This document shows, in pieces, positions 1 to 64,000 of a stretch of 64,000 nucleotides of DNA. The notes below the pieces were generated by a model, which saw only the letters and a program-made list of their open reading frames with translations, did no database searches and was not told the DNA's origin. The stretch is from positions 1 to 64,000 of the forward strand of contig NW_026934169.1 of the NCBI RefSeq assembly GCF_032062105.1. The letters run 5' to 3'. Position numbers and translations under genes: made by a program. Origin of the DNA: Saccostrea cucullata. Taxonomy: Eukaryota. Numbering within the stretch: position 1 is the stretch's first letter; each line of letters opens with the position of its first letter.

Positions 1-170
1 ATTGTACGCACAATGGAGATTTCTCAGGTTGCCTTACCGTTCGCTCTCGTAGAATGGTCAGTCAATCATGCATTTTACTCACTTCTGACACCATGTATCA
101 TTATCAGTTCCTGGGTATATGTCATTAAAGGTAGAACCACGTGTTGAGTACTAAATCTAATTTATTCCAG

Positions 171-385
171 AACGAGACAACTTGGTAACACAATAGGTCG
201 TACATAAGATTATTCGTATTTGATTAACTCGTACTTTTATACATATGTTACAAACCCTATGTTATTTACTGGATATTTACAATAAATTAAGATTTATAAT
301 GCACAATGTCGATGAATTTCTACTTGCTTTGATTTATCTAACCAATAAAAAATATTTTAAAGCAGTATTTAAATGTCTAGAGATA
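171..385 (+). other. Probable terminal exon plus 3'UTR of an upstream paralogue of the small secreted peptide gene (rest of gene mostly outside window)
   Basis: Acceptor tttattccag ends at 170. Phase-2 reading a-ACG-AGA... gives TRQLGNTIGRT* (stop 205-207) and starts like exon 5 at 14690 (t-ACG-AGA). 254-385 is near-identical to the 3'UTR at 14803-14931, including AATAAA (281-286). Confidence 0.5.
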
Positions 386-724
386 GCATCCACAAGTCAA
401 ATTTCATATTTAGTATTTACCGCTTGAGTTATATATCAAATCAAAGCTTATTAAAATCATTTAAGAAAAATATAATTTTGATATTTTCTGGTCAAGCATT
501 GTTACTAAAAATAGATTGCGAAACGTAACGGTATTGCCTTAGTGTGTGACCACTTTTCTGAAGAAAATATCTTGTATCATTGAGGTCAAAACGTAAGAAA
601 TAAATTCAAAATATATTCTCTCTCTTCTTTTTTCTTTTACCCAGAACCAGAATTATTTAAGTTCAATTGCATCAAACACATAGATTGACCTGAATCGTTA
701 GATAGTGAGAGTCTTCTTCCTGTG

Positions 725-1166
725 TACTGGTGTCTCATTATATCGCGGTACTTAATCCTTTTGCATAAAAAGTGTTATTCCAATTTTTTACTTTTAACTT
801 TCATCAAAAAATATTCATAAACCAATCTATGGACTAACTTTTTAGTGTAAAATTATTTCCCAAGCTTGCATCGTTTAAGTTATTGTCTATTTTTAAAACA
901 GGAAGTCTTATTTACCTCCAAAATTTGAGAGTCTAATTGTATCGCGGTATGGGAAAACATGGAAACTTGTAGATGACATGGACCTCAATTTTTATTTTTG
1001 ATTTTTTTTTTCAAACGAATGTTCCATACTTCTTAATCATCAAAAAAGTAAACATTCAGACAACATAAATATATTGTCTATCAATAAAAAGAAAAAAGGC
1101 TATGTATCCAAATCATTGCGGCATACCGCGATACAACGAAACCCGCGATATAATGAGAATCGAGTA
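725..1166. mobile_element. Non-autonomous Tc1/mariner-pogo-type MITE
   Basis: Terminal inverted repeats tactggtgtctcattatatcgcgg / ccgcgatataatgagaatcgagta (21/24) with TA ends. Second internal inverted pair at 937-951 / 1122-1136. No ORF. Confidence 0.7.
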
Positions 1167-1759
1167 TATAATTAATTGGGTCAAACGAGACACGCAACGT
1201 TACGTTGACGTTATGCTTATAAAAAGACGTCAACAAATCCAATCAATAAAAATTATCACAAATTAATTTTTAATTAAAGGAAAAATACTAAATTATTTTT
1301 ATTATTCTTCCATAGTATAGCAATTGAAAACCTACAAAAAAGCATCATTTACTAGATTATATATATCTCGTTAAATAGTGTCATGTTTTCGCTAACTCAA
1401 CAGAAGAAATACAGATTATACTTGACTGGTTACACCGCAAAAACCAAAATTTAAGTATTCAGGTAAGGAGGAAGAGATAGTTTTTCATGGACTTATAATC
1501 ATGAAATTTTAAAGTTTTTAAGTTTAAACTAGATAACGCAAAAGAAATAAGCTGAACAAAAGCTCAATCGATTTAAACTGTAATATGCAGAATTTGAATT
1601 CAACACAACTAAAACCCCTGTGTCAACTCTTTTAAATATATTGGCAGTTCTTTTGTTTGCAAGCTGATTTTTCTTGAATCTCTAGAAATTTAAAGACTGT
1701 TTTTATCTTTTTGTAAAATTAATCTTTGGGTTAGACACAACACATGCAATAACAGGATT

Positions 1760-1995
1760 CAGTGGCGGATTTAGAGGGGGGTACATCCACCCCCACCCCC
1801 TTAAAATTGTCAAAGTTAGTGTAAATCATAATTTCGACGAGAAAATGTAAAAATGTCTACTCGGTAGGCATCAAATTTACCTACAAAATCTCTAGAATCC
1901 TAGAGTTTCCGTTGGCTTCGCACCGAGGCGGCGCCCAGACCCTGCCTATATTTTTGCCACCCCCCTTTTAATTTTAAATCCTGGATCCGCGCATG
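1760..1995. mobile_element. MITE with CAGTGGCGGAT-type termini
   Basis: Imperfect TIRs cagtggcggatttag / ctggatccgcgcatg, G/C tracts inside both ends, identical 5-bp flanks GGATT (1755-1759, 1996-2000). Confidence 0.6.
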
Positions 1996-2559
1996 GGATT
2001 TATAGAGAGTTGGAGTGATATCCACTTATTATACAAAGGAAACTTAAAATCATGAAAGTTTTATGTAAATTAATTTAAAAAAATAATAATAACTGCATTT
2101 TAAATTCTTCAAACAAATACATTTGATATGATGCGGAGAATTGATCCAGAACGAGTATTGACTGGTAGCGTGATGTTAATCTTAAATTATTTATATCAGG
2201 TATCGGAGAGTTATATTCTGAATAAATTGATAATTATATGTAATTAAAAAATAATTCAAACAATTATATTTGAACTGGATATTTAAAAAAAAAACTTGCG
2301 GAATATTAATCATAAATATGACAGCAGCATGTAATAAATTCTGAAAGAGAAAAAGAAGGGGTAGGGATTTAATGTAAAATTAGTTTGAACGACATTTAGT
2401 TAAACATTTAGATATTTCCTAATGTGTGTTAAAGGTTGTCCAAATTGTTTGTGAATTATTGAAGCTCTTTATCCTTTTCTTTCCCTTTTTTCTCTCTCTA
2501 ATTTTTTTTCTCTCTCTCTCATTCTCTATCTCCCTCTCTTTATCTCGTTTAAAATATTT

Positions 2560-3372
2560 GATTTGTCCCGCTTTCGCGAAGGCGACGAGTCTTTTAATCT
2601 TATTCGTCTGTCCGTTTGTCAGTCAGACTGTAAATCTGTTCGTATGTCATTAAAATTTAACCTTGGTCATATTTTTTGAACTAGAACAGAGAAGAGAATT
2701 TTTATATTTGATTCATGTGTTATAACTGTGACAAGACCTTTCTAAATACACTATAATTTCTTTTTACCCCATGACCTTGATCTTGAAGTTTGACCTACTT
2801 TTCAAAAACTTGAACCTTGGTCATAACTTTTGAATGAGAAAAGATACATATATATATATATATATAGTCACAAGCCACGGTTCGGAGTTCGCTTACTATT
2901 ATGTGATAGGTAATAGATCGTACTGTCCTCTACAAAAATTTGAATTTTTCAATTGAAATTTGTATATGACAGAGGACAGTACATTTTAGTCGTGGTTTGT
3001 GACGATGGAAAAGATAGGGCTTTCACATTTCATATGTATATTACCATTTCTTACACTATGGATTTTGACCTTTGACCTTGAACCTTGGCATTTTACATAC
3101 TTTTCAAAAATGTTATTTTCCCCTTACAGCTTTTGATTGAGAAGAGATAAGGCTTTCTTATTCGACAAGTTCATTATGTGTCAAACCATCGCGGTTTGGC
3201 GCAGACCATCGGACTTTGGCGTGACCATCGGACTTTGGAGTCCCATCGCACTTTGAAGTCCTACATATATACCCGCTGGCCGATGCTCATAAGGAGCATC
3301 GCCTTTAAAACAAAAGAGTTACGTAATGGTCAAACTAACCGATCCTCGCGAGGAGCATCGGGTAATCTTTGT
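2560..3372 (+). mobile_element. Helentron/HINE-like non-autonomous element with a nested small MITE (about 2865-3005) in a TA run
   Basis: gtctgtccgt microsatellite near the start, repeated gaccttga / ataacttttgaa units, hairpin cgatgctc-ataag-gagcatcg near the end. Nested TIRs gtcacaagccacg / cgtggtttgtgac. Boundaries approximate. Confidence 0.5.
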
Positions 3373-4006
3373 AATAATAAATGTTTAAAGATTAATTTAT
3401 GTTTCATAACTCACAATAGATCATACGTCATACAATGTAAATGCTGAGTGAGCTTCTCAAACATTTAAACAGCGGCATAAGAACTGGTCATGATAATACG
3501 TTATTTCGATGTAATACTTTTCTTATGTATATATTGTTTTTCATCTATCAAGGAGGGTAAAAATTATAATCTAATGAAAAATCTGCATGTAGCAAAAAAA
3601 TTAATAAGTTTTAAAACAGCGAAGGGACGTAAACAAATCACTGATAAAAGAAGTTGAGTTAACAAGGCAGGGCGACTTTTTAAAAAGATCTTTATTAAAG
3701 AAAATAATGAAATGAATTACTTCAAATGTAAAATTATTTCTGAATGAATACAGTAGTTTCAATGTTATTGTTGACAAACCAATCGAAGAATCGTTCGTGT
3801 AACGTGCAAGATCGTGCGTGTATCAGACTCAATCGTTTGCAATCGTGTAAGACTGTTGAACGTGTAGAATCGTGTACGTGAAGGATAGTTCGTGTATCAG
3901 GTTTAATCGTGCGTTAATCATGCGCAACCGTTCATATAAAGTGGTCGTTCGTGTAAGTTGTGAACCATAATATATGTAATACAATTATTTTCTTACTTAT
4001 TCGGTG

Positions 4007-7000
4007 TACTAGATAAAGACAATGAACTCCCTGTGGATATGATAGTTCAATACTAGATAAAGACAATGAACTCCCTGTGGATATGATAGTTCAATACTAG
4101 ATAAAGACAATGAACTCCCTGTGGATTTGATGGTTCAATACTAGATAAAGACAATGAACTCCCTGTGGATATGATGGTTCAATACTAGATAAAGACAATG
4201 AACTCCCTGTGGATATGATAGTTCAATACTAGATAAAGACAATGAACACCCTGTGGATATGATAGTTCAATACTAGATAAAGACAATGAACACCCTGTGG
4301 ATATGATAGTTCAATACTAGATAAAGACAATGAACTCCCTGTGGATATGATAGTTCAATACTAGATAAAGACAATGAACTCCCTGTGGATATGATAGTTC
4401 AATACTAGATTAAGACAATGGACTCCCTGTGTATATGATAGTTCAATACTAGATAAAGACAATGGACTCCCTGTGGATATGATAGTTCAATACTAGATAA
4501 AGACAATGAACTCCCTGTTTATATGATAGTTCAATACTAGATAAAGACAATGAACTCCCTGTGGATATGATGGTTCAATACTAGATAAAGACAATGAACT
4601 CCCTGTGGATATGATGGTTCAATACTAGATAAAGACAATGAACTCCCTGTGGATATGATGGTTCAATACTAGATAAAGACAATGAACTCCCTGTGGATAT
4701 GATGGTTCAATACTAGATAAAGACAATGAACTCCCTGTGGATATGATGGTTCAATACTAGATAAAGACAATGAACTCCCTGTGGATATGATGGTTCAATA
4801 CTAGATAAAGACAATGAACTCCCTGTGGATATGATAGTTCAATACTAGATAAAGACAATGAACTCCCTGTGGATATGATAGTTCAATACTAGATAAAAAC
4901 AATGAACTCCCTGTGGATATGATAGTTCAATACTAGATAAAGACAATGAACTCCCTGTGGATATGATAGTTCAATACTAGATAAAGACAATGAACTCCCT
5001 GTGGATATGATAGTTCAATACTAGATAAAGACAATGAACTCCCTGTGGATATGATAGTTCAATACTAGATTAAGACAATGAACTCCCTGTGTATATGATA
5101 GTTCAATACTAGATAAAGACAATGAACTCCCTGTGGATATGATAATTCAATACTAGATAAAGACAATGAACTCCCTGTGGATATGATAGTTCAATACTAG
5201 ATAAAGACAATGAACTCCCTGTGTATATGATAGTTCAATATTAGATAAAGACAATGAACTCCCTGTGTATATGATAGTTCAATACTAGATAAAGACAATG
5301 AACTCCCTGTGGATATGATAGTTCAATACTAGATAAAGACAATGAACTCCCTGTGGATATGATAGTTCAATACTAGATAAAGACAATGAACTCCCTGTGG
5401 ATATGATAGTTCAATACTAGATAAAGACAATGAACTCCCTGTGGATATGATAGTTCAATACTAGATTAAGACAATGAACTCCCTGTGTATATGATAGTTC
5501 AATACTAGATAAAGACAATGAACTCCCTGTGGATATGATAATTCAATACTAGATAAAGACAATGAACTCCCTGTGGATATGATAGTTCAATACTAGATAA
5601 AGACAATGAACTCCCTGTGTATATGATAGTTCAATATTAGATAAAGACAATGAACTCCCTGTGTATATGATAGTTCAATACTAGATAAAGACAATGAACT
5701 CCCTGTGGATATGATAGTTCAATACTAGATAAAGACAGTGAACTCCCTGTGGATATGATAGTTCAATACTAGATAAAGACAATGAACTCCCTGTGGATAT
5801 GATAGTTCAATACTAGATAAAGACAATGAACTCCCTGTGGATATGATAGTTCAATACTAGATAAAGACAACGAACTCCCTGTGGATATGATAGTTCAATA
5901 CTAGATAAAGACAATGAACTCCCTGTGGATATGATAGTTCAATACTAGATAAAGACAACGAACTCCCTGTGGATATGATAGTTCAATACTAGATAAAGAC
6001 AATGAACTCCCTGTGGATATGATAGTTCAATACTAGATAAAGACAATGAACTCCCTGTGGATATGATAGTTCAATACTAGATAAAGACAATGAACTCCCT
6101 GTGGATATGATGGTTCAATACTAGATAAAGACAATGAACTCCCTGTGGATATGATGGTTCAATACTAGATAAAGACAATGAACTCCCTGTGGATATGATG
6201 GTTCAATACTAGATAAAGACAATGAACTCCCTGTGGATATGATGGTTCAATACTAGATAAAGACAATGAACTCCCTGTGGATATGATAGTTCAATACTAG
6301 ATAAAGACAATGGACTCCCTGTGGATATGATAGTTCAATACTAGATAAAGACAACGAACTCCCTGTGGATATGATGGTTCAATACTAGATAAAGACAACG
6401 AACTCCCTGTGGATATGATGGTTCAATACTAGATAAAGACAATGAACTCCCTGTGGATATGATAGTTCAATACTAGATAAAGACAATGAACTCCCTGTGG
6501 ATATGATAGTTCAATACTAGATAAAGACAATGAACTCCCTGTGGATATGATGGTTCAATACTAGATAAAGACAATGAACTCCCTGTGGATATGATGGTTC
6601 AATACTAGATAAAGACAATGAACTCCCTGTGGATATGATGGTTCAATACTAGATAAAGACAATGAACTCCCTGTGGATATGATGGTTCAATACTAGATAA
6701 AGACAATGAACTCCCTGTGGATATGATAATTCAATACTAGATAAAGACAATGGACTCCCTGTGGATATGATAGTTCAATACTAGATAAAGACAATGGACT
6801 CCCTGTGGATATGATAGTTCAATACTAGATAAAGACAATGAACTCCCTGTGGATATGATAGTTCAATACTAGATAAAGACAATGAACTCCCTGTGGATAT
6901 GATGGTTCAATACTAGATAAAGACAATGAACTCCCTGTGGATATGATAGTTCAATACTAGATAAAGACAATGGACTCCCTGTGGATATGATAGTTCAATA

Positions 7001-7394
7001 CTAGATAAAGACAATGAACTCCCTGTGGATATGATAGTTCAATACTAGATAAAGACAATGAACTCCCTGTGGATATGATAGTTCAATACTAGATAAAGAC
7101 AATGGACTCCCTGTGGATATGATAGTTCAATACTAGATAAAGACAATGAACTCCCTGTGGATATGATAGTTCAATACTAGATAAAGACAATGAACTCCCT
7201 GTGGATATGATAGTTCAATACTAGATAAAGACAATGAACTCCCTGTGGATATGATAGTTCAATACTAGATAAAGACAATGAACTCCCTGTGGATATGATA
7301 GTTCAATACTAGATAAAGACAATGAACTCCCTGTGGATATGATAGTTCAATACTAGATAAAGACAATGAACTCCCTGTGGATATGATAGTTCAA
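4007..7394. repeat. Tandem satellite, 77 copies of a 44-bp unit (tactagataaagacaatgaactccctgtggatatgatagttcaa)
   Basis: Unit recurs at 4007, 4051, and so on; 3388 bp / 44 = 77. Only point variants, no spacers. Confidence 0.97.
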
Positions 7395-7546
7395 TTGTGT
7401 ATGCTTACTTCCCTATGACACCTGGTTCCTTTTTCTTGTTTAAGAAGAGTGTCTTTGATAGTAGTTCTTTTCCTTTGTATTTCACGTGGATTACAAAATG
7501 GACACATTTTCCATCTGTTGTAATGTAATGAAGACTAATTTGTCGT

Positions 7547-8120
7547 GAAATGCTATTTTTGTAATGTGTTTTTAATCTACACGAAACAGATGTTTCGTAT
7601 TTGGAAAAGTTAAACCACTTAGTTACGATGCCCACTGTCGTTTACAAAAATTTTACATCATTTATTCTTTTAACAAACTCTCATTCTCAGAAATTTTCCA
7701 AATACACATAAAATGAAATGGTACTTTTTCCTTTTTTCGATAAACAGGGAAGAAATGCTATTTTTGAAATGTGTTTGTAATCTTCACGAAACAGATGTTT
7801 CGTATTTGGAAAGATAAAACCACTTAGTGACGATGTCCACTGTTTTTACAAACATTATACATCATTTATTCTTTTAACAAACTTCCATTCTCAGAAATTT
7901 CTAAATATAATGTATAATGAAATGGTACTTTTTCCTTTTTTCGATGAACAGGGCAGAAATGCTATTTTTGAAATGTGTTTTTAATCTACACGAAACAGAT
8001 GTTCCGTATTTGGAAAGAGTAAACCATTTAGTGATCCATGTCCACTTTTTTTACAAACATTATGCATCATTTATTCTTTCAACAAACTTCCCAGAAATTT
8101 TCAAAATGGTCCTTTTTTCT
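7547..8120. repeat. Three diverged ~205-bp tandem repeats immediately upstream of the peptide gene's first coding exon
   Basis: gaaatgctattttt...cacgaaacagatgt...ggaaa...aaacca recurs at 7547, 7752 and 7956. Confidence 0.85.
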
Positions 8121-8143
8121 TTTTTTTTATGTATAGGACCGGG

Positions 8144-8153
8144 TATATATATA
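8144..8153 (+). promoter_or_regulatory. Candidate TATA box of the small peptide gene
   Basis: TATATATATA about 45 nt upstream of the ATG at 8195. Alternatively this lies inside an exon starting at the acceptor ending 8136. Confidence 0.35.
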
Positions 8154-8194
8154 CAGCAATTCTAAGCGAGCTATTCTCAAATCCAAGGGACAAG

Positions 8195-11100
8195 ATGAGG
8201 AACCTCTACATTTGTTTAACCGTAAGTAACCTGCATGGCTTCTTTTCTTTTTACCGACATCTTTATGTTTTGTTATGCAAAAAATATATACACTTTAAAG
8301 CAATGCTGAAATAGAGTATGTGCGTTTTAAAAGTGATTATATGAGTTTTTAGTATTCGTCTTACAAAACGTAAATAAAAATATGTTTTTTTATTATTATA
8401 CTGATATTTTCTGTTCATAACTGCATGATTTAATGGATAAGAAATAATTATTTGTTGTTTCGGAGGGTTTTTCACCTAATTATTACAATCCATTCAACTT
8501 TTTTGATGACAAAGCAATAGAGTAAAACGTGCGTGATCATTCATATAAGATGAGAGATCGTACGTGTAGCAGGTTTAATCGTTCGCAGTTTTAATCCTGT
8601 GCGTGCTCATTTCATTTTTAAAAGATTTTTCGGAAATTTAATCTTTTAAACAATTTTTTTTTGTTTATTGTTCTACATGTAAAAGGAAGGAAATGTCATT
8701 CATAAAGTTAAATATTGAATTGATGATCGCATTAAAACACGTAAAATCGGGTCGCGAAGCAGGTCAAAATTTAGTAAGTTACAGACAATTCACTAAATAA
8801 TGTCTGTAGTTATATTCTCAGTAAAATGGAGCAAAAACAACAAACAACCTAGAAATTCAAATTAAGAATTGTTACATCAATATGTGTACAAAATTATGGT
8901 TTTATATTTTGCTTTGTTGAAAGGAAATCAACTTGAGAAGATTAGTAGTACTTTTTGAAAATGACAAAAACGATAACGTTTTAGAACGTCACGTAGAAGC
9001 AGATACCGAAGCAATTTTGTGTTTTTCTCAGGAAAATCCTGAATAAACTCTAAAAATGTTGAAGGAATCAAGAAAATATGTCACAAGCGAGTTGTGTCTG
9101 TGTGTACAAATAGTACAGACAATATTTAAGTGTAACTGTATCGGATGAGGATTGTATCATTTATATGTTTTGAATTGACCCCTTTGTGTATTACGTCATC
9201 AATTATGTGAAGGAACACAGAATTAAAAGCATGGAACCGACGCCATTCTTATGTTGTATCTACAGGCTAGTAAAAGCTTTATGGGACCACCTGAACCTTA
9301 ACACAAGGATGACCTGTGAAGAAACGGTTTTACTGTAAACATCTAAACAAAACTTTAAAATTTGAAACGTAAATGAAAGACAAAGGCGCTTCAGAGTTGC
9401 TTATCCTGTGAAAGCAGAGTTAAGTGCTAAAAGAAATTAAAACCTTAACAACGAAAATTATACAATGAGATTAATTCTAAAAAAAAATTGTCAAGTATAA
9501 GAAAAAGAATTTAATGAATGTGTATTGGAATATTCTGTGTGAAATGTATAGGTATAGTATCTATTATAAATTTTCGATGCTATGTTTTGACGTTACATTG
9601 CCGTTTTGTGTGCTCCGCGGGTACAGAACATGTTGATTTGAAAATGAAGTAAATTTATTTGTGTTAATTCGAATAGAATGAAACTTCACACACCAACAAA
9701 ACAAATATTTTTACATATTATAATGTGCTTGTTTTGAATTTCCAGTGAGAAGTATAACGAAGATGGACATCGTCCACGAACTTTTCGAACAACTCTCGTA
9801 TTAAATCAAAAATAAGTAAATGAATTCATTATTTCGATTATTTTTTCAAACGTATGTAAACAACGGTGTTTCTTTTCACGTAGTCTCTTGTCTTTGAACG
9901 TTTTTCTTGCAGGATTAAAACAGGTACCCTATGTTGAACCTGAATGAAACAGTCTAAATATAAATCAAATTACATAGTTTTCATTGACTCCAATAAGAAC
10001 TTTTTGTTATTGTTAAGCGCCACCTTAAAACAATCTTATACAAGCTTTGAACAGAACAATTCCTAAAAGGTTAATCTCATAGAAATGCAGAATCTAAATA
10101 TTCATACAATATAAATAATTCAATGTTTATTGAAAATCTTTTGAATTGAATTGAACATATTTTATTGACAATTAAAGCCAAAAGGATAAGACACAAGTTC
10201 TGACAACTTAGATAGTCTTCTCCTCATACAAAATTTTTATAATATTGCCAAAATAAAGAACAATTATTTTCAGTAACAATTAGTAATGTCAAAGACAGTA
10301 AACTCTTGATACCAGAACACAATACTATATATACAAAAAATAAAGATTTTTCAGAGAATCGACCACACTCTTTTAAAAAGGTATGAATAACTTTAAAAAT
10401 TTCTACATTTTGTTGATCAGAGAATGAATCAACACCCCATAACATCAAATGTACATCTATAATGTACAAATTGTTGAATGATAATAACTTATTCATTAGA
10501 GAATATCTTGCTGTTGCATATTTTCTACAAACAAAAAAACAAATGATAGGAATCCTCTATTTGTCCACATGAGCAATTCGGACTGTCAATTAAATTACAG
10601 CGAAATAGGTCAAAATTTAAAATACAATTATGTCTTAACCTTGTGTGAATAATATTCCAAAATCTCTTACCAAAAGAAAAAATAATTTGGAGGTTTTACA
10701 ATATTGCTTGGCAAGCATTTTAAAACATTTTCATAGGAGTTGCCTCCCTTATGTAAATTTTAGTTGCATTCAACTTTCTAATAGTATCTGGAATAAAGGA
10801 TTTATTGAAAAGTTCTAATCTGCATTTTGTCAAGGAATAATTGGAGGAATTTCTAGTAGAGTATTGTGAAATGTTGCCTCTAATATCAGGTACTATATTT
10901 TGAATATAAGTAGGTACTAAATTATTGTGTATTTAGTACATTGTTACTAGATTTGTTCGATTTCTTCTATTTTCCAATGGTTCCCATCCAGTTTCCAGAT
11001 AAAGTGAATTTTTAGAAGCAATAAATGTAAGACCTGTTACAATTCTAGCAGCAAATAGTTGAACTTTCTCAAGCTTTTCTATGTCTGCCTTTGTACACCC

Positions 11101-14100
11101 CGACCAAACTTCAACTGCATATTCCAGTTGTGGTCTGATAAAAGAAATATACATCTGGGACAAAATATCCCTTGAAACATTAAATTTTAGTTTTTTCAGT
11201 AAACCAAGTTTTTTGTAAGCCTTCTTTACAATGATATCAATATGATCAGACCATCCCATATTTGAAGACAGAAGTATCCCAAGATGTGTATGTTGTGTGA
11301 CATATTCTATTTGACAGTTATCAAAAATTAGATTTGGAAATTGCTGCACAGCTTTCAAATGAAAAAATACAGCTTTTGTTTTCTGTGGGTTGAATTTCAA
11401 CAGCCATTTTTCGACCATTCATGTAATACTTTAAGATCTTGATTAAGATTTTGTTCAATATGATTAATATTATCTGAACATTGTTGTAAAGAATTATCAC
11501 CAGCATATAATCTACAGACAGATATCATATTTTGAGCAACATCATTTACATACATCAAAAATAAGAGTGGTCCAAGTACAGATCCCTGAGAGACTCCAGC
11601 TTTTACATAACCAATGGAAGAGAGCAGATTTCTGTACTTGACTTGTGTTCTATTGCTTAAATAATTTTCCAACCATTTTAGCATTTTACCATTAATTCCG
11701 AAGTTTGAAGTTTATGAATGAAGCTTTTATGCCATACTCTATCAAATGCTTTGGATAAATCACAGAACACCATACAGCAGAATTTACCTTCATCAATACT
11801 TTTCACAACAGAATGGTACATTTCTAGAAGTTGATACACAGTAGAGTGCCTGGGTAAAAAACCTGACTGATATTTATAAAAAAGATTTTTTTAATGTAGG
11901 TAATTGTACACATGTTTGAAAATAATTCTTTCAAATATTTTACTTACACAACTCAACAAAGAGACAGGTCTTTAATTTGAAGTTATAGAGGGGTCATCCT
12001 TCTTAAATAGTGGAAGAACATATACTAATTTCCAACATTCAGGAAATGTTTTTAGCATTAATGATTTATTAAATAAAATACACAGTGGTTTTGATATAGT
12101 ATTTTTACAAGACTTTAACATTTTGTGACTGATGCCGTCTGGACCCACAGCTTTATTGATAGGAATTACTGAGATTATGTCTGTAATCTCATATTCTTGA
12201 ATTTGTATTTCTGGAAATCTATCATGACATCTAATTTCTATATTTGGAAGTCCATGGTCACTGTCGTCTAAAAAAGTGATAGATGTAAAATACTTATTTA
12301 AGAGTTCAATCTTGTCGGAGTCTAGTATTGCAAATTTATCTGTGTTAGTTTCATTTATATACTGAATTGGTGGTATTTTACTCGTCGATTTAGTGTGAAA
12401 AAAGTCTTTCAATAATTTCCAGTATAATTTTTGATTATTCTTATTAGCATCTTTTAGATGAGAACCAATGTTATCGTAATAATTAGTTATGGCACGTCTT
12501 TTTCATGTTATTAACCTTATTTCGTAGTTTACGATAATTGTTGCGATCAGATTCTGTTTTAGTTTTTTGAGCTTTTTTTCCTAAGTCTATTCCGATCACG
12601 AATAGTTTTCTTTAAAAGAGAATCCATCCATGGTTTATCGTTTGGTCTTATGGTTATTGTTTTTTTCGGGTATGCATTGGTGAATTATAGAATTAAACTC
12701 CTCTGTCAAGTTTCTTTAGCAGAATCCATGTTTTCTGTGTCATCAATAATGCTATTCCAATCACTTTGTAATATGAGTGTATTTAGGAGTTCTATATCTG
12801 CATGCTTGACATCCCATACTTTGCGTTTGTATTCCATATTAAGGCCGTTGATCTGATGAATATACATGTTAGTAACCCTATGAACATTAAGTGTATGAGC
12901 ACCATTTAAGGTGCCAGAATCATGTACATGTATAGTTTCACTGATAATTATAGGATCTATGAGAGTGCCTGTGTTACAAGTGATTCTTGTTGGTTCAAGT
13001 ATAATGTTTGTTAATCTGCCGCTTTTCAAAATTGTATTTACTTCATGTGATGTATTTAGTTTTAAGAAATCAACATTAGGGTCACCAAGTATTACAATAG
13101 TATTCGAAATATCACTGGCTTTTTCAATAGAACAAGAGAACTTTTGCCAAAATGTACTACTACTATGTGGTGGGCGATAAATACAGCATATAAGAAGGTT
13201 TCCCTTTGATTGGGGTATTTCTATCCATAATATTTCTGTATCAATTGGTTCTAAATCTATTCTACGACTTGCCTTAATAAAATTCGAGACAAAAATCATT
13301 ACACCTCCACCATGGAAGTTTCTATCTTTTCTAAAAATACTCCTAAAACTTTGTATAAATAAGCTTTCATCTGTTATACTTGGGTCCAAGTGATTTTCAC
13401 TAAAACACAATAATTATATCAAAATCATGTACTAAGTACATGAGGGAATCAATCTTATTTCCTATACTTCTGATATTGAGATGTAAAACATCAAGAGAAT
13501 TTTCAACATTTGGACCTGGATTTGTTTCAATATCACCTGAGCGTAAAAGTATGAAAAACAGAAATAACTGTGCAAAAAAATGAATGTTGAGGGACCAAAA
13601 TGCCAGAGACCTGCATTGTTGCTTTAAAACACCAAATACAAACAGTAAATTTTTAAAAAGATTTGCAGTTTTAAAGATTCTTATAGCTGACCTTTTAGTT
13701 TTCATTAATGTTTCTTTTTTTCTTTTCTAGGTTCTTTTGATCCTGCATCTAGCGCAAGCAAGACGTGATGTAATGGATCGATTCTCCACTAGGTAAATAT
13801 GAAAAATCTTTTTATATATTGTGATGTTTGCATTATTTTTTTTTTTCACTTTTAGCAAAAGAAAGGTAAAGGAATATAGAAATTAAAATTTCTTTTGTGT
13901 CATGAATATGACTTAAATTGGATAATATATAAAATACTTTTTCTGTAAGTGCAAGAGAGTCTATAATATCAAAAGAAGACAGATGCATAATATTGTAAAT
14001 ATTTTTTAAATGTATATATATTGGGGGAGGGGTGATTGATGAATATCAGATTTTCAACTTTTTTTTCTTTTATGTATTGTATGTATTATTAACATACAAA

Positions 14101-14732
14101 AAAATATTAGTTCAAAATGGAGAAAATCCATGTTTTTTTAATAATACGTTTTTTGAATATTTTTTTTCTTTCAGTGAGAGAGATCCCGAGAAGTCAAAAC
14201 AAGATGGAGGGTTAATGATGTAAATATTTTTTCTCATTCTTTTTTATTTGTTTGTATTTAATGTTGAAAAAGAATGGTAAAATTCAAAATAAAAATAATC
14301 AATGTTTTTGTGTTTAAAAAAAATCATTCAATGCGATTGGTCCTGAGAGGCCAAAACTAATTAAATGGGTGATGAAGTAAATAATGTTATTATTATTATA
14401 TTATTAGTTTAATTTTGTTATTGAAAAGGGATTGGAAAATTTCGAAATGGAGATAATTATTTTTTTTTTGTCTACTATTTTTTTCCCTTTCAGTGCGAGG
14501 GATTCCGAGAGACCAAAACAAGATAGAGGGGTCATGATGTGAATATCTTTTGTTGTTGTTGTTGAAAATAGTAATGGAATTGCAAATATTACAATTTTTA
14601 ATTTGCCGTTTGTATGCCTTTTATCAAAAAACATTTTAAAATTAAATTTTCTATGTTATGATGTGCTATTAATTTTGTTTTCGTTTCAGTACGAGAATCG
14701 CACGGGCGCCCCCGGACTATCCGTGGGGTTAA
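8195..14732 (+). CDS. Small secreted prepropeptide, 73 aa, predicted C-terminal amidated peptide APPDYPW-NH2
   Basis: Coding exons 8195-8221, 13731-13792, 14175-14219, 14494-14538, 14690-14732, all GT-AG with matching phases (0,2,2,2), total 222 nt. Translation: MRNLYICLTVLLILHLAQARRDVMDRFSTSERDPEKSKQDGGLMIARDSERPKQDRGVMITRIARAPPDYPWG*. Signal-peptide-like first 19 aa ending A-Q-A. AATAAA at 14830-14835. Confidence 0.75.
10141..13705 (-). mobile_element. Decayed, 5'-truncated CR1/L2-group LINE (APE endonuclease + reverse transcriptase, ORF2 only)
   Basis: Frameshifted ORF pieces: LHLNIRSI, CFSENHL, GGGVMIFV, CIYRPP, ILGDPN, TLIDPI (APE); KAVGPDGI, GVSQGSVLGPLLFLMYVND, LYAGD (RT; YADD degenerated), WLLKFNPQKTK, HLGILL. 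3' end AATAAA + (TTCAA)n tail at 10141-10166. Lies in intron 1 of the peptide gene. Confidence 0.95.
13511..13537 (-). other. 2A-like ribosome-skipping motif GDIETNPGP preceding the LINE endonuclease
   Basis: ORF 13400-13705 reads LLRSGDIETNPGP, matching the G-D-(V/I)-E-x-N-P-G-P consensus. Confidence 0.85.
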
Positions 14733-15255
14733 ATGTAGCTGAAGGTAGTCAACATGCCGGGCCCTTGGGGTACAGATCCATATTATGAAAAGATGATGAC
14801 TGACCCTATGCTATTTACTGGATATTTACAATAAAGATTTATAATGCACAATGTCGATGAATTTCTACTTGCTTTGATTTATCTAACCAATAGAAAAATA
14901 TTTTAAAGCAGTATTTAAATGTCTAGAGATACATGTACAGGGCAATTCCATATGAGGGAATTATTAACAATATGATTTTACGATTAAAAAAAGCCACGTT
15001 TTACAAAGTTCGGCACTTAATATCAAAACTTATTACGTGTGTAACGTGCCATTTCATTGAATATAAAAATTATTTATAAAGTGGTTTCTATTGAGGTGGT
15101 GTAAGCAAGAGTAATTCCCACGACCGCTATATATTGTACGTCGAAATTCACAGATCATTTCATTATTCATCCAAGTTCAATTTGTTAAACTGGTTACTGA
15201 GGTAAAGATACCACCACTTTTCTTGTGAATACTGGTTTGTTAAAGCCTCTATTAA

Positions 15256-15765
15256 GGTATCCGATCCATATTAGCCCCAGATTCAATGGAATTGAATGCA
15301 TAATAGATATGTATGGGCTTAATACTCAGTGAAGTTAGAACTAATTTTTATTTTTTTAGTATAAAAATGTAAGAGTGGGACATGTCCTAATTTTTTACCT
15401 TTTCCTGCCCTTGACGAATTATCTCCCTTTGATTTTATTCAATAAAAATTAATTAAAAAAAAAATGTTCGATAAAAAAAATTATTTCTAATTGTTTTTCT
15501 ATTCCCAATGATCAAATACATCTTTCCACCACAGCATTTTTTGATATTTAAAGTATTTAATTTTTTTATCTTAAAAAACTTACTTCTTTCCATATACTTC
15601 AATGCAATTTTCAATAATTAATTTCTGCTTAGGTGATAAAATTTTTAAAAATTTCTCTTGGTAAATCCCTTTCTACTCTAAAATGCTTTAAAATAATATC
15701 AGGATATTTTACAAAAAATTGATATTTAAGGTTAGAAATTTTGGTCCTTATATGGGTCGGATACC
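15256..15765. mobile_element. TTAA-targeting MITE (Kolobok-like termini)
   Basis: TTAA|ggtatccgatccatat ... atatgggtcggatacc|TTAA. TIR 15/16, begins with two purines. Confidence 0.8.
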
Positions 15766-16046
15766 TTAAAGCTGAACACGACTCGTAAATAGGCGTACGC
15801 CATTTTCGATATCATTATCTACGATACATCGACACGAGGGTATTTTCTACCGATTCATTACACCTGACTGCTTTATTGTCACGGATATCGGCGTTGAATA
15901 GCAACCCGTGTTTGAGCTGGTTATCCTGCATTAATTTCGTTTACATGTTATTCCAGTTACGTGTTTCTGTGTTTGTATACTGCACTGTCCTGTAAAATTA
16001 TAATATATACACATAATTGTAAGTTTCTTTGGTATCTTACTTTCCT

Positions 16047-17500
16047 GCATTAGGTGAAATATTACATTATTATTGTCGTTACCGAGTACTGCATGTATAG
16101 CATACGTCCGTTCACACCGGTATCGACTGATTACAATTGGAATTATTGAAGTTATTACATACGAGTTTATTGTTCCGTGTCATCCCCTTGGTACCTTGAA
16201 TGGGACGAAAAGTAGATATTTGTGCTACTCCCTTTAATTACGAGAAACCGGATGCCAATGTCTCGATAAAATTCAACATTTAATTAATCCCATCGGAGTC
16301 TGGTCGGAGACATTTCTCGCCATTGACGAAACGTTTTGTCGTACTGAATGGCTGCTGGCGCAGTAGACGGCCAGCAAGTTTTTGAACAATAGACGCGTAT
16401 TACATGAATTTTGTGGATTCATTTGTACTCGTGCTTCGTTGTGATTTAGATTGATTTTATATTGTTTAATGCCGAGTCGTCAATATTTCAGCCATATTTC
16501 GGCAGATAAAATTTTGGCCCCAAGTGAGCCTACTCTTTTTTTCGACCTCCACAGAAACATTTTTTACATGCCAAGGGGTTTGTTACATGTATCCTTGACA
16601 CGGGGTACCATTTAATGTCCCATCCGACGGACTAAACTCGACGGAAATACGATGCTGCCTTCCTATAAGTTGACAATCCTATCCTATCCTATCGTGAACC
16701 CTGCGTCCACAATCCTATCCTGTGATTTCAGTATAATCCTATCCTGCAACTCTCAGTTTTTAGCTCACCTGAGCATTAGGTGAAATATTACATTATTATT
16801 GTCGTTACCGAGTATTGCATGTATAGCATACGTCCGTTCACACCGGTATCGACTGATTACAATTGGAATTATTGAAGTTATAACATACGAGTTTATTGTT
16901 CCGTGTCATCCCCTTGGTACCTTGAATGGGACGAAAAGTAGATATTTGTGCTACTCCCTTTAATTCCGAGAAACCGGATGCCAATGTCTCGATAAAATTC
17001 AACATATAATTAATCCCATCGGAGTCTGGTCGGAGACATTTCTCGCCACTGACGAAACGTTTTGTCGTACTGAATGGCTGCTGGCGCATTAGACGGTCAG
17101 CAAGTTTTTGAACAATAGACGCGTATTACATGAATTTTGTGGATTCATTTGTACTCGTGCTTCGTTGTGATTTAGATTGATTTTATATTGTTTAATGCCG
17201 AGTCGTCAATATTTCAGCCATATTTCGGCAGATAAAATTTTGGCCCCAAGTGAGCCTACTCTTTTTTTCGACCTCCACAGAAACATTTTTTACATGCCAG
17301 GGGGGTTGTTACATGTATCCTTGACACGGGGTACCATTTAATGTCCCATCCGACGGACTAAACTCGACGGAAATACAGTGCTGCCTTTCTATAAGTTGAC
17401 AATCCTATCCTATCCTATCGTGAACCCTGCGTCCACAATCCTATCCTGTGATTTCAGTATAATCCTATCCTGCAACTCTCAGTTTTTAGCTCACCTGAGC
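16047..17500. repeat. Recent 726-bp tandem duplication
   Basis: 16047-16772 and 16773-17500 differ by only scattered substitutions; GC microhomology at the junction. Confidence 0.92.
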
Positions 17501-18040
17501 CGAAGGCTCAAGCGAGCTTTTCTTGTCACATCTTGTCAGGCGTCTGTCTAGCTGTCCGTCTCACTGTAAACTTCTCACATTTTCGACTTCTCAAGAACCG
17601 CTAGACCAATATCAACCAAACCTGCCACAAAGTATCCTTTGCTAAAGGGGATTCAAGTTTGTTAAATACAACGGCATCGCCCTCTTTCGAGGGGAGATAA
17701 TTAATAATTAGTGAAAAAAATAATGGCATCTTTTAAATTTCTTCTCAAGAGCGTTTGGGCCAGGAAAAATGAAACTAATGTGGTAACATCCTCAGGTAGT
17801 GTTAACATGCATTTTGTTCATATCATGACCACCGGGGATAGGGCGCGGCCATCATTGACCATACCATCGAAGTTTTACATAGGAATATATAGGAAAAAAT
17901 CTTGAACTTCTTCGAAAATAGCAAAGCCATGATTAGTAATATTTATATAAAGGTAACCTCAGGTAGAGTAGATTTAGGATTGTCTAAGTCATGACCCTCG
18001 GGGGAACGGTGAGGACACAATGAGCGGTCCAAGTTTCTAA
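17483..18040 (+). mobile_element. Oyster-type Helentron-associated element (HINE/CvA-like), truncated
   Basis: Start tttttagctcacctgagccgaaggctcaagcgagctttt (subterminal hairpin), gtctgtc-type microsatellite, then repeated ctcaggtag...catgacc units. End approximate. Confidence 0.75.
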
Positions 18041-18078
18041 CATAAGTGTACATAAATAATTAATATTAGTAATTAACA

Positions 18079-19420
18079 AGGAGGATGGGGAAATGGAACA
18101 GACAACGGTGGATTGGATGAAAATGAATTTGGTCAAAGTGAACATGGTATGTAACAGGGTATTATATTTTTTTATTTAAATATAAGTAAGAAATAACGTT
18201 TAATAAAAAATGAAAGTCATCTTAACCACTGTTATTCGATATAATACAATTTTTTACAACAAAAAGGTTTATAAAAGTCTGAACTGCCAAAGTTATATTA
18301 TAATTGTATAACATAGGTTAACATAAGGCTTGATTCCTTATAATTTAATTTCAGTGTAGAAAATAAGACAATTTTTTCCTCCAAAAAATGACTTCAAATT
18401 GAGCATATTTCAAAAGTAACGTTAAGCGGAATACTGTATACAATATTATTTTCCCCCCATGTTATTTTCGCCCTCTCACACTTGCGTTAAATTCGCCCAG
18501 TCATAGTTTTATTTAAGAAATTATAGTGTATTCTTTGAATTCGCCCGCTTTAAATTCGCCCAAATGAGAATAGGGTGAAAAAAAAAACGGGGGCGAAAAT
18601 TTCCTTGTATACAGTAATGAGTTTTAACGTAACTCATAGTGATGTTAGGGAACTTATGGTATACCATGTAAGATTAATTTTGTATCCAATCAAATGACAT
18701 CTTACATGTACAACAAAAATTTTACTATATATATCTTTTTAAAAATCATTTTGACAGATTCAGGGATGATTGATGAACACTTGGCATCAGTATATAGGTA
18801 AGCATCAAGTGGTACTGAGTCTAGGTTTTCTCTAAAGTTTTCACATTCAATTATTTTAATCACTATTGAATTTATCACAGTGCAGGACAATTTGTGGTTG
18901 TCACTGTATGCAGTGACACAACAGTTGTGCCAGAGCGTTATGTAGCAGAGGTAATTGTTCATGGACATTATAAAACTAACATATAAGCTCGTGTTTTGTT
19001 TACCAAGTTCTTTTCTTCCAGCACTTCTATTTTAGTTCTGAGATATCAATTTTAGCATAAGTTTTTTCATTAGTTTTTCTTGTCATCTCAGCCTTCTGAT
19101 TCTCACACACTGATTGATTGAATTAAACAGTCCATATTTAGAGATCAAAACTTTATTTAACATTGTACAGTTTTCTAATCACATTGGATGTTTTTTTTCT
19201 TTATACACTGTGCATCCCTCAACCTTTTTCTAAGAGTTTTGAAAAGATGCAGATACCCGGTAACTTTTTTTTTTACATTAAAGAAGTCTAGGAAGAAGAA
19301 CTTCTTCTCAATTTTGTGATCAAAGACAAAACATTTTGACTTTACTTTTGGCCAACCAGAAAGGATGAAGGCTAGGAGCCTTTCCGCTCGGTTACAAAAG
19401 TGCTAGGACCCCCGATTGTC
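18079..19420 (+). pseudogene. Spliced, decayed fragment resembling a DNA-transposase C-terminal domain
   Basis: Phase-compatible exons (about 18079-18146, 18758-18797, 18881-18950) give ...AGQFVVVTVCSDTTVVPERYVAE. 19277-19420 then reads IKEV*EEELLLNFVIKDKTF*LYFWPTRKDEG*EPFRSVTKVLGPP, with three stops and a lost AG acceptor. Family assignment is from recollection of the motif only. Confidence 0.45.
18432..18616. mobile_element. Short TA-flanked MITE
   Basis: TIRs tactgtatacaa / ttgtatacagta; internal ttcgccc / gggcgaa motifs. Confidence 0.7.
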
Positions 19421-19539
19421 ACCCAAAAGTCCAAAGTTTAAAACTCTTTTATAAATTTGATAACTAAGATTCTGTAATATTATGGAAATAAAATCAAAGT
19501 TAGTGGATTACTAGTAAATACCAGTGACTGTTATTTTTT

Positions 19540-20235
19540 GTACAATATTTGAACAATAATAACTTTTGAACATTAGACACTAGGACTTTCATATTTCACC
19601 TATGTATTCTTTGTGGAAAGACCTTTCATTTGATAGCGACAACTTTGACCTTTTGACCTTGGAGATTTCCGTACTTATCAAAAAAAATAACCTTGACCAT
19701 AACTTTTGAACGGTAAGGGGTAGGGTTTTCATACTTCATATATATAATTCTTGTGAGAAGGCCTTTCATTGGATACCAAGAACTTTGACCCTTTAACCTT
19801 GACCTTGGAACTTGACATAATTTTCAAATTCTTTGACCTTGGCCACAACTTTTGAACAGTAGATACGAGGACTTTCATATTTCACATATATACTCTTTGT
19901 GGCAAGACCTCATATGATATCAACAACCTTGACCTTTTGGCCTTGACCTTGGAGATTTCTCATACTTATAAATAACTTTAACTTTTACCATAACTTTTGA
20001 ATGGTAAGGGCTAGGGCTTTCATACTTCACATATGTAATCCCTGTGAAAAGACTTTTTATTGGATACCAAGAATTTTTACCCTTTGATCTTGACCTTGGA
20101 GTTCAATGATAATTTCTAAATAAATGACATATGAAAGGGTGTTCATATTAGACACAATATGTCATAAACTATAAATCACAATTCACCCACAAAGACATCA
20201 AAAGCGGGGGACCACAATTCTTTGATTTTGTTTGT
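19540..20235 (+). mobile_element. HINE/Helitron-type fragment with internal tandem units
   Basis: Repeated ataacttttgaa...ctttcatatttcac...gaccttgaccttggag units, same family of motifs as 2560-3372. Boundaries approximate. Confidence 0.55.
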
Positions 20236-20614
20236 ATTCAGTTATCCTGAATTTGGTGTCTATGTTACTTGCATGATTACTTCTTCTAAGAGTCTAAAGT
20301 AAAGAACTAATACAACTTTGGCTTATTCCATTTTTGTAATTAGTAGACATGCGTATTACAGTAACACAGCAGATTTATAATAACTAAGTCAAAATTCAAA
20401 CGCTATTGAACATACATCAATATAATACTTCATCAGATTTTATGTTTTGTTTTAAAATTCGTAGCTTAATTACTTTAATTTCAATCACACCAAGTTACCG
20501 TACATAAAACATGCTTATTTTATTAAACTGTACATTGTATCCCTTTTCCTACATCTTGGATTATCTTTCAATAATATTTTTCTGCAAGAGGAAAGTGAAG
20601 TGACTTTATCAGTA

Positions 20615-21689
20615 TACGAGGGGTTATCAAAAAGTTCGTGTACTGAGGCTTTAAAATTAGTACCATGTAGTCTGAGCTTACAAAATTTATATGGAGCATA
20701 AAACAACAAAAAATAAATTAATGTTGAAAATTTTAGTTTGATACGTTCATCATTCCCCAAGTTATTATAAACTAAAAACGACATTATATCAGCACCCGGC
20801 GCCGTCGCCGTTTAGTTTAATGCCTTCCGACAACGTTATTGTTTTTCAATGTCTGCTTCTTCTACCTCATACACTTATTTTGATTAGATCTCCTGGAGCT
20901 GAGTAAGGACTTCAGTTCGTATTGTTTATATGACTTTAAAATGCCACGAACAGCGGCTTTCAATGCAAATACTATTGCAAATGGATTTATATAATGGCAG
21001 AGATCCTCGCTTGATTGTGCCAGCATATTTTGCTTTTTGGAGTTCAATATTTACAACACATTATCAACGTCATTTTTTGACGTGATTGATTTTTCACACC
21101 TTGACTACAAATCGACGTAAACTGTGCATTCCTTTTCTCTCTGAATATATTTTGGCATTAAAAAACAAGTAATCTGGATGCAGATTATTTCTTTTTAGCC
21201 AGTTTAAACATTTCCTGGGTGTTTATCACTTTTTCTATGTGCAAAACTTTATAGAATGTTGGTAAAGGAAGCCTCTCCCCTCTTTTGACGTCATTTTCAA
21301 GGCAATTTTTGTTTGGATACTCCATGTAAAACTTACGATAAAATTTCATAGAAATTCCAGAATGAGGTAAAAATTTAATATTTTATGGAACAAATGTGTC
21401 CCAACACATACCTTAATAAACGGGATTTTGGGATGTCAAATGTGGATATCACAATGGTTTTTCTTAGTTGCTACTTAGATCGAAAAAAACGTCATTTTCG
21501 GGGTTGCGCCGCATGGACATACCATTGCTTACAAAATCATTACTAATTTATTGAAAAATAAAATTCATTATTTGTAATTTATTCTATAGATAGAAAAGAT
21601 GATGAAAACTAGATATTTTAAAATTCATTCATGTACCTAAAGCGGTTTTAATTTTATGATTTTCATATAATTTTTGATAGCCCCACGTA
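20615..21689. mobile_element. Non-autonomous mariner-type element
   Basis: TIRs tacgaggggttatcaaaaa / tttttgatagccccacgta (17/19, including TA). A related single end sits at 9775-9800. Confidence 0.8.
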
Positions 21690-21856
21690 CATGTAAAAAA
21701 AAACAATTCTAACAACTTGTAAAATTTAGCCCTTCTGTCACACATTTTACTGCGGTTTCGAAGAATGAGTTTACTGTATCATGAAAGAGGCGTATCGTTC
21801 ACCTCTAGAAATGACTGAGACATGGTGATGGTACTCAGTATCGGGTATAAAACTCT

Positions 21857-22300
21857 TCAGAACAAGAATTGGTATGTGTTAGAATACTTTGCTGGATATT
21901 CTATTCGAAATACATCACCAGATTACCCTTCTGGAGCAGATTCCAGATCATGCCATTATTCAACGAATTTCTCATTTATTCTCTAACACAAATGGATACT
22001 AATGAACTCTTTGAATGTCTAGTTTACTCTTACTTAGCTAACATCCAGCGTATGCATAGGAGTGTAGATTAAAGGAGTAAAGCAGATTTACGTTTCATCG
22101 TAGGCAAATCCTGATATATGAACAACGCAGTTCTTTATAGGAGGAGGAAACACTGATATGGTCAGATTGAAAGGAATTCTTCTACTTTCTTTTAGAACTG
22201 TAACATTTCCAGACTATAACTCAAGACAGGCCAAGATTCGTACTTTGCCAGAAATAAAAAGACTGTTAAGAAGTTGCTGCTTTCAATTTCTTGAAATTCA
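21857..22300 (+). pseudogene. Heavily decayed Sola-type transposase relic
   Basis: QNKNWYVLEYFA, ITLLEQIPDHA and CLVYSYLANIQRMHRSVD in shifting frames. 22121-22183 aligns at DNA level with 43057-43119 (NNAVLY.EEE.L.WS). Confidence 0.6.
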
Positions 22301-22835
22301 ATGCAGAAATCTTGGTGTCGCAGGATCATTTTTTTTTCTATGATACTATTTATGATGATTTGAGCATGCGTCATCTCGTTCATTTACGGTTTGTAAATTC
22401 ATGACCTCTGGTATCACACTGTGAGAATGGAATGTGTATGGAGGTACAACGGGAAAATTTTTATTTGACCAATAGAGTTAAAAAAAAAGCTTTAATGCCA
22501 CCGTTTGTCAGAACAATTCTACACATGGACAAAATGTTTTTTTTATTTAAGAAGAAACTTTAAGGCAATATTAAATGGGATAAAATAATATTAAACAAGA
22601 AAATATGAACCCAGTATACTGTAATGATATCCAGCTTTACGTAAAACAAATTCCATTCAGAAGCAAATATAAACACAATTTCAGATATTTATAAGTCACA
22701 TAAATTATACCTGCACTCATACGAAAAGATCGCTGTAATCTTATGAAATATCATCACAGTTTTATTTTCTGAATAATGTCATTTAAAAGAAATGTCAATA
22801 GAATAATATCACGATTTGCAAAACACAAACATAGT

Positions 22836-23921
22836 TTATATAAAGCTAAACTGGTCGCTAAAATACTGGTCAAACTTCATAGCCACCTCTGTGTATCTGC
22901 CCGTGTTGTCCTCGTATTTACGGCAGGTAGAAAAGGGTTGAAAATAAAGGTGAAGGGTCACTGCGCCTTCCACGTGACTTCTGTTTCCAACGCGATGAAG
23001 ACCGTCTGCGTCTAAGAGAAGAGATGGTACTTGTCATTGAAATAAGAAAAAACAATGTTAGAATGAAAATTATATGTACAGATGTTTCCCGTGGGATTTG
23101 TTTTTAAGTTAGCGATTTCTTTTCTTTTTTTCAAGGTATTGTCAGAAGACCTTACTTCTTCGCTCGCTATACTGTAAACCAACTTTTATTAGCGGCCAGT
23201 TTATTTCGCTATTTACAGGGGAAAACAAAGTCGTGACAATTTATTTTCGCTACGAAGTTTTTCTTAGATCTCTAAATAGAGACATAAGTTCACGGCAAGA
23301 AATATTAGAAAAAGGCTCTTGCGAACATTACTCGCACGCGAATAAAAGTTGGTTTACAGTAATTCCTTGCCAAGAAATGCGTTGAATCCAGGCGTTTACG
23401 ATTATTTTTTTTTCGCCGAACTGCGTTCGTTATCTTTAACATTTTTCATCTAATAGTCCGAAAACCTTACACAAATCCAAGACTTGGTTATCAAAATACT
23501 TGCCAGTGATATGGGCTACATCGTTGACTTTGTATACGTTATCCGCTATCTTCTCCATTTTACATCCACATGACGTCACATCCGGATGTTTATACATCTC
23601 CTCATATACCTCACCCTTCAGTGTCTTCATAAAGCAGTGAGAGTTGGCGTGATTATGTATGGGGCTTTTCTGGTTTTTGTTCCAACACAGTATCATAAGG
23701 TTGTACAGTCCATTCCCTTTGTCCAACAAAGTCCTTGTGTATCTGATCAGCAAATGAATTTATAAAAAAAATTAAGGTTGTCTCAACTCTTTCAAATCAA
23801 ATAAGATGATGCAAAATAGATAGGCCAAATTTTCCTCTAAGTCAATTTTTTTAAAACTTTGAAATTTTGTTGTAGTTTACTAAATTTCTCTTAATGTGTA
23901 TTTTGAAAAAAAAGTTTATAT

Positions 23922-23962
<41 letters not shown>

Positions 23963-26900
23963 AGCACAAAGAAATTCACTTTTACATGGATACCATAATT
24001 AATTTCATTACAACATGTATTGGTAACAATCCTCTGTTAAAACTAATGTCCAAATAACTGTATCTCACTTCTATTCTCAATGACTGTGTAGTGTAGGGCA
24101 GCGCCGCGAGAATTCCATCGGCATCGAAAGCAAGTTTTTTTTTACTTGCCTAGATAGCCGAGCGGTCTAGCGCGCTGTTCCTGCACTGCTAGGAGACAGA
24201 TTCCGAAGGTCGAGAGTTCAACCCCGGGCTGGGGCGGAAGTGGGTATCCATGTAAAAGTGAATTTCTTTGTGCTTTCTATATTAATATTTCTTCACTTAG
24301 GGCAGTTATGTTAGTTTAAGAGTTGTTGTAAAATGTGCTTTATAGATAATAATTAATTTCATTACAACATGTATTGGTAACAATCCTCTGTTAAAACTAA
24401 TGTCCAAATAACTGTATCTCACTTCTATTCTCAATGACTGTGTAGTGTAGGGCAGCGCCGCGAGAATTCCATCGGCATCGAAAGCAAGTTTTTTTTGACT
24501 TGCCTAGATAGCCGAGCGGTCTAGCGCGCTGTTCCTGCACTGCTAGGAGACAGATTCCGAAGGTCGAGAGTTCAACCCCGGGCTGGGGCGGAAGTGGGTA
24601 TCCATGTAAAAGTGAATTTCTTTGTGCTTTCTATATTAATATTTCTTCACTTAGGGCAGTTATGTTAGTTTAAGAGTNNNNNNNNNNNNNNNNNNNNNNN
24701 NNNNNNNNNNNNNNNNNNNNNNNNNNNNNNNNNNNNNNNNNNNNNNNNNNNNNNNNNNNNNNNNNNNNNNNNNNNNNNNNNNNNNNNNNNNNNNNNNNNN
24801 NNNNNNNNNNNNACATTCTTTTGCCAACATGGTTTGAAACATGGCCTATAAGACTCCTGTAAGAAGACTATGAAATCAGACACAGCACTTCAGAATATGC
24901 ATTTTTACATTTTGAAAATTACCGCTTTTAATGCATTTTATAAATACCTCCTTATGTTATCCTAAATTACAGTGATGCCGGTACATTTTTTTAAATGTTA
25001 AGAATAGAACCTAGTTAGACAAGGAATCGATAATTTACGTTCAAGTATCCAACACTACTTTATTACAGAGAAAAGTATAATTAAATTTTCACCAAAAAAA
25101 CAACAGAATGGTTGATATAGAACCTGGATTAAGATGTGCTAAAATGAAGAATATTGAACCGATAGATTAAGGAATTTTGACTGTGTAAATAAATATTCAA
25201 TACAGAAAAATAAGATTGACTAGAGCAGAGATCGTTGCGAAGCAACGAGTAGGTCTTCCGTCATGTTTGACCGGAAGTAGCTTTAATTTTTAACAAAAAT
25301 GAGAAATAACGCCTAAAAATGGTTTGAATCCTCTAAAGCTATGTTAATTAATACAAAATTAAGGTATTAGATGTATAACAAGCATTGTTGAAGAATGAAA
25401 TTTTACTTTATATTTCCTTATCTTTAGTGTTTTGAGGCTTTAATTCCAAAGTTACATAAAGTTTTGTCCAGAGATATCTGAAAAAAGAAGAATTTTCAAA
25501 TCATACCCCCACTGTCGGAAACAGTGAAGAGTGTGTTATACCAGAAAAGGAATTCTGTGAAATAAACTCACTTTCAGACTTTAATTTTACGTTAGATGGA
25601 GAAAAATAACATAGACGCTTCATAATAAAAGACTTTTTTTTTAAAGTTACAATTAATAAAATTTCCACATTAAAATACGTTACTCAATGCTAAGTGTGTA
25701 TTTCTTATAAAAACAATTAATTTTTAACTTTTTTTTAATTAAAAAAAGAAAAGAATGGGCTAAAAATTTCTTTGATAGAAAATGACTCTTATCAATGTTA
25801 TACAAAAATAAAATACACAAAATATTTTTTACCAGGATATTTTGGAGTAATTTAGCATTTACTATCCCTACCCCCAGTTTTAGTATCCGTTTGCTGACAG
25901 ATAAATATAAGTTTTCATTCTCAACACTTTTAGTATGATTATGCCATACTTAAATATTGATTAAGTGTATCAAACAACATAAATAAATAAGTATAATGAC
26001 TTTTTTAACATTGTCCTTGACCTTTTAACCTAAAAAAAAACGTATTTATACACTTGTAAAGAACAATTCTGGGAGATAAAAAAAAATGTACAAGTAATCT
26101 TGTTCTTATGTTAGTTTAAAAAAGTATGGTATTTTTTCCTCATATGTACAGAGAATTGCAAAAATCATGAAAATGAAATTAATATAAATATTTATTATGA
26201 TACCCCCCCCCCCTCCATATCTATCTACTTCCAGTTTGGAACTGACGACGCCGGGCGTATTTTGACGACTTCAATAGATTAAGCATGACATTTTGAACAA
26301 CTTTTCTTCTTTGACGTATTACTAATTCTCAATTCGTTCTGATTTATAAAGAAAAAACTGTCGGCCCCTCTACCCCCCTAATTGTAAGGACCAGCCCTTT
26401 TTAAAAGATATCATTTGAAAGGTCTTGGAATTTTACACTTCTTTTATTCTATATGTTTTAACAGAATATTTCCAGTTAAAAAGATATTGTAAAGGAAGTG
26501 TTAAAAATTTTGAAATTCGGGATACGACTATTTTCGGACCATAGCGAGCGCCGACATGCGGCACTTCCGATAAAAATGAAATACTTTATACATATCTATA
26601 CACTTTGGTTTATCATACCTGAAAGTTTCATGTTTCTATCTTGAGCCATTATTGAAAAACTGTCGGACAAAATGACCCTCCAAAACTCACTAAATCGCAG
26701 AAAACTCTGAACCGGAAGTGAGATCATCAAATTAAAAAAAAAACCTCAAGTTCATTTAATTTGTCATCAATGCTGAAAGTTTCATGAAAATCCATCGACG
26801 CGTTTACGAGAAATCGCCTGCACAACATCGGTAAGAATAATAATAAGAAAAGTTGAAAAGAAACAACAGAATTATAAGACAGCCTTCCGTTGAACGGAAG

Positions 26901-29900
26901 ATCTTAATCATCAGTAGGTGATGTCACAATATTTGACCTCTAAGTATGACCTTGACCTTTATCATGAATAAGGAATGGAAACTTCTAATAAATATTTTCA
27001 AATAACAGGTATATTTTAAATAGATCAAAAGTTACTTTGCATTTAATAACAAACTGTCATTTCGCATCTACATGACAAATGTAGGCTCTCAATTAACCAA
27101 TATATGTAGGATACTTTTTTTACTTTTTAATTAAAATTGTGTCAAAAATTACCAATTTCCTTCCAAAGATCATTGATAATTGACAATACAGTGATATTAT
27201 TCTTTTTTTTATTTAGTGTATGTATAAGAAATAAGTTAAAACAGATTGTGTTGGAGTGTTTTTTTACTACCTTAAATACTATTACTACATGTATATAATT
27301 AACAGAATTGTAGGGCTGAAGGATAGATAATATTTTTCAACATCAGATAAAAGGTCATCTAAAGCAAACAGTAAACTGTAGATTATGATTTGTTAGGAGA
27401 AGCAATCATTATTGTTTGTCCATTATACAAACGCATGCAAGGGGATAATAATCAGACACAGAAATTATTCAACTTTTTTAAAAAAATAATTTCTTTAGTA
27501 TTGTAATCAGACATGAATACCCGAATGACAGCGGCATACAGTTCGTAAAACCGTTGTCGGATTTATTCCTGAATATTCCATCCTTCCCATACACATTTAA
27601 AATGACATTTATTTATATTTAATTTTTTTAGGCAGTGAACCAATTGTCATTAACAAGCTGATGGCGACAAGTAAGGTAGCGTTGTTGTTGTGTTTGTTGT
27701 AAAGAATTGAGCAAGAAAACCCTCAGTTTTTTTCCTTAAAATAATCACACGCCATGGAAATAAGATCTACAAAAACCAAGGGTATCATCTGCGGTAATTA
27801 GAATGTTATAACCCGTGACAGTTATAATCCCAGACTTTATGTTAAACACCTATAATTATAAACAACACATCCATTCAGTTCATTTTATTTTTAAAAGGAA
27901 TGAAAACGATACTTGAGGTTTAACCCTGAAACACTCATATTTTCTATAACAGATTTCTTGGAAGTATTTTAATTTTAGTGCTGCATGTGTCTTCCTCATT
28001 CTTCAATGCAAAAGAGAAAGAACAACACAAACTTAAATCTGCATTTATTTAAAATAGGCCATTGTCATACAATAATAATGTTTCAGACCTTTTTAATCGA
28101 CGATTTTTTATGACATACCCACCTTACAATATGTTAAATTTCCCAAATCACTCCCTTTTAAATGAACACAAAAGCTTGAATTTAATTCTGCACGTCAATT
28201 CCGAATCCGGCAAGCAGTTTCCCTGAATATCATTGAACAATAGGATCGAATGCGAAGCAACAACACATTTCGTTTGTTACAAAAATTTATTTCAAACTGT
28301 GAATGTTATTAAGTATTTGTAAGAAAAAGCAACTATTCATTTTTATGTGTTATCTGTTATACAAACGTATGTAAGATAACTATAATCCTTGATATTTCTT
28401 TTTTTTCGAATTCAATAAATCTATTATAAAAGCGGACGAATATTGCAACTAATTGCTGCAGATAGCTACTACATTTCTGATTTGGATCCAAAGAGTGACC
28501 ACATTTCCTTATCCAAAAAAATCATGAATAATGAAAAAAAATCGTGTCAGAGAGAAATTATTCAACCTCCATTTAATTCCTCTTTTATTCTTGCAGATGA
28601 ATAGTTACATGTACTAGACAAGAATATCTAAATAAAAGTGGCATCTCGTTCGTTAACCATTTTTTTTCTTAATGATTGCTTCATCCTTTCCATATACATT
28701 TTATATTACAATTATATATTTATGATTTATTTTAATCGGCTTTTTTGTGCGTACCAATTTTCATTAACAAGCGTATGTCGACAGGCAAGTTAGCGATGTT
28801 GTTGAGTGTTATAGAGAATTAAACAAGTAAATTTTCAGCTTTTTAAAAATAATTCCACGGTATTCTAACACGTCAGGTGGAAATTTAATGACCTACCGAA
28901 ACCAAAGTATCTTCAGTAATTGAAATTTCATACCCCGTGACGGACAGCTTTTATCCTGTACTTTACCGATATGACAACTTTATTTATAAACAACTCAACA
29001 GTTCAGTTAATTTTAGGAAATGACAGATTTCTTGGAAGTATCCTAAATTGTGGAACAAACTACCTTGGCATTTAAACAATAAAAATATATTGGAGTTATT
29101 TTCCTTCTGATTTAATAATATCAAAAAAAAAGGTTGGATGTACAAGAAAGGCTTGAAGCAAAAAAAAAATCAAAGAAATAATGGAAGTGTGACAGGTTTA
29201 GCAAAATAATTGTATGAGGTTGGGAGAGAATTGCATATATTAAAACGAAGAAGTAAAAACAAGAAATAAAAAAACGAAAAAGCAGATTATACTTTAACAA
29301 ATTTCATATATGAATCAATTACTACTGTCTTTTATTATCAAAGTTAATTTTTAAAAGCATATTATAGACATGTGTGATTCAAGGCATATTTTAAAAATAT
29401 TTTTGTGTGTGAGTGAAGCAAGTGTCGTCTCACTACTTTAATGCTTAGACAAACTTAGACCCAAGTTTTATTTCAAATTTGGTTACAATGAATAATGATA
29501 CAGTTTTGATTTCTTTAGATTCTTTTTATCGACAAAGTATATTTTTAATATGGTATACCACTTTAAAACATTTAATTTCTCAAATCCTTTAATTTAAAAT
29601 GAACATAAAAACTTAAGTTTTGTTCAGAAAGTAAATTTCTTATCGTCAAGTATAATTTCCCTTTTAATATCAGTTAAAAGTGAAATTGTATACGGTATAA
29701 GAAACAGCAAGGATTTAAGATGTGTGTGTGTGTGTTTTTTTTTTGCATTACGCAGTGCAGGAGATTAAAGTATCAAGGCAGAGGTCATGGTTGAATACGT
29801 GCATTAATAAAAGAGGAACATTATTATTTTGAAATATATTGTATTCATCATGGAATTCAAACTTACTTTTCATCACTCCAGAATTCCTTCCCCTCCCAGT

Positions 29901-30024
29901 CTTTGGGGTAACTCTTGTATTGAGACATTAGGTGTTTGACCCTATCCACGGAATCTTTTGTTATTCCATTTTTCAGTTCATTTTTCAAATCTTCCTGCAG
30001 AGCTTTAAGATCGTAGCGGCCCAT
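22836..30024 (-). CDS. CDO1: Cysteine dioxygenase, tandem copy A (190 aa)
   Basis: Exons 30024-29867, 23742-23504, 23011-22836 (573 nt, phases 2 and 1). Motifs YTRTLLD, LCW, HNHANSHCFMK (two His ligands + crosslink Cys), GLHRVGN (third His), TLHLY (crosslink Tyr). Intron 2 donor is GC (G|GCAAGT). Confidence 0.92.
23170..23361. mobile_element. TA-flanked MITE in CDO copy A intron 2
   Basis: Perfect 21-bp inverted ends tactgtaaaccaacttttatt / aataaaagttggtttacagta. Confidence 0.85.
23956..24677 (+). mobile_element. Tandem 354-bp tRNA-derived units (SINE-like or Penelope pseudo-LTR-like) next to a (TA)n run
   Basis: Units start at 23995 and 24349. tRNA-like heads at 24148-24235 and 24502-24589 with A box TAGCCGAGCGG and B box GTTCAACCC. 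About 23957-23994 is the inverted copy of 24243-24280. The second unit runs into the gap. Confidence 0.7.
24678..24812. other. Assembly gap (135 N)
   Basis: Run of N. Confidence 1.
25219..26908 (-). mobile_element. Non-autonomous Helitron/Helentron-type element
   Basis: Minus-strand 3' CTAGT at 25219-25223 next to hairpin tcgttgc-gaa-gcaacga (25232-25248). Subterminal inverted repeat aggtcttccgt / acggaagatct. Palindrome cttccgtt-g-aacggaag and (aat)n at the other end. Confidence 0.75.
27420..29042. repeat. Old diverged local duplication in CDO copy A intron 1 (about 27420-27970 vs 28355-29042)
   Basis: Collinear shared blocks: ttatacaaacg, catccttYccatacacattt-like, cattaacaagc...tagcgWtgttgttg, acagatttcttggaagtat. 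Confidence 0.7.
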
Positions 30025-30113
30025 TTGCGTTGTCCAATTGTTCAAGTATTGGAACTACCGACTGACTACCAAGTTTATGTATTAAAATATAAAGTACAAG
30101 TTATGCAAAATAC

Positions 30114-30124
30114 ATCCTTATATA
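30114..30124 (-). promoter_or_regulatory. TATA box of CDO copy A
   Basis: Minus strand TATATAAGGAT about 95 nt upstream of the ATG. The identical 11-mer occupies the equivalent position in copy B. Confidence 0.6.
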
Positions 30125-33100
30125 GCAGTCTGAAAAGCAGGGCTATTTGATTATTTGTTTTTAAAAATACTTTGTTCTAGAAAATGCTTTGAATGTTCAG
30201 ATATGGTTTTTCATAGATGATGAATATAAGTTAGATAACATTGTTTTGACCTTCAAATTAAGTTAAAACAATTAACTATAATCTAAATACAGAACCCCCA
30301 GTTTTTGGAGAATATGAAACATAAATTGTAAATCAAAATACCCATTTAAAATGATCAAACAAGACCTTTATTGGAAATACACGTGAGTCACAATTTCCAT
30401 GAAAATAATAAAAATCACTCGCCGGTATCCACTGAGTTACTTATAGATGCTGTCACTTAAAAAATTACAGCCTTCTTTTCATAAATTTAATCACTGCAAA
30501 CTGTAGTAAAATACCTACACACAAAATAGGGATATATAAACCTATTTATTCTTATATTTCCGTGTTCTTTCCCAAAATTCATGACCTAGGCATTTACACC
30601 AAAGGAAAAAATTTAAATAATTAAAGATGCTGTTTACCCATCACTTTTGTTGATATTATAAACGTAGTGGACTCTGCTCTATAAATAGCACGGAAAATAA
30701 ACTATAAAAATAACATACAGAGAGAGAGAGAGAGTGAGAGAGAGAGTAAAATAGACTTGTTCGTATCTCTTAAAAAATGTATAAAAGAAATTTCCCAAAG
30801 TAAACCAGTACAGAAAAGGGAGAAAAAAGGTTGCATCATTTCCCAGTCGGTTTTAAATGTTTGAACTTGCAAATTAAATTTAAATTAAATTTTTAATTTT
30901 TTTATTCGGAAAATGCAATTCCTAGAAAATTACTTTAACTGCCTTTATAAGAATTCCCATATAGCTTGACACGAACCAATAAAAAGTCATTCAGGCGCTT
31001 CTCCTTCAATTTGCTGTTTGAAGTTATGCGCCTTTGTTAAAATGTTAACTATAACTTGTATCTATCTACAAAAGGCCCGTCTAACCCGGTATTGTCATTA
31101 AGAGACAGATGCAATACAGATAAGTCATTGCAGAATTCTGTTTTTGAGAAAACTTAATTCATTTGATTATATTCGATTATATAATTGTGATTCTCATTGT
31201 TAAAGAGTGAGCACTTTGACGGCAATTTTAATACAATCAGATTGAGGAAAGTAACACTCTTTAAAATGTTCATGTCTTAGAGGTCACAGGTACAAAGTAC
31301 CAGGTGTAACATAAAACTTAAACTATCATTATCTCCTTCATATCCCCTCTTTAAATAACACTTAGTTTTATAAGCTGACAAAAAAAACATTAAATGTGCT
31401 TTTATACATCCTTAACCCATGCCCTTCATTGATAAACAGATATTTTTTTCCAGTGAAGCAATCATTTGTTTTAAATATACAATTTTTTAAAAATATGTAT
31501 TTAATTAATTAAATATTTATTTTTGAAATATTTGTTTCAGGTTACTTTCTATCTGTTAATCAATAATAAATTTATAATCTGTAAAAGTTTTAACTTTATT
31601 CCTCAAATAATATTAGACTTATTGTTAAAAAAATTGGACGTCTTTACTTTTGGAAAAACCTGAATTAAAACTCTAGTAAATTGAATTTAAGATTTTGTTG
31701 GGAAGTTGTCGGTCCAAAAAGCACAAGTCGAGCAGACAAATAATCATCGTGGCATTCAATGTTGCCGGCACAGCTAGGTGCTGTTATATGACGATGACAT
31801 CTAAGAAAAGAATGAAATGCTTCAGATTGATTCAGTTTTTGTTTTACAATGTAAACATGCCCCGTCCCCGCCTTTTGGGTAGTCCACTTTTATTTACACG
31901 TGATGTTACACTTATATCGCCTAGATGCTTTTGTCCTTGATGTAAGCTGTTTTAAGTTCTTTTCTTAATATAAACCGGTTTTCATTTTGACTCGGTATTT
32001 TAATTTGCATTTTAACAATTGTTTGATTTGTAGAATCATTAATAGTATTGTGGAATCATGCCGGTGATAAAAGGATTTATTTTTATATCAGATTAGCTTT
32101 CTCTGGTCTTATTTCTATCATAAAGCTTTAAGGATATCATACTGAAAATTGGAGCGTCTTTGGCTTTTCTCTCGTCTTTTGCATTAACCTGAATACAACT
32201 TTATGAACTGTCTAGTTATGACACCTTTTTCGTATACATTGTACATTTTGTTTTGCTTAATTTACTAATGTAATAAATACGTTTTCCAGCATTTTTTCTC
32301 AACTGAGAGTGTTATAAATGGAATAAATACTACTTATTGGTCAACCGTAAGCTTTCCTGGTATTGTTTATCCAAGATTCTTAGAACCTCATGAAACAAAC
32401 ACGAATTGAAAATTTTGTAGTTTTATATGGCATTTTAGCATGAAATAATCTTTTCATAAGTTTGGTATATATATCAACACCGAAGGTCTGATTCAAACTG
32501 ACCATAATTATTTTTACAACAAAACATACATACTAAACAAGGAAAGAGTCAAATAAAATGATTAACAAAAAGTGACAAGAAATAAAGTATCAATCAATTC
32601 TTGGACGAATGGTGACATTTTAACGGCATGTAAATAAATGAATTACTGTAACAGATGAAAGAATAAGTGTTAATAACTACCATCTGCCTTGGAAGACGGT
32701 ATTGTAAAGTTGAAGTTTTTTACAGTCTTCGGACTATGCACTTACTCTCTTTTGTGATTGGTAGAAATTGCATGATGAGAAAATTTCCAATTATTTCATT
32801 GGTTGAAATGTTGTTCAAGGCAAGGGAGATAACTTTCTGATGATCTATTTTTCGTACGACTTAACAATTTTGCAAGATTTCCAATCTTTAAAAAATGACA
32901 AAACGAACAACAAAATCAGCAGTAATTATTTCTTAATAACATGATATTTTTTATAGCAATAAATGTAAAGGTCTCTTTAATTTCATTATCAATAAAATTT
33001 GATAGTTATTGCTTGCAGGCTTTACAATTTGTTATTATTCTTTTCCCCATTCTTGTTTGAAGAGGAATGGGAATCAGCCGAGGTTTGCCGAAAGCTCTCG

Positions 33101-33560
33101 GCCAGTCAAAGTTTACGTAGATGACCGACCGACAACCGTGGTAGGGCTAATGCCCGTAAAAAGCTAATTTAGAAATGCAAAATCAAATAATTCAAAAGAA
33201 TTATACGGCATGTTAAGTGTAGATCTGTTTACTGTTTATAATTGTTGCTATAGACGGTAAGCTTTTTTGAAAAGCTCTACTTGTAATATATTAATAGAAA
33301 TCAATAAAGGGATTAACTGTCTATCTCTGACTGTGCTTTCGTAGAGATTAAGGCTGCGCGGAATTTATGAAATTTATCACACTTGCTAAAATATACAAAG
33401 TTTTGATATCATTCTACACAAAGTCCGATCATGTTATTTACACAGTTATCTAAAATAAGTTCAAAAATACTTTATTCCAGATCGTAACATTATCATTTAA
33501 TAGTCATAACAATTCGTACGTTTTGGTTATTTTTCTCAAAGTATACATTCTTAATGCCGA

Positions 33561-35887
33561 TTATTCTCCACAACAGGAACTTGCGCAGCATTGTTGGCTG
33601 AAATCCTTGTCGATCTCCATCTTGACCTCTGTTGACTTGCCTGTGTCGTCATCATACGTCCGACACGAGGCAAATGGCGGGGAATAAAGATGTAAAGTAA
33701 CAGCACCTTCTGTTTGACTTTTGTTCCCGACTCTATGAAGACCTTCTGCGTCTAAATACAAGACAAGGCAAGCGTATTAGTAAACAATTATAAATACTAG
33801 TATATCATGAAGATGCCTAACAAGTAACAAGGTGCTGATAGAAGCACCAATTAAGATACAAACAATTTTTAGATTTAACTACACGATTCTAGGGACGCTA
33901 TCAAAGTACTACGGAAAAAAACGCTACTCCATCTCGACAAAAGTTTGTTAAAGCCTCATGCAATGTAGTGTAGAACTTTTGAATTTCCGAGAGAAAACAG
34001 TTGATTGGAATTTTAGAACAGATTTTGGTTATTGTTTGACTTGAATTATCCCATACTTTGCAACGCAGTAATAGTTAGGGTGATTAAAACTGGTGACATA
34101 TGTGACGCGCCAAGCAAAAACCTTCCTTATATCTATTATGACATGCAGAAGGATAAAACGTACGCTCAACTAGGACCTGGGGTCCCCCGCAAATAGTTCG
34201 TCATTTTGCGTAGTAATAAAACATTCTAGGAACTCTCCAGGCATTAAAGGCACAAAAGTAAATTCATCGATATCAATACGGAGACCTCAGGTCACCTTAT
34301 ATATTAACTGAATTTTATATGATAGACAATTTTCTTTGTCTTACTCAAAAATAATCATTTTCATAACTTTATAAAGATCAACTTTCTAATATATATATTA
34401 GCAGAAACGTGAAAATAATAAAGGGTGACTAGAGGTAACCTCATATTGTACATCAATAGGGGGACCAAAGATCACCTCACACTGTACATCAGTAGGGGAA
34501 CCAAAGGCCACCTTATATTTAACATCATTAGGGAGACCAGTGGTCACCTTATATTGTACATCATCAGAGGGATCATAGGTCACCTTACATTTTAAATTAA
34601 TAGGGGTCCAAAGGTAATCTTTTATTGCACATAATAGGGGGACCTGGGGATACCTTATATCGTACATCATTTGGGGGACCAGAGGTCACCCTATATTATA
34701 CATCAGTAGGGGGACTACAGGTAACCTAATATTGTACTGTACATCAGTAGATGGACCAGAGGACACCTTATACTATACATCTGTAGGGGGACCAGAGGAC
34801 ACCTTATATTGTACATGAGTAGGGGGGCAGAGGTCACCTTATATTGTACATCAGTAGGGGGACGAGAGGACACCTTATACTGTACATCAGTACGGGGACC
34901 AGAGGTCACCCGATATTTTACATTAGTACGGGGACTAGTGGTCACTTAATATTGTACTGTACATTAGTAGAGAGACCAGAGGTCACCTTATATTGAACAT
35001 CAGTAGTAGGACCAGAAGTCATCGTATATTGTACATCAGCAGAAGGACCAGAGGTCACTTTATATTGTACGGGGACTAGTGGTCACCTAATATGTACTGT
35101 ACATCTGTAGCGGGATCAGAGGACACCTTATATTTTACATTAGTAGTAGGACCAGAGGTCATCTTATATTGTACATCAGCAGAAGGACCTGAGGTCCTCT
35201 CTTGTATATCAATAGGGGGACCAGAGGACACCTTATACAATACATCTGTAGGGGGACCAGAGGACACCTTATATTGTACATCGGTAGGGGGACAAGGGGT
35301 CACCTTATATTGTACATCAGTAGTAGGACCAGAAGTCATCGTATATTATACATCAGCAGAAGGACCAGAGGTCACTTTATATTGCACGGGGACTAGTGGT
35401 CACCTAATATTGTACTGTACATCTGTAGCGGGACAAGAGGACACATTATATTTTACATTAGTAGTAGGACCAGAGGTCATCTTATATTGTACAGCAGAAG
35501 GACCTGAGGTCATCTCTTGTATATCAATAGGGGGACCAGAGGACACCTTATATTATACTTATGTAGGGGGACCAGAGGACTATTATTATTATTATTATTA
35601 TACAAAATTTATAGAGCGCCTTATATAATAAACACAATTACTCTAAAGCGCTGTACAACATAGTTAAAATACATTCATAAATACAACATCAAGAATAAAA
35701 ATTTTGTTGAATAGCATAAGAAAATAAAATTTAGTATTGATAACCATTTTAAAAATTAAAAATATTTTTGCAAAATGATGATTAAACGATATCAAAACAC
35801 GAAAAGAGAAAACTGCATACAATAGAGCATAAGAAATTTCAGAAGATTAAAAATAACCAAATATTTAAAGTCAAAAATCTTTAAACA

Positions 35888-35922
<35 letters not shown>

Positions 35923-38900
35923 AAAGTCTATATTTGACACTTAAAAATAAGAATTTAACCGAATGCTGACACCTTATATTGTACATCGGTAGGGGGACCA
36001 GGGGTCATCTATATTGTACATCAGTAGGGGGACCAGAGGACACCTTATATTGTACATCGGTAGGGGGACCAGGGGTCATCTATATTGTACATCAGTACGA
36101 GGACCAGAGGTCACCCGATATTTTACATTAATACGGGGACTAGTGGTCACCTAATATTGTACTGTACATCAGTAAAGGGACCAGAAGTCACCTTATACTA
36201 TACATCTGTAGGGGACCAGAGGACACCTGATATTGTACATCAGTAGGGGGACCTGAGGTCACCTTATATTGTACATCAGTAGGAGGAACAGAGTTCACCT
36301 TATATTGAACATCAGTAGGGGGACCAGAGGTCACTTTATATTGTACATAAGTAGGGGGGACCAGAGGTCACCTTATATTAAACATCTGAAGGATGAAAAG
36401 AGGTCACATATGTACATCAGCAGGGGTACCTAGGGTCACCTTTTATTGTACATCAGTAGGGGGACCAGAGGTCACCTTATATTTAACATCAGAAGGATGA
36501 CAACAGGTCACCTTATATTGTACGGGGACTAGTGGTCACCTAATATTGTACTGTACACCTGTAGCGGGACCAGAGGACACCTTATATCTAATACCAGAAA
36601 GGGGACTAGAGGTCACCTTATATTGTACATCATTATAGTGACCAGAGGTAATCTTGAATTGTACATCATTACAGAGACCAGAGTTCACCTAAAAGTGTAC
36701 ATCATTATGGGGACTAGAGGTCACCTTACATTGTACATTATTGGAGGACCAGAGGTAATCAGTGATGGACCACAGTAAATTTTATATAACATATCATTAC
36801 GGAGACCAGAGGTCACCTTATATCGTACATCATTACGGGAACCAGAGATCACCGGATATAGTGTACATCATTCCTGGGACCAGAGGTCACCTTATATTGT
36901 ACAAGATAACTGGAGCCATAGATCACCTGATATAGTGTACATAATTACCGGGACTAGAGATCGCCTGGTATATTGTACATATTTACAGGGATCAAAGGTA
37001 ACCTTATATTGCAGATCATTATGGTGACCAGAGGTCACCTTATTTTATACATCATTACAGGGACCAGAGGTCACCTTAAACTGTCACCTGATATAATTAT
37101 AGATATAATTAAATAATTATAAATTTCAAGGTCCCTGGCTCAGGGGTACCATGGAGGGATGGGGGCTCTAATTAAATACTGTAATTGAATTAATGCTTTC
37201 AAATTTATTCTTTGGTATAAACCAAATTTTTTTTATGAACAAGGGTGCCTTTTCCAAAATTGTGAAATGTATGACCCCAAAATGAGGGTTTTTATGGTCA
37301 GTGGGCACTACTTATTATTGATAATTATTACTGATTATTTGAAATGCACTTTTTTTGTTCCCCTACGCTCTATATAGGTATTATGTAGCCAAATTAAGTA
37401 TGCTAAGTACATAGTTATAATGCGCAATGGTACTTTTTTTCAAAATTGCGAATGTCATGGCCACTGGTTCAAAGCGCAAACCAAATTCAATCGGTTTAAA
37501 GTTTTTACATGATCTTCAGATGACCTATAAGACCCATAGGCCTCTTGTCGTGTTCTTATAAAAGAACCTTTGCATGGTATCCCGTTAGTATGCATTTTAT
37601 CTCTAATCTCTGATCCATCCTAATGTTCTTTTGAGATGTCTCTGGGTTACGATGGGTCCGCCTTCATATGAATTATATTTTATGTCTGGTTTCCTTAAAA
37701 ATGTACAAAATGGGAACCACTGGTGTCCCTATTTATGTACATTATAAGGTGACATCTGGCCCCCCTTGTGTTGTAAAATATAAAGTGCCCTTAGGTCCCC
37801 ATGATGATCTACAACATAAGGTGATCTTTGACCAACTACCTTATGATGTAGAAGGTGACCTGTGTTTCCCCTTATGATGTACAATATAATCTGACGTCTA
37901 GTCTGAAACAGTATAAGGTGACCTCTGTTCCCCTTTCTGTTATACAATTTAAAGGTGATCTTTAGTCTCCATAATGAAATAAAATATAAGGTGACCTTTG
38001 GTCCACCTATTCATGTACAATATTAGTTAACCTCTGATCCACCTAGTGAAGAACGTTAAAACTGACCTGAAGGCTCTGTACCCAAACTGATGTACAATAT
38101 AAGGTGACCCTGAGTCCCCAACTGATGTACAATATAAGGTGACCCCTGGTCTCCCTACTGATGTACATTAGAAGGTGACCCCTGGTCTCCCACCCATGTA
38201 CAATTTAAGGTGACTCATGGTCCCACTACTGATGCAACAAAACAAGATGACCACTGGTGACCACTGGTCCCCCTACTGATGCAGACACCATGAATACTAC
38301 TACCTCTTGTTCACCTTCTGATGTAAAGTGCTATATAAGGTGTCCTTTGGTCCCCCTACTCATGTACAATATAGGGTGACCTCAGGTAAACTTATGGTGT
38401 ATAATATAAGGTGACCTCTGGTCCCCACGATGCACAGACAAGATGACCTCTGGACCCCCTACTGATTTAAATATAAGATGACCTCTGGTCCCCTTATTGA
38501 TGTACAATATAAGGTGTCCTCTGGTCCTCCTACTGAAGTACAATATAAGTTGACCTCTGGTCCCCTACTGATGTACAATTAAAGGTGACCTCTGGTCCCC
38601 CTACTGATGTACAATATAACTTAACCCCTTGTCCCCCTACTTATGTACAATATAAGATGACCTCTGGTTCCCCTGCTGATGTACAATTTAAGGTGACCTC
38701 TGGTCCCCCTGCTGATGTACAATATAAGGTGACCCCTGGTCCCCTTACTGATGTACAATTTAACGTGACTACTTATGTACAATATAAGATGACCTCTGGT
38801 CCCCCTATTGATGTACAATATAAGGTGACCTCTGGTCCCCCTACTGATGTATTTAATCAATATTTTATTATGTAAAGTAAGATTACATTATTGGATTGGA

Positions 38901-41900
38901 CATCAGGCATGGCCTATATAAGTCCTCTCCTACTGATGTACAATATAAGGTGTTCTCTGGTTCCCTTACTGTTGTCCCCTACTGATGTACAAAATAAGGT
39001 GTCTTCTGGTCCTCCTACATATGTAGAATTCAAGGTTCCCTCTGGTCCCCCCATGTACAATAGAAGGTGCCCTCTGGTCCCCCTACTGATGTACAATATA
39101 AGGTGACCTCTGGTCCCCCTTCTGATGTACAGTATAAGGTGACTTCTGGTCAACCTAATGATGTTTTATATAAGGTGACACACTGGTCCCCCTACTGATG
39201 TACAATATTAGGTGTCCTCTGGTCCTCCTACTGATGTACAATATAAGGTGTCTTCTGGTCCCCCTACATATGTATTATATAAGGTGACACACTGGTCCCC
39301 TTACTGATGTACAATATTAGGTGTCCTCTGGTCCTCCTACTGATGTACAATATATAAAGGTGTCCTCTGGTCCCCCTACTGATGTACAATTCAAGGTTCC
39401 CTCTGGTCCCCCTACTGATGTACAGTATAAGGTGCCCTCTGGTCCCCCTACTGATGTACAATATAAGGTGACCTCTGGTCCCCCTTCTGATGTCCCCTTC
39501 TGATGTACAGTATAAGGTGACTTCTGGTCAACCTAATGATGTTTTATATAAGGTGACACACTGGTCCCCCTACTGATGTACAATATTAGGTGTCCTCTGG
39601 TCCTCCTACTGATGTACAATATAAGGTGTCTTCTGGTCCCCCTACTGATGTACAATATAAGGTGACCTCTGGTCCCCCTACTATAGCTAATGTACAATAT
39701 AAGGTTGCCTCTGGTCCGCCAACTGATGTACAAAATAAGGTGACTCCTGGTCCCCCTATTGATACACAATATAATGTGACCTCTGGTCCCCATACTGATG
39801 TCCCCTACTGATGTACAAAAGAAGGTGTCTTCTGGTCCCCCTACATATGTAGAATTCAAGGTTCCCTCTGGTCCTCCTACTGATGTACAGTAGAAGGTGC
39901 CCTCTGGTCCCCCTACTGATGTACAATATAAGGTGACCTCTGGTCCCCCTACTGATGTCCCCTTCTGATGTACAGTATAAGGTGACTTCTGGTCAACCTA
40001 ATGATGTATTATATAAGGTGACACACTGGTCCCCTTACTGATGTACAATATTAGGTGTCCTCTGGTCCTCCTACTGATGTACAATATATAAAGGTGTCCT
40101 CTGGTCCCCCTACTGATGTACAATTTAAGGTGTCCTCTGGTCCGCCTACTGATGTACAATATAAGGTGGCCTCTGTATCCCCATATAATGTAGAACAGAA
40201 GATGACACCTGGTCTTATTAACTTTTTGTTACCTCTGGTATCAGCATAAAGATTATGGGAACAAGCAGAAGTCTTATATTGTACATCAATAAGAATTTCA
40301 TACTTCACAAATTATAGTATATGAATGATACAAAGGTAATCTTATGTTGTACATTGTTACGATGTTGCTGAAAGTTGTACGTAGTTTAAAATCATTTAAA
40401 TAAATAAATTTAAATAATTTAAAATCAGGGTATGTGTAGAATTATTTTTTAAATCCTCTCCAAAAAACAGTTGCGACACTAATTTTTTGAAAATTGGAAA
40501 AAGTGCACAATTTCTCCGAGTTCTCTAAATGTATGTAGGATTGGTCAACTTGCTTGTCTTTAAATACAGTATATGTATCCCGAAAAGAAATAACGATTGG
40601 TGCATTTTTAAATTTTTATTTCTTTTTTTTAATGTAGTTCATGAATTTGATGTGTTAATTCCAGGGAAAGGGGATGAGAACTCGATGCAGCCCAAAACTT
40701 CGAAATACAGGGGGTACATCTTCTTTGTAAAATAAATAAAATCAGAGGTTTACTAAAAAATGTTAAAGTGATGAGGTCACCCATTTAATCATGATCTCAT
40801 AAGGAAGAAGAAGGAGACATTAAATAATTTAACAAATAATTATTCCATTATGTTGAAGGATCGGTGAAAAGTCCGAGCGAAATTAAGAGGTACGGGGTGG
40901 TAAGGGAAAACATCTTCCTCCTCCCCCTACTTGTTAGAGATCTGCGAATTCAGAGACTTGATGTCGTTTACTCTGAGTCGCATACCATTAGTAAGAAGAT
41001 CAGAGGTTAGGCACTGTGTTGTATAGATACTATAACCTTACATGGAATAAAATCATAGGGGAGACCACAGGTCACCTAACGTAAATCATAAATGTTAAAC
41101 GCTTATATATCATATAAAATTGCAGTTAATGTTGCTCAGCACCCACCCTCCACCCCCTCTATCTTTTCTAATACCCATCAGATGGTTATTCCTTTTAAAA
41201 AGTTGTTTGTTTTACACTGTAAAGGTTTCACAGTATTACGATTTATTCTATTTTCACTTTACGTATGCAACGCACTACATTTTGTAGCGGAGTAAACAGG
41301 CCCGATAGTCGTGAACTAGCAGGGGACCTAAGGTCCTAGTTCAGCGTACGTTTTATCCTTCTGCTTATGACATAACGCGTCTAAGTATCATTAGGACGTT
41401 AACCTGTATTCTCATCTGCCATGTGTTTAACTTCCTTGTTCAAGCAATAATAAAAACGTTATGGAGGAATTTCAGGTGAGTTTTAATGAAGTTTACTTCA
41501 CCATAATATATTCGCAAAAAAATATTTAAGTTAATAATTTTTTTTAATTAAAGATAGATATATCCGAATGAGAAAAAAAATATGTGAGAAACTTGTTGGA
41601 CCACTATACTGTCATGTTGATTGGATATCGGTACATGCAAATGCGACTTTTTCGATCGCATGCATGCATGCAGGTGTGGATTTATTTAACTTTTTTTTTT
41701 TACTTCAAATGAGAATTGTTGTATTTATATTTCAAAAAATTATACATATTATATAATCTTTGCATTTTCATTACATTATATCGAAGTGGTGCACAGGATT
41801 GATTGCCTTCATCACAAGCTCTGCGTAAGCATAATTTACGCAGAGCTCCTGGTTTTGTCAATCGAGTGATTTCTATTGACTTGTTTGATAAAATTGCGAA

Positions 41901-44752
41901 CTCCTGTGGCTATGCTTTAATAATGTGGAATATAAAGGGATGTATGAAATTCATAATATTTGATTTCGACAGGATAAAAACGATCTTAATAACTTTTGTT
42001 GCCAAGCTGTTGCTAATGTAAACAAAGGGGCTTCACTCTAAATTTCTTCAGAAATGAAATTCTTTCGAGAATTTATTTAATGCAGTTACAATATGTCAAC
42101 AAAATGCTAATCTGTTGTGTGTGTGAATATAGATAAATTTACAATCATTAATAAGCAAAATTGTACTATTCATGACACGATAAAGAAAAACATAATGTAC
42201 AACCTGTGTGACTTGACCGATTTAAATTTAAAACTCAGGAATGAATGGCCGAGGATACGGACCTTTAGATCCATTTTCTAAGCCTTATACTAAAGTTCAC
42301 TTTACTTTTGATTTTTCTCAGCAAATGTTTTAAAACTCAGGAATGAATGGCCGAGGATACGGACCTTTAGATCCATTTTCTAAGCCTTATACTAAAGTTC
42401 ACTTTACTTTTGATTTTTCTCAGCAAATTTTTTTGCCTCATCACTCCAGACAAATGGGCCCACTTTACTTCCTGGTTCCTCGCAAAATTCAACTTTTCGG
42501 AGTGAGAGTAGATGGACTTCCGAGGCAGTATAACTACCTGGTCGACGAAAACGAAACTGTAGGTATGCAACTATTTTTGCAGACCAAAATATGTACATGG
42601 ACGTTTACCCTGCAATGAAAAAATGTAAATTAATGAAACTGAATTACACTTTCAGGGGAAAATGGATCGAAGACACATGGACTAAATGCTGTAATATCAA
42701 TGCTACATCACTGCTTACACAACTTTGGATTAGGTGAAAACGAGTGCATTGTTCATGCGGACAATTGTGCAGGTAATTCTGTTCTTAATCTTTCAGTTCA
42801 TACCGGTATCCGATCATAAAGATTTTTCTTTAAAAATAATATTGATTTTAATTGTAGCATAAGATCAAAATAAAAATCGATATTTGTTGGCATACTTCTG
42901 CTGGAGAATGTGAACTATATTCAGAATTATTTTTAATAATTTCATAACATAACTCAAAAATCTTTTATGATGCTTAGTGGATTCAAATTTTGCACATATT
43001 AAACGCATCCACAAGAGAAGTGATTGCAACTCCCTCGAACAGATCTATCGTTGTCCAACAATGCGGTTTTATATGCTGAGGAGGAATCTTTGATGTGGTC
43101 GGGTTGGGTGCAGTTCTTCTCCGAGCACTTTGTTTCACTCAATGATTTGCGCTGATTCCAAATCTTTCGATTTTGCCATGACAGTCCAGGGTATGTACTT
43201 TGCAAAAAGTCTAGTGATGGTGAGGAGATTCCTGTGAGACTTTTGAAGTTTGATGTAAGGCATTTTGCTCATGATGCACGACCTCCAGAGATTTCACCAG
43301 GAGGTCTGACACGAGAAAGGCAGGCATACCTTTATAGCCGGATCCGACCTTTCGTAACCAATCCTTGGAAAGATGTGACCTGTCCCACGATTAAGAACGA
43401 AAAATGGCAGTTCAAAATTACTTCTTTTGATTAAAACCTGTGCGATACAATATTAACCTTTAAAAGGATCTTTTATTATGAAATGTTAACTTACATGTGA
43501 TATTAAATATCGTGATTTGTACATGTATACGATTACCAAATACAGTAGTTTAAATCTCTTATGCATCTGATCGTATCTCTAGAATTTCCCTGTTTTTACC
43601 TTCCTTAAATATTTTGTTGTTTTAAAATTTTCGACACCGAACACTGTTCCTTATTTTCACCTTTTAAGGCTTTTATACCTTCCAAATATGTAATAATATG
43701 TAGTTTATATTTCATTTACATACTTGTGTATAATAATATACATACCAGTGATAAGAGCCACGTCGTTTAAACTGTAAACGCTGTCTTTTATCTTCTCCAT
43801 TTTACATCCACAAGACCTTTCACATGACGTCATATCCGGATTCTTATACAGCTCTTCGAACACCTCTCCCTTAAGGGTCTTCATAAAGCAGTGGGAATTT
43901 GGATGATTATGTATTTGGCTTTTCTGACCGGAATTCCAGCATAATATCAGCAAGTTGTAATGTCCATTCCCGTTGTCTAATAAGGTACGGGTATATCTAA
44001 ACAAAAAAAACTCGCAATACGGCTATAGAAAAAACGGAAACTTTGTCAAATTAATCAGTAAATATATTTATCATCCACAACTCAAAATCAATTTCTGAAG
44101 GGAGTTTTTTTTTTAAATCTAAATTTTGTTATAACACAGCAGAGACATCTGGGTTTTTTTTAACTAGATATTTTTTCTCGAACCAAATATGCGTAGAAAT
44201 CTGGATATCTCCACCAGCGTTGGGTGGAATGATTTATCTGTATAATTACATTTAAAAAAAAAAATCTTTAAAAGTATTCTAGAAACGTAATTCTAACTAA
44301 AAAAGATAATCTGTTCTATGACATGTACAGTAATGTTTCAGACAGAGAACGCATTTGATAACCCACACAACGTAAGAATTAAATGTGTACAAAATGCGTT
44401 ATGTCCCAGGCCTTTTTTAATTTTAGATTTATGTTGCGATTTAATAAATTAACTCGAGCTCATTTAATAGAAAATTGGAAGTTCAAAATTGAAACGGAAT
44501 ACAATGTGTGTCTAATTAACTATTACCACCCCTTATTTATTTATATAAAAAAACCATGCTTTTTATGAAAATAACTCATACAGCCATAACGTACTTGTCC
44601 TTGCTCCAGATTTCCATTCCCTCCCAGTCCCCTGGGTGACTTTTGTACTTGGACAGTAGCTGCTTTACCATTTCTACGGACTCTTTCTGAAATCCGTTCG
44701 CCAACTCTTTACAAAGATCAGATCGTAAAGCTTTCAAGTCGTATCGCGCCAT
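33561..44752 (-). CDS. CDO1: Cysteine dioxygenase, tandem copy B (199 aa)
   Basis: Exons 44752-44595, 43996-43746, 33751-33561 (600 nt, GT-AG, same phases as copy A). Motifs YTRTLLD, HNHPNSHCFMK, GLHRVGN, TLHLYSPPF. C-terminus QQCCASSCCGE. Confidence 0.93.
34420..37085 (-). repeat. 36-bp minisatellite, left arm of the foldback element
   Basis: Unit ggggaccagaggtcaccttatattgtacatcagtag and variants. Confidence 0.92.
35581..35967 (-). mobile_element. Short LINE 3' fragment inserted in the left arm
   Basis: (TAA)n tail on the minus strand followed by tttatagagcgcc...ctctaaagcgctgtaca (L2-like 3' end). It interrupts a unit between gaggac and gacacctt. Confidence 0.55.
37120..37548 (+). mobile_element. 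HINE/Helitron 3' fragment in the spacer between the foldback arms
   Basis: aaaattgtgaaat...atgacccc units ending gacctataagacccataggcctcttgt, the reverse complement of the terminus at 62925. Confidence 0.6.
37715..40200 (+). repeat. 36-bp minisatellite, right arm of the foldback element (inverted relative to the left arm)
   Basis: Unit gtgacctctggtccccctactgatgtacaatataag and variants. Confidence 0.92.
42227..43434 (+). pseudogene. Intron-containing Sola-type DDD transposase remnant
   Basis: HFTFDFSQQIFLPHHSRQMGPLYFLVPRKIQLFGV...YNYLVDE, spliced exon 42656-42772 ...NAVISMLHH...HADNCA, then QNKNRYLLAYFCWR, and C-terminal GLTRERQAYLYSRIRPFV...KDVTCP. Deletions, stops and a 102-bp-period duplication (42227-42326 / 42329-42428). 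Superfamily assigned from motif memory. Confidence 0.75.
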
Positions 44753-44835
44753 TATTTGAGGTATTTGTTGAAGTGGAAATTTAACTGCCTACAATGAATT
44801 TCTGTATGCAATAAAGGTATTAACGAGATGTTCCG

Positions 44836-44846
44836 ATCCTTATATA
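44836..44846 (-). promoter_or_regulatory. TATA box of CDO copy B
   Basis: Minus strand TATATAAGGAT about 90 nt upstream of the ATG, shared with copy A. Confidence 0.6.
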
Positions 44847-46543
44847 TGCACAGAGGTATTTTATTAATTTTTTTTTCTTCGAAATCACCTGATGGTATGT
44901 TTTTCTGTAAGTTTCACAACGGGTCATATTAAAAGGAAAATAACTTTTATGACATGGCAACAAGATTAAAATCTTACAATAAGAACATAAATGTCAAATA
45001 CTTGTGTACTTCAGTAAGTTTGATTTCCTTGATTTGATAATTTAATCATAATATTGTTTTTGAAAAGCAGTAAAGCCAGATAGAGAAAAGGAAATAATAA
45101 AAACTTAGACATGACAAAATGTAAGTTAAGGAGACAGAAATAATTAAGTGTTCTAGTTCATGTTTCGGAAGTTGGGAGTTGGGCTTATTATTTTTAAATA
45201 TTTTTTTCTTCAAGCATCAAAATATTATCCTAGTTTGGTTATACTGTAACGAACAATAGGGAAACAGCTTTTCGTTGATCTTTTTCTTTTGTAACAAGAT
45301 GTGTTTGTGATGCGCCCGGCGGCAACAAAGTTCTACAGTCTATTTTAAGCTTATAGGCCACAGCCAAGGTCACTGACTTTGGTGTCATTTGAAGGAACTT
45401 AATTAGTGTAATATGTATACCAAATATGAAGTCTCTATATTTAATATTTCAAAATATATATTGTGAAAGTTTGTCTATCTGTCTGTTGTTAACTTTAACC
45501 TTCGCCACAACTTTTGATCCATTAAAATGGAGACTACATATTTGGTATGCTTACTCCATTATATGACATTTCCTTTATGTGCACCTTGAATTAAAAAGAC
45601 CTTACACTTAATTAACCTTGCTAATTCCCTCAATTATATACATTAATAGTAAACACTGTAATTAGTAAAAAAGAGAAACCTGAATTACTTAAATTACTGA
45701 AATATATACATGTATCATTGTTTTTAATTATTGTTTAATTCAATATACTCGAAGTTTCATGGTATACAAGTTTATATTATTGACCTTTGACATTTCATTT
45801 AAAAACATTAATTGACACTGGAAGTTTTTACTCATAAAATAAACAGCTAAATATCTTCTCATTTTAAAAATATATAGAACAAATATATTTGCAGGTTTAT
45901 ATGTAAGTACATTTGTAAAGGGGGTTTTGACCACAGAATTTCAGTTATATTCAGTTCAAATTATTATGATCGGGATGAAATTAATTTTTCATTGAATGTA
46001 ATGAATACAGTGTTGTCAGCAAACGCAGTACATGTATACTAAAAGTTCCGCTTTTTGAACACAAAGAGTTTAGCTTTAGAAACAAAACACTTACTAGTCA
46101 CCTGACAGAAACAACTGGTAAAAGTATACGCTTGGGTTTTTTTTAATTATGGAAATTTATTTTCATATGACCTGAATGCTTTTGTGAGACAGTAAACTGT
46201 TATATTACGTTTTTGAATAAGTTTTCCTATTATATCACAAATGTAATAAGTTTCGCTATAAACCCTGAAAAATGCCGAGTCACACCGGAAACAGTTATGT
46301 CCGGCCGGAAACAGTTATGTCAACCCTCGCCGGAAACAGTTATGTCATCCTTTCGATCACGTTCACGTGTTGTTACCTTACGCATTTTAGCTCGGGTTCG
46401 AGATGTTATGACGTCGGTTGCTAAGCAAATGTAAACAATGGAGCGTTATTCTTAACGTCAAGAAAGCATTTCTGGATTATTTGTGAAAATTTAAACGATT
46501 TTAAATGATTTTATTTTTTTTTTTTTTAGTTTTAAAAATGTCA

Positions 46544-46732
46544 TATAACATATACCACATAGCTTCTCGGGCGACTATACCAGAATATTTGCCCCTCGTT
46601 GACAGGAAAGACCTGGAGTGTTATGTCACCCGATGCCTTCGGCATCGGGTGACATAACACTCCAGGGCTTTCCTGTCAACGAGGGGCAAATATTCTGGTA
46701 TGTCACCCTCGAAGCCATGTGATATATGTATA
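46544..46732. repeat. Long near-perfect palindrome, probably the terminus of a non-autonomous element starting near 46200
   Basis: Arms 46577-46637 and 46641-46701 (61 bp, one mismatch) around a TTC loop, with imperfect extension outward. ccggaaacagttatgtc x3 at about 46284-46347. Confidence 0.85.
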
Positions 46733-49700
46733 ATATTACTTGTTAAATGTATCTTTGCATTATAGACTTAGATCGTCAAATTCAAACTCATGACACAAGA
46801 CAGCCATATCATTTTCAATAGTTTTCTAATCTTGAAGACATTCTAAAAAATTCTAGGTTATTAAATCTGTTGTTTCAAAACGTATTATGTTTCATTCAAA
46901 TGTTAAATAATATTTTATTCCTGTTTATTTAATATAAGTAACGACTTTGAATGTTTGTATTCCGTCCTCATTAAATGCATAATGGTTCTATTTAGGGTAA
47001 TATTAGTTAGAGTAATATGAGCTGCAACTTTAATTTGATGTCGGAATTTTTTGTTGTTGCAAAATTGTAAGTATTTCAAAAACAGAGATAAAGAATATTT
47101 ATTATCCAGTGTTGTTCATATTTGTGAAGTTTTAATAAACCATAGTTGAAACAAAATTGAAATATTTTCGTCCTGTACAATATTGATTTCTTAATTAAAC
47201 AATGCTACATAACTGATCGTACAGAAGGCTTTCTTCTGAAACAGTTAAATACTTAATTTTAGTCTTAATAAATAAAAAAATTTAATTTACATTAAAAAAA
47301 ATCAGAATACATAAAACAGAATAAAATGCAGGTCATATTGTTTATATAAATATTTGCTCAAGTGTTACAGACTCAAGGGGGTTACTCTCCCAGAAGTATA
47401 TAGAAGAAGACGACGGGATACATAAAGATATAACAAAGAACACCTGTCTGATTCATGTACTTGTGTTCAACTTTTGATGAAATTTTCCGCGATTGCTCTT
47501 ATTTATTTTGTGTTTTAACCGATTGTGAATGTACAAAATTCAAAAATTGAGCGATAACATTTTCATATCGAAAGACTCAATCTGCTTTCGGCCTCTTACA
47601 TGTTGCAGTTAAAATGTAGTTGGAACTTTATTTGCATAACATGTCTTAAAAATATTGAATTGATATCATCCACATTTACTACGCATATATTTATCAAAGA
47701 GTATAGTTTCTTTTTTGAAATATGAATTCAAAACAGCCTTTGATAACAGCTTCTTTTTTACTTCAAAGCAACCGTATATATCAGAATTTCAAAAAAATGT
47801 TATTATAAGAAGCGAAGCAGTATTTTAGGTTCTCTTCTAATTTTAATCTATGTGAATGATGGCTTCCAGTATTTATCCTGGTTGCAAACATATTTAATAT
47901 GCTAATAAAAATGCAATTTTATTCTTTCATAAAAATGCAGATTATATTTCAGAGAAACTTTGTACTCTTTTAAACAATGTTGAAATGGGTTTGTTGCTTT
48001 TAAGATTATAATTCACGACACCTGTTTGCATTAACAAACTTACACATGTTTAAGATTTTCATACTGAGTGTAAGGGTCATACAAATCATTTTATGGAAAA
48101 GGTTAAGGTATTCAATAAATAACAACCATATTTTGTACCTAATAGATGAATTGTCATATATCTTTTGACTATGGTAGCATTTTGAAGATTTATCTCAAAA
48201 AAGGCTCCACCAAAAGAATTTGCAAAATTTTTGTCAACTTAAATGCACCTTGAATTTTATTTTTAAGTCGATGGGCAGCACATGCTATTTAAATATATTG
48301 TAAAAAGTAATTTGATTTTCAAACAAATCTAAAAGAAATTAAAATTTCTCGCGTTACGAAGTATAGCGAGAAATAATTGTCCTAACGACATGTAAACAAA
48401 TTGTTTGAGTCGGAACGGAAGTCTTATACCCGGTAATTGTGTACTGAGTAATGGCCAATGAAAATTGGTTTTAAGTTATGACGTGTTCGAATGGGTTAAA
48501 GAGAACTCTAGAATTCATTCTCTCGCACGCTCTACCCGAGCAAGTCAAAGTTTTGTAAGACGGACGCTATAGTATGCCCCTCGGGTTACATAATTTCCGT
48601 TCTTTGAATCTAACTAGCGAATTCCAAGAACACGATACTAGCATTCTGAAACATAGCAGCACGAATAAATTAAATCCTCATTAAAAGAAGACAGGAGTTT
48701 CAGGGATGCTGCTAATGAGTTGGAAGATCTTGGTAACCAAATGGAAATGTCGTCATTCATACATAAGAAATAAATCACTGACAGCCAATACTTGAGTGGA
48801 CACAAACAAGATAGTTGCAGGAGGTAAATAGTATGATAGCCATAATTTGTTCAGGTAAGCTCTCGGTTGACCTAAAATTGCGTGATTCTCGCTGAAAGTT
48901 GAAAAGATAAACAACACGTAGTTTAAAGATATGTATGCCGTGTTAAACAGTATTTTTGCACAGCTGAAAGCGAACAAAAGTTTCTGAACTATGATGAGCT
49001 ATCAAAAATGAATCTTTCTTGCAAATTCGACGAAATATTATTCGGTATGAACAAAGTACTGGTCGGGAAAAGAACACGATATTCTCGTGCATATTTATAA
49101 AGGACTGACCGTTTATCCTGGATCTGCGCATGTGCGCGGGAAAAGAATCGTGAGAATCATCAGGTCGAGGAAAATATTTTTCGTGACGTCTGTTCAGTGA
49201 TGAACCAGTATGACTGACAAATATACCAATCAGCTCAATGAGTTGCATTTAGTGCATTTATGGGTTACTACATAAAATACTACATGTGTTTTTCGAAAAG
49301 GCCAGTTTTTCAAATCGCTCTCGGAAAGACTTGATGCATTTTCCCAAGTATTTACACGCTTAATGCATTATGTACATTTATTATCTACTAATCCCAAGTT
49401 TTCCCCACTCCATTGTACAGGTCCGTTTGTTTAAAGTTTCTCCGTGCTGTACTGCTAGTGAAAAGACAATTGCACGTGATTATTCCTCGGTACAGAAAGC
49501 AACCAACTCTGAGGTGTGCTCACGTATTGACAATCCCTATCTCACGTGTTTGTAGTAAAAGTGTAGTAGACCATCATGCTTTTCGGTTCATTCACGAGAT
49601 TGGACCATTGTTTGCTGTGAGCATGCGAAACCACGTGATCACGAATATTTCAATAAGAGGCGGTTTATTATCCGAATCGGAGAGAAAATAACTTTTACCA

Positions 49701-50627
49701 ATTAATATTTCAAACTTTTATATATAACTTTTAAAAGTGATGGCGTGGAATTGTCTTATTTGCAGAAAGTATATAACTTGACGAGACACCATATATATTT
49801 ATTTCTTTTAAAATAAAACACTAATACCGCATATATATCTATAATGCTTTTCAACGATGAAGTCTCGACATAATAATAGTCCATTAACTAAAAATAATAA
49901 AAAGGTTGCTTACGTTAATGTGCAAGCCTGTCTCTAGTACAAGGGTGGTTGAATATTCGCCCTTTGGTTCAGGACATCTTATAATTTTAAATGAATAAAC
50001 AGAACAGACATATGGGGGCTGCATATTCTTCGATGAAAAAAGCTTACTTGGTTCTCGTAAGCGTAATACGAGCAGTCTTTAAAATAACCATTCATGGTGA
50101 CGCTATTTATTTCGAAAAATGTAATGAAATAATAAAACGACAAATTTTAGGAGTGAAAATGACAAATTGGATTTCAATTACAAGTAGCATTATATCTTCG
50201 ATTATCCTGAAGGTTTCATGAAATGCTAAGAAATATAAATTTTACAAAGCCCTTTAAATGTTCTTTTAAAATATACATATCGTAAATTCATCAGAAAATA
50301 CATCCAAAAGATTGAGCAAGAAATAGTTAATAAAAATAAAATCACAGCATGTAATGTTTTGTGTAGTCAGTCTATGTATTTTTTACAAGTTGTAATGTAC
50401 AGGTATTCCTTACTCTACTCTTTCCGAGTTTGCCTCAATTTTTTTTTTCTAAAACCTACAATAGGATGTCATGTATAGCTACAATAATATTTCATTCCAA
50501 GAACATATTTCAAAACGGATCTTCACTTTGTTATAAATTAAACTTAAAAAAATGTCGGTTGATATGTTAAATATTTGAAATACAACTATTCAGTAACCCT
50601 CCAAAACTGTTCGATGTCAGCCCAGCA

Positions 50628-53600
50628 CTAATAACTGCTTTCTTGATTCCTGTAATTTTGTTGACCCGAGTGTCGCCGACCTCTTGGAATGTAAAACTTT
50701 TGGAATTTTTCTCCGTCGTCAAAGTGCCTTCTCCATCTAGGGACATTCAAGTCTCTTGTTGAGTCATCATCATTGAAGTGACGTTTAGTAGGCCTGTTGG
50801 TAAATGATGAAGTAAATTTTGTCCAAGATATAAAAAAAATAATATTTTTAAATTTCTTTTTTTTATTGTATTATTCTCGGTTATTCAAAATTTGTTTGAA
50901 TAAAAAAATGAATGTTTAGAAGTTTATTTTCTTCATGTGATTAAAGGTTTGATGTTGAACTGGAAAATTACTCACGATCGACACCACCAGACAAGAACGG
51001 CAACAAGTAAAGTCACAAGAACAACTGAAGAAGCTGCAGAAACAGTGATAATGAAAGCAAGACTGGTAAATGGATCCTTGCTTGTTGGCGTCAACGTGGT
51101 TGAAATACAATCTAAAAAAACAATATTCAAAATTATTTTTCTAACATTTCTGCAATTATTCTTAATTATTTAATAAAAACCTTATCTTTGAAGTTTGAAC
51201 AGCTCTATGTTTTTATTTATTAAAACATGTTCAAATAGAAATATTTTTATTGGTAAATTTTATTAATCTAAAGTTTATCAAAGTAAATGAAAAATAAAAA
51301 CTATTTTCAATATTTAAATGAAACCAGACCATGTAGTCAAAAAAGGAAACACTGAAAGCAACTTATACTTTCTCTCATATTACATTCACACTACATTGAT
51401 TGGTAGAATCGAAATAGAATTTGCAAAAAGGTAGCAGATGATGCAAAAGACGAAAGTCTGACTTTTTAAAATTCTGAATAGTTAATTTTGCTATCAAAAT
51501 TAATATGCAACAAGGTTAATAAAATTCTACATCGTTCACCGAAGGACGAGTTAAATCTAAAGCAACTCTTGTGATCACCAATAGTATTCTCACTATTTTT
51601 ATTGTACAAAAATCAATATTGTTATAAAAAGATACTTCGAAATGAAATATAATGTAAGGTCCACATCGTGTCAGTTTAAGGTTGCTCTGATGCAGTAGAT
51701 AGAGAAAACAGAAAAAAACATATAGTTCTTTGGAAATATCAAATTTAGTAATTATCAAAAATAATTTTACCTTTATTCAATGACCAATCGAACTTTTGAC
51801 TTGAAGGATTGCAAACCTCACAGCTATTTCCTGGTTTGAAAGCTCCATGTCTTACGCACGTATTGTCAATAAAACAATACTCTGCCTATTTGTAAGGTAA
51901 GAAATAATCTATTCCTGTTAATATTGCATGTAATGCAGATTCATAGGTTTTAATGAATTATACATGTTACATTTCTCATAACATTATAAATCGACGAGTT
52001 TTAACTCAAGTGTATGCAACATTGTATCATATTTATTTATATAAAGAATACCTTAAGGTTGAACTGTTCAGCACCGTTGACATTAGAAATCTGCTGGCAT
52101 TTTGACTGATATTTGTATATCGAGTAAGACGGGGAGAATTGATTTCTATCGTAGGAGATTTTGAATGTAAACTTGGTAATCCAAGTCACCCTACTGTCCT
52201 CAGGCAAAGGGCACGCTCCTTGAAATAACGTTCGGTCATCTAGAGGTTCTTCAATGTCAGTGATATGCATGATTGTGTTGTTATGATGCACCTATATTAG
52301 AAATGGTAAAATGTAATGTTGTTGAAGATCTAAGAAAAGGTTGTATTTACGCAACCAAACACAAAACAAAATATTATTTGTACATGTAGTAAAAACAATG
52401 AACTATAACATGTTGCTTCTACCTACCAACTCTCTTGTAATAAAGCACGTTTTCTTAATATCCTCAAGGAAGTATCTGCCCTCTAGGAGAACTTCGGAAC
52501 AGGTCCGTGAAGATAAATCGCAAGTTCTATTTGGTGCAGTGTTAAGAATTGAGGGGGGTGCTCTGACATTGAAAGAGCAGTCATTTCCTCCAAACCCAGA
52601 ATCACACGTGCAGTTACCTGTTGGGTGTAAGTTTTTAATTATTTTAAATTTATCCCGGTCGATACAAACTAACAAAAATATTAATATACTTTCAGTTTGT
52701 ATACTGTGATGAATACTAAAAGGTAAATATTCACATCCAAGCCTAGAGGTTTGTGGGAATGATAAATGATCAACCTTATATACATGTATTTTTCTTAAAC
52801 TGTCGGTAATAAAATCTAATTTCGAACTCTTTTCAATTTTGTATGTGATAAACACTAATAAATGATCATCAGGATACTTATAAATGAACTCTGTACACTC
52901 CAAATTTAATGGGAACAAGAAAAAAAAATGTTTCAATATATTCTTTCATTTATTCATTTTGGGGTCAGCAGGGTTCTCCACGAGGGGTTTTACAATGGCG
53001 GCCCACCATGGTTAAATTAATGTGCGCCATGGTTAAACGAGCTGCGCCATGGTTAAAATCGACAGCCGCCATGATTAAATTTTTCTGCATTTCAGTCCTG
53101 ACACCTGCTTTTTTAATGACTTGAGTAGTTGATTATTGTGTTTATACTACGACTGCCATGCACCTCCCATGCCTCAAAGGAAAGCGGACTGTGCTAAACA
53201 AACACGTCGTTAATTAGCGAGTATGCTGTGAAGCGTGACAATCAATGGAGTGTCAATCAGCTGATCAGATGATAAATATCTTGAGAGTTTAATATCCTGT
53301 ACACATGTAAATAATTTGGGTAAACTTCAACATGTTCACTAAATTATTAGATATATAACGGGTTTATAAAAGATGACAATTACGAGGATGATAATCGTCA
53401 TGCATGCGAGTAAGGTTTCTGTGCCACAAAACCTAGGCCTACTCTATAAAATTTTATATTTCTCTGTATTTAATCAATTTCCCATGCTCTGTTTTTTTAA
53501 GCTTTAACTTTATTATCTATCTGATAAAATGTGCATAGGGTCTACATCTCAATCGCAGTCTTAGTCTTGGTTTTAGAGTTACTTCCCGTTGTTGTGAAAC

Positions 53601-56600
53601 GTCGTGTGGCGCTATTTTTAGCACTTGAATACGTGGGGAAGTAAACAAAACATGGTGAAAAATGCAGTAACTTGAAAAATAAACGTTTAGAAAAAAGGGA
53701 CACTTGACCAAATGTTCCTAAATGTGTTTAAACTTAATAAACATACTGCCTATTGATCAGTTTTAGTCGTATTGAACAAAACATTTCATACAACAAGCTA
53801 CAATTCCCTATAATTATTAATTTCTGAAAAATATTGCCATGGTTACTGACTTACTGACGTTTTTCTTCTTTAGAAGGTAACTACAGTTTTGGACAAATTT
53901 TGGTACATTTGTGAAGTAAGATACAGGATAAATCCTTTTCAATTTAATTATTATTTTTTAACTTTAAAAAGTGTTAGTTATTCCATTGCTGTGTTGCAGT
54001 GGTTAAGTTTAAAAATTGTAAAACCAATCATTGATTAAATAAGATTAGGAAGTCTAACAAGCATTCCTTTTTTTCAGCCACATTTCGCTTCGCGCAGCTT
54101 CCTCCATGGTTAAATTTTCAAATGTGGAGAACCCAGACTCAGGTTAAAAAAAATTAACATGAACTGTATAGCTTACAAAAAGTATGGTTTTCAATAAATA
54201 CTATTCTCTGACAGTCAAGGTCAGAAAAAAAAATTTCTCGTCTTTGTTGCAAGTTTCTGAACCCCACATACATTTTTTTTCTTATTAAATGCCTCTACAT
54301 TGTATGTGCTCAATATTGTTAATATATATATAAATTTATATATAACCTTCGTTGCAGACTCCATGACCACTACAATTATTTGAACACAGCGACTGAAGTT
54401 GATACGTGACATCAGGCTGCTCTGTCTTTAGTGTGGTGTTCAGGTCTAGAAAGTTAATGCACTGCTGAAGGGCAGCTTCAATATGGATCACTGTTATGTT
54501 TACATCTCCAGTCAACTAAAAATTAAATTCACCTTTCTTTATTCTTGAACTTTAAGACAATAATTAATTGATGTATAAAATGACCATGAAAGGATAGTTA
54601 CTCTGACGTCCATGATGCAGTTCGACAGCGAGGCATTGGTCATGTCACTGACATACTGCTCACATGTCTGGAATGGAGCTGAATTTATAAACGCAGATTT
54701 ACAGACACTCTCAGCTATGGTCTGGTTTGAGACGTAAATTGTTTGATCCCGCTTTTGTCGACCCTAAAAAATAATATTTTTACATGAAATGTAAACTTGT
54801 CAAATTTCATATTCTACAAATTGTAGTCTTTAACGAAAAGTTGTACTCACAACGGCAATACTTCCTTGAACAGAATATTCCGGGTTACTGTTCAGATGAA
54901 CAGCCCTCTTTCTACGTGTTGGTTGCACCTGGCCCATTGTTTGAGAGCAATGGAACTGTTTTCCTTTAGGTTTCGAACATTCTGAGAATGTGTGATAAGA
55001 ACACTGTTCCCCGTTGACAGGACAAGAACAAATTTTATCAAGAGTTTTGGATATTTGCGGGCGATCTAATGGTACACTGTTTAAGAGGTTTTCGTGGTTC
55101 TGGACGCTGTAAAAAAAAAATCAGTAGTCAAATTATACATTGGTAAAGACATATTTGGATTGCAATTTGACACTACTCAGGTAATCTACCATGAACTGTA
55201 TTAAAGGATGCATTATTATGAGTTTTTTTAGGAAACATATTGCAAATTTCTCAATAAAATGCTTTATAAGAATTATTACATCCAGGATCTAGAAAACTCA
55301 TCAGGAAATTCCAAGCTCAGTCTGCTTCCGCTTTTGTTCGTAAACTCGTTTTGTCTATCGCCATCTAACGTTCCACAGAGACCCTCAGTGTTGTTAAAGT
55401 CAGCCAAAGACGGGTAGATATCTAGGTCTATCTGCCATGATCCTTCAACGGGCCATTCCACCAATGATATGGTCACAGAGGTTCCAGTGGGGAGTAGTAC
55501 CTGAACGTGTAATATTTTAACATTTAGGTTAAATTTTGAGATGATTTTCATATAATAAAAATATATATATTTGCATTATTTGAAATAGAGTGTTCCTAGG
55601 AACGCACGTTTCGCGTGCTTTTAGTTTCTTTAAAGATGTAATTAAATTTAAGAGTGTTGAGTTATTTATATGCTATTAGTATATACAGTATTTCATGCAA
55701 AAAATAACTAGCATTATAACTCATAAATGCACAATAACATCCACACATAGTGTAAGACTGCGATAGAATATGTCAATCACAAAAAAATATGACAGACAGA
55801 CGGATGGACAGACAGATAGACATACATACACCGGGTAGAGTGACCCCTTAGTACCGCTTGATCCCCATCCCGATACATTTCATAACACTTAAATATCAGT
55901 TTGTATGGGTACATTATACAGTTTCAAAGAACACTACTACGAGCTCATAAACATTAATAAATGTTATTGACCAACACCCAAAACTCAGAATTCATGTCTT
56001 TTTTAAATTAAATTGCCCAGGACATTCTTTGTAAAGTATGTCAAAGGTTAAGGTTAAGTGAATTGTTACGCTGGTATTTTTCATAATGTTTTATGACAAT
56101 CAGTGCGCATGTTAAATAGCATAGAATTACCCCTTGAATGCCAAAAATATGCTGTATATTGGCATGTTGAATTTCTTATTTAAGTAGATCAAAAGAAGGG
56201 TCAATGTCATGAGGTCAATAATAATTGCAATTTACAAATGCCATAGTACCAAACTATATATGTGCAAAATATCAATTCGTTATCTCTTAGAGTTCTTGAG
56301 ATACGAGGTATGACAGACGGACAGAAAGACAGACACTGGGTAAAGTGATCCATTAATGCCGCTCTGCTCTGCAGGCGATACAAAAATCTAAATTTATACA
56401 CAATATGACGATAATTTATTAATGTAACTGTAACATTGCACACATCAATTAGTACTATTCAGTGTTTTGATAATTTGTTTATAAAGAGCAAACCTTATAG
56501 TTTTTATCCGTAATTCTGTATACTTCAATAACGTTATCTTGACATCTAAGAAAGTCCATAAAATTGTTGTTTTCACAAATGTCAATCAAGAACACGTCAT

Positions 56601-59600
56601 TTCCTGACTGCACGGAAACAGCACACGTGCACTGCGGGAAAGGGTAATTTACGTGGCATTTCTCGTGACGAGTTTGAATCTTAAAGAAAGAAAAGAAAAT
56701 ATTCAGAAATGTGCTCACAATTCATCTTTTTTTTCATTTGAATCGCTGCAAACCAAAAAATTTGTCTACATGTCTTACCTCTTGATTGTATTTCAAATTA
56801 CGGTACAGGATAAACTCCCCTGCAATATGGCTATCAAATGCCCTGTAAATTGGAGTTAATTTTCTTTTATGAATTCGCTATACAAATCACCACTTAGGAT
56901 CTCCAAGGGAGAGATTGGTTTATAAGGAAACCATTTTTATTTTCAAATCATTAAACTGTAAATTAAGAATATCTCTAATCTAGCCCTGGTTACCAGCATC
57001 ATATGAATTAAAAGTGATATGTGTTGTTTTACAATTATAGTACAATAATGTAAGACCACGTGTATTTAAACGATCTCAATAGAAAAAAAAACGAAAATTA
57101 TAAAAAAAAAAAAATATGCAATTTTTAGTTGGATTGATACTTAAAATTTCTTCTTGTTAAGTAATTTTTCTGATTATTTTTCAACTCTATTTAATTTTCA
57201 TGAAGTTTTTATTAAAAGCAAAATTCCATGGATAATTATTTTATTATTCTGAGAAGCCAGTGAATACTTTCAGTTACCGAACTCCTGATTTGTGAGCCAT
57301 GAGGATAGGATGACCTTGATATTTAAAAAAAAATGTTCTCAGAATGCTTGCATTTAAAAGTCAATCATCTTTTAAAGAAACATTTCTTACACTCCATCAA
57401 ATGTATATAAATGAGGATCAGTTTTTGAACCGCAAGATTTTCCCTTCCACATGTCGTCGTCTTCAAAAATTTCAATCTGAAAAAGATTTTTTTCCAATAT
57501 TAAACATATATATGTAAATATTTTTAATTAACAAAAGTGTTTCTGGGTGCTTACCGACATATTGTCTAGAGACATATTATGGAAAAATCCATCTTCATTT
57601 TCACTTGTTCTCAAGTGAAGTGTAGCTGTTTTGTCGATGTAATATCCATCTGAGTCAATATGATATACCGTAATGTTGTGCATTTTTCGCCATTCATCTG
57701 AGTTATACTTTCTCTTTTCGTCATAGGAATAAGCATTGATTTCAAGAGTACAGTGATCAACACCTATTGAACCTTTACAACCATTTTCTGACATAGGAAT
57801 GTTACTGTGAATCCTCAAGGAGCTGAGCGCCTTAACGGTATCATTTACCATGACTGTTGGAGTCACAAACGGAACAGTCAGATAAAAACCAATTTGAGCC
57901 TTGCCTTTCCTGGGAAGACTAATTTTAGTGTCAATCATCTGTAAGTAAAAAGTTTTTGGATGAAATGTTGCACTTGCACAAGTTTAAGGCATTAAAACAC
58001 AGATTCATGAATTGCTGTTTTATATGTAAACGATCATTCTTTCATCATTTAATATCGGTTGTTTATCCCTCCAATATAAACAAACCATGTTGATAAAATA
58101 ATCTACAGGTTTCTTAAAAAGAAATTTACCATTATCCCCGCGAAGAATAAATTACTTTCTGACATTTTGCATGGAGCAATAAGCTGATCCATTGTAGCAC
58201 CAACCTTGCAGAGTATCTAAAATTAATTGAAAAAACATTGATGAGAATAAAAATTTCAAATTTTTATTAGTTATTTGAAAAACAATTTATGTGTTTTGTC
58301 ATGAAGTTGCGCTGATTGATTTTGTGATTTCATAAAATGCATAGTTTGATTTTGAGTTTTTATTGATTATTGTCATTTCAAAAAAAATATTCGTTTATAT
58401 AATTTGTCAGATGCTTGTATAACCATAAATGTCCCTTTAATACATGTATGCAAGGGAATAGTGAGAATTGTTTCATTTAAGATCAGTGGCAACACAGATT
58501 CTGTTTTTTTAGTCCCAATCAAAGAATGTTATACATCATGTTATGACGATCGTTTATGTCAATTCCCTTCTCCACTGATATTTCACATTCTAAGCTTGAT
58601 TCGTGTCATGGTCATTACTAGTTTCAACCGCAGGATCTGGAGCAAGTCCTGAATAAACCGAGTCCAAAGTATGTATTGGAACAAAAAATATCCTCAAATG
58701 ACAAAAAAATTATCCCTCATTGACAAATGGGCCTGAGTACCGAAAATGTCAAAACTTGCAGCCTTAAAAGGCAAGTATTGGAGTAAACATTACAGAGAAC
58801 CATTCTCGAGATGTACATTTAACAATCACTAAAAAAAAGTTTAAATGCCTGCAAAGATTTTAGTTTTTTATTTTTATTTTCAGAAGAATAAACATGTTAC
58901 CTCAACTCCAGAATTTCTGTTGAAGGATATCAAATCCTGTAATGATAATGTAGAATATTTGTCAGGCGATCCTTGTAGAACCTCTGATTTGACGAGTGTG
59001 TGATTATTAACATACCACTCCACTTTGTAGAAGACTTGGTTGTTAGGGGAAGAGACAAAATTACATTTTAGATTCACTGACGGGTTGTGTATGATCTGCT
59101 TTGTTTTTCCTTCTGTTTGGATTGAAGTGTTCCAAGAGATGTTGGAGTAAGTTACTGTTATACTCTCAATATTCAATTCAACACCTAAAATGTATTTAAA
59201 AATCAGTTTAAAAATTCAAGAAGTACTTTGTGATTACGTATTTAGTTCAGTGAAAAAAAATTTGAATGGGATGTAAAACAACATATAATCAATCATTCAA
59301 AATGATCTTAATAATGTTAATTATCTTCTCACAAGAAGAGGCTGTTGTTCTGTCCTGAGTTGTTGTCATGGATTTACTGCTCACTGGATTCTCTTCAGTT
59401 GTACTTGTTTTTATTGTTGGTGCAGCTGTACTAGTTGTTTGTTCTTGTGTTGTTGTTGTGGGTGCAGCTGTACTTGTTAATTGAACTTTTGTTGTGGGTG
59501 CAGCTGTACTTGTTAATTGAACTGTTGTTGTGAGTGCAGCTGTACTAGTTGTTTGTTCTGTTGTTGTTGTGGGTGCAGCTGCACTAGCTGTTGTTGTGGG

Positions 59601-62600
59601 TGCCGCTGTACTAGTTGTTGTTGTGGGTGCAGCTGTACTAGATGTTTGTTCTGGTGTTGTTGTTATGGGTGCAGCTGTACTAATTGTTTGTTCAGTTGTT
59701 GTTGTTGTGGATGCAGCTGAACTTGTTGTTGTGGGTGCAGCTGTACTAGTTGTTTGTTCTGGTGTTGTTGTTGTGGGTGCAGCTGTACTAGTTGTTTCTT
59801 CATTTGTTGTTGTTGTGGGTGCAGCTGTACTTGTTGTTGTGGGTGCAGCTGTACTTGTCTGTTCTTGTGTTGTTGTTGTGGGTACAGCTGTACTAGTTGT
59901 TTGCTCTGGTGTTGTTGTTGTGGGTGAAGCTGTACTTGTTGTTGTTGTGGTGGGTACAGCTGTACTTGTTGTTGTTATGGGTGCAACTGTACTAGTTGTC
60001 TGTTCTGGTGTTGCTGTTGTGGGTGCAGCTGAACTTGTTGTTGTTGTGGGTACAGCTATACTAGTTGTTTGTTCAGTTGTTGTTGTTGTGGGTGCTGCTG
60101 TATTGGTCGTTTGTTCTGTTGTTGTTGTTGTGGGTGCAGCTGTACTAGTTGTTTGTATTGTTGTTGTTGTTGTGGGTGCTGCTGAACTAGTTGTTTGTTC
60201 AGTTGTTGTTGTTGTGGGTGCTGCTGTACTTGTTGTTGTTGTGGTTGCAGCTGTACTTGTTGTCTGTTTTTGTTTTGTTGTTGTGGGTACAGCTGTACTA
60301 GTTGTTTGTACTGTTGTTGTTGTTGTTGTTGGTGCAGCTGTACTTTCTTCTGGTGTTGTTTGTGCAGCTGTACTTGTTGATTTAGGGTAGTTGTAGATTC
60401 TGATGCAGTTGTTAATTGTATGGTTGTTGTTTGTACCATTGATGTTGTTGTGCATTCTAAAATGTAAATATATAAAAAAAAACTTCTTTTTAATTTGATC
60501 ACTGAAAACAATCTTTTAAACAATGCATCCATTTTTTTTTTACAAATGATCGGTGAAAACTATCTTTTTAAATATATATATATAATGTAATTTTTAAACC
60601 TACCAATTGAAAATAATTATTGTAAGCGTTTTAGTCAAATATATATATAAAGTTATCTTCGTTAGAATTTCACATAGTTAACAACCAGTTCAACTTGCTT
60701 AAAGTATCGTCCAAGAAGTATGTACATGTACAATGATTTTTTTTAAATGACTTAATGAAAAGTTTCTTTTTCAGGTTAAAATCCCAAAGAAAGAATTGAA
60801 ATATCTCTATACAGTTACCTGGACTAAAAGACCATATACTCTGTCCCAAAGATGTATTGCAGTAATAACAGTCATTGGTAACATTCTTCTGTCCATTTGC
60901 CAAACACCGGTTATTGATTTCACAGTATTCTTAAACGTCAAATAATATAGTTTTGATATTAAATACTAATACAGTAGATATGCTTAAAATCAATATTGTT
61001 AACTGTGTCTTTTTTATATAAAGAGTAAAAAAGGGTCTACTTTGTCAACACAGTCTTAAGAAATCTGAAAGAAGGTCATTTCAAAGGTACCTGGGTTTTT
61101 ACTCCAGGAAAGTTGATTGGTAGTTACGTTACAATGATGGCAGAGATATGAAGAATTTGTGCCTCCATCCACAAAACATCCATCGTTAATAAGACAATAA
61201 TCTGTAAATAAATTTTTCACGTAAAAAAAAGCCTGGGGCACATTTTTTATAGACGTTCTGTTCAATCACATACATATACCTTAATTTTGGTTGCATGTGA
61301 ACAGTTTTGAAAATGACTTTTATAAAAGAAGCTATAAGGATTTCTTCTTAATTGCTTGTTAACAAAATTCTCCTTCATTCTTATTTAATTCTTAATAATT
61401 GTGCGGTTTTTTTTGGTTATATCTGCTTAAGGACCATCTCTACACAAGTGCAAATTTTTTTTTGGACTTTGAGAAAAATATATTGTATAAAGGGGTTTAT
61501 ATGGAGGTTATTTATTTAAGTTTCACTGTATGGTGCATGGTTTTTACCCCTGGGAAAAATGTTCAAAGACAACATACTATCCCTGAATAGAAATCACTGT
61601 TAATTACTTAAATAGAGAAAATACATGCAAATAACATGTTCAATTAATTTATCTTGGCCTTTAAAATGTTAAGAATACTTAAATTAATTACAAATTGAGT
61701 TATATATTGTAAATTTCATTTTTAGAGAAAATACATGCAAATAACATGTTCAACTAATTTATCTTATCTTATCTTATCTTATTGTAGTTTCATTTTTTTT
61801 AGAATTTAGATCTAAGTGTATATCACTCTTACTCAAGAAAAATTCCTAAGAATCAGAACTCTTTAGTGTGCAGTGTAGAGAGGGTTCTTAAACTAAAACA
61901 CAAGGAAACAGCCTGTCCACGATTGGCAAGGAAATTCCTTCCTTAAAGCTGAACGCTTCACCAAAATAGGCACGGTCAGAGGATGTATGAACCGTTCGCT
62001 TTCGTTACACCCGATTGCACACTTGAAACTCGTGGCCGACACGTGTACTCCTTTCGTGGTCTTCGATTTTGTGCGTTTATTTCTTGTTTTCATGTGCATT
62101 TTCTGTTTGTAAATAATGTATTGACCTGTATCTTTTCATGATACTTTTCCGCTGTTTTGGAGAAAATACGTAAAATTCGTTAATTTCATCGAGATTGAGT
62201 AGCAAGAAGTGTAAGATGTACGTCTACACACGTCGGATCTCTACAGTGAAATACAGTGAACTGATTAGCGATCTGCTTCTTATATACGGGTTGTAGGGAG
62301 ATCGTACAAAAACAGGAAATATAGCGGACTTTGCCTATTTACGGGTAGTGTTCAGCTTTTATCATAATGAAAATTATTAATTAGGTCTCGACTGATATGA
62401 AAATAATTAGCCGAGAATTCGAAAAAAAAAAAATGACACCCCCTCCACCCTCACAAAATCAAATGGTCATCCCCTTAAATGGTAATTTTAGAGCTTCTAA
62501 CATTGCTTGGTGCCTTTGTTTACTGTGAACTTAAATAAAAATGAGTGTGTTCTTACCTTTCTTTAACTGCCATTGTGTTGTACTGATACTGGAGTTACAT

Positions 62601-62667
62601 ACTTTACATTCCATTTTAGCATCTGCATCACCGTCCTTGACACATAATCCATCGATGAAACAATATT
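50628..62667 (-). CDS. VWDE-like type I transmembrane mucin (Cys-rich repeats, PTS mucin, VWD, C8-like, EGF, TM); 5' part beyond the window
   Basis: 19 GT-AG exons: 62667-62557, 61201-61091, 60929-60819, 60456-59333, 59184-58901, 58216-58130, 57938-57555, 57476-57391, 56842-56779, 56679-56494, 55500-55280, 55106-54851, 54763-54602, 54515-54347, 52617-52427, 52291-52052, 51885-51771, 51111-50976, 50793-50628. Motifs CGSKTDPHLYTFDG, TEGLCGTLDGD, CSNNCSGHGVCNEGNCTCDSGFGGNDCS, TM LAFIITVSAASSVVLVTLLVAVLVWW. Phases are consistent except for one frameshift near 60386. Confidence 0.88.
52969..54136. mobile_element. Non-autonomous hAT-like element in an intron
   Basis: TIRs cagggttctccac / gtggagaacccag (12/13); repeated ccatggttaaa subterminal motifs; no clean 8-bp TSD. 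Confidence 0.6.
59400..60380 (-). repeat. Coding Thr-rich mucin tandem repeats (TTSTAAPTTTT.EQ)
   Basis: ORF 59289-60455 translation. Confidence 0.93.
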
Positions 62668-62924
62668 CTACAGTATAATTTCAAAGTTAATCGTAGAATT
62701 TACTAGTTTTTTACAGACCCAAAAGATGTTCTTTGTTCGAAGAAAAGCATATCAATAAAGAGACCATTAGTTTTTCAATCCTTATATTCCCGCTTTCGTA
62801 AGATTTTTTCATCCTTTACATGTATTTATTTATATGTAAACTGTGTCCCCTGTTTGGTCCCAACCCTTAGCCAGGGTGTCATGAACTGAAAAAAAACTTC
62901 AATCTACTCTACTTATGAATAAAT

Positions 62925-63588
62925 ACAAGAGACCCATGGGCCTTATAGGTCACCAGAGCATCATGCACCAACTTTCAAATGATTGAATTTGGTTCATGTT
63001 TTAAGCTAGATGCTATGACATTCACAATTTTGAAAGAGGCACCATTGCTTATCATAACTATACACTTAACAACTGCTCAGTTTGTTTACTTAATACCCAT
63101 AAGCAGAGAAGGGGAACAAAAATGCATTTCAACCAATCAGGAGTATTCAGCAATAATCAGAAGTGCCCCTACCACACATGAAACCCTGACCTTATGTCTA
63201 CACATTGCACAATTTTTGAAAAGGCACACTTGCGTATCAAAAATGTTTGATTCATACCAAAGAGCAGATTTCAAACAATTCATTTTCAGTATATAAGTAG
63301 AGCCCCCCTCCCCCTTTGGTATCTCTGACCCAGGGGCCTTGAAATTTTCAATTCTGGAAGAAGAGCCCTTGCACACCATAACTATATAGGAGGTTCATCT
63401 GCTTATTACCCAGGAGTAGAGAAAAAGATTTTCATAGATGTAATGTATTTTCACTATATGATTATAATAAAGCTACGCCTAACACATTAACCCCTGACCC
63501 TGGAGCCATACAATTCACAATTTTGGAAAAGGCAATCTTGCTCATCATAACTTTCTACTTAATTAGTTTATCAAATACTTTGGAACAC

Positions 63589-63627
<39 letters not shown>

Positions 63628-63900
63628 GAATCAATAGAGCCCCGTCCTAACACCTTAAACCCTGATCCTGGGGCCATAAAATTTACACTTTTGGTAGAGG
63701 CACTGTTGCTCATCACAACTATCAACTTAGTAAATTTATTTCATACCCAGAAGCAGAGAAGAAGATTTTAAAAGATTTAATGCATTTTCACTATAATTAT
63801 ATTCAATAGAACCCCACACTAGCACCAGAACCTCTGACCCTGGGACCATAAAATTCAAAATTTAAGTAGAGGCACTGTTGATCATTACAACTATACTCTT
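62925..63900 (-). mobile_element. HINE/Helitron-type element with ~168-bp satellite-like internal repeats
   Basis: Terminus acaagagacccatgggccttataggtcacc. agaagatttt...taatgcattttcactat units at about 63418, 63587 and 63755. Confidence 0.75.
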
Positions 63901-64000
63901 CAAAAAAAGAAACGCATCGTAGAATTTAAGTGACACATTGAACATAAAGATTATTTAGTAAAATGATGCATTGATAAAACAGAAATGTGGTAAGCAACAG

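Follow-up and report, generated by a model that had tools for sequence, protein, structure and literature searches.

A retrotransposon-bordered 3'UTR in Saccostrea cucullata as the probable remnant of a diversifying family of genes for predicted secreted short peptides

The segment at positions 254–385 (+) of the window, the 64,000-nt stretch of Saccostrea cucullata DNA that we analyzed, is probably the tail of one copy of a gene family encoding short, predicted secreted prepropeptides, and what had been taken for its last coding exon is a chance resemblance within the LTR of an adjoining retrotransposon. Together with the view that the family forms a diversifying library of short peptides, we give this reading a probability of about 0.8. 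The LTR identity and the exon layout, splicing, and divergence pattern of the family are direct observations.

We searched the 1.17-Gb assembly, in which the window is the start of one contig (C16306), and found that the 3'UTR is not a dispersed repeat lying away from such genes: a family last exon precedes all 22 of its other genomic matches. The general proposal of the preliminary description, a family with a conserved UTR and a divergent peptide, stands: the genes that carry this UTR also have conserved signal exons, and their last coding exon is hypervariable. Its proposal of a tandem array holds in part, as four copies lie in tandem on one contig (C15770) and the family as a whole is only partly tandem. 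Collapsing near-identical copies gives about 15 distinct types, the remnant counted as one and the others numbering about 14, and further genes with diverged UTRs occur on C2307, C18634/C12363, C17299, C9394/C2444, and other contigs. Gene models were built on approximately 25 contigs; these counts are lower bounds, the raw numbers being inflated by haplotigs.

The genes share a layout of a 27-nt first coding exon, a second exon of 50–83 nt, one to seven symmetric phase-2 exons of 42–48 nt, of which many are dead, and finally the last exon; a phase-0 intron follows the ninth codon. The last exon carries a basic cleavage site (RIAR, RKAR, KIKR, or KRR) and a cysteine-free peptide of 4–16 residues, none of the 14 last-exon peptides tabulated containing a cysteine. 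Some of the peptides are predicted to be amidated, with frames ending in Gly such as APPDYPWG, LAPNVFWG, and ILSGSRFRFG, and the predicted products range from cationic and aromatic (FSGTHFRFGW, TRNGYYKFGW) to neutral or acidic (APPDYPWG). These short peptides would be cheap to make and to test. In three FGW-type genes, the end of exon 1 and its splice donor are repeated in tandem units of about 29 bp, up to 14 times (L048, C15770:6394–6692; L050, C15770:31030–31172; L087, C8286:158109–158521). Two other loci (L106 and L107, on C18634 and C12363) contain 45-nt spacer exons reading GPKGDRG, with collagen-like triplets. A collagen origin of the 45-nt exon is not supported and is a lead only: Gly occupies the five expected positions in just 32, 5, 2, 1, and 0 of 44 exons, and all 19 matches that a GPKGDRG-type exon gave in the genome were family members.

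One intact member lies within the window at 8195–14931 (+), with five coding exons and a 73-residue product. Exon 1 (8195–8221), of nine codons, reads AG-ATG...GT, encodes the first half of a predicted signal peptide, and is conserved across the family contigs; exon 2 (13731–13792), with 11 genomic matches, encodes the remainder and the start of the spacer. Two 45-nt symmetric (phase 2-2) spacer exons follow at 14175–14219 and 14494–14538. The last coding exon (14690–14732) reads RIAR and then APPDYPWG before the stop, from which motifs would predict the product APPDYPW-amide, and the 3'UTR (14733–14931) has its conserved core at 14803–14931. A degenerate copy of the 45-nt exon with an AAG acceptor lies at 13950–13994 and is skipped in the RNA joint seen, and in a dead copy at 14332–14376, the acceptor AG is replaced by AA. 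The signal peptide is predicted from hydropathy, the product having a hydrophobic stretch at residues 4–16 (peak 3.4) followed by A-Q-A.

GT-AG joints in RNA cover three of the four junctions: exons 2–3 (joining exon 2 to 14175; run X1), exons 3–4 (14219–14494; two contigs in X1 and four reads in X17), and exons 4–5 (14538–14690; X1, X4, and X17). None of these three was seen in run X16, and an exon 1–2 joint was not among the RNA joints listed. As RNA was accepted at 90% likeness, the joints may derive from close paralogues. Loose ends of the RNA in all four runs also match exon 2 of a second subgroup joined to a spacer exon. One X1 contig (depth about 40) has joints 8223–14175 and 14530–14738, with 30 other letters standing where exon 4 would end and the last coding exon would follow; this variant would change the C-terminus and matches no gene among the loci fetched.

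The intact gene itself probably varies between haplotypes. On a contig whose sides match the window at 96–99%, approximately 4.6 kb of unrelated sequence (C14923:40770–45385, approximate) replaces window positions 13611–18162, so that this haplotype keeps exon 1 without exons 2–5 and the UTR; presence/absence variation of exons 2–5 is therefore likely. Elsewhere in the window, 77 copies of a 44-bp unit (98% match) lie just upstream of the gene at 4007–7395, and intron 1 contains broken frames at 10224–13413 (−) resembling the endonuclease and reverse transcriptase of what is presumably a LINE. At 52326–60515 (−) lie exons of a gene of the von Willebrand D/EGF type that includes a long stretch rich in Thr.

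Based on these motifs and general knowledge of convertases, we propose that the signal peptide would be cut after A-Q-A and that a convertase of the furin or dibasic type would excise the spacer of one to seven modules at one of the four basic sites listed above. This would release the 4–16-residue cysteine-free peptide, with amidation of those products whose frame has a terminal Gly. Tandem duplication combined with diversifying selection on the released peptide would then create a peptide library, its members possibly aimed at a microbe, a parasite, or another partner outside the oyster. Duplication, fast change confined to the released peptide, dead copies, and loss from a haplotype match the effector families of bivalves, and host defense against such a partner appears the likeliest role, which we place slightly below an even chance. 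In being neutral to acidic, the PW-type peptides differ from antimicrobial peptides that lyse membranes.

The family could alternatively consist of signaling peptides directed at receptors, whether as paracrine or pheromonal signals or as cues for settlement, whose diversification would serve recognition, a role we consider possible but distinctly less probable than defense; other roles share the remainder. Neuropeptides keep the mature peptide constant and vary the spacer, the reverse of the pattern in this family. On the other hand, the peptides are short, often end in Trp or Phe, and are in part predicted to be amidated, and two peptides, among the last exons of L010/L011 and L013/L017, resemble oyster neuropeptide ends: one ends in RFRFG, comparable to GXLL/FRFamide, and one contains MNSLF, comparable to GMNPNMNSLFFamide, as far as the readable portions of PMC4200219 describe those peptides. 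Such likeness to the oyster LFRFamide and FFamide may be due to chance: it extends over four to five residues, concerns single members, and was chosen after the fact, and none of five family motifs occurs in the readable supplements of oyster neuropeptide papers, two scanned files of PMC4200219 excepted. We regard as rather improbable a further reading, in which an undescribed oyster library of at least 20 loci, with tandem 45-nt modules and a positively selected last exon, uses its short, Trp- or Phe-ended and partly amidated peptides to imitate neuropeptide ends on the receptors of parasites, predators, foulers, or larvae. If true, a neuropeptide-imitating library would mean that a filter feeder is engaged in an arms race of the conotoxin kind, in which haplotypes differ in the genes they carry.

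The probable remnant near the start of the window retains little of this layout. Its 132 bp at 254–385 match 14803–14931 at 95% (E = 1.9e-52), in agreement with the near identity first noticed, and include AATAAA at 281 and 344; on either side of the segment, the alignment fades within a few letters. A tree of 21 UTR cores, from which L007 and L016 were excluded as partial, clusters the segment with the four PW-type copies (support 99/97) and so places it in the PW subgroup, as the likely 3'UTR remnant of a paralogue. It retains a 4-nt stretch absent from the neighboring gene and is therefore not a simple copy of that gene.

To its left lies the end of a retrotransposon on the minus strand. 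Positions 1–253 have 21 genomic matches, themselves included, among them full-length copies on C16046 (93%) and C4395 (90%). In these two copies, the 159-bp LTR (TGT...ACA), here at 94–252 (−), is paired at a spacing of about 4.7 kb with identities of 158/160 and 158/159. Target duplications of 5 bp border the element on C16046, as they do two solo copies, and none is seen at the element on C4395. The C4395 copy has a 1414-aa ORF whose Pfam domains come in the order RT, RNase H, integrase, and since this order is found there, the element fits Ty3/Gypsy. Positions 1–93 (−) are then its internal 5' region, and a stretch directly behind the LTR, TGGTGTCAGAAGT, is what we take to be the primer-binding site. 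Given the orientation of the element, the window begins inside it.

To the right, in place of the family 3' flank, the segment adjoins a high-copy repeat element (384–3181, 497 first-look candidates in the genome), of which 384–726 and 1167–3181 match all three long copies. The intervening 727–1166 is a nested, MITE-like insertion with short inverted ends, missing from all nine other copies of its host element. As none of those nine copies carries the UTR, we rejected capture of the UTR by this element.

We conclude that 254–385 is probably what remains of the 3' end of a paralogue interrupted by a retrotransposon. The Ty3/Gypsy element would have inserted about 70 nt past the stop codon of this copy, and the coding exons would lie beyond the contig edge or have been lost. 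Insertion into a gene is inferred only, because a genome search gave no match for the other junction of the retroelement and the coding exons of this copy were not found in the assembly, the contig starting inside the retroelement. A search with the proximal UTR found only four copies, all intact. A contig considered as the missing 5' half (C15417) aligned best to the C15770 gene (95%), with no retroelement match found, and was discarded. One may instead suppose that the segment was never part of a whole gene at this place and is an orphan fragment copied beside two transposons by repair-templated insertion or transduction. The unrelated repeats on both flanks, the failure to find the upstream half, and the fact that the family 3' flank does not resume within 1–8000 are compatible with such an origin. 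We nevertheless find it unlikely, as the segment shares its strand with the intact gene, whose UTR is 14.5 kb away, a distance that falls in the 11–22 kb range separating the four C15770 copies; the 4-nt stretch speaks against simple copying from the neighbor, as does the lack of UTR in the other copies of the right-hand element against transfer with it.

The comparison of last-exon with UTR divergence that the preliminary description had proposed showed the last exon to be hypervariable. Among 12 distinct genes, a set that excludes haplotig duplicates as well as L012 (long frame) and L023 (early stop), mean divergence was 0.39 for the first 36 coding nucleotides of the last exon, 0.14 for the UTR core, and 0.21 for the last intron, so the last exon diverges approximately 2.7 times faster than the UTR. 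The exon exceeded the UTR in 66/66 pairs and the intron in 65/66, although the pairs share ancestry and are not fully independent, the alignments are ungapped, and the assembly contains error-prone haplotigs. Within the four genes of the FGW subgroup, the last exon showed pN 0.44 against pS 0.13, the latter near the flank divergence of about 0.10, and the spacer exon showed pN 0.15 against pS 0.09; the RKxR subgroup showed no clear excess (pN 0.40 against pS 0.35). Across four disjoint pairs, the amino acid changed in 27 codons and a single codon was silent-only (null mean 5.0, P = 0.03); none of 20,000 draws made at flank rates reached the 43 nucleotide differences of these pairs. Taken singly, two of the four pairs were significant (P = 4e-4, 3e-6, 0.065, and 0.089), with a pooled Fisher P of 0.002–0.009 depending on rounding.

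These sequence comparisons support diversifying selection on the last exon in at least one subgroup. The RKxR values leave some room for a last exon that is merely a decayed spacer exon drifting neutrally, in which case the family product, if any, would be the spacer. The last exon does open in the manner of a spacer exon, with a donor-like site retained after 39 nt in some copies; stop positions vary among last exons, with an early stop in at least one copy (L023). Drift, however, cannot carry a region beyond the divergence of its adjoining intron and UTR when its silent sites have diverged no more than those flanks, and in two of the four disjoint pairs, the differences concentrate behind the basic site. 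Spacer exons are themselves often dead, and we judge this explanation quite unlikely.

Preceding the remnant, the preliminary description had read an acceptor and a phase-2 exon opening with ACG-AGA, as in the intact gene. Part of this is correct: AG at 169–170 is followed by the phase-2 reading TRQLGNTIGRT and a stop at 171–207 (+), and YAG-N-ACGAGA occurs on both strands of the window only at 168 and 14687, so the resemblance seen exists. The sequence is that of the LTR, however. A near-identical short reading is present in 9/9 other LTR copies inspected (TRQHG in eight, TRQYG in one), these being 9 of the 20 other genomic matches, and none of the nine has the UTR behind it. The conserved last intron of the family and the roughly 70-nt stretch of UTR after the stop, present for the other 22 UTR matches, are absent around 171–207, and the pyrimidine tract of the acceptor is the weakest of 15 compared (9/15 letters against 10–15). 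A proposed upstream exon at 28–56 fares no better, as, with the element on the minus strand, it is internal retroelement sequence adjoining the putative primer-binding site.

RNA contigs matching from 254 extend upstream as normal family UTR in three of four runs, and no contig bridging LTR and UTR across 252–254 was among those listed for four runs from four studies; because this concerns contigs only, those listed, and other individuals, it means that presence was not shown, and it is not proof of absence. By these comparisons, 171–207 is a chance acceptor and short frame within the LTR and not a family exon, and the paralogous peptide pyroGlu-LGNTI-amide suggested from it is an artefact, as the reading is LTR sequence common to unrelated retrotransposon copies. 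That the LTR nevertheless provides a used alternative last exon yielding this peptide is largely refuted and, despite the correct acceptor phase and a motif shared in the window with the true exon alone, extremely improbable, given the ordinary LTR reading, the weak tract, the lack of a bridging contig among those listed, the approximately 4.7 kb by which a full element would separate 171–207 from any upstream exon, and its position behind the upstream gene's own last exon and stop. The case removes a false peptide and demonstrates that an LTR can mimic a last exon.

The family is real and expressed, and our searches of databases and papers did not find it. A profile of exon 2 (11 rows) run against proteins gave 57 candidates and no hit at E ≤ 10, and Pfam returned no family for this exon. 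An alignment of spacer exons gave no hit among 1.84 billion representatives, a weak negative since the 74 profile positions come mostly from an intron-derived first row. As these protein searches used single exons, a match of the spliced precursor to a database entry is possible. None of six family motifs occurred in the papers searched, a set that leaves most subscription journals outside its coverage. The searches of protein collections and papers probably missed the family because its exons span only 9–27 codons. It offers evidence of diversifying selection together with one haplotype lacking most of a gene.

Compared with known systems, the retroelement is ordinary: like Ty3/Gypsy elements in general, it has TG...CA LTRs, a presumed primer-binding site, 5-bp target duplications, and the RT–RNase H–integrase order, and there is nothing unusual about it, its 159-bp LTR being short. 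For the peptide genes, a similar layout is known from conotoxins, whose precursors carry the signal, the pro-region, and the hypervariable C-terminal peptide on separate exons and have conserved UTRs. The oyster family has the same division and conserved UTRs, a likeness of layout; conotoxins are venom products and mostly disulfide-rich. Molluscan neuropeptides such as APGWamide, LFRFamide, and FFamide have a mature peptide conserved across copies and species, and in the oyster family, the mature region is the most variable. The micro-exon genes, a class described in the accessible part of PMC8293314 as restricted to schistosomes, similarly have secreted products, exon duplication, and short symmetric exons that can be dropped without a frameshift. 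Those exons are mostly at most 36 bp long, whereas the oyster exons are symmetric with 42–48 nt and the variation resides chiefly in the last exon.

Among bivalve effectors, cysteine-free peptides are few, according to the portion of PMC12294457 available. The Cg-Prp genes of Crassostrea gigas, as far as PMC2823732 could be consulted, form a multigene oyster family with a signal, a pro-domain, and a C-terminal mature peptide, as does the present one; they have two exons (103 and 177–183 bp) or are intronless, the peptide is cationic and Pro/Arg-rich, and the signal is the most variable part, and neither that exon structure nor that domain is seen in our family, whose window gene has five coding exons. 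Myticalins, in the accessible parts of PMC5577615 and PMC12294457, share multigene organization, cysteine-free linear peptides, a conserved signal, a variable mature region, pseudogenes, and deleted exons. Their order of signal, mature peptide, KR, and anionic C-terminal extension, encoded by three exons with a phase-1 intron, differs from the oyster family, which lacks the central peptide, KR, anionic extension, and phase-1 intron, places the mature peptide at the C-terminus, and has another signal consensus. The MgCRP-I genes, described as confined to Mytilus in the portion of PMC4558851 available, encode six invariant cysteines and have a phase-1 intron in the signal region and a single pro exon; their hypervariable mature peptide is under positive selection, and its function is left unresolved there. 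The oyster family differs in its cysteine-free peptides of 4–16 residues, the phase-0 intron after nine codons, and the one to seven tandem spacer exons, and it has no six-cysteine array. Both nevertheless combine a conserved pre-pro region with a hypervariable mature peptide, and in both, a phase-2 intron is followed by a last exon that holds the end of the pro-region, the basic site, the peptide, and the 3'UTR.

Follow-up and report, generated by a model that had tools for sequence, protein, structure and literature searches.

The 64,000 nucleotides at positions 1 to 64,000 of contig NW_026934169.1 from the oyster Saccostrea cucullata (assembly GCF_032062105.1; hereafter, the window) were proposed in a first-pass annotation to contain a hidden gene, whose five short exons would splice into the precursor of one secreted, amidated peptide. 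This raises the questions of whether such a gene exists and is expressed, which peptide it would release, and what that peptide would be for. Genes of this short-exon type escape ORF-based screens.

A spliced five-exon gene

The joined exons comprise 222 nt, encoding 73 amino acids and a stop codon, and all four introns are GT-AG (Table 1). Nine runs from three studies contain parts of the window, and we compared their RNA contigs with positions 13600-15100; tissue is coded for these contigs, which give neither strand nor level. In run X5 (study P2), whose status as RNA is only a guess, a 300-nt contig contains 19 nt equal to window positions 8203-8221, the end of exon 1, followed by exons 2-5, and all four junctions (8221/13731, 13792/14175, 14219/14494, and 14538/14690) stand in this one contig. 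Its differences from the window, as given in an incomplete list, all fall within the 3'UTR. Three junctions were seen in run X1 (study P1, RNA-Seq; 2-3, 3-4, and 4-5) and two in run X9 (study P3), namely 4-5 and 3-4, the latter as a loose end. Splice sites, reading frame, and RNA junctions thus bear out the proposed five-exon model: the window gene is real, transcribed, and spliced. A chance splice model was rejected, as the set, order, and phases of the exons recur across many paralogues.

Among 1.9 Gb of raw reads from run X10, none fell on exons 2 or 3 or the coding part of exon 5 of the window gene; the reads represent only paralogues of one class (loci L027-L030), which X9 also carries in abundance (contig depth 608). 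A low-depth X1 contig carries a last exon of the nearest paralogue's shorter type; as assembled, the join falls 8 nt early and breaks the frame.

The hydropathy maximum of the precursor spans residues 1-20, and the region ends in L-A-Q-A, which by eye fits the rules of signal peptidase; the predicted cut lies after A-Q-A, at residue 19. Gene model, RNA contigs, and these sequence features together agree with the earlier description of a spliced prepropeptide of the secreted type. The transcript's 5' and 3' ends are placed by sequence rather than mapped. Two more cassette copies (13950-13994 and 14332-14376) were overlooked in the first reading; we rejected both as used exons, since they are skipped in RNA.

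Intron 1 is long mainly because of a LINE-like insertion that the paralogues lack. The ORFs inside it look by eye like pieces of an endonuclease and a reverse transcriptase, and a Pfam search of these ORFs gave no match. Directly 5' of the promoter, positions 4007-7395 and 7547-8091 hold a 44-bp satellite (77 copies, 98%) and a 204-bp tandem repeat. In three paralogues, the end of exon 1 and its donor have been amplified within intron 1 as a 29-nt tandem repeat of 6-13 or more copies (gene-oriented positions 492-670 of L020, 788-1106 of L021, and 459-891 of L023).

Table 1. Features of the window gene and related DNA, in window coordinates
Feature	Position	Strand	Remarks
Tandem paralogue remnant, 92%-identical distal 3'UTR	254-409	+	cut off by LTR-like repeat ending at about 252
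TATA box	8144-8151	+	about 45-50 nt 5' of ATG in 11/11 aligned exon-1 copies
Exon 1, coding part	8195-8221	+	27 nt; first 9 aa of predicted signal peptide
Decayed LINE-like insertion, intron 1	10143-13689	-	alignment gap against paralogues L016-L018 and L021
Exon 2	13731-13792	+	62 nt; remainder of predicted signal peptide and start of pro-region
Degenerate 45-nt cassette copy, AG/GT, open	13950-13994	+	skipped by RNA contigs (joint 13792-14175)
Exon 3	14175-14219	+	45 nt; cassette exon in phase 2, first pro-region unit
Dead cassette copy, acceptor mutated from AG to AA	14332-14376	+	skipped by RNA contigs
Exon 4	14494-14538	+	45 nt; cassette exon in phase 2, second pro-region unit
Candidate convertase site R-P-K-Q-D-R	14510-14527	+	residues 51-56; basic at P1, P4, P6; putative cleavage
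Exon 5, coding part	14690-14732	+	43 nt; hypervariable exon of the family
Candidate convertase site R-I-A-R	14694-14705	+	residues 62-65; putative cleavage
APPDYPW and amide-donor Gly	14706-14729	+	exon in RNA contigs of three studies; putative amidation
3'UTR, conserved, AATAAA at 14830-14835	14733-14860	+	RNA contigs extend beyond

A paralogue family whose last exon changes fastest

Each exon was searched singly against the oyster's own genome, in a noisy assembly that includes haplotigs, so copy numbers are inflated. With haplotigs included, there were 26 strong matches to exon 1, several of them in tandem on contigs C15770, C9394, and C14885; exon 2 gave 11 and 12 matches with two probes, the cassettes 56, and the last exon with its UTR more than 20. 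The loci that we read yielded 14 distinct last exons, along with 10 more models that are complete or nearly so and encode about 70-89 aa. The family to which the window gene belongs numbers at least 13 genes.

These genes share a common plan, consisting of a 27-nt exon 1, an exon 2 that ends in phase 2, cassettes, and a last exon whose UTR is conserved; the promoter is also conserved among members. Each gene has one to six intact phase-2 cassettes of 42-48 nt among dead copies, with the frame kept in 36 of 40 AG/GT cassettes. The pro-region therefore displays frame-preserving exon duplication and loss inside one genome. In L028 and L030, the second intact cassette has turned cationic and amphipathic-looking (VLKWLRQ). 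The family also contains broken copies, or pseudogenes. At the start of the window, the remnant at 254-409 is the only family DNA: a reading frame at 171-207 was rejected as a family exon, as it lies in a dispersed LTR-like repeat. The end of this repeat, at 120-253, adjoins the 3'UTR remnant and has 20 matches (84-97%), all ending near 252; same-strand pairs of it stand 4.8 kb apart on C16046 and C4395, as expected of LTRs.

The C-terminal ends vary widely. Two neighbours that are nearly identical to the window gene in a tree of non-coding flanks end in VPPEDPWG and GPPDLGGPWR, and other clades end in YYKFGW, RYGMWR, HFRFGW, SRFRFG, VDPWWRQ, LPIVSP, or MQVLGTK. In many members the peptide is positively charged, at +2 to +5 for the long form, and its last residue is Trp or Phe; the window clade is Pro-rich and near neutral. 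Three different peptides are encoded by three copies whose non-coding DNA diverges by a few percent.

To quantify this variation, we computed nucleotide identity over seven genes, which was 0.92 in exon 1, 0.86 in the last cassette, 0.89 in the distal UTR, and 0.48 in the terminal peptide. The coding part of the last exon diverges more than its own UTR in four of six pairs (P = 6 × 10−6, 7 × 10−4, 1 × 10−3, and 0.017), and the other two pairs were not significant. In the nearest pair, the window gene and its copy on C9074, 9 of 31 coding positions differ, against 2 of 128 in the UTR (P = 6 × 10−6). Changes in the last exon are mostly non-synonymous. The pN/pS ratio was 0.37 in the signal region and 0.71 in the cassettes; in the last exons of two clades it reached 3.35 and 1.37, values based on few codons (four sequences of 13 codons for the former). 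Change in the last exon is thus accelerated relative to the scaffold. Positive selection on the family is the best reading of these comparisons, and it could be mimicked by local hypermutation or gene conversion.

Candidate cleavage sites and products

Convertases cut at KR/RR or at R-Xn-R, where n is 2, 4, or 6, and PAM amidates a terminal Gly (PMC4838524); the stricter furin consensus is R-X-K/R-R (PMC3281273). The window precursor ends in RIAR-APPDYPW-G, in which RIAR matches the former rule with n = 2 and does not match the latter. Paired-basic sites stand at the start of 11 of the 14 distinct last exons, and a strict RxxR in six. Just upstream, a second candidate, R-x-K-Q-D-R, closes the last cassette; its P1 residue is Arg in 11 of 13 genes. 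The three genes without a basic site in the last exon carry R-x-K-Q-D-R, the two without R-x-K-Q-D-R carry a last-exon site, and no member lacks both.

Cleavage at the last-cassette site alone would yield peptides of 14-20 residues, mostly charged +2 to +5; from the window gene, it would yield a 16-mer amide. The net charge of this 16-mer is +1, that of the 7-mer −1, and that of residues 20-57 +1. The first-pass annotation had proposed the 7-mer, APPDYPW-NH2, as the product. Its claim stands insofar as the frequency of paired-basic sites supports the type of site that RIAR represents, but a 16-mer cut after R-P-K-Q-D-R rivals it. Judging by sequence, we give APPDYPW-NH2 roughly even odds; the 16-mer starting at Gly57 would be a less probable product, and some other peptide less probable again. 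Following the 7-mer alone might lead to the synthesis of the wrong peptide.

By sequence, the window copy combines the features of an amidated neuropeptide precursor (signal peptide, convertase site, terminal Gly), and its terminal Gly should be amidated, as had been predicted. The genome also contains copper type II monooxygenase genes, a family that is not specific for PAM. Amidation would be limited to some family members, because a terminal Gly occurs in only three of the 14 distinct last exons. RxxR is not universal either: the nearest paralogue has lost it through a 9-nt deletion. Homologues lacking RxxR and Gly, which the annotation had named as evidence that would count against it, have therefore been found in part. 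The likeness of YPWG to Tyr-W-MIF-1 had been called a coincidence, and we agree, as the sequence is not conserved in paralogues; opioid mimicry was rejected for the same reason and because the peptide would have no free N-terminal Tyr. After predicted trimming, a terminal Trp or Phe is kept in 7/7 members of two clades. One paralogue (L022; G000:C8286:139500-146000, − strand) has a predicted 14-mer ending in an RFRF-amide after a KR site; here, a stop apparently replaces the Trp codon of its sisters and so exposes the Gly.

Function, novelty, and the rest of the window

We propose, with a probability of about 0.5, that these genes form a family of convertase-processed effector peptides, most likely for host defence. 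The proposal is made because bivalve effector families such as myticalins and Cg-Prp likewise combine a rapidly changing tip on a conserved scaffold with tandem copies and pseudogenes. The signal peptide would be removed after Ala19, a prohormone convertase would cut at the Arg sites close to the C-terminus, and the terminal Gly would be turned into an amide by PAM. The pro-region would lengthen or shorten as cassette exons that preserve the frame are duplicated or lost. The family would then be a diversified repertoire of outward-facing effectors, with host defence at hemocytes or mucosa the most likely role, and the Pro-rich, near-neutral peptide of the window clade would suggest target binding rather than membrane lysis. 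Against a role in defence, the charges of the 7-mer and the 16-mer set the window peptide apart from cationic amphipathic AMPs, and reproductive recognition proteins also evolve fast.

Neither model system is the same family. Cg-Prp are proline-rich peptides of the Pacific oyster from a multigene family of variable copy number under diversifying selection (PMC2823732, PMC3390580), and share with our genes the order of signal peptide, pro-region, and short C-terminal peptide. They have 0-1 intron, a 24-aa signal, and an anionic 19-aa pro-region (PMC2823732), whereas the window family has at least five exons, a near-neutral pro-region built from cassettes, and, unlike Cg-Prp, basic cleavage sites. 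Cg-Prp are defined by Pro-Arg-Pro motifs and a cationic C-terminal peptide (PMC3390580), and PRP occurs in 0/14 last exons here. With four introns confirmed by RNA, residues 20-57 at net +1, and PRP absent, identity with Cg-Prp was rejected. Myticalins, linear cationic AMPs of Mytilus (PMC5577615), resemble the family in their hypervariable, cysteine-free mature peptide on a conserved multigene precursor, a basic processing site, Gly amidation (frequent in myticalins), and pseudogenes; this is a likeness of working, not homology. Their three-exon gene places a mature peptide of 23-42 aa and pI >11 before an anionic C-terminal extension (PMC5577615), whereas the peptide here is C-terminal, 5-20 aa long, and not always cationic. 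Identity with myticalins was rejected, as their order of signal, mature peptide, dibasic site, and anionic extension is not found.

In conotoxins and the precursors of the frog dermaseptin superfamily, a conserved pre-pro region is followed by a mature peptide that is C-terminal and hypervariable; the tryptophyllins among the latter are short Pro/Trp amides. The window family shares this plan, as does MgCRP-I (PMC4558851), but it lacks a cysteine framework and its pro-region consists of tandem symmetric exons; the resemblance is one of plan. A conotoxin-like library of receptor-targeting peptides, with a swappable C-terminal tip on a cassette-exon scaffold, seems a rather unlikely description of the family. 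It is similarly doubtful that, within such a library, some tips would mimic hormones (W-amide, RF-amide) and be aimed at predators, parasites, or conspecifics.

The leading idea of the first reading was a neuropeptide or hormone family, undescribed so far and acting on oyster GPCRs. In neuropeptide precursors, it is usually the active peptide that is conserved and the spacer that varies. Here the pattern is reversed, with 0.48 identity in the peptide against 0.86 in the cassette, and the scarcity of terminal Gly adds to the difficulty. The predicted Trp-amide end of the window copy recalls APGWamide and MIP/allatostatin-B, but each precursor holds one peptide, unconserved between paralogues, rather than repeated KR-flanked copies as in molluscan Wamides. 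The signal peptide, the R-X2-R and R-X4-R sites, and the terminal Gly do fit prohormone rules (PMC4838524), and the predicted RFRF-amide and the monooxygenase genes point the same way. Two supplements of a Pacific oyster ganglion survey, in their accessible parts, contained no motif match (PMC8398477). Such a hormone family is, in our judgment, rather improbable. The broader suggestion of a signalling, pheromone, or defence peptide keeps its prepropeptide features, while the hypervariable multigene family is the opposite of what neuropeptide genes show.

Somewhat more plausible, though still unlikely, are waterborne or gamete-borne recognition peptides for spawning, sperm attraction, or settlement, under sexual or species-recognition selection. 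The positive-selection pattern would suit them, as would a terminal Trp or Phe kept as receptor ligands keep theirs, and a short Pro/Asp-rich amide resembles the cuttlefish sperm-attracting hexapeptide. However, at least 14 very different peptides per genome exceed the need of a species signal, and many are strongly cationic. A polyprotein, in which each cassette exon is itself a peptide released at Q-D-R and many-cassette genes make cocktails, appears improbable: R-x-K-Q-D-R does recur in the cassettes, of which each gene keeps one to six intact, and some internal ones in L028-L030 became cationic and Trp-containing, but the first cassette of the window gene has Gly replacing Arg, cassettes are often lost or stop-bearing, and their pN/pS suggests relaxed spacers. 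Neutral drift of a low-value secreted family, with its last exon in a hotspot of mutation or gene conversion, would accommodate the two non-significant pairs, the pseudogenes, and the lack of X10 reads on the window copy. The conserved promoter and signal, the frame kept in most cassettes, the mostly non-synonymous changes, and the abundance of the L027-L030 class in X9 make drift very improbable.

Few cysteine-free effector peptides have been described from oysters. The earlier statement that the peptide does not match familiar molluscan neuropeptides was borne out in the searchable literature, where family motifs matched only irrelevant papers (sequences inside figures are not searchable) and were not found in the accessible main text on the URP20 plasma peptidome. 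Exon 2 alone had no match in Pfam or PDB, a weak test at 20 aa, and the exon-1 motif was absent from JGI metagenomes. This oyster prepropeptide family with a cassette-exon pro-region is probably undescribed, its novelty having been partly checked (literature text, exon 2 alone). With at least 13 genes, a fixed scaffold, and a seemingly positively selected tip of 5-20 residues, it offers a cheap synthetic panel for defence, spawning, and receptor assays.

Elsewhere in the window, 23436-23753 (−) is an exon of a cysteine dioxygenase gene (Pfam CDO_I, E = 1 × 10−21), and 23995-24812 holds a 354-bp near-perfect duplication adjoining a 135-N gap, probably an assembly artefact. Positions 34422-40214 contain 36-bp arrays in inverted, foldback-like orientation, and 52403-60532 (−) contains exons for a large protein that has EGF-like regions as well as Thr-rich, mucin-like ones.

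What the first reader, a model, noticed from the sequence alone, without database searches (positions are those of the whole stretch)
34136..41373. Intact-ended 7.2-kb foldback transposon made of inverted 36-bp arrays
Seen: 43-bp TIRs, an exact 9-bp TSD, and about 2.5 kb of 36-bp repeats on each side in opposite orientation around a ~0.6-kb spacer. Each unit contains the palindrome GACC-N3-GGTC, which also forms the inner end of the TIR (GACC-TGG-GGTC). Established: modular inverted arms with a 9-bp TSD characterise Foldback/Mutator-type elements. Inference: the minisatellite is an amplified transposase-binding site and the element spreads this satellite. It may be an undescribed bivalve family.
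Basis: partly seen in the sequence, partly recalled or inferred. Interest (0 to 1): 0.7.

Follow-up and report, generated by a model that had tools for sequence, protein, structure and literature searches.

The report
Gene-less satellite-armed foldback transposon family
This 7.2-kb insertion is one of a few hundred copies of a gene-less jumping element whose two halves carry facing arrays of a 36-base repeat; it is likely moved by a Mutator-type enzyme made elsewhere, a design already described in beetles, flies and mosquitoes.

Summary
The element is real. It spans 34145-41364, has 43-bp TIRs (40 of 43 identical) and an exact 9-bp duplication. Four paralogues of the repeat it interrupts carry that 9-mer once. 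The TIR 21-mer has 570 exact hits in the assembly, and 27 of 34 paired copies have exact 9-bp TSDs. All 31 copies profiled (6.3-19.3 kb) keep both opposed 36-bp arrays around a variable centre, and no transposase was found in any. No autonomous partner was found, but four other loci in this genome have MULE-domain exons between opposed minisatellite arrays with different units. Corrections: the palindrome is exact in only 29 of 97 units; arrays fill about 65% of the element; a 0.39-kb foreign repeat splits the left array; the two arms evolve independently. The binding-site idea is plausible but untested. Best reading: a non-autonomous Rehavkus/Tetris-like Mutator foldback family, a new member of a known kind. 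Dfam and Repbase could not be checked. The scan already reported what appears to be this family on another piece of this genome (e1-9896407).

The parts
34136..34144 (.). Left copy of the 9-bp target-site duplication
   Evidence: Identical to 41365-41373; four paralogous host-repeat copies carry the 9-mer once, with one substitution
34145..34187 (+). Left TIR (43 bp; similarity reaches 46 bp), with GACC-TGG-GGTC at 34174
   Evidence: 40 of 43 identical to right TIR; contigs and reads of all four laid runs have unlike loose ends at 34144/34145
34188..34421 (+). Family-specific left subterminal region, with a solitary motif copy GACC-TCA-GGTC at 34283 and a short TA run
   Evidence: 89-97% identical in the 13 other copies; motif; 270 left-type ends in the assembly
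34422..35580 (+). Left 36-bp array, first part (about 29 units)
   Evidence: TRF period 36, 32.4 copies; unit map
35581..35967 (.). Unrelated 0.39-kb interspersed repeat inserted in the left array, (TAT)n at one end; not part of the family
   Evidence: Absent from 13 other copies; 40 of 40 scored candidates match elsewhere, best 97%; also in the haplotig copy
35968..37080 (+). Left 36-bp array, second part (about 22 units)
37081..37730 (.). Non-coding centre, a deletion form of the 2-5 kb centre of other copies; holds a decayed piece of the 168-bp satellite seen at 63407
   Evidence: 96-97% to L031 and L045, partial to others; no hit to 95 long ORFs from MULE/Mutator loci; satellite match E 4e-10
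37731..40183 (-). Right 36-bp array in opposite orientation (about 50 units, with a 465-bp higher-order duplication)
40184..41321 (.). Family-specific right subterminal region, with a solitary motif copy GACC-ACA-GGTC at 41063
   Evidence: 78-96% to other copies, internally deleted in several; motif; 227 right-type ends
41322..41364 (-). Right TIR (43 bp), with the motif at 41325
41365..41373 (.). Right copy of the 9-bp TSD
34098..34135 (+). First bases of the host repeat that the element interrupts; it continues after 41373
   Evidence: Left and right flanks are colinear in four paralogues at 85-98%

Best explanation
This is one copy of a gene-less TIR transposon family with 9-bp target duplications and two opposed 36-bp arrays, likely moved by cut-and-paste by a Mutator-type (Rehavkus-like) transposase made elsewhere. 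Shown: precise ends, 9-bp TSDs at unrelated sites, a few hundred copies, no coding core, deletion classes shared by unlinked copies, and arms that evolve separately. Inferred: the transposase cleaves at the 43-bp TIRs and inserts with a 9-bp stagger. It likely also binds the GACC-N3-GGTC motif repeated in the arrays, which would favour array retention and growth. Arrays likely change in place by slippage, unequal exchange or conversion, and centres likely shrink by incomplete gap repair.
For: 27 of 34 paired copies have an exact 9-bp TSD; in the 25 of these where lengths up to 12 were scored, the best length was 9. Paralogous empty sites carry one 9-mer. 570 exact and 750 near-exact TIR hits. 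MULE-domain elements of this genome make 9-bp TSDs: 6 of 19 long-ORF loci show TIR plus 9-bp TSD. Four PF10551-positive loci lie between opposed arrays of 21, 55, 71 and 127 bp, which ties this architecture to MULE cores in the same genome. All 25 TSD-bearing copies profiled keep at least 22 units per arm while centres range 0.66-5.7 kb, and none of 35 exact-TIR pairs is under 6.2 kb. The motif is exact at 4 non-array sites with four different spacers, and 0 times in the other 56.8 kb of the window. Precedents: Muta1 subterminal repeats raise binding and excision (PMC5499845 passages); Rehavkus inverted termini with up to 50 repeats (PMC12581902 passages) and 9-bp TSDs (PMC6446971 supplement).
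Against: No autonomous partner was found. None of 96 PF10551 and 114 PF20700 hits lies inside a copy when set against 256 of 270 left ends, and further MULE-exon relatives share no contig with them. None of 71 widely read transposase loci carries the TIR or unit. These searches score only top candidates (150 of 210; 114 of 1464). The palindrome is no better conserved than the rest of the unit, and about a third of units break it at one position. TIR-unit similarity is 13 of 15 bases, p 0.006-0.04, post hoc. 7 of 34 pairs lack an exact TSD. The TIR is short for a typical MULE (over 100 bp per PMC5499845), though 14-500 bp is reported (PMC6446971). No two of 31 copies are identical at their ends (closest 0.3-0.7%), so current activity is not shown.
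Confidence: 0.8

Rival explanations
1. Same non-autonomous MULE-type family, but the arrays are passengers: a motif from the subterminal region was amplified by slippage and carried along, with no role in transposition.
For: No excess conservation of the palindrome in 1585 units. Arm sizes within a copy are uncorrelated (r -0.13). Arrays differ faster than neighbouring DNA between two haplotigs. All copies might descend from a few array-bearing masters.
Against: Several deletion classes spread by transposition (centres of 0.66, 0.94 and 2.7 kb; a 0.37-kb right end), yet none dropped an array. The motif recurs with varied spacers in TIRs and subterminal sites. Binding to internal repeats was shown for Muta1 (passages) and Galileo (abstract).
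Confidence: 0.4
2. A foldback element mobilised by a transposase of another superfamily that can give long TSDs (Merlin, P/Galileo-like, hAT, or an unclassified group).
For: No partner found. Foldback structure arose in several superfamilies; Galileo is P-type (PMC3169594 passages; PMC4079207 discussion). Other superfamilies were not searched in this genome.
Against: TSD is strictly 9 bp; hAT gives mostly 8 bp and MULE 8-10 bp. The same architecture surrounds MULE exons at four loci of this genome.
Confidence: 0.15
3. Not a transposon: an inverted satellite duplication or an assembly artefact with a chance flanking repeat.
For: The assembly holds haplotig duplicates, and repeat arrays are hard to polish.
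Against: Same ends and layout at more than 30 unrelated sites with different 9-bp TSDs; empty paralogous sites; the same terminus with many unlike flanks in public runs.
Confidence: 0.01

Closest known systems
Rehavkus elements (MuDR-related; Tribolium Rehavkus-1_TC, -3_TC and TfSat06/TfSat25 carriers; PMC12581902 passages, PMC6446971 passages and supplement rows)
   Same: [quoted passage not shown]
   Different: No transposase or PHD finger in any copy seen here; 36-bp unit; oyster-like host (Rehavkus is listed for insects and a leech); no free long satellite array seen; no sequence comparison was possible.
Tetris of Drosophila virilis (PMC4079207; abstract and first part of Discussion read)
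   Same: Non-autonomous foldback with no partner found; 8-10 bp TSD; repeat unit shares a stretch with the outer TIR; alleles differ in unit number.
   Different: Tetris has 220-bp units, three complete copies and escape into long satellite arrays. Here there are hundreds of copies with 20-100 units per arm and short TIRs set off by asymmetric unique DNA.
Muta1 of Aedes aegypti, type 2 foldback MULE (PMC5499845 passages)
   Same: 8-9 bp TSD, a palindromic motif in the terminus, subterminal repeats; gives the tested mechanism for repeat-enhanced binding and excision.
   Different: Muta1 has 9 copies of a 12-bp repeat inside a 145-bp symmetric TIR and an active transposase; here the arrays are kilobases long, start 0.28-1.2 kb inside, and the arms are not homogenised.
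Tm1 of root-knot nematodes (PMC3169594 passages)
   Same: Composite inverted ends, 9-bp TSD in most copies, mostly non-autonomous, Mutator/Foldback class.
   Different: Much smaller elements; a Phantom-like transposase copy was found there.
Helitron/Helentron-borne oyster satellites such as Cg170/HindIII (PMC11136912 and PMC8268682 passages; PMC7492417 search listing only)
   Same: Dispersed satellite-like arrays carried inside mobile elements in oysters.
   Different: Those are central repeats of rolling-circle elements; here there are two opposed arrays, TIRs and a 9-bp TSD.

Membership tests
TIR cut-and-paste DNA transposon, non-autonomous | Terminal inverted repeats at precise, conserved ends | tested here: met
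   boundary also in public runs
TIR cut-and-paste DNA transposon, non-autonomous | Fixed-length TSD at unrelated sites; empty site with one copy | tested here: met
   27 of 34 exact 9-bp; four paralogous empty sites. An orthologous empty allele was not seen.
Mutator (MULE) superfamily | 8-11 bp TSD | tested here: met
   9 bp; range from PMC6446971
Mutator (MULE) superfamily | MULE DDE transposase in the element or in a partner with the same TIRs | tested here: inconclusive
   None in 31 profiled copies; no partner among scored hits; searches incomplete
Mutator (MULE) superfamily | Long TIRs (typically over 100 bp; 14-500 bp reported) | tested here: inconclusive
   Simple TIR is 43-46 bp; long only if the opposed arrays are counted
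Foldback structure (Tetris/Rehavkus/Muta1 type) | [quoted passage not shown] | tested here: met
   31 of 31 profiled copies, 20-103 units per arm
Foldback structure (Tetris/Rehavkus/Muta1 type) | Long near-identical mirror arms | tested here: not met
   Nearest-unit distance between arms of one copy 4.44 versus 3.4-3.5 for the same arm of other copies; unique asymmetric subterminal DNA
Foldback structure (Tetris/Rehavkus/Muta1 type) | Repeats bind the transposase | not testable with these tools
   Only indirect: motif recurrence and array retention against flat conservation
Rehavkus | Transposase with PHD finger, phylogenetically in Rehavkus | not testable with these tools
   No coding copy; no Rehavkus protein was available as a query
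Catalogued Repbase/Dfam oyster family or named oyster satDNA | Sequence match to a catalogued consensus | not testable with these tools
   No such library; the supplement of PMC11136912 with monomer tables could not be read

The most novel reading that the evidence does not exclude
Oyster-like genomes hold an undescribed radiation of satellite-armed Mutator foldbacks (at least five unit types here: 21, 36, 55, 71 and 127 bp), a second route to dispersed satellites beside Helitrons. In this family the kilobase arrays are obligatory, fast-evolving transposase-binding platforms, which is why it never shrinks to a MITE.
Probability: 0.3. Interest if true: 0.5.

Novelty: new member of a known kind. 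Interest (0 to 1): 0.3.

Why it matters
It is a clean, high-copy example of a satellite carried in the arms of a TIR transposon, in a group where the papers read stress Helitron-borne satellites. By a rough estimate (285 end pairs x median 107 units x 36 bp) the arrays make about 1 Mb, near 0.1% of the assembly, haplotigs included. Hundreds of copies with varied array sizes and deletion classes would allow a test of whether subterminal repeats are needed for mobility in nature. The mechanism class is known, so it is not surprising to a specialist.

Tried and rejected
Partner search: PF10551 and PF20700 scans, flanks of 71 transposase loci read widely, intersection with 256 left ends, two exon queries and tblastn of 95 ORFs against 14 copies: nothing. 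Long ORFs in or beside copies were nested retroelements, other genes or had no Pfam family; ORFs inside arrays are repeat read-throughs. No tRNA gene inside the copies scanned (the one hit lies in a flank) and no Rfam family in five loci. Homogenisation between the two arms: rejected. Extra conservation of the palindrome in units: not seen. Relation of the 36-bp unit to units of the MULE-bearing arrays: best p 0.018 of 22 tests, not significant. RNA reads over the left end are few (depth 0-15 per strand bin) and give no sign of an element transcript. Run X5, labelled as another organism, holds both end types, but its flank is about 98% identical, so I do not count it as cross-species evidence. 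Literature searches listed no paper on this family; absence from print is not shown.

Full report
Observation. The element runs from 34145 to 41364 (7220 bp) between two copies of TTATGACAT. The TIRs match at 40 of 43 bases. Inside are 0.28 kb of unique left end, a forward 36-bp array (34422-37080) split by a 0.39-kb unrelated repeat, a 0.65-kb centre, a reverse array (37731-40183) and 1.18 kb of unique right end. Arrays are about 65% of the length. GACC-N3-GGTC is exact in 29 of 97 ungapped-scored units and within one mismatch in 71, so 'each unit' overstates it. The window's only N run (24678-24812) lies outside the finding.

Family. The TIR 21-mer has 570 exact hits (reversed control 0) and 750 with up to two mismatches; 270 are left-type and 227 right-type ends. 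The assembly includes haplotigs, so distinct insertions are fewer. I examined 34 paired copies including the window: 14, 17, one and two. Of these, 27 have an exact 9-bp TSD; the 7 misses include near matches (8, 7 and 6 of 9) and one damaged TIR. The haplotig copy of this locus is not counted. End sequences of 31 copies differ by 6.4% (left) and 9.7% (right) on average, closest 0.3-0.7%; left and right distances correlate (r 0.43). The element interrupts another repeat: four paralogues join the two flanks with one copy of the 9-mer, plus 10 bases missing from the window copy. Public runs show the same terminus with many unlike flanks.

Interior. Centres are 0.66-6.0 kb of shared non-coding patchwork, with pieces of the 168-bp satellite also seen at 63407. 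No transposase was found in any copy; large copies owe their size to nested retroelements. All 31 profiled copies keep both arrays, and the 25 with TSDs have at least 22 units per arm. Deletion classes recur at unlinked sites (centres of 0.66, 0.94 and 2.7 kb; a 0.37-kb right end), so they were mobilised after deletion, yet no array-less class appeared. The 35 exact-TIR pairs on contigs up to the end of the listed right ends (100 of 227 listed) span 6.3-19.3 kb; 6 of them are known by coordinates only. One copy without a right array was seen (L166), and it has a clipped left TIR.

Array evolution. Units of one arm resemble the same arm of other copies more than the opposite arm of their own copy (distance 3.4-3.5 versus 4.4). 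The haplotig copy differs at 22 of 2278 bases in the left arrays but at 2 of 3653 in the interleaved unique DNA and left flank. On the right it differs at 3.1% in the array versus 0.9% in the end and about 1.3% in the flank, with unit-sized indels. This fits turnover in place, but polishing error in repeats is not excluded. Of the first 100 of 644 exact unit hits, 69 lie within 14 kb of an exact TIR (my count); of the other 12 places, 11 show family ends or centre. No free long satellite array was seen in that sample.

Which enzyme. A 9-bp TSD points to Mutator (PMC5499845 and PMC6446971, passages). In this genome 6 of 19 long-ORF MULE loci show TIRs with 9-bp TSDs. Of 10 short-frame MULE loci read over 18-38 kb (8 chosen because they had an array nearby), 4 sit between opposed arrays of 21, 55, 71 or 127 bp; no TIR or TSD was detected for them. 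None shares this TIR or unit, and no scored MULE or Mutator hit lies inside a copy. The class is therefore inferred from TSD and architecture, not shown.

Binding-site idea. For: the motif is exact in both TIRs and two solitary subterminal sites with four different spacers and absent from the rest of the window; arrays are always retained; binding to such repeats was shown for Muta1 (passages) and Galileo (abstract). Against: flat conservation across the unit with the palindrome's T the weakest position, and a modest post hoc similarity. I put it at about 55%.

Comparison. It works like Rehavkus (PMC12581902 passages; PMC6446971 passages and supplement rows), Tetris (PMC4079207 abstract and first part of Discussion), Muta1 and Tm1 (PMC3169594 passages). 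Membership in Rehavkus cannot be tested without a coding copy. Oyster satellite papers (PMC11136912, PMC8268682, passages) stress Helitrons and list two MuDR-linked monomers of other sizes; the bivalve survey PMC10294476 (passages) has no occurrence of 'foldback'. The unreadable supplement of PMC11136912 could hold this monomer. That the host is an oyster rests on recalled likeness of the 168-bp repeat to Cg170 and on earlier AI notes, not on a test.

Verdict. A real, well-supported non-autonomous foldback family of likely Mutator type; a new member of a known kind. The scan's note e1-9896407 describes a 7331-bp element with the same features, the length of copy L215 here. Interest 0.3.

Noticed in passing
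G000 C21207, C12452, C21707, C10283 (L264, L259, L266, L238 and flanks): MULE-domain exons, 50-54% identical to the first of them, each lying between opposed minisatellite arrays (55, 21, 127, 71 bp units) 9-16 kb apart: candidate coding satellite-armed Mutator families.
   Followed up: partly
L150/L151, L161, L157/L173, L154, L166, L176: Several copies lack the outer 8-26 bases of one or both TIRs while the rest is intact, which may be scars of cleavage at the ends.
   Followed up: partly
window 34098-34135 and from 41374; L093-L096: The host repeat starts TGTGACGCGCC, often after AT-rich or TA-run sequence; its first 45 bases have very high depth in public runs, and a paralogue runs into an acidic coding-like stretch. 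Probably another DNA transposon.
   Followed up: partly
window 35581-35967: A 0.39-kb interspersed repeat with a (TAT)n end and many full-length copies, SINE-like in shape.
   Followed up: partly
L187, L152/L153/L170/L171: The TA run in the left end is hit by other elements: an LTR retrotransposon in one copy and a tandem array of 3.6-kb units with a 1078-aa OTU-domain ORF in another.
   Followed up: partly
L049, L050 (also C6879, C12705): Tandem duplication of the left end (97 bp apart in three contigs, 558 bp in one).
   Followed up: no
L158 8289-8300: Two right ends face each other about 10 bases apart, suggesting insertion next to a sister copy.
   Followed up: no
L037/L038 centre, about 1150-1230: A tRNA-like stretch with recalled A-box and B-box look; ARAGORN and Rfam did not call it.
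   Followed up: partly
window 4007-7395: Very homogeneous 44-bp array, 77 copies, 98% matches.
   Followed up: no
window 59289-60515 (minus): 408-codon open frame over a GTT-rich repeat, mucin-like by composition; no Pfam family.
   Followed up: partly
window 33625-33704: An 80-base stretch matching an abundant spliced transcript at about 86%, probably an exon of a paralogous gene.
   Followed up: no
L102-L129: A young PF20700 Mutator-like family with many near-identical 686-689 aa frames, often several per contig about 4.1 kb apart.
   Followed up: no
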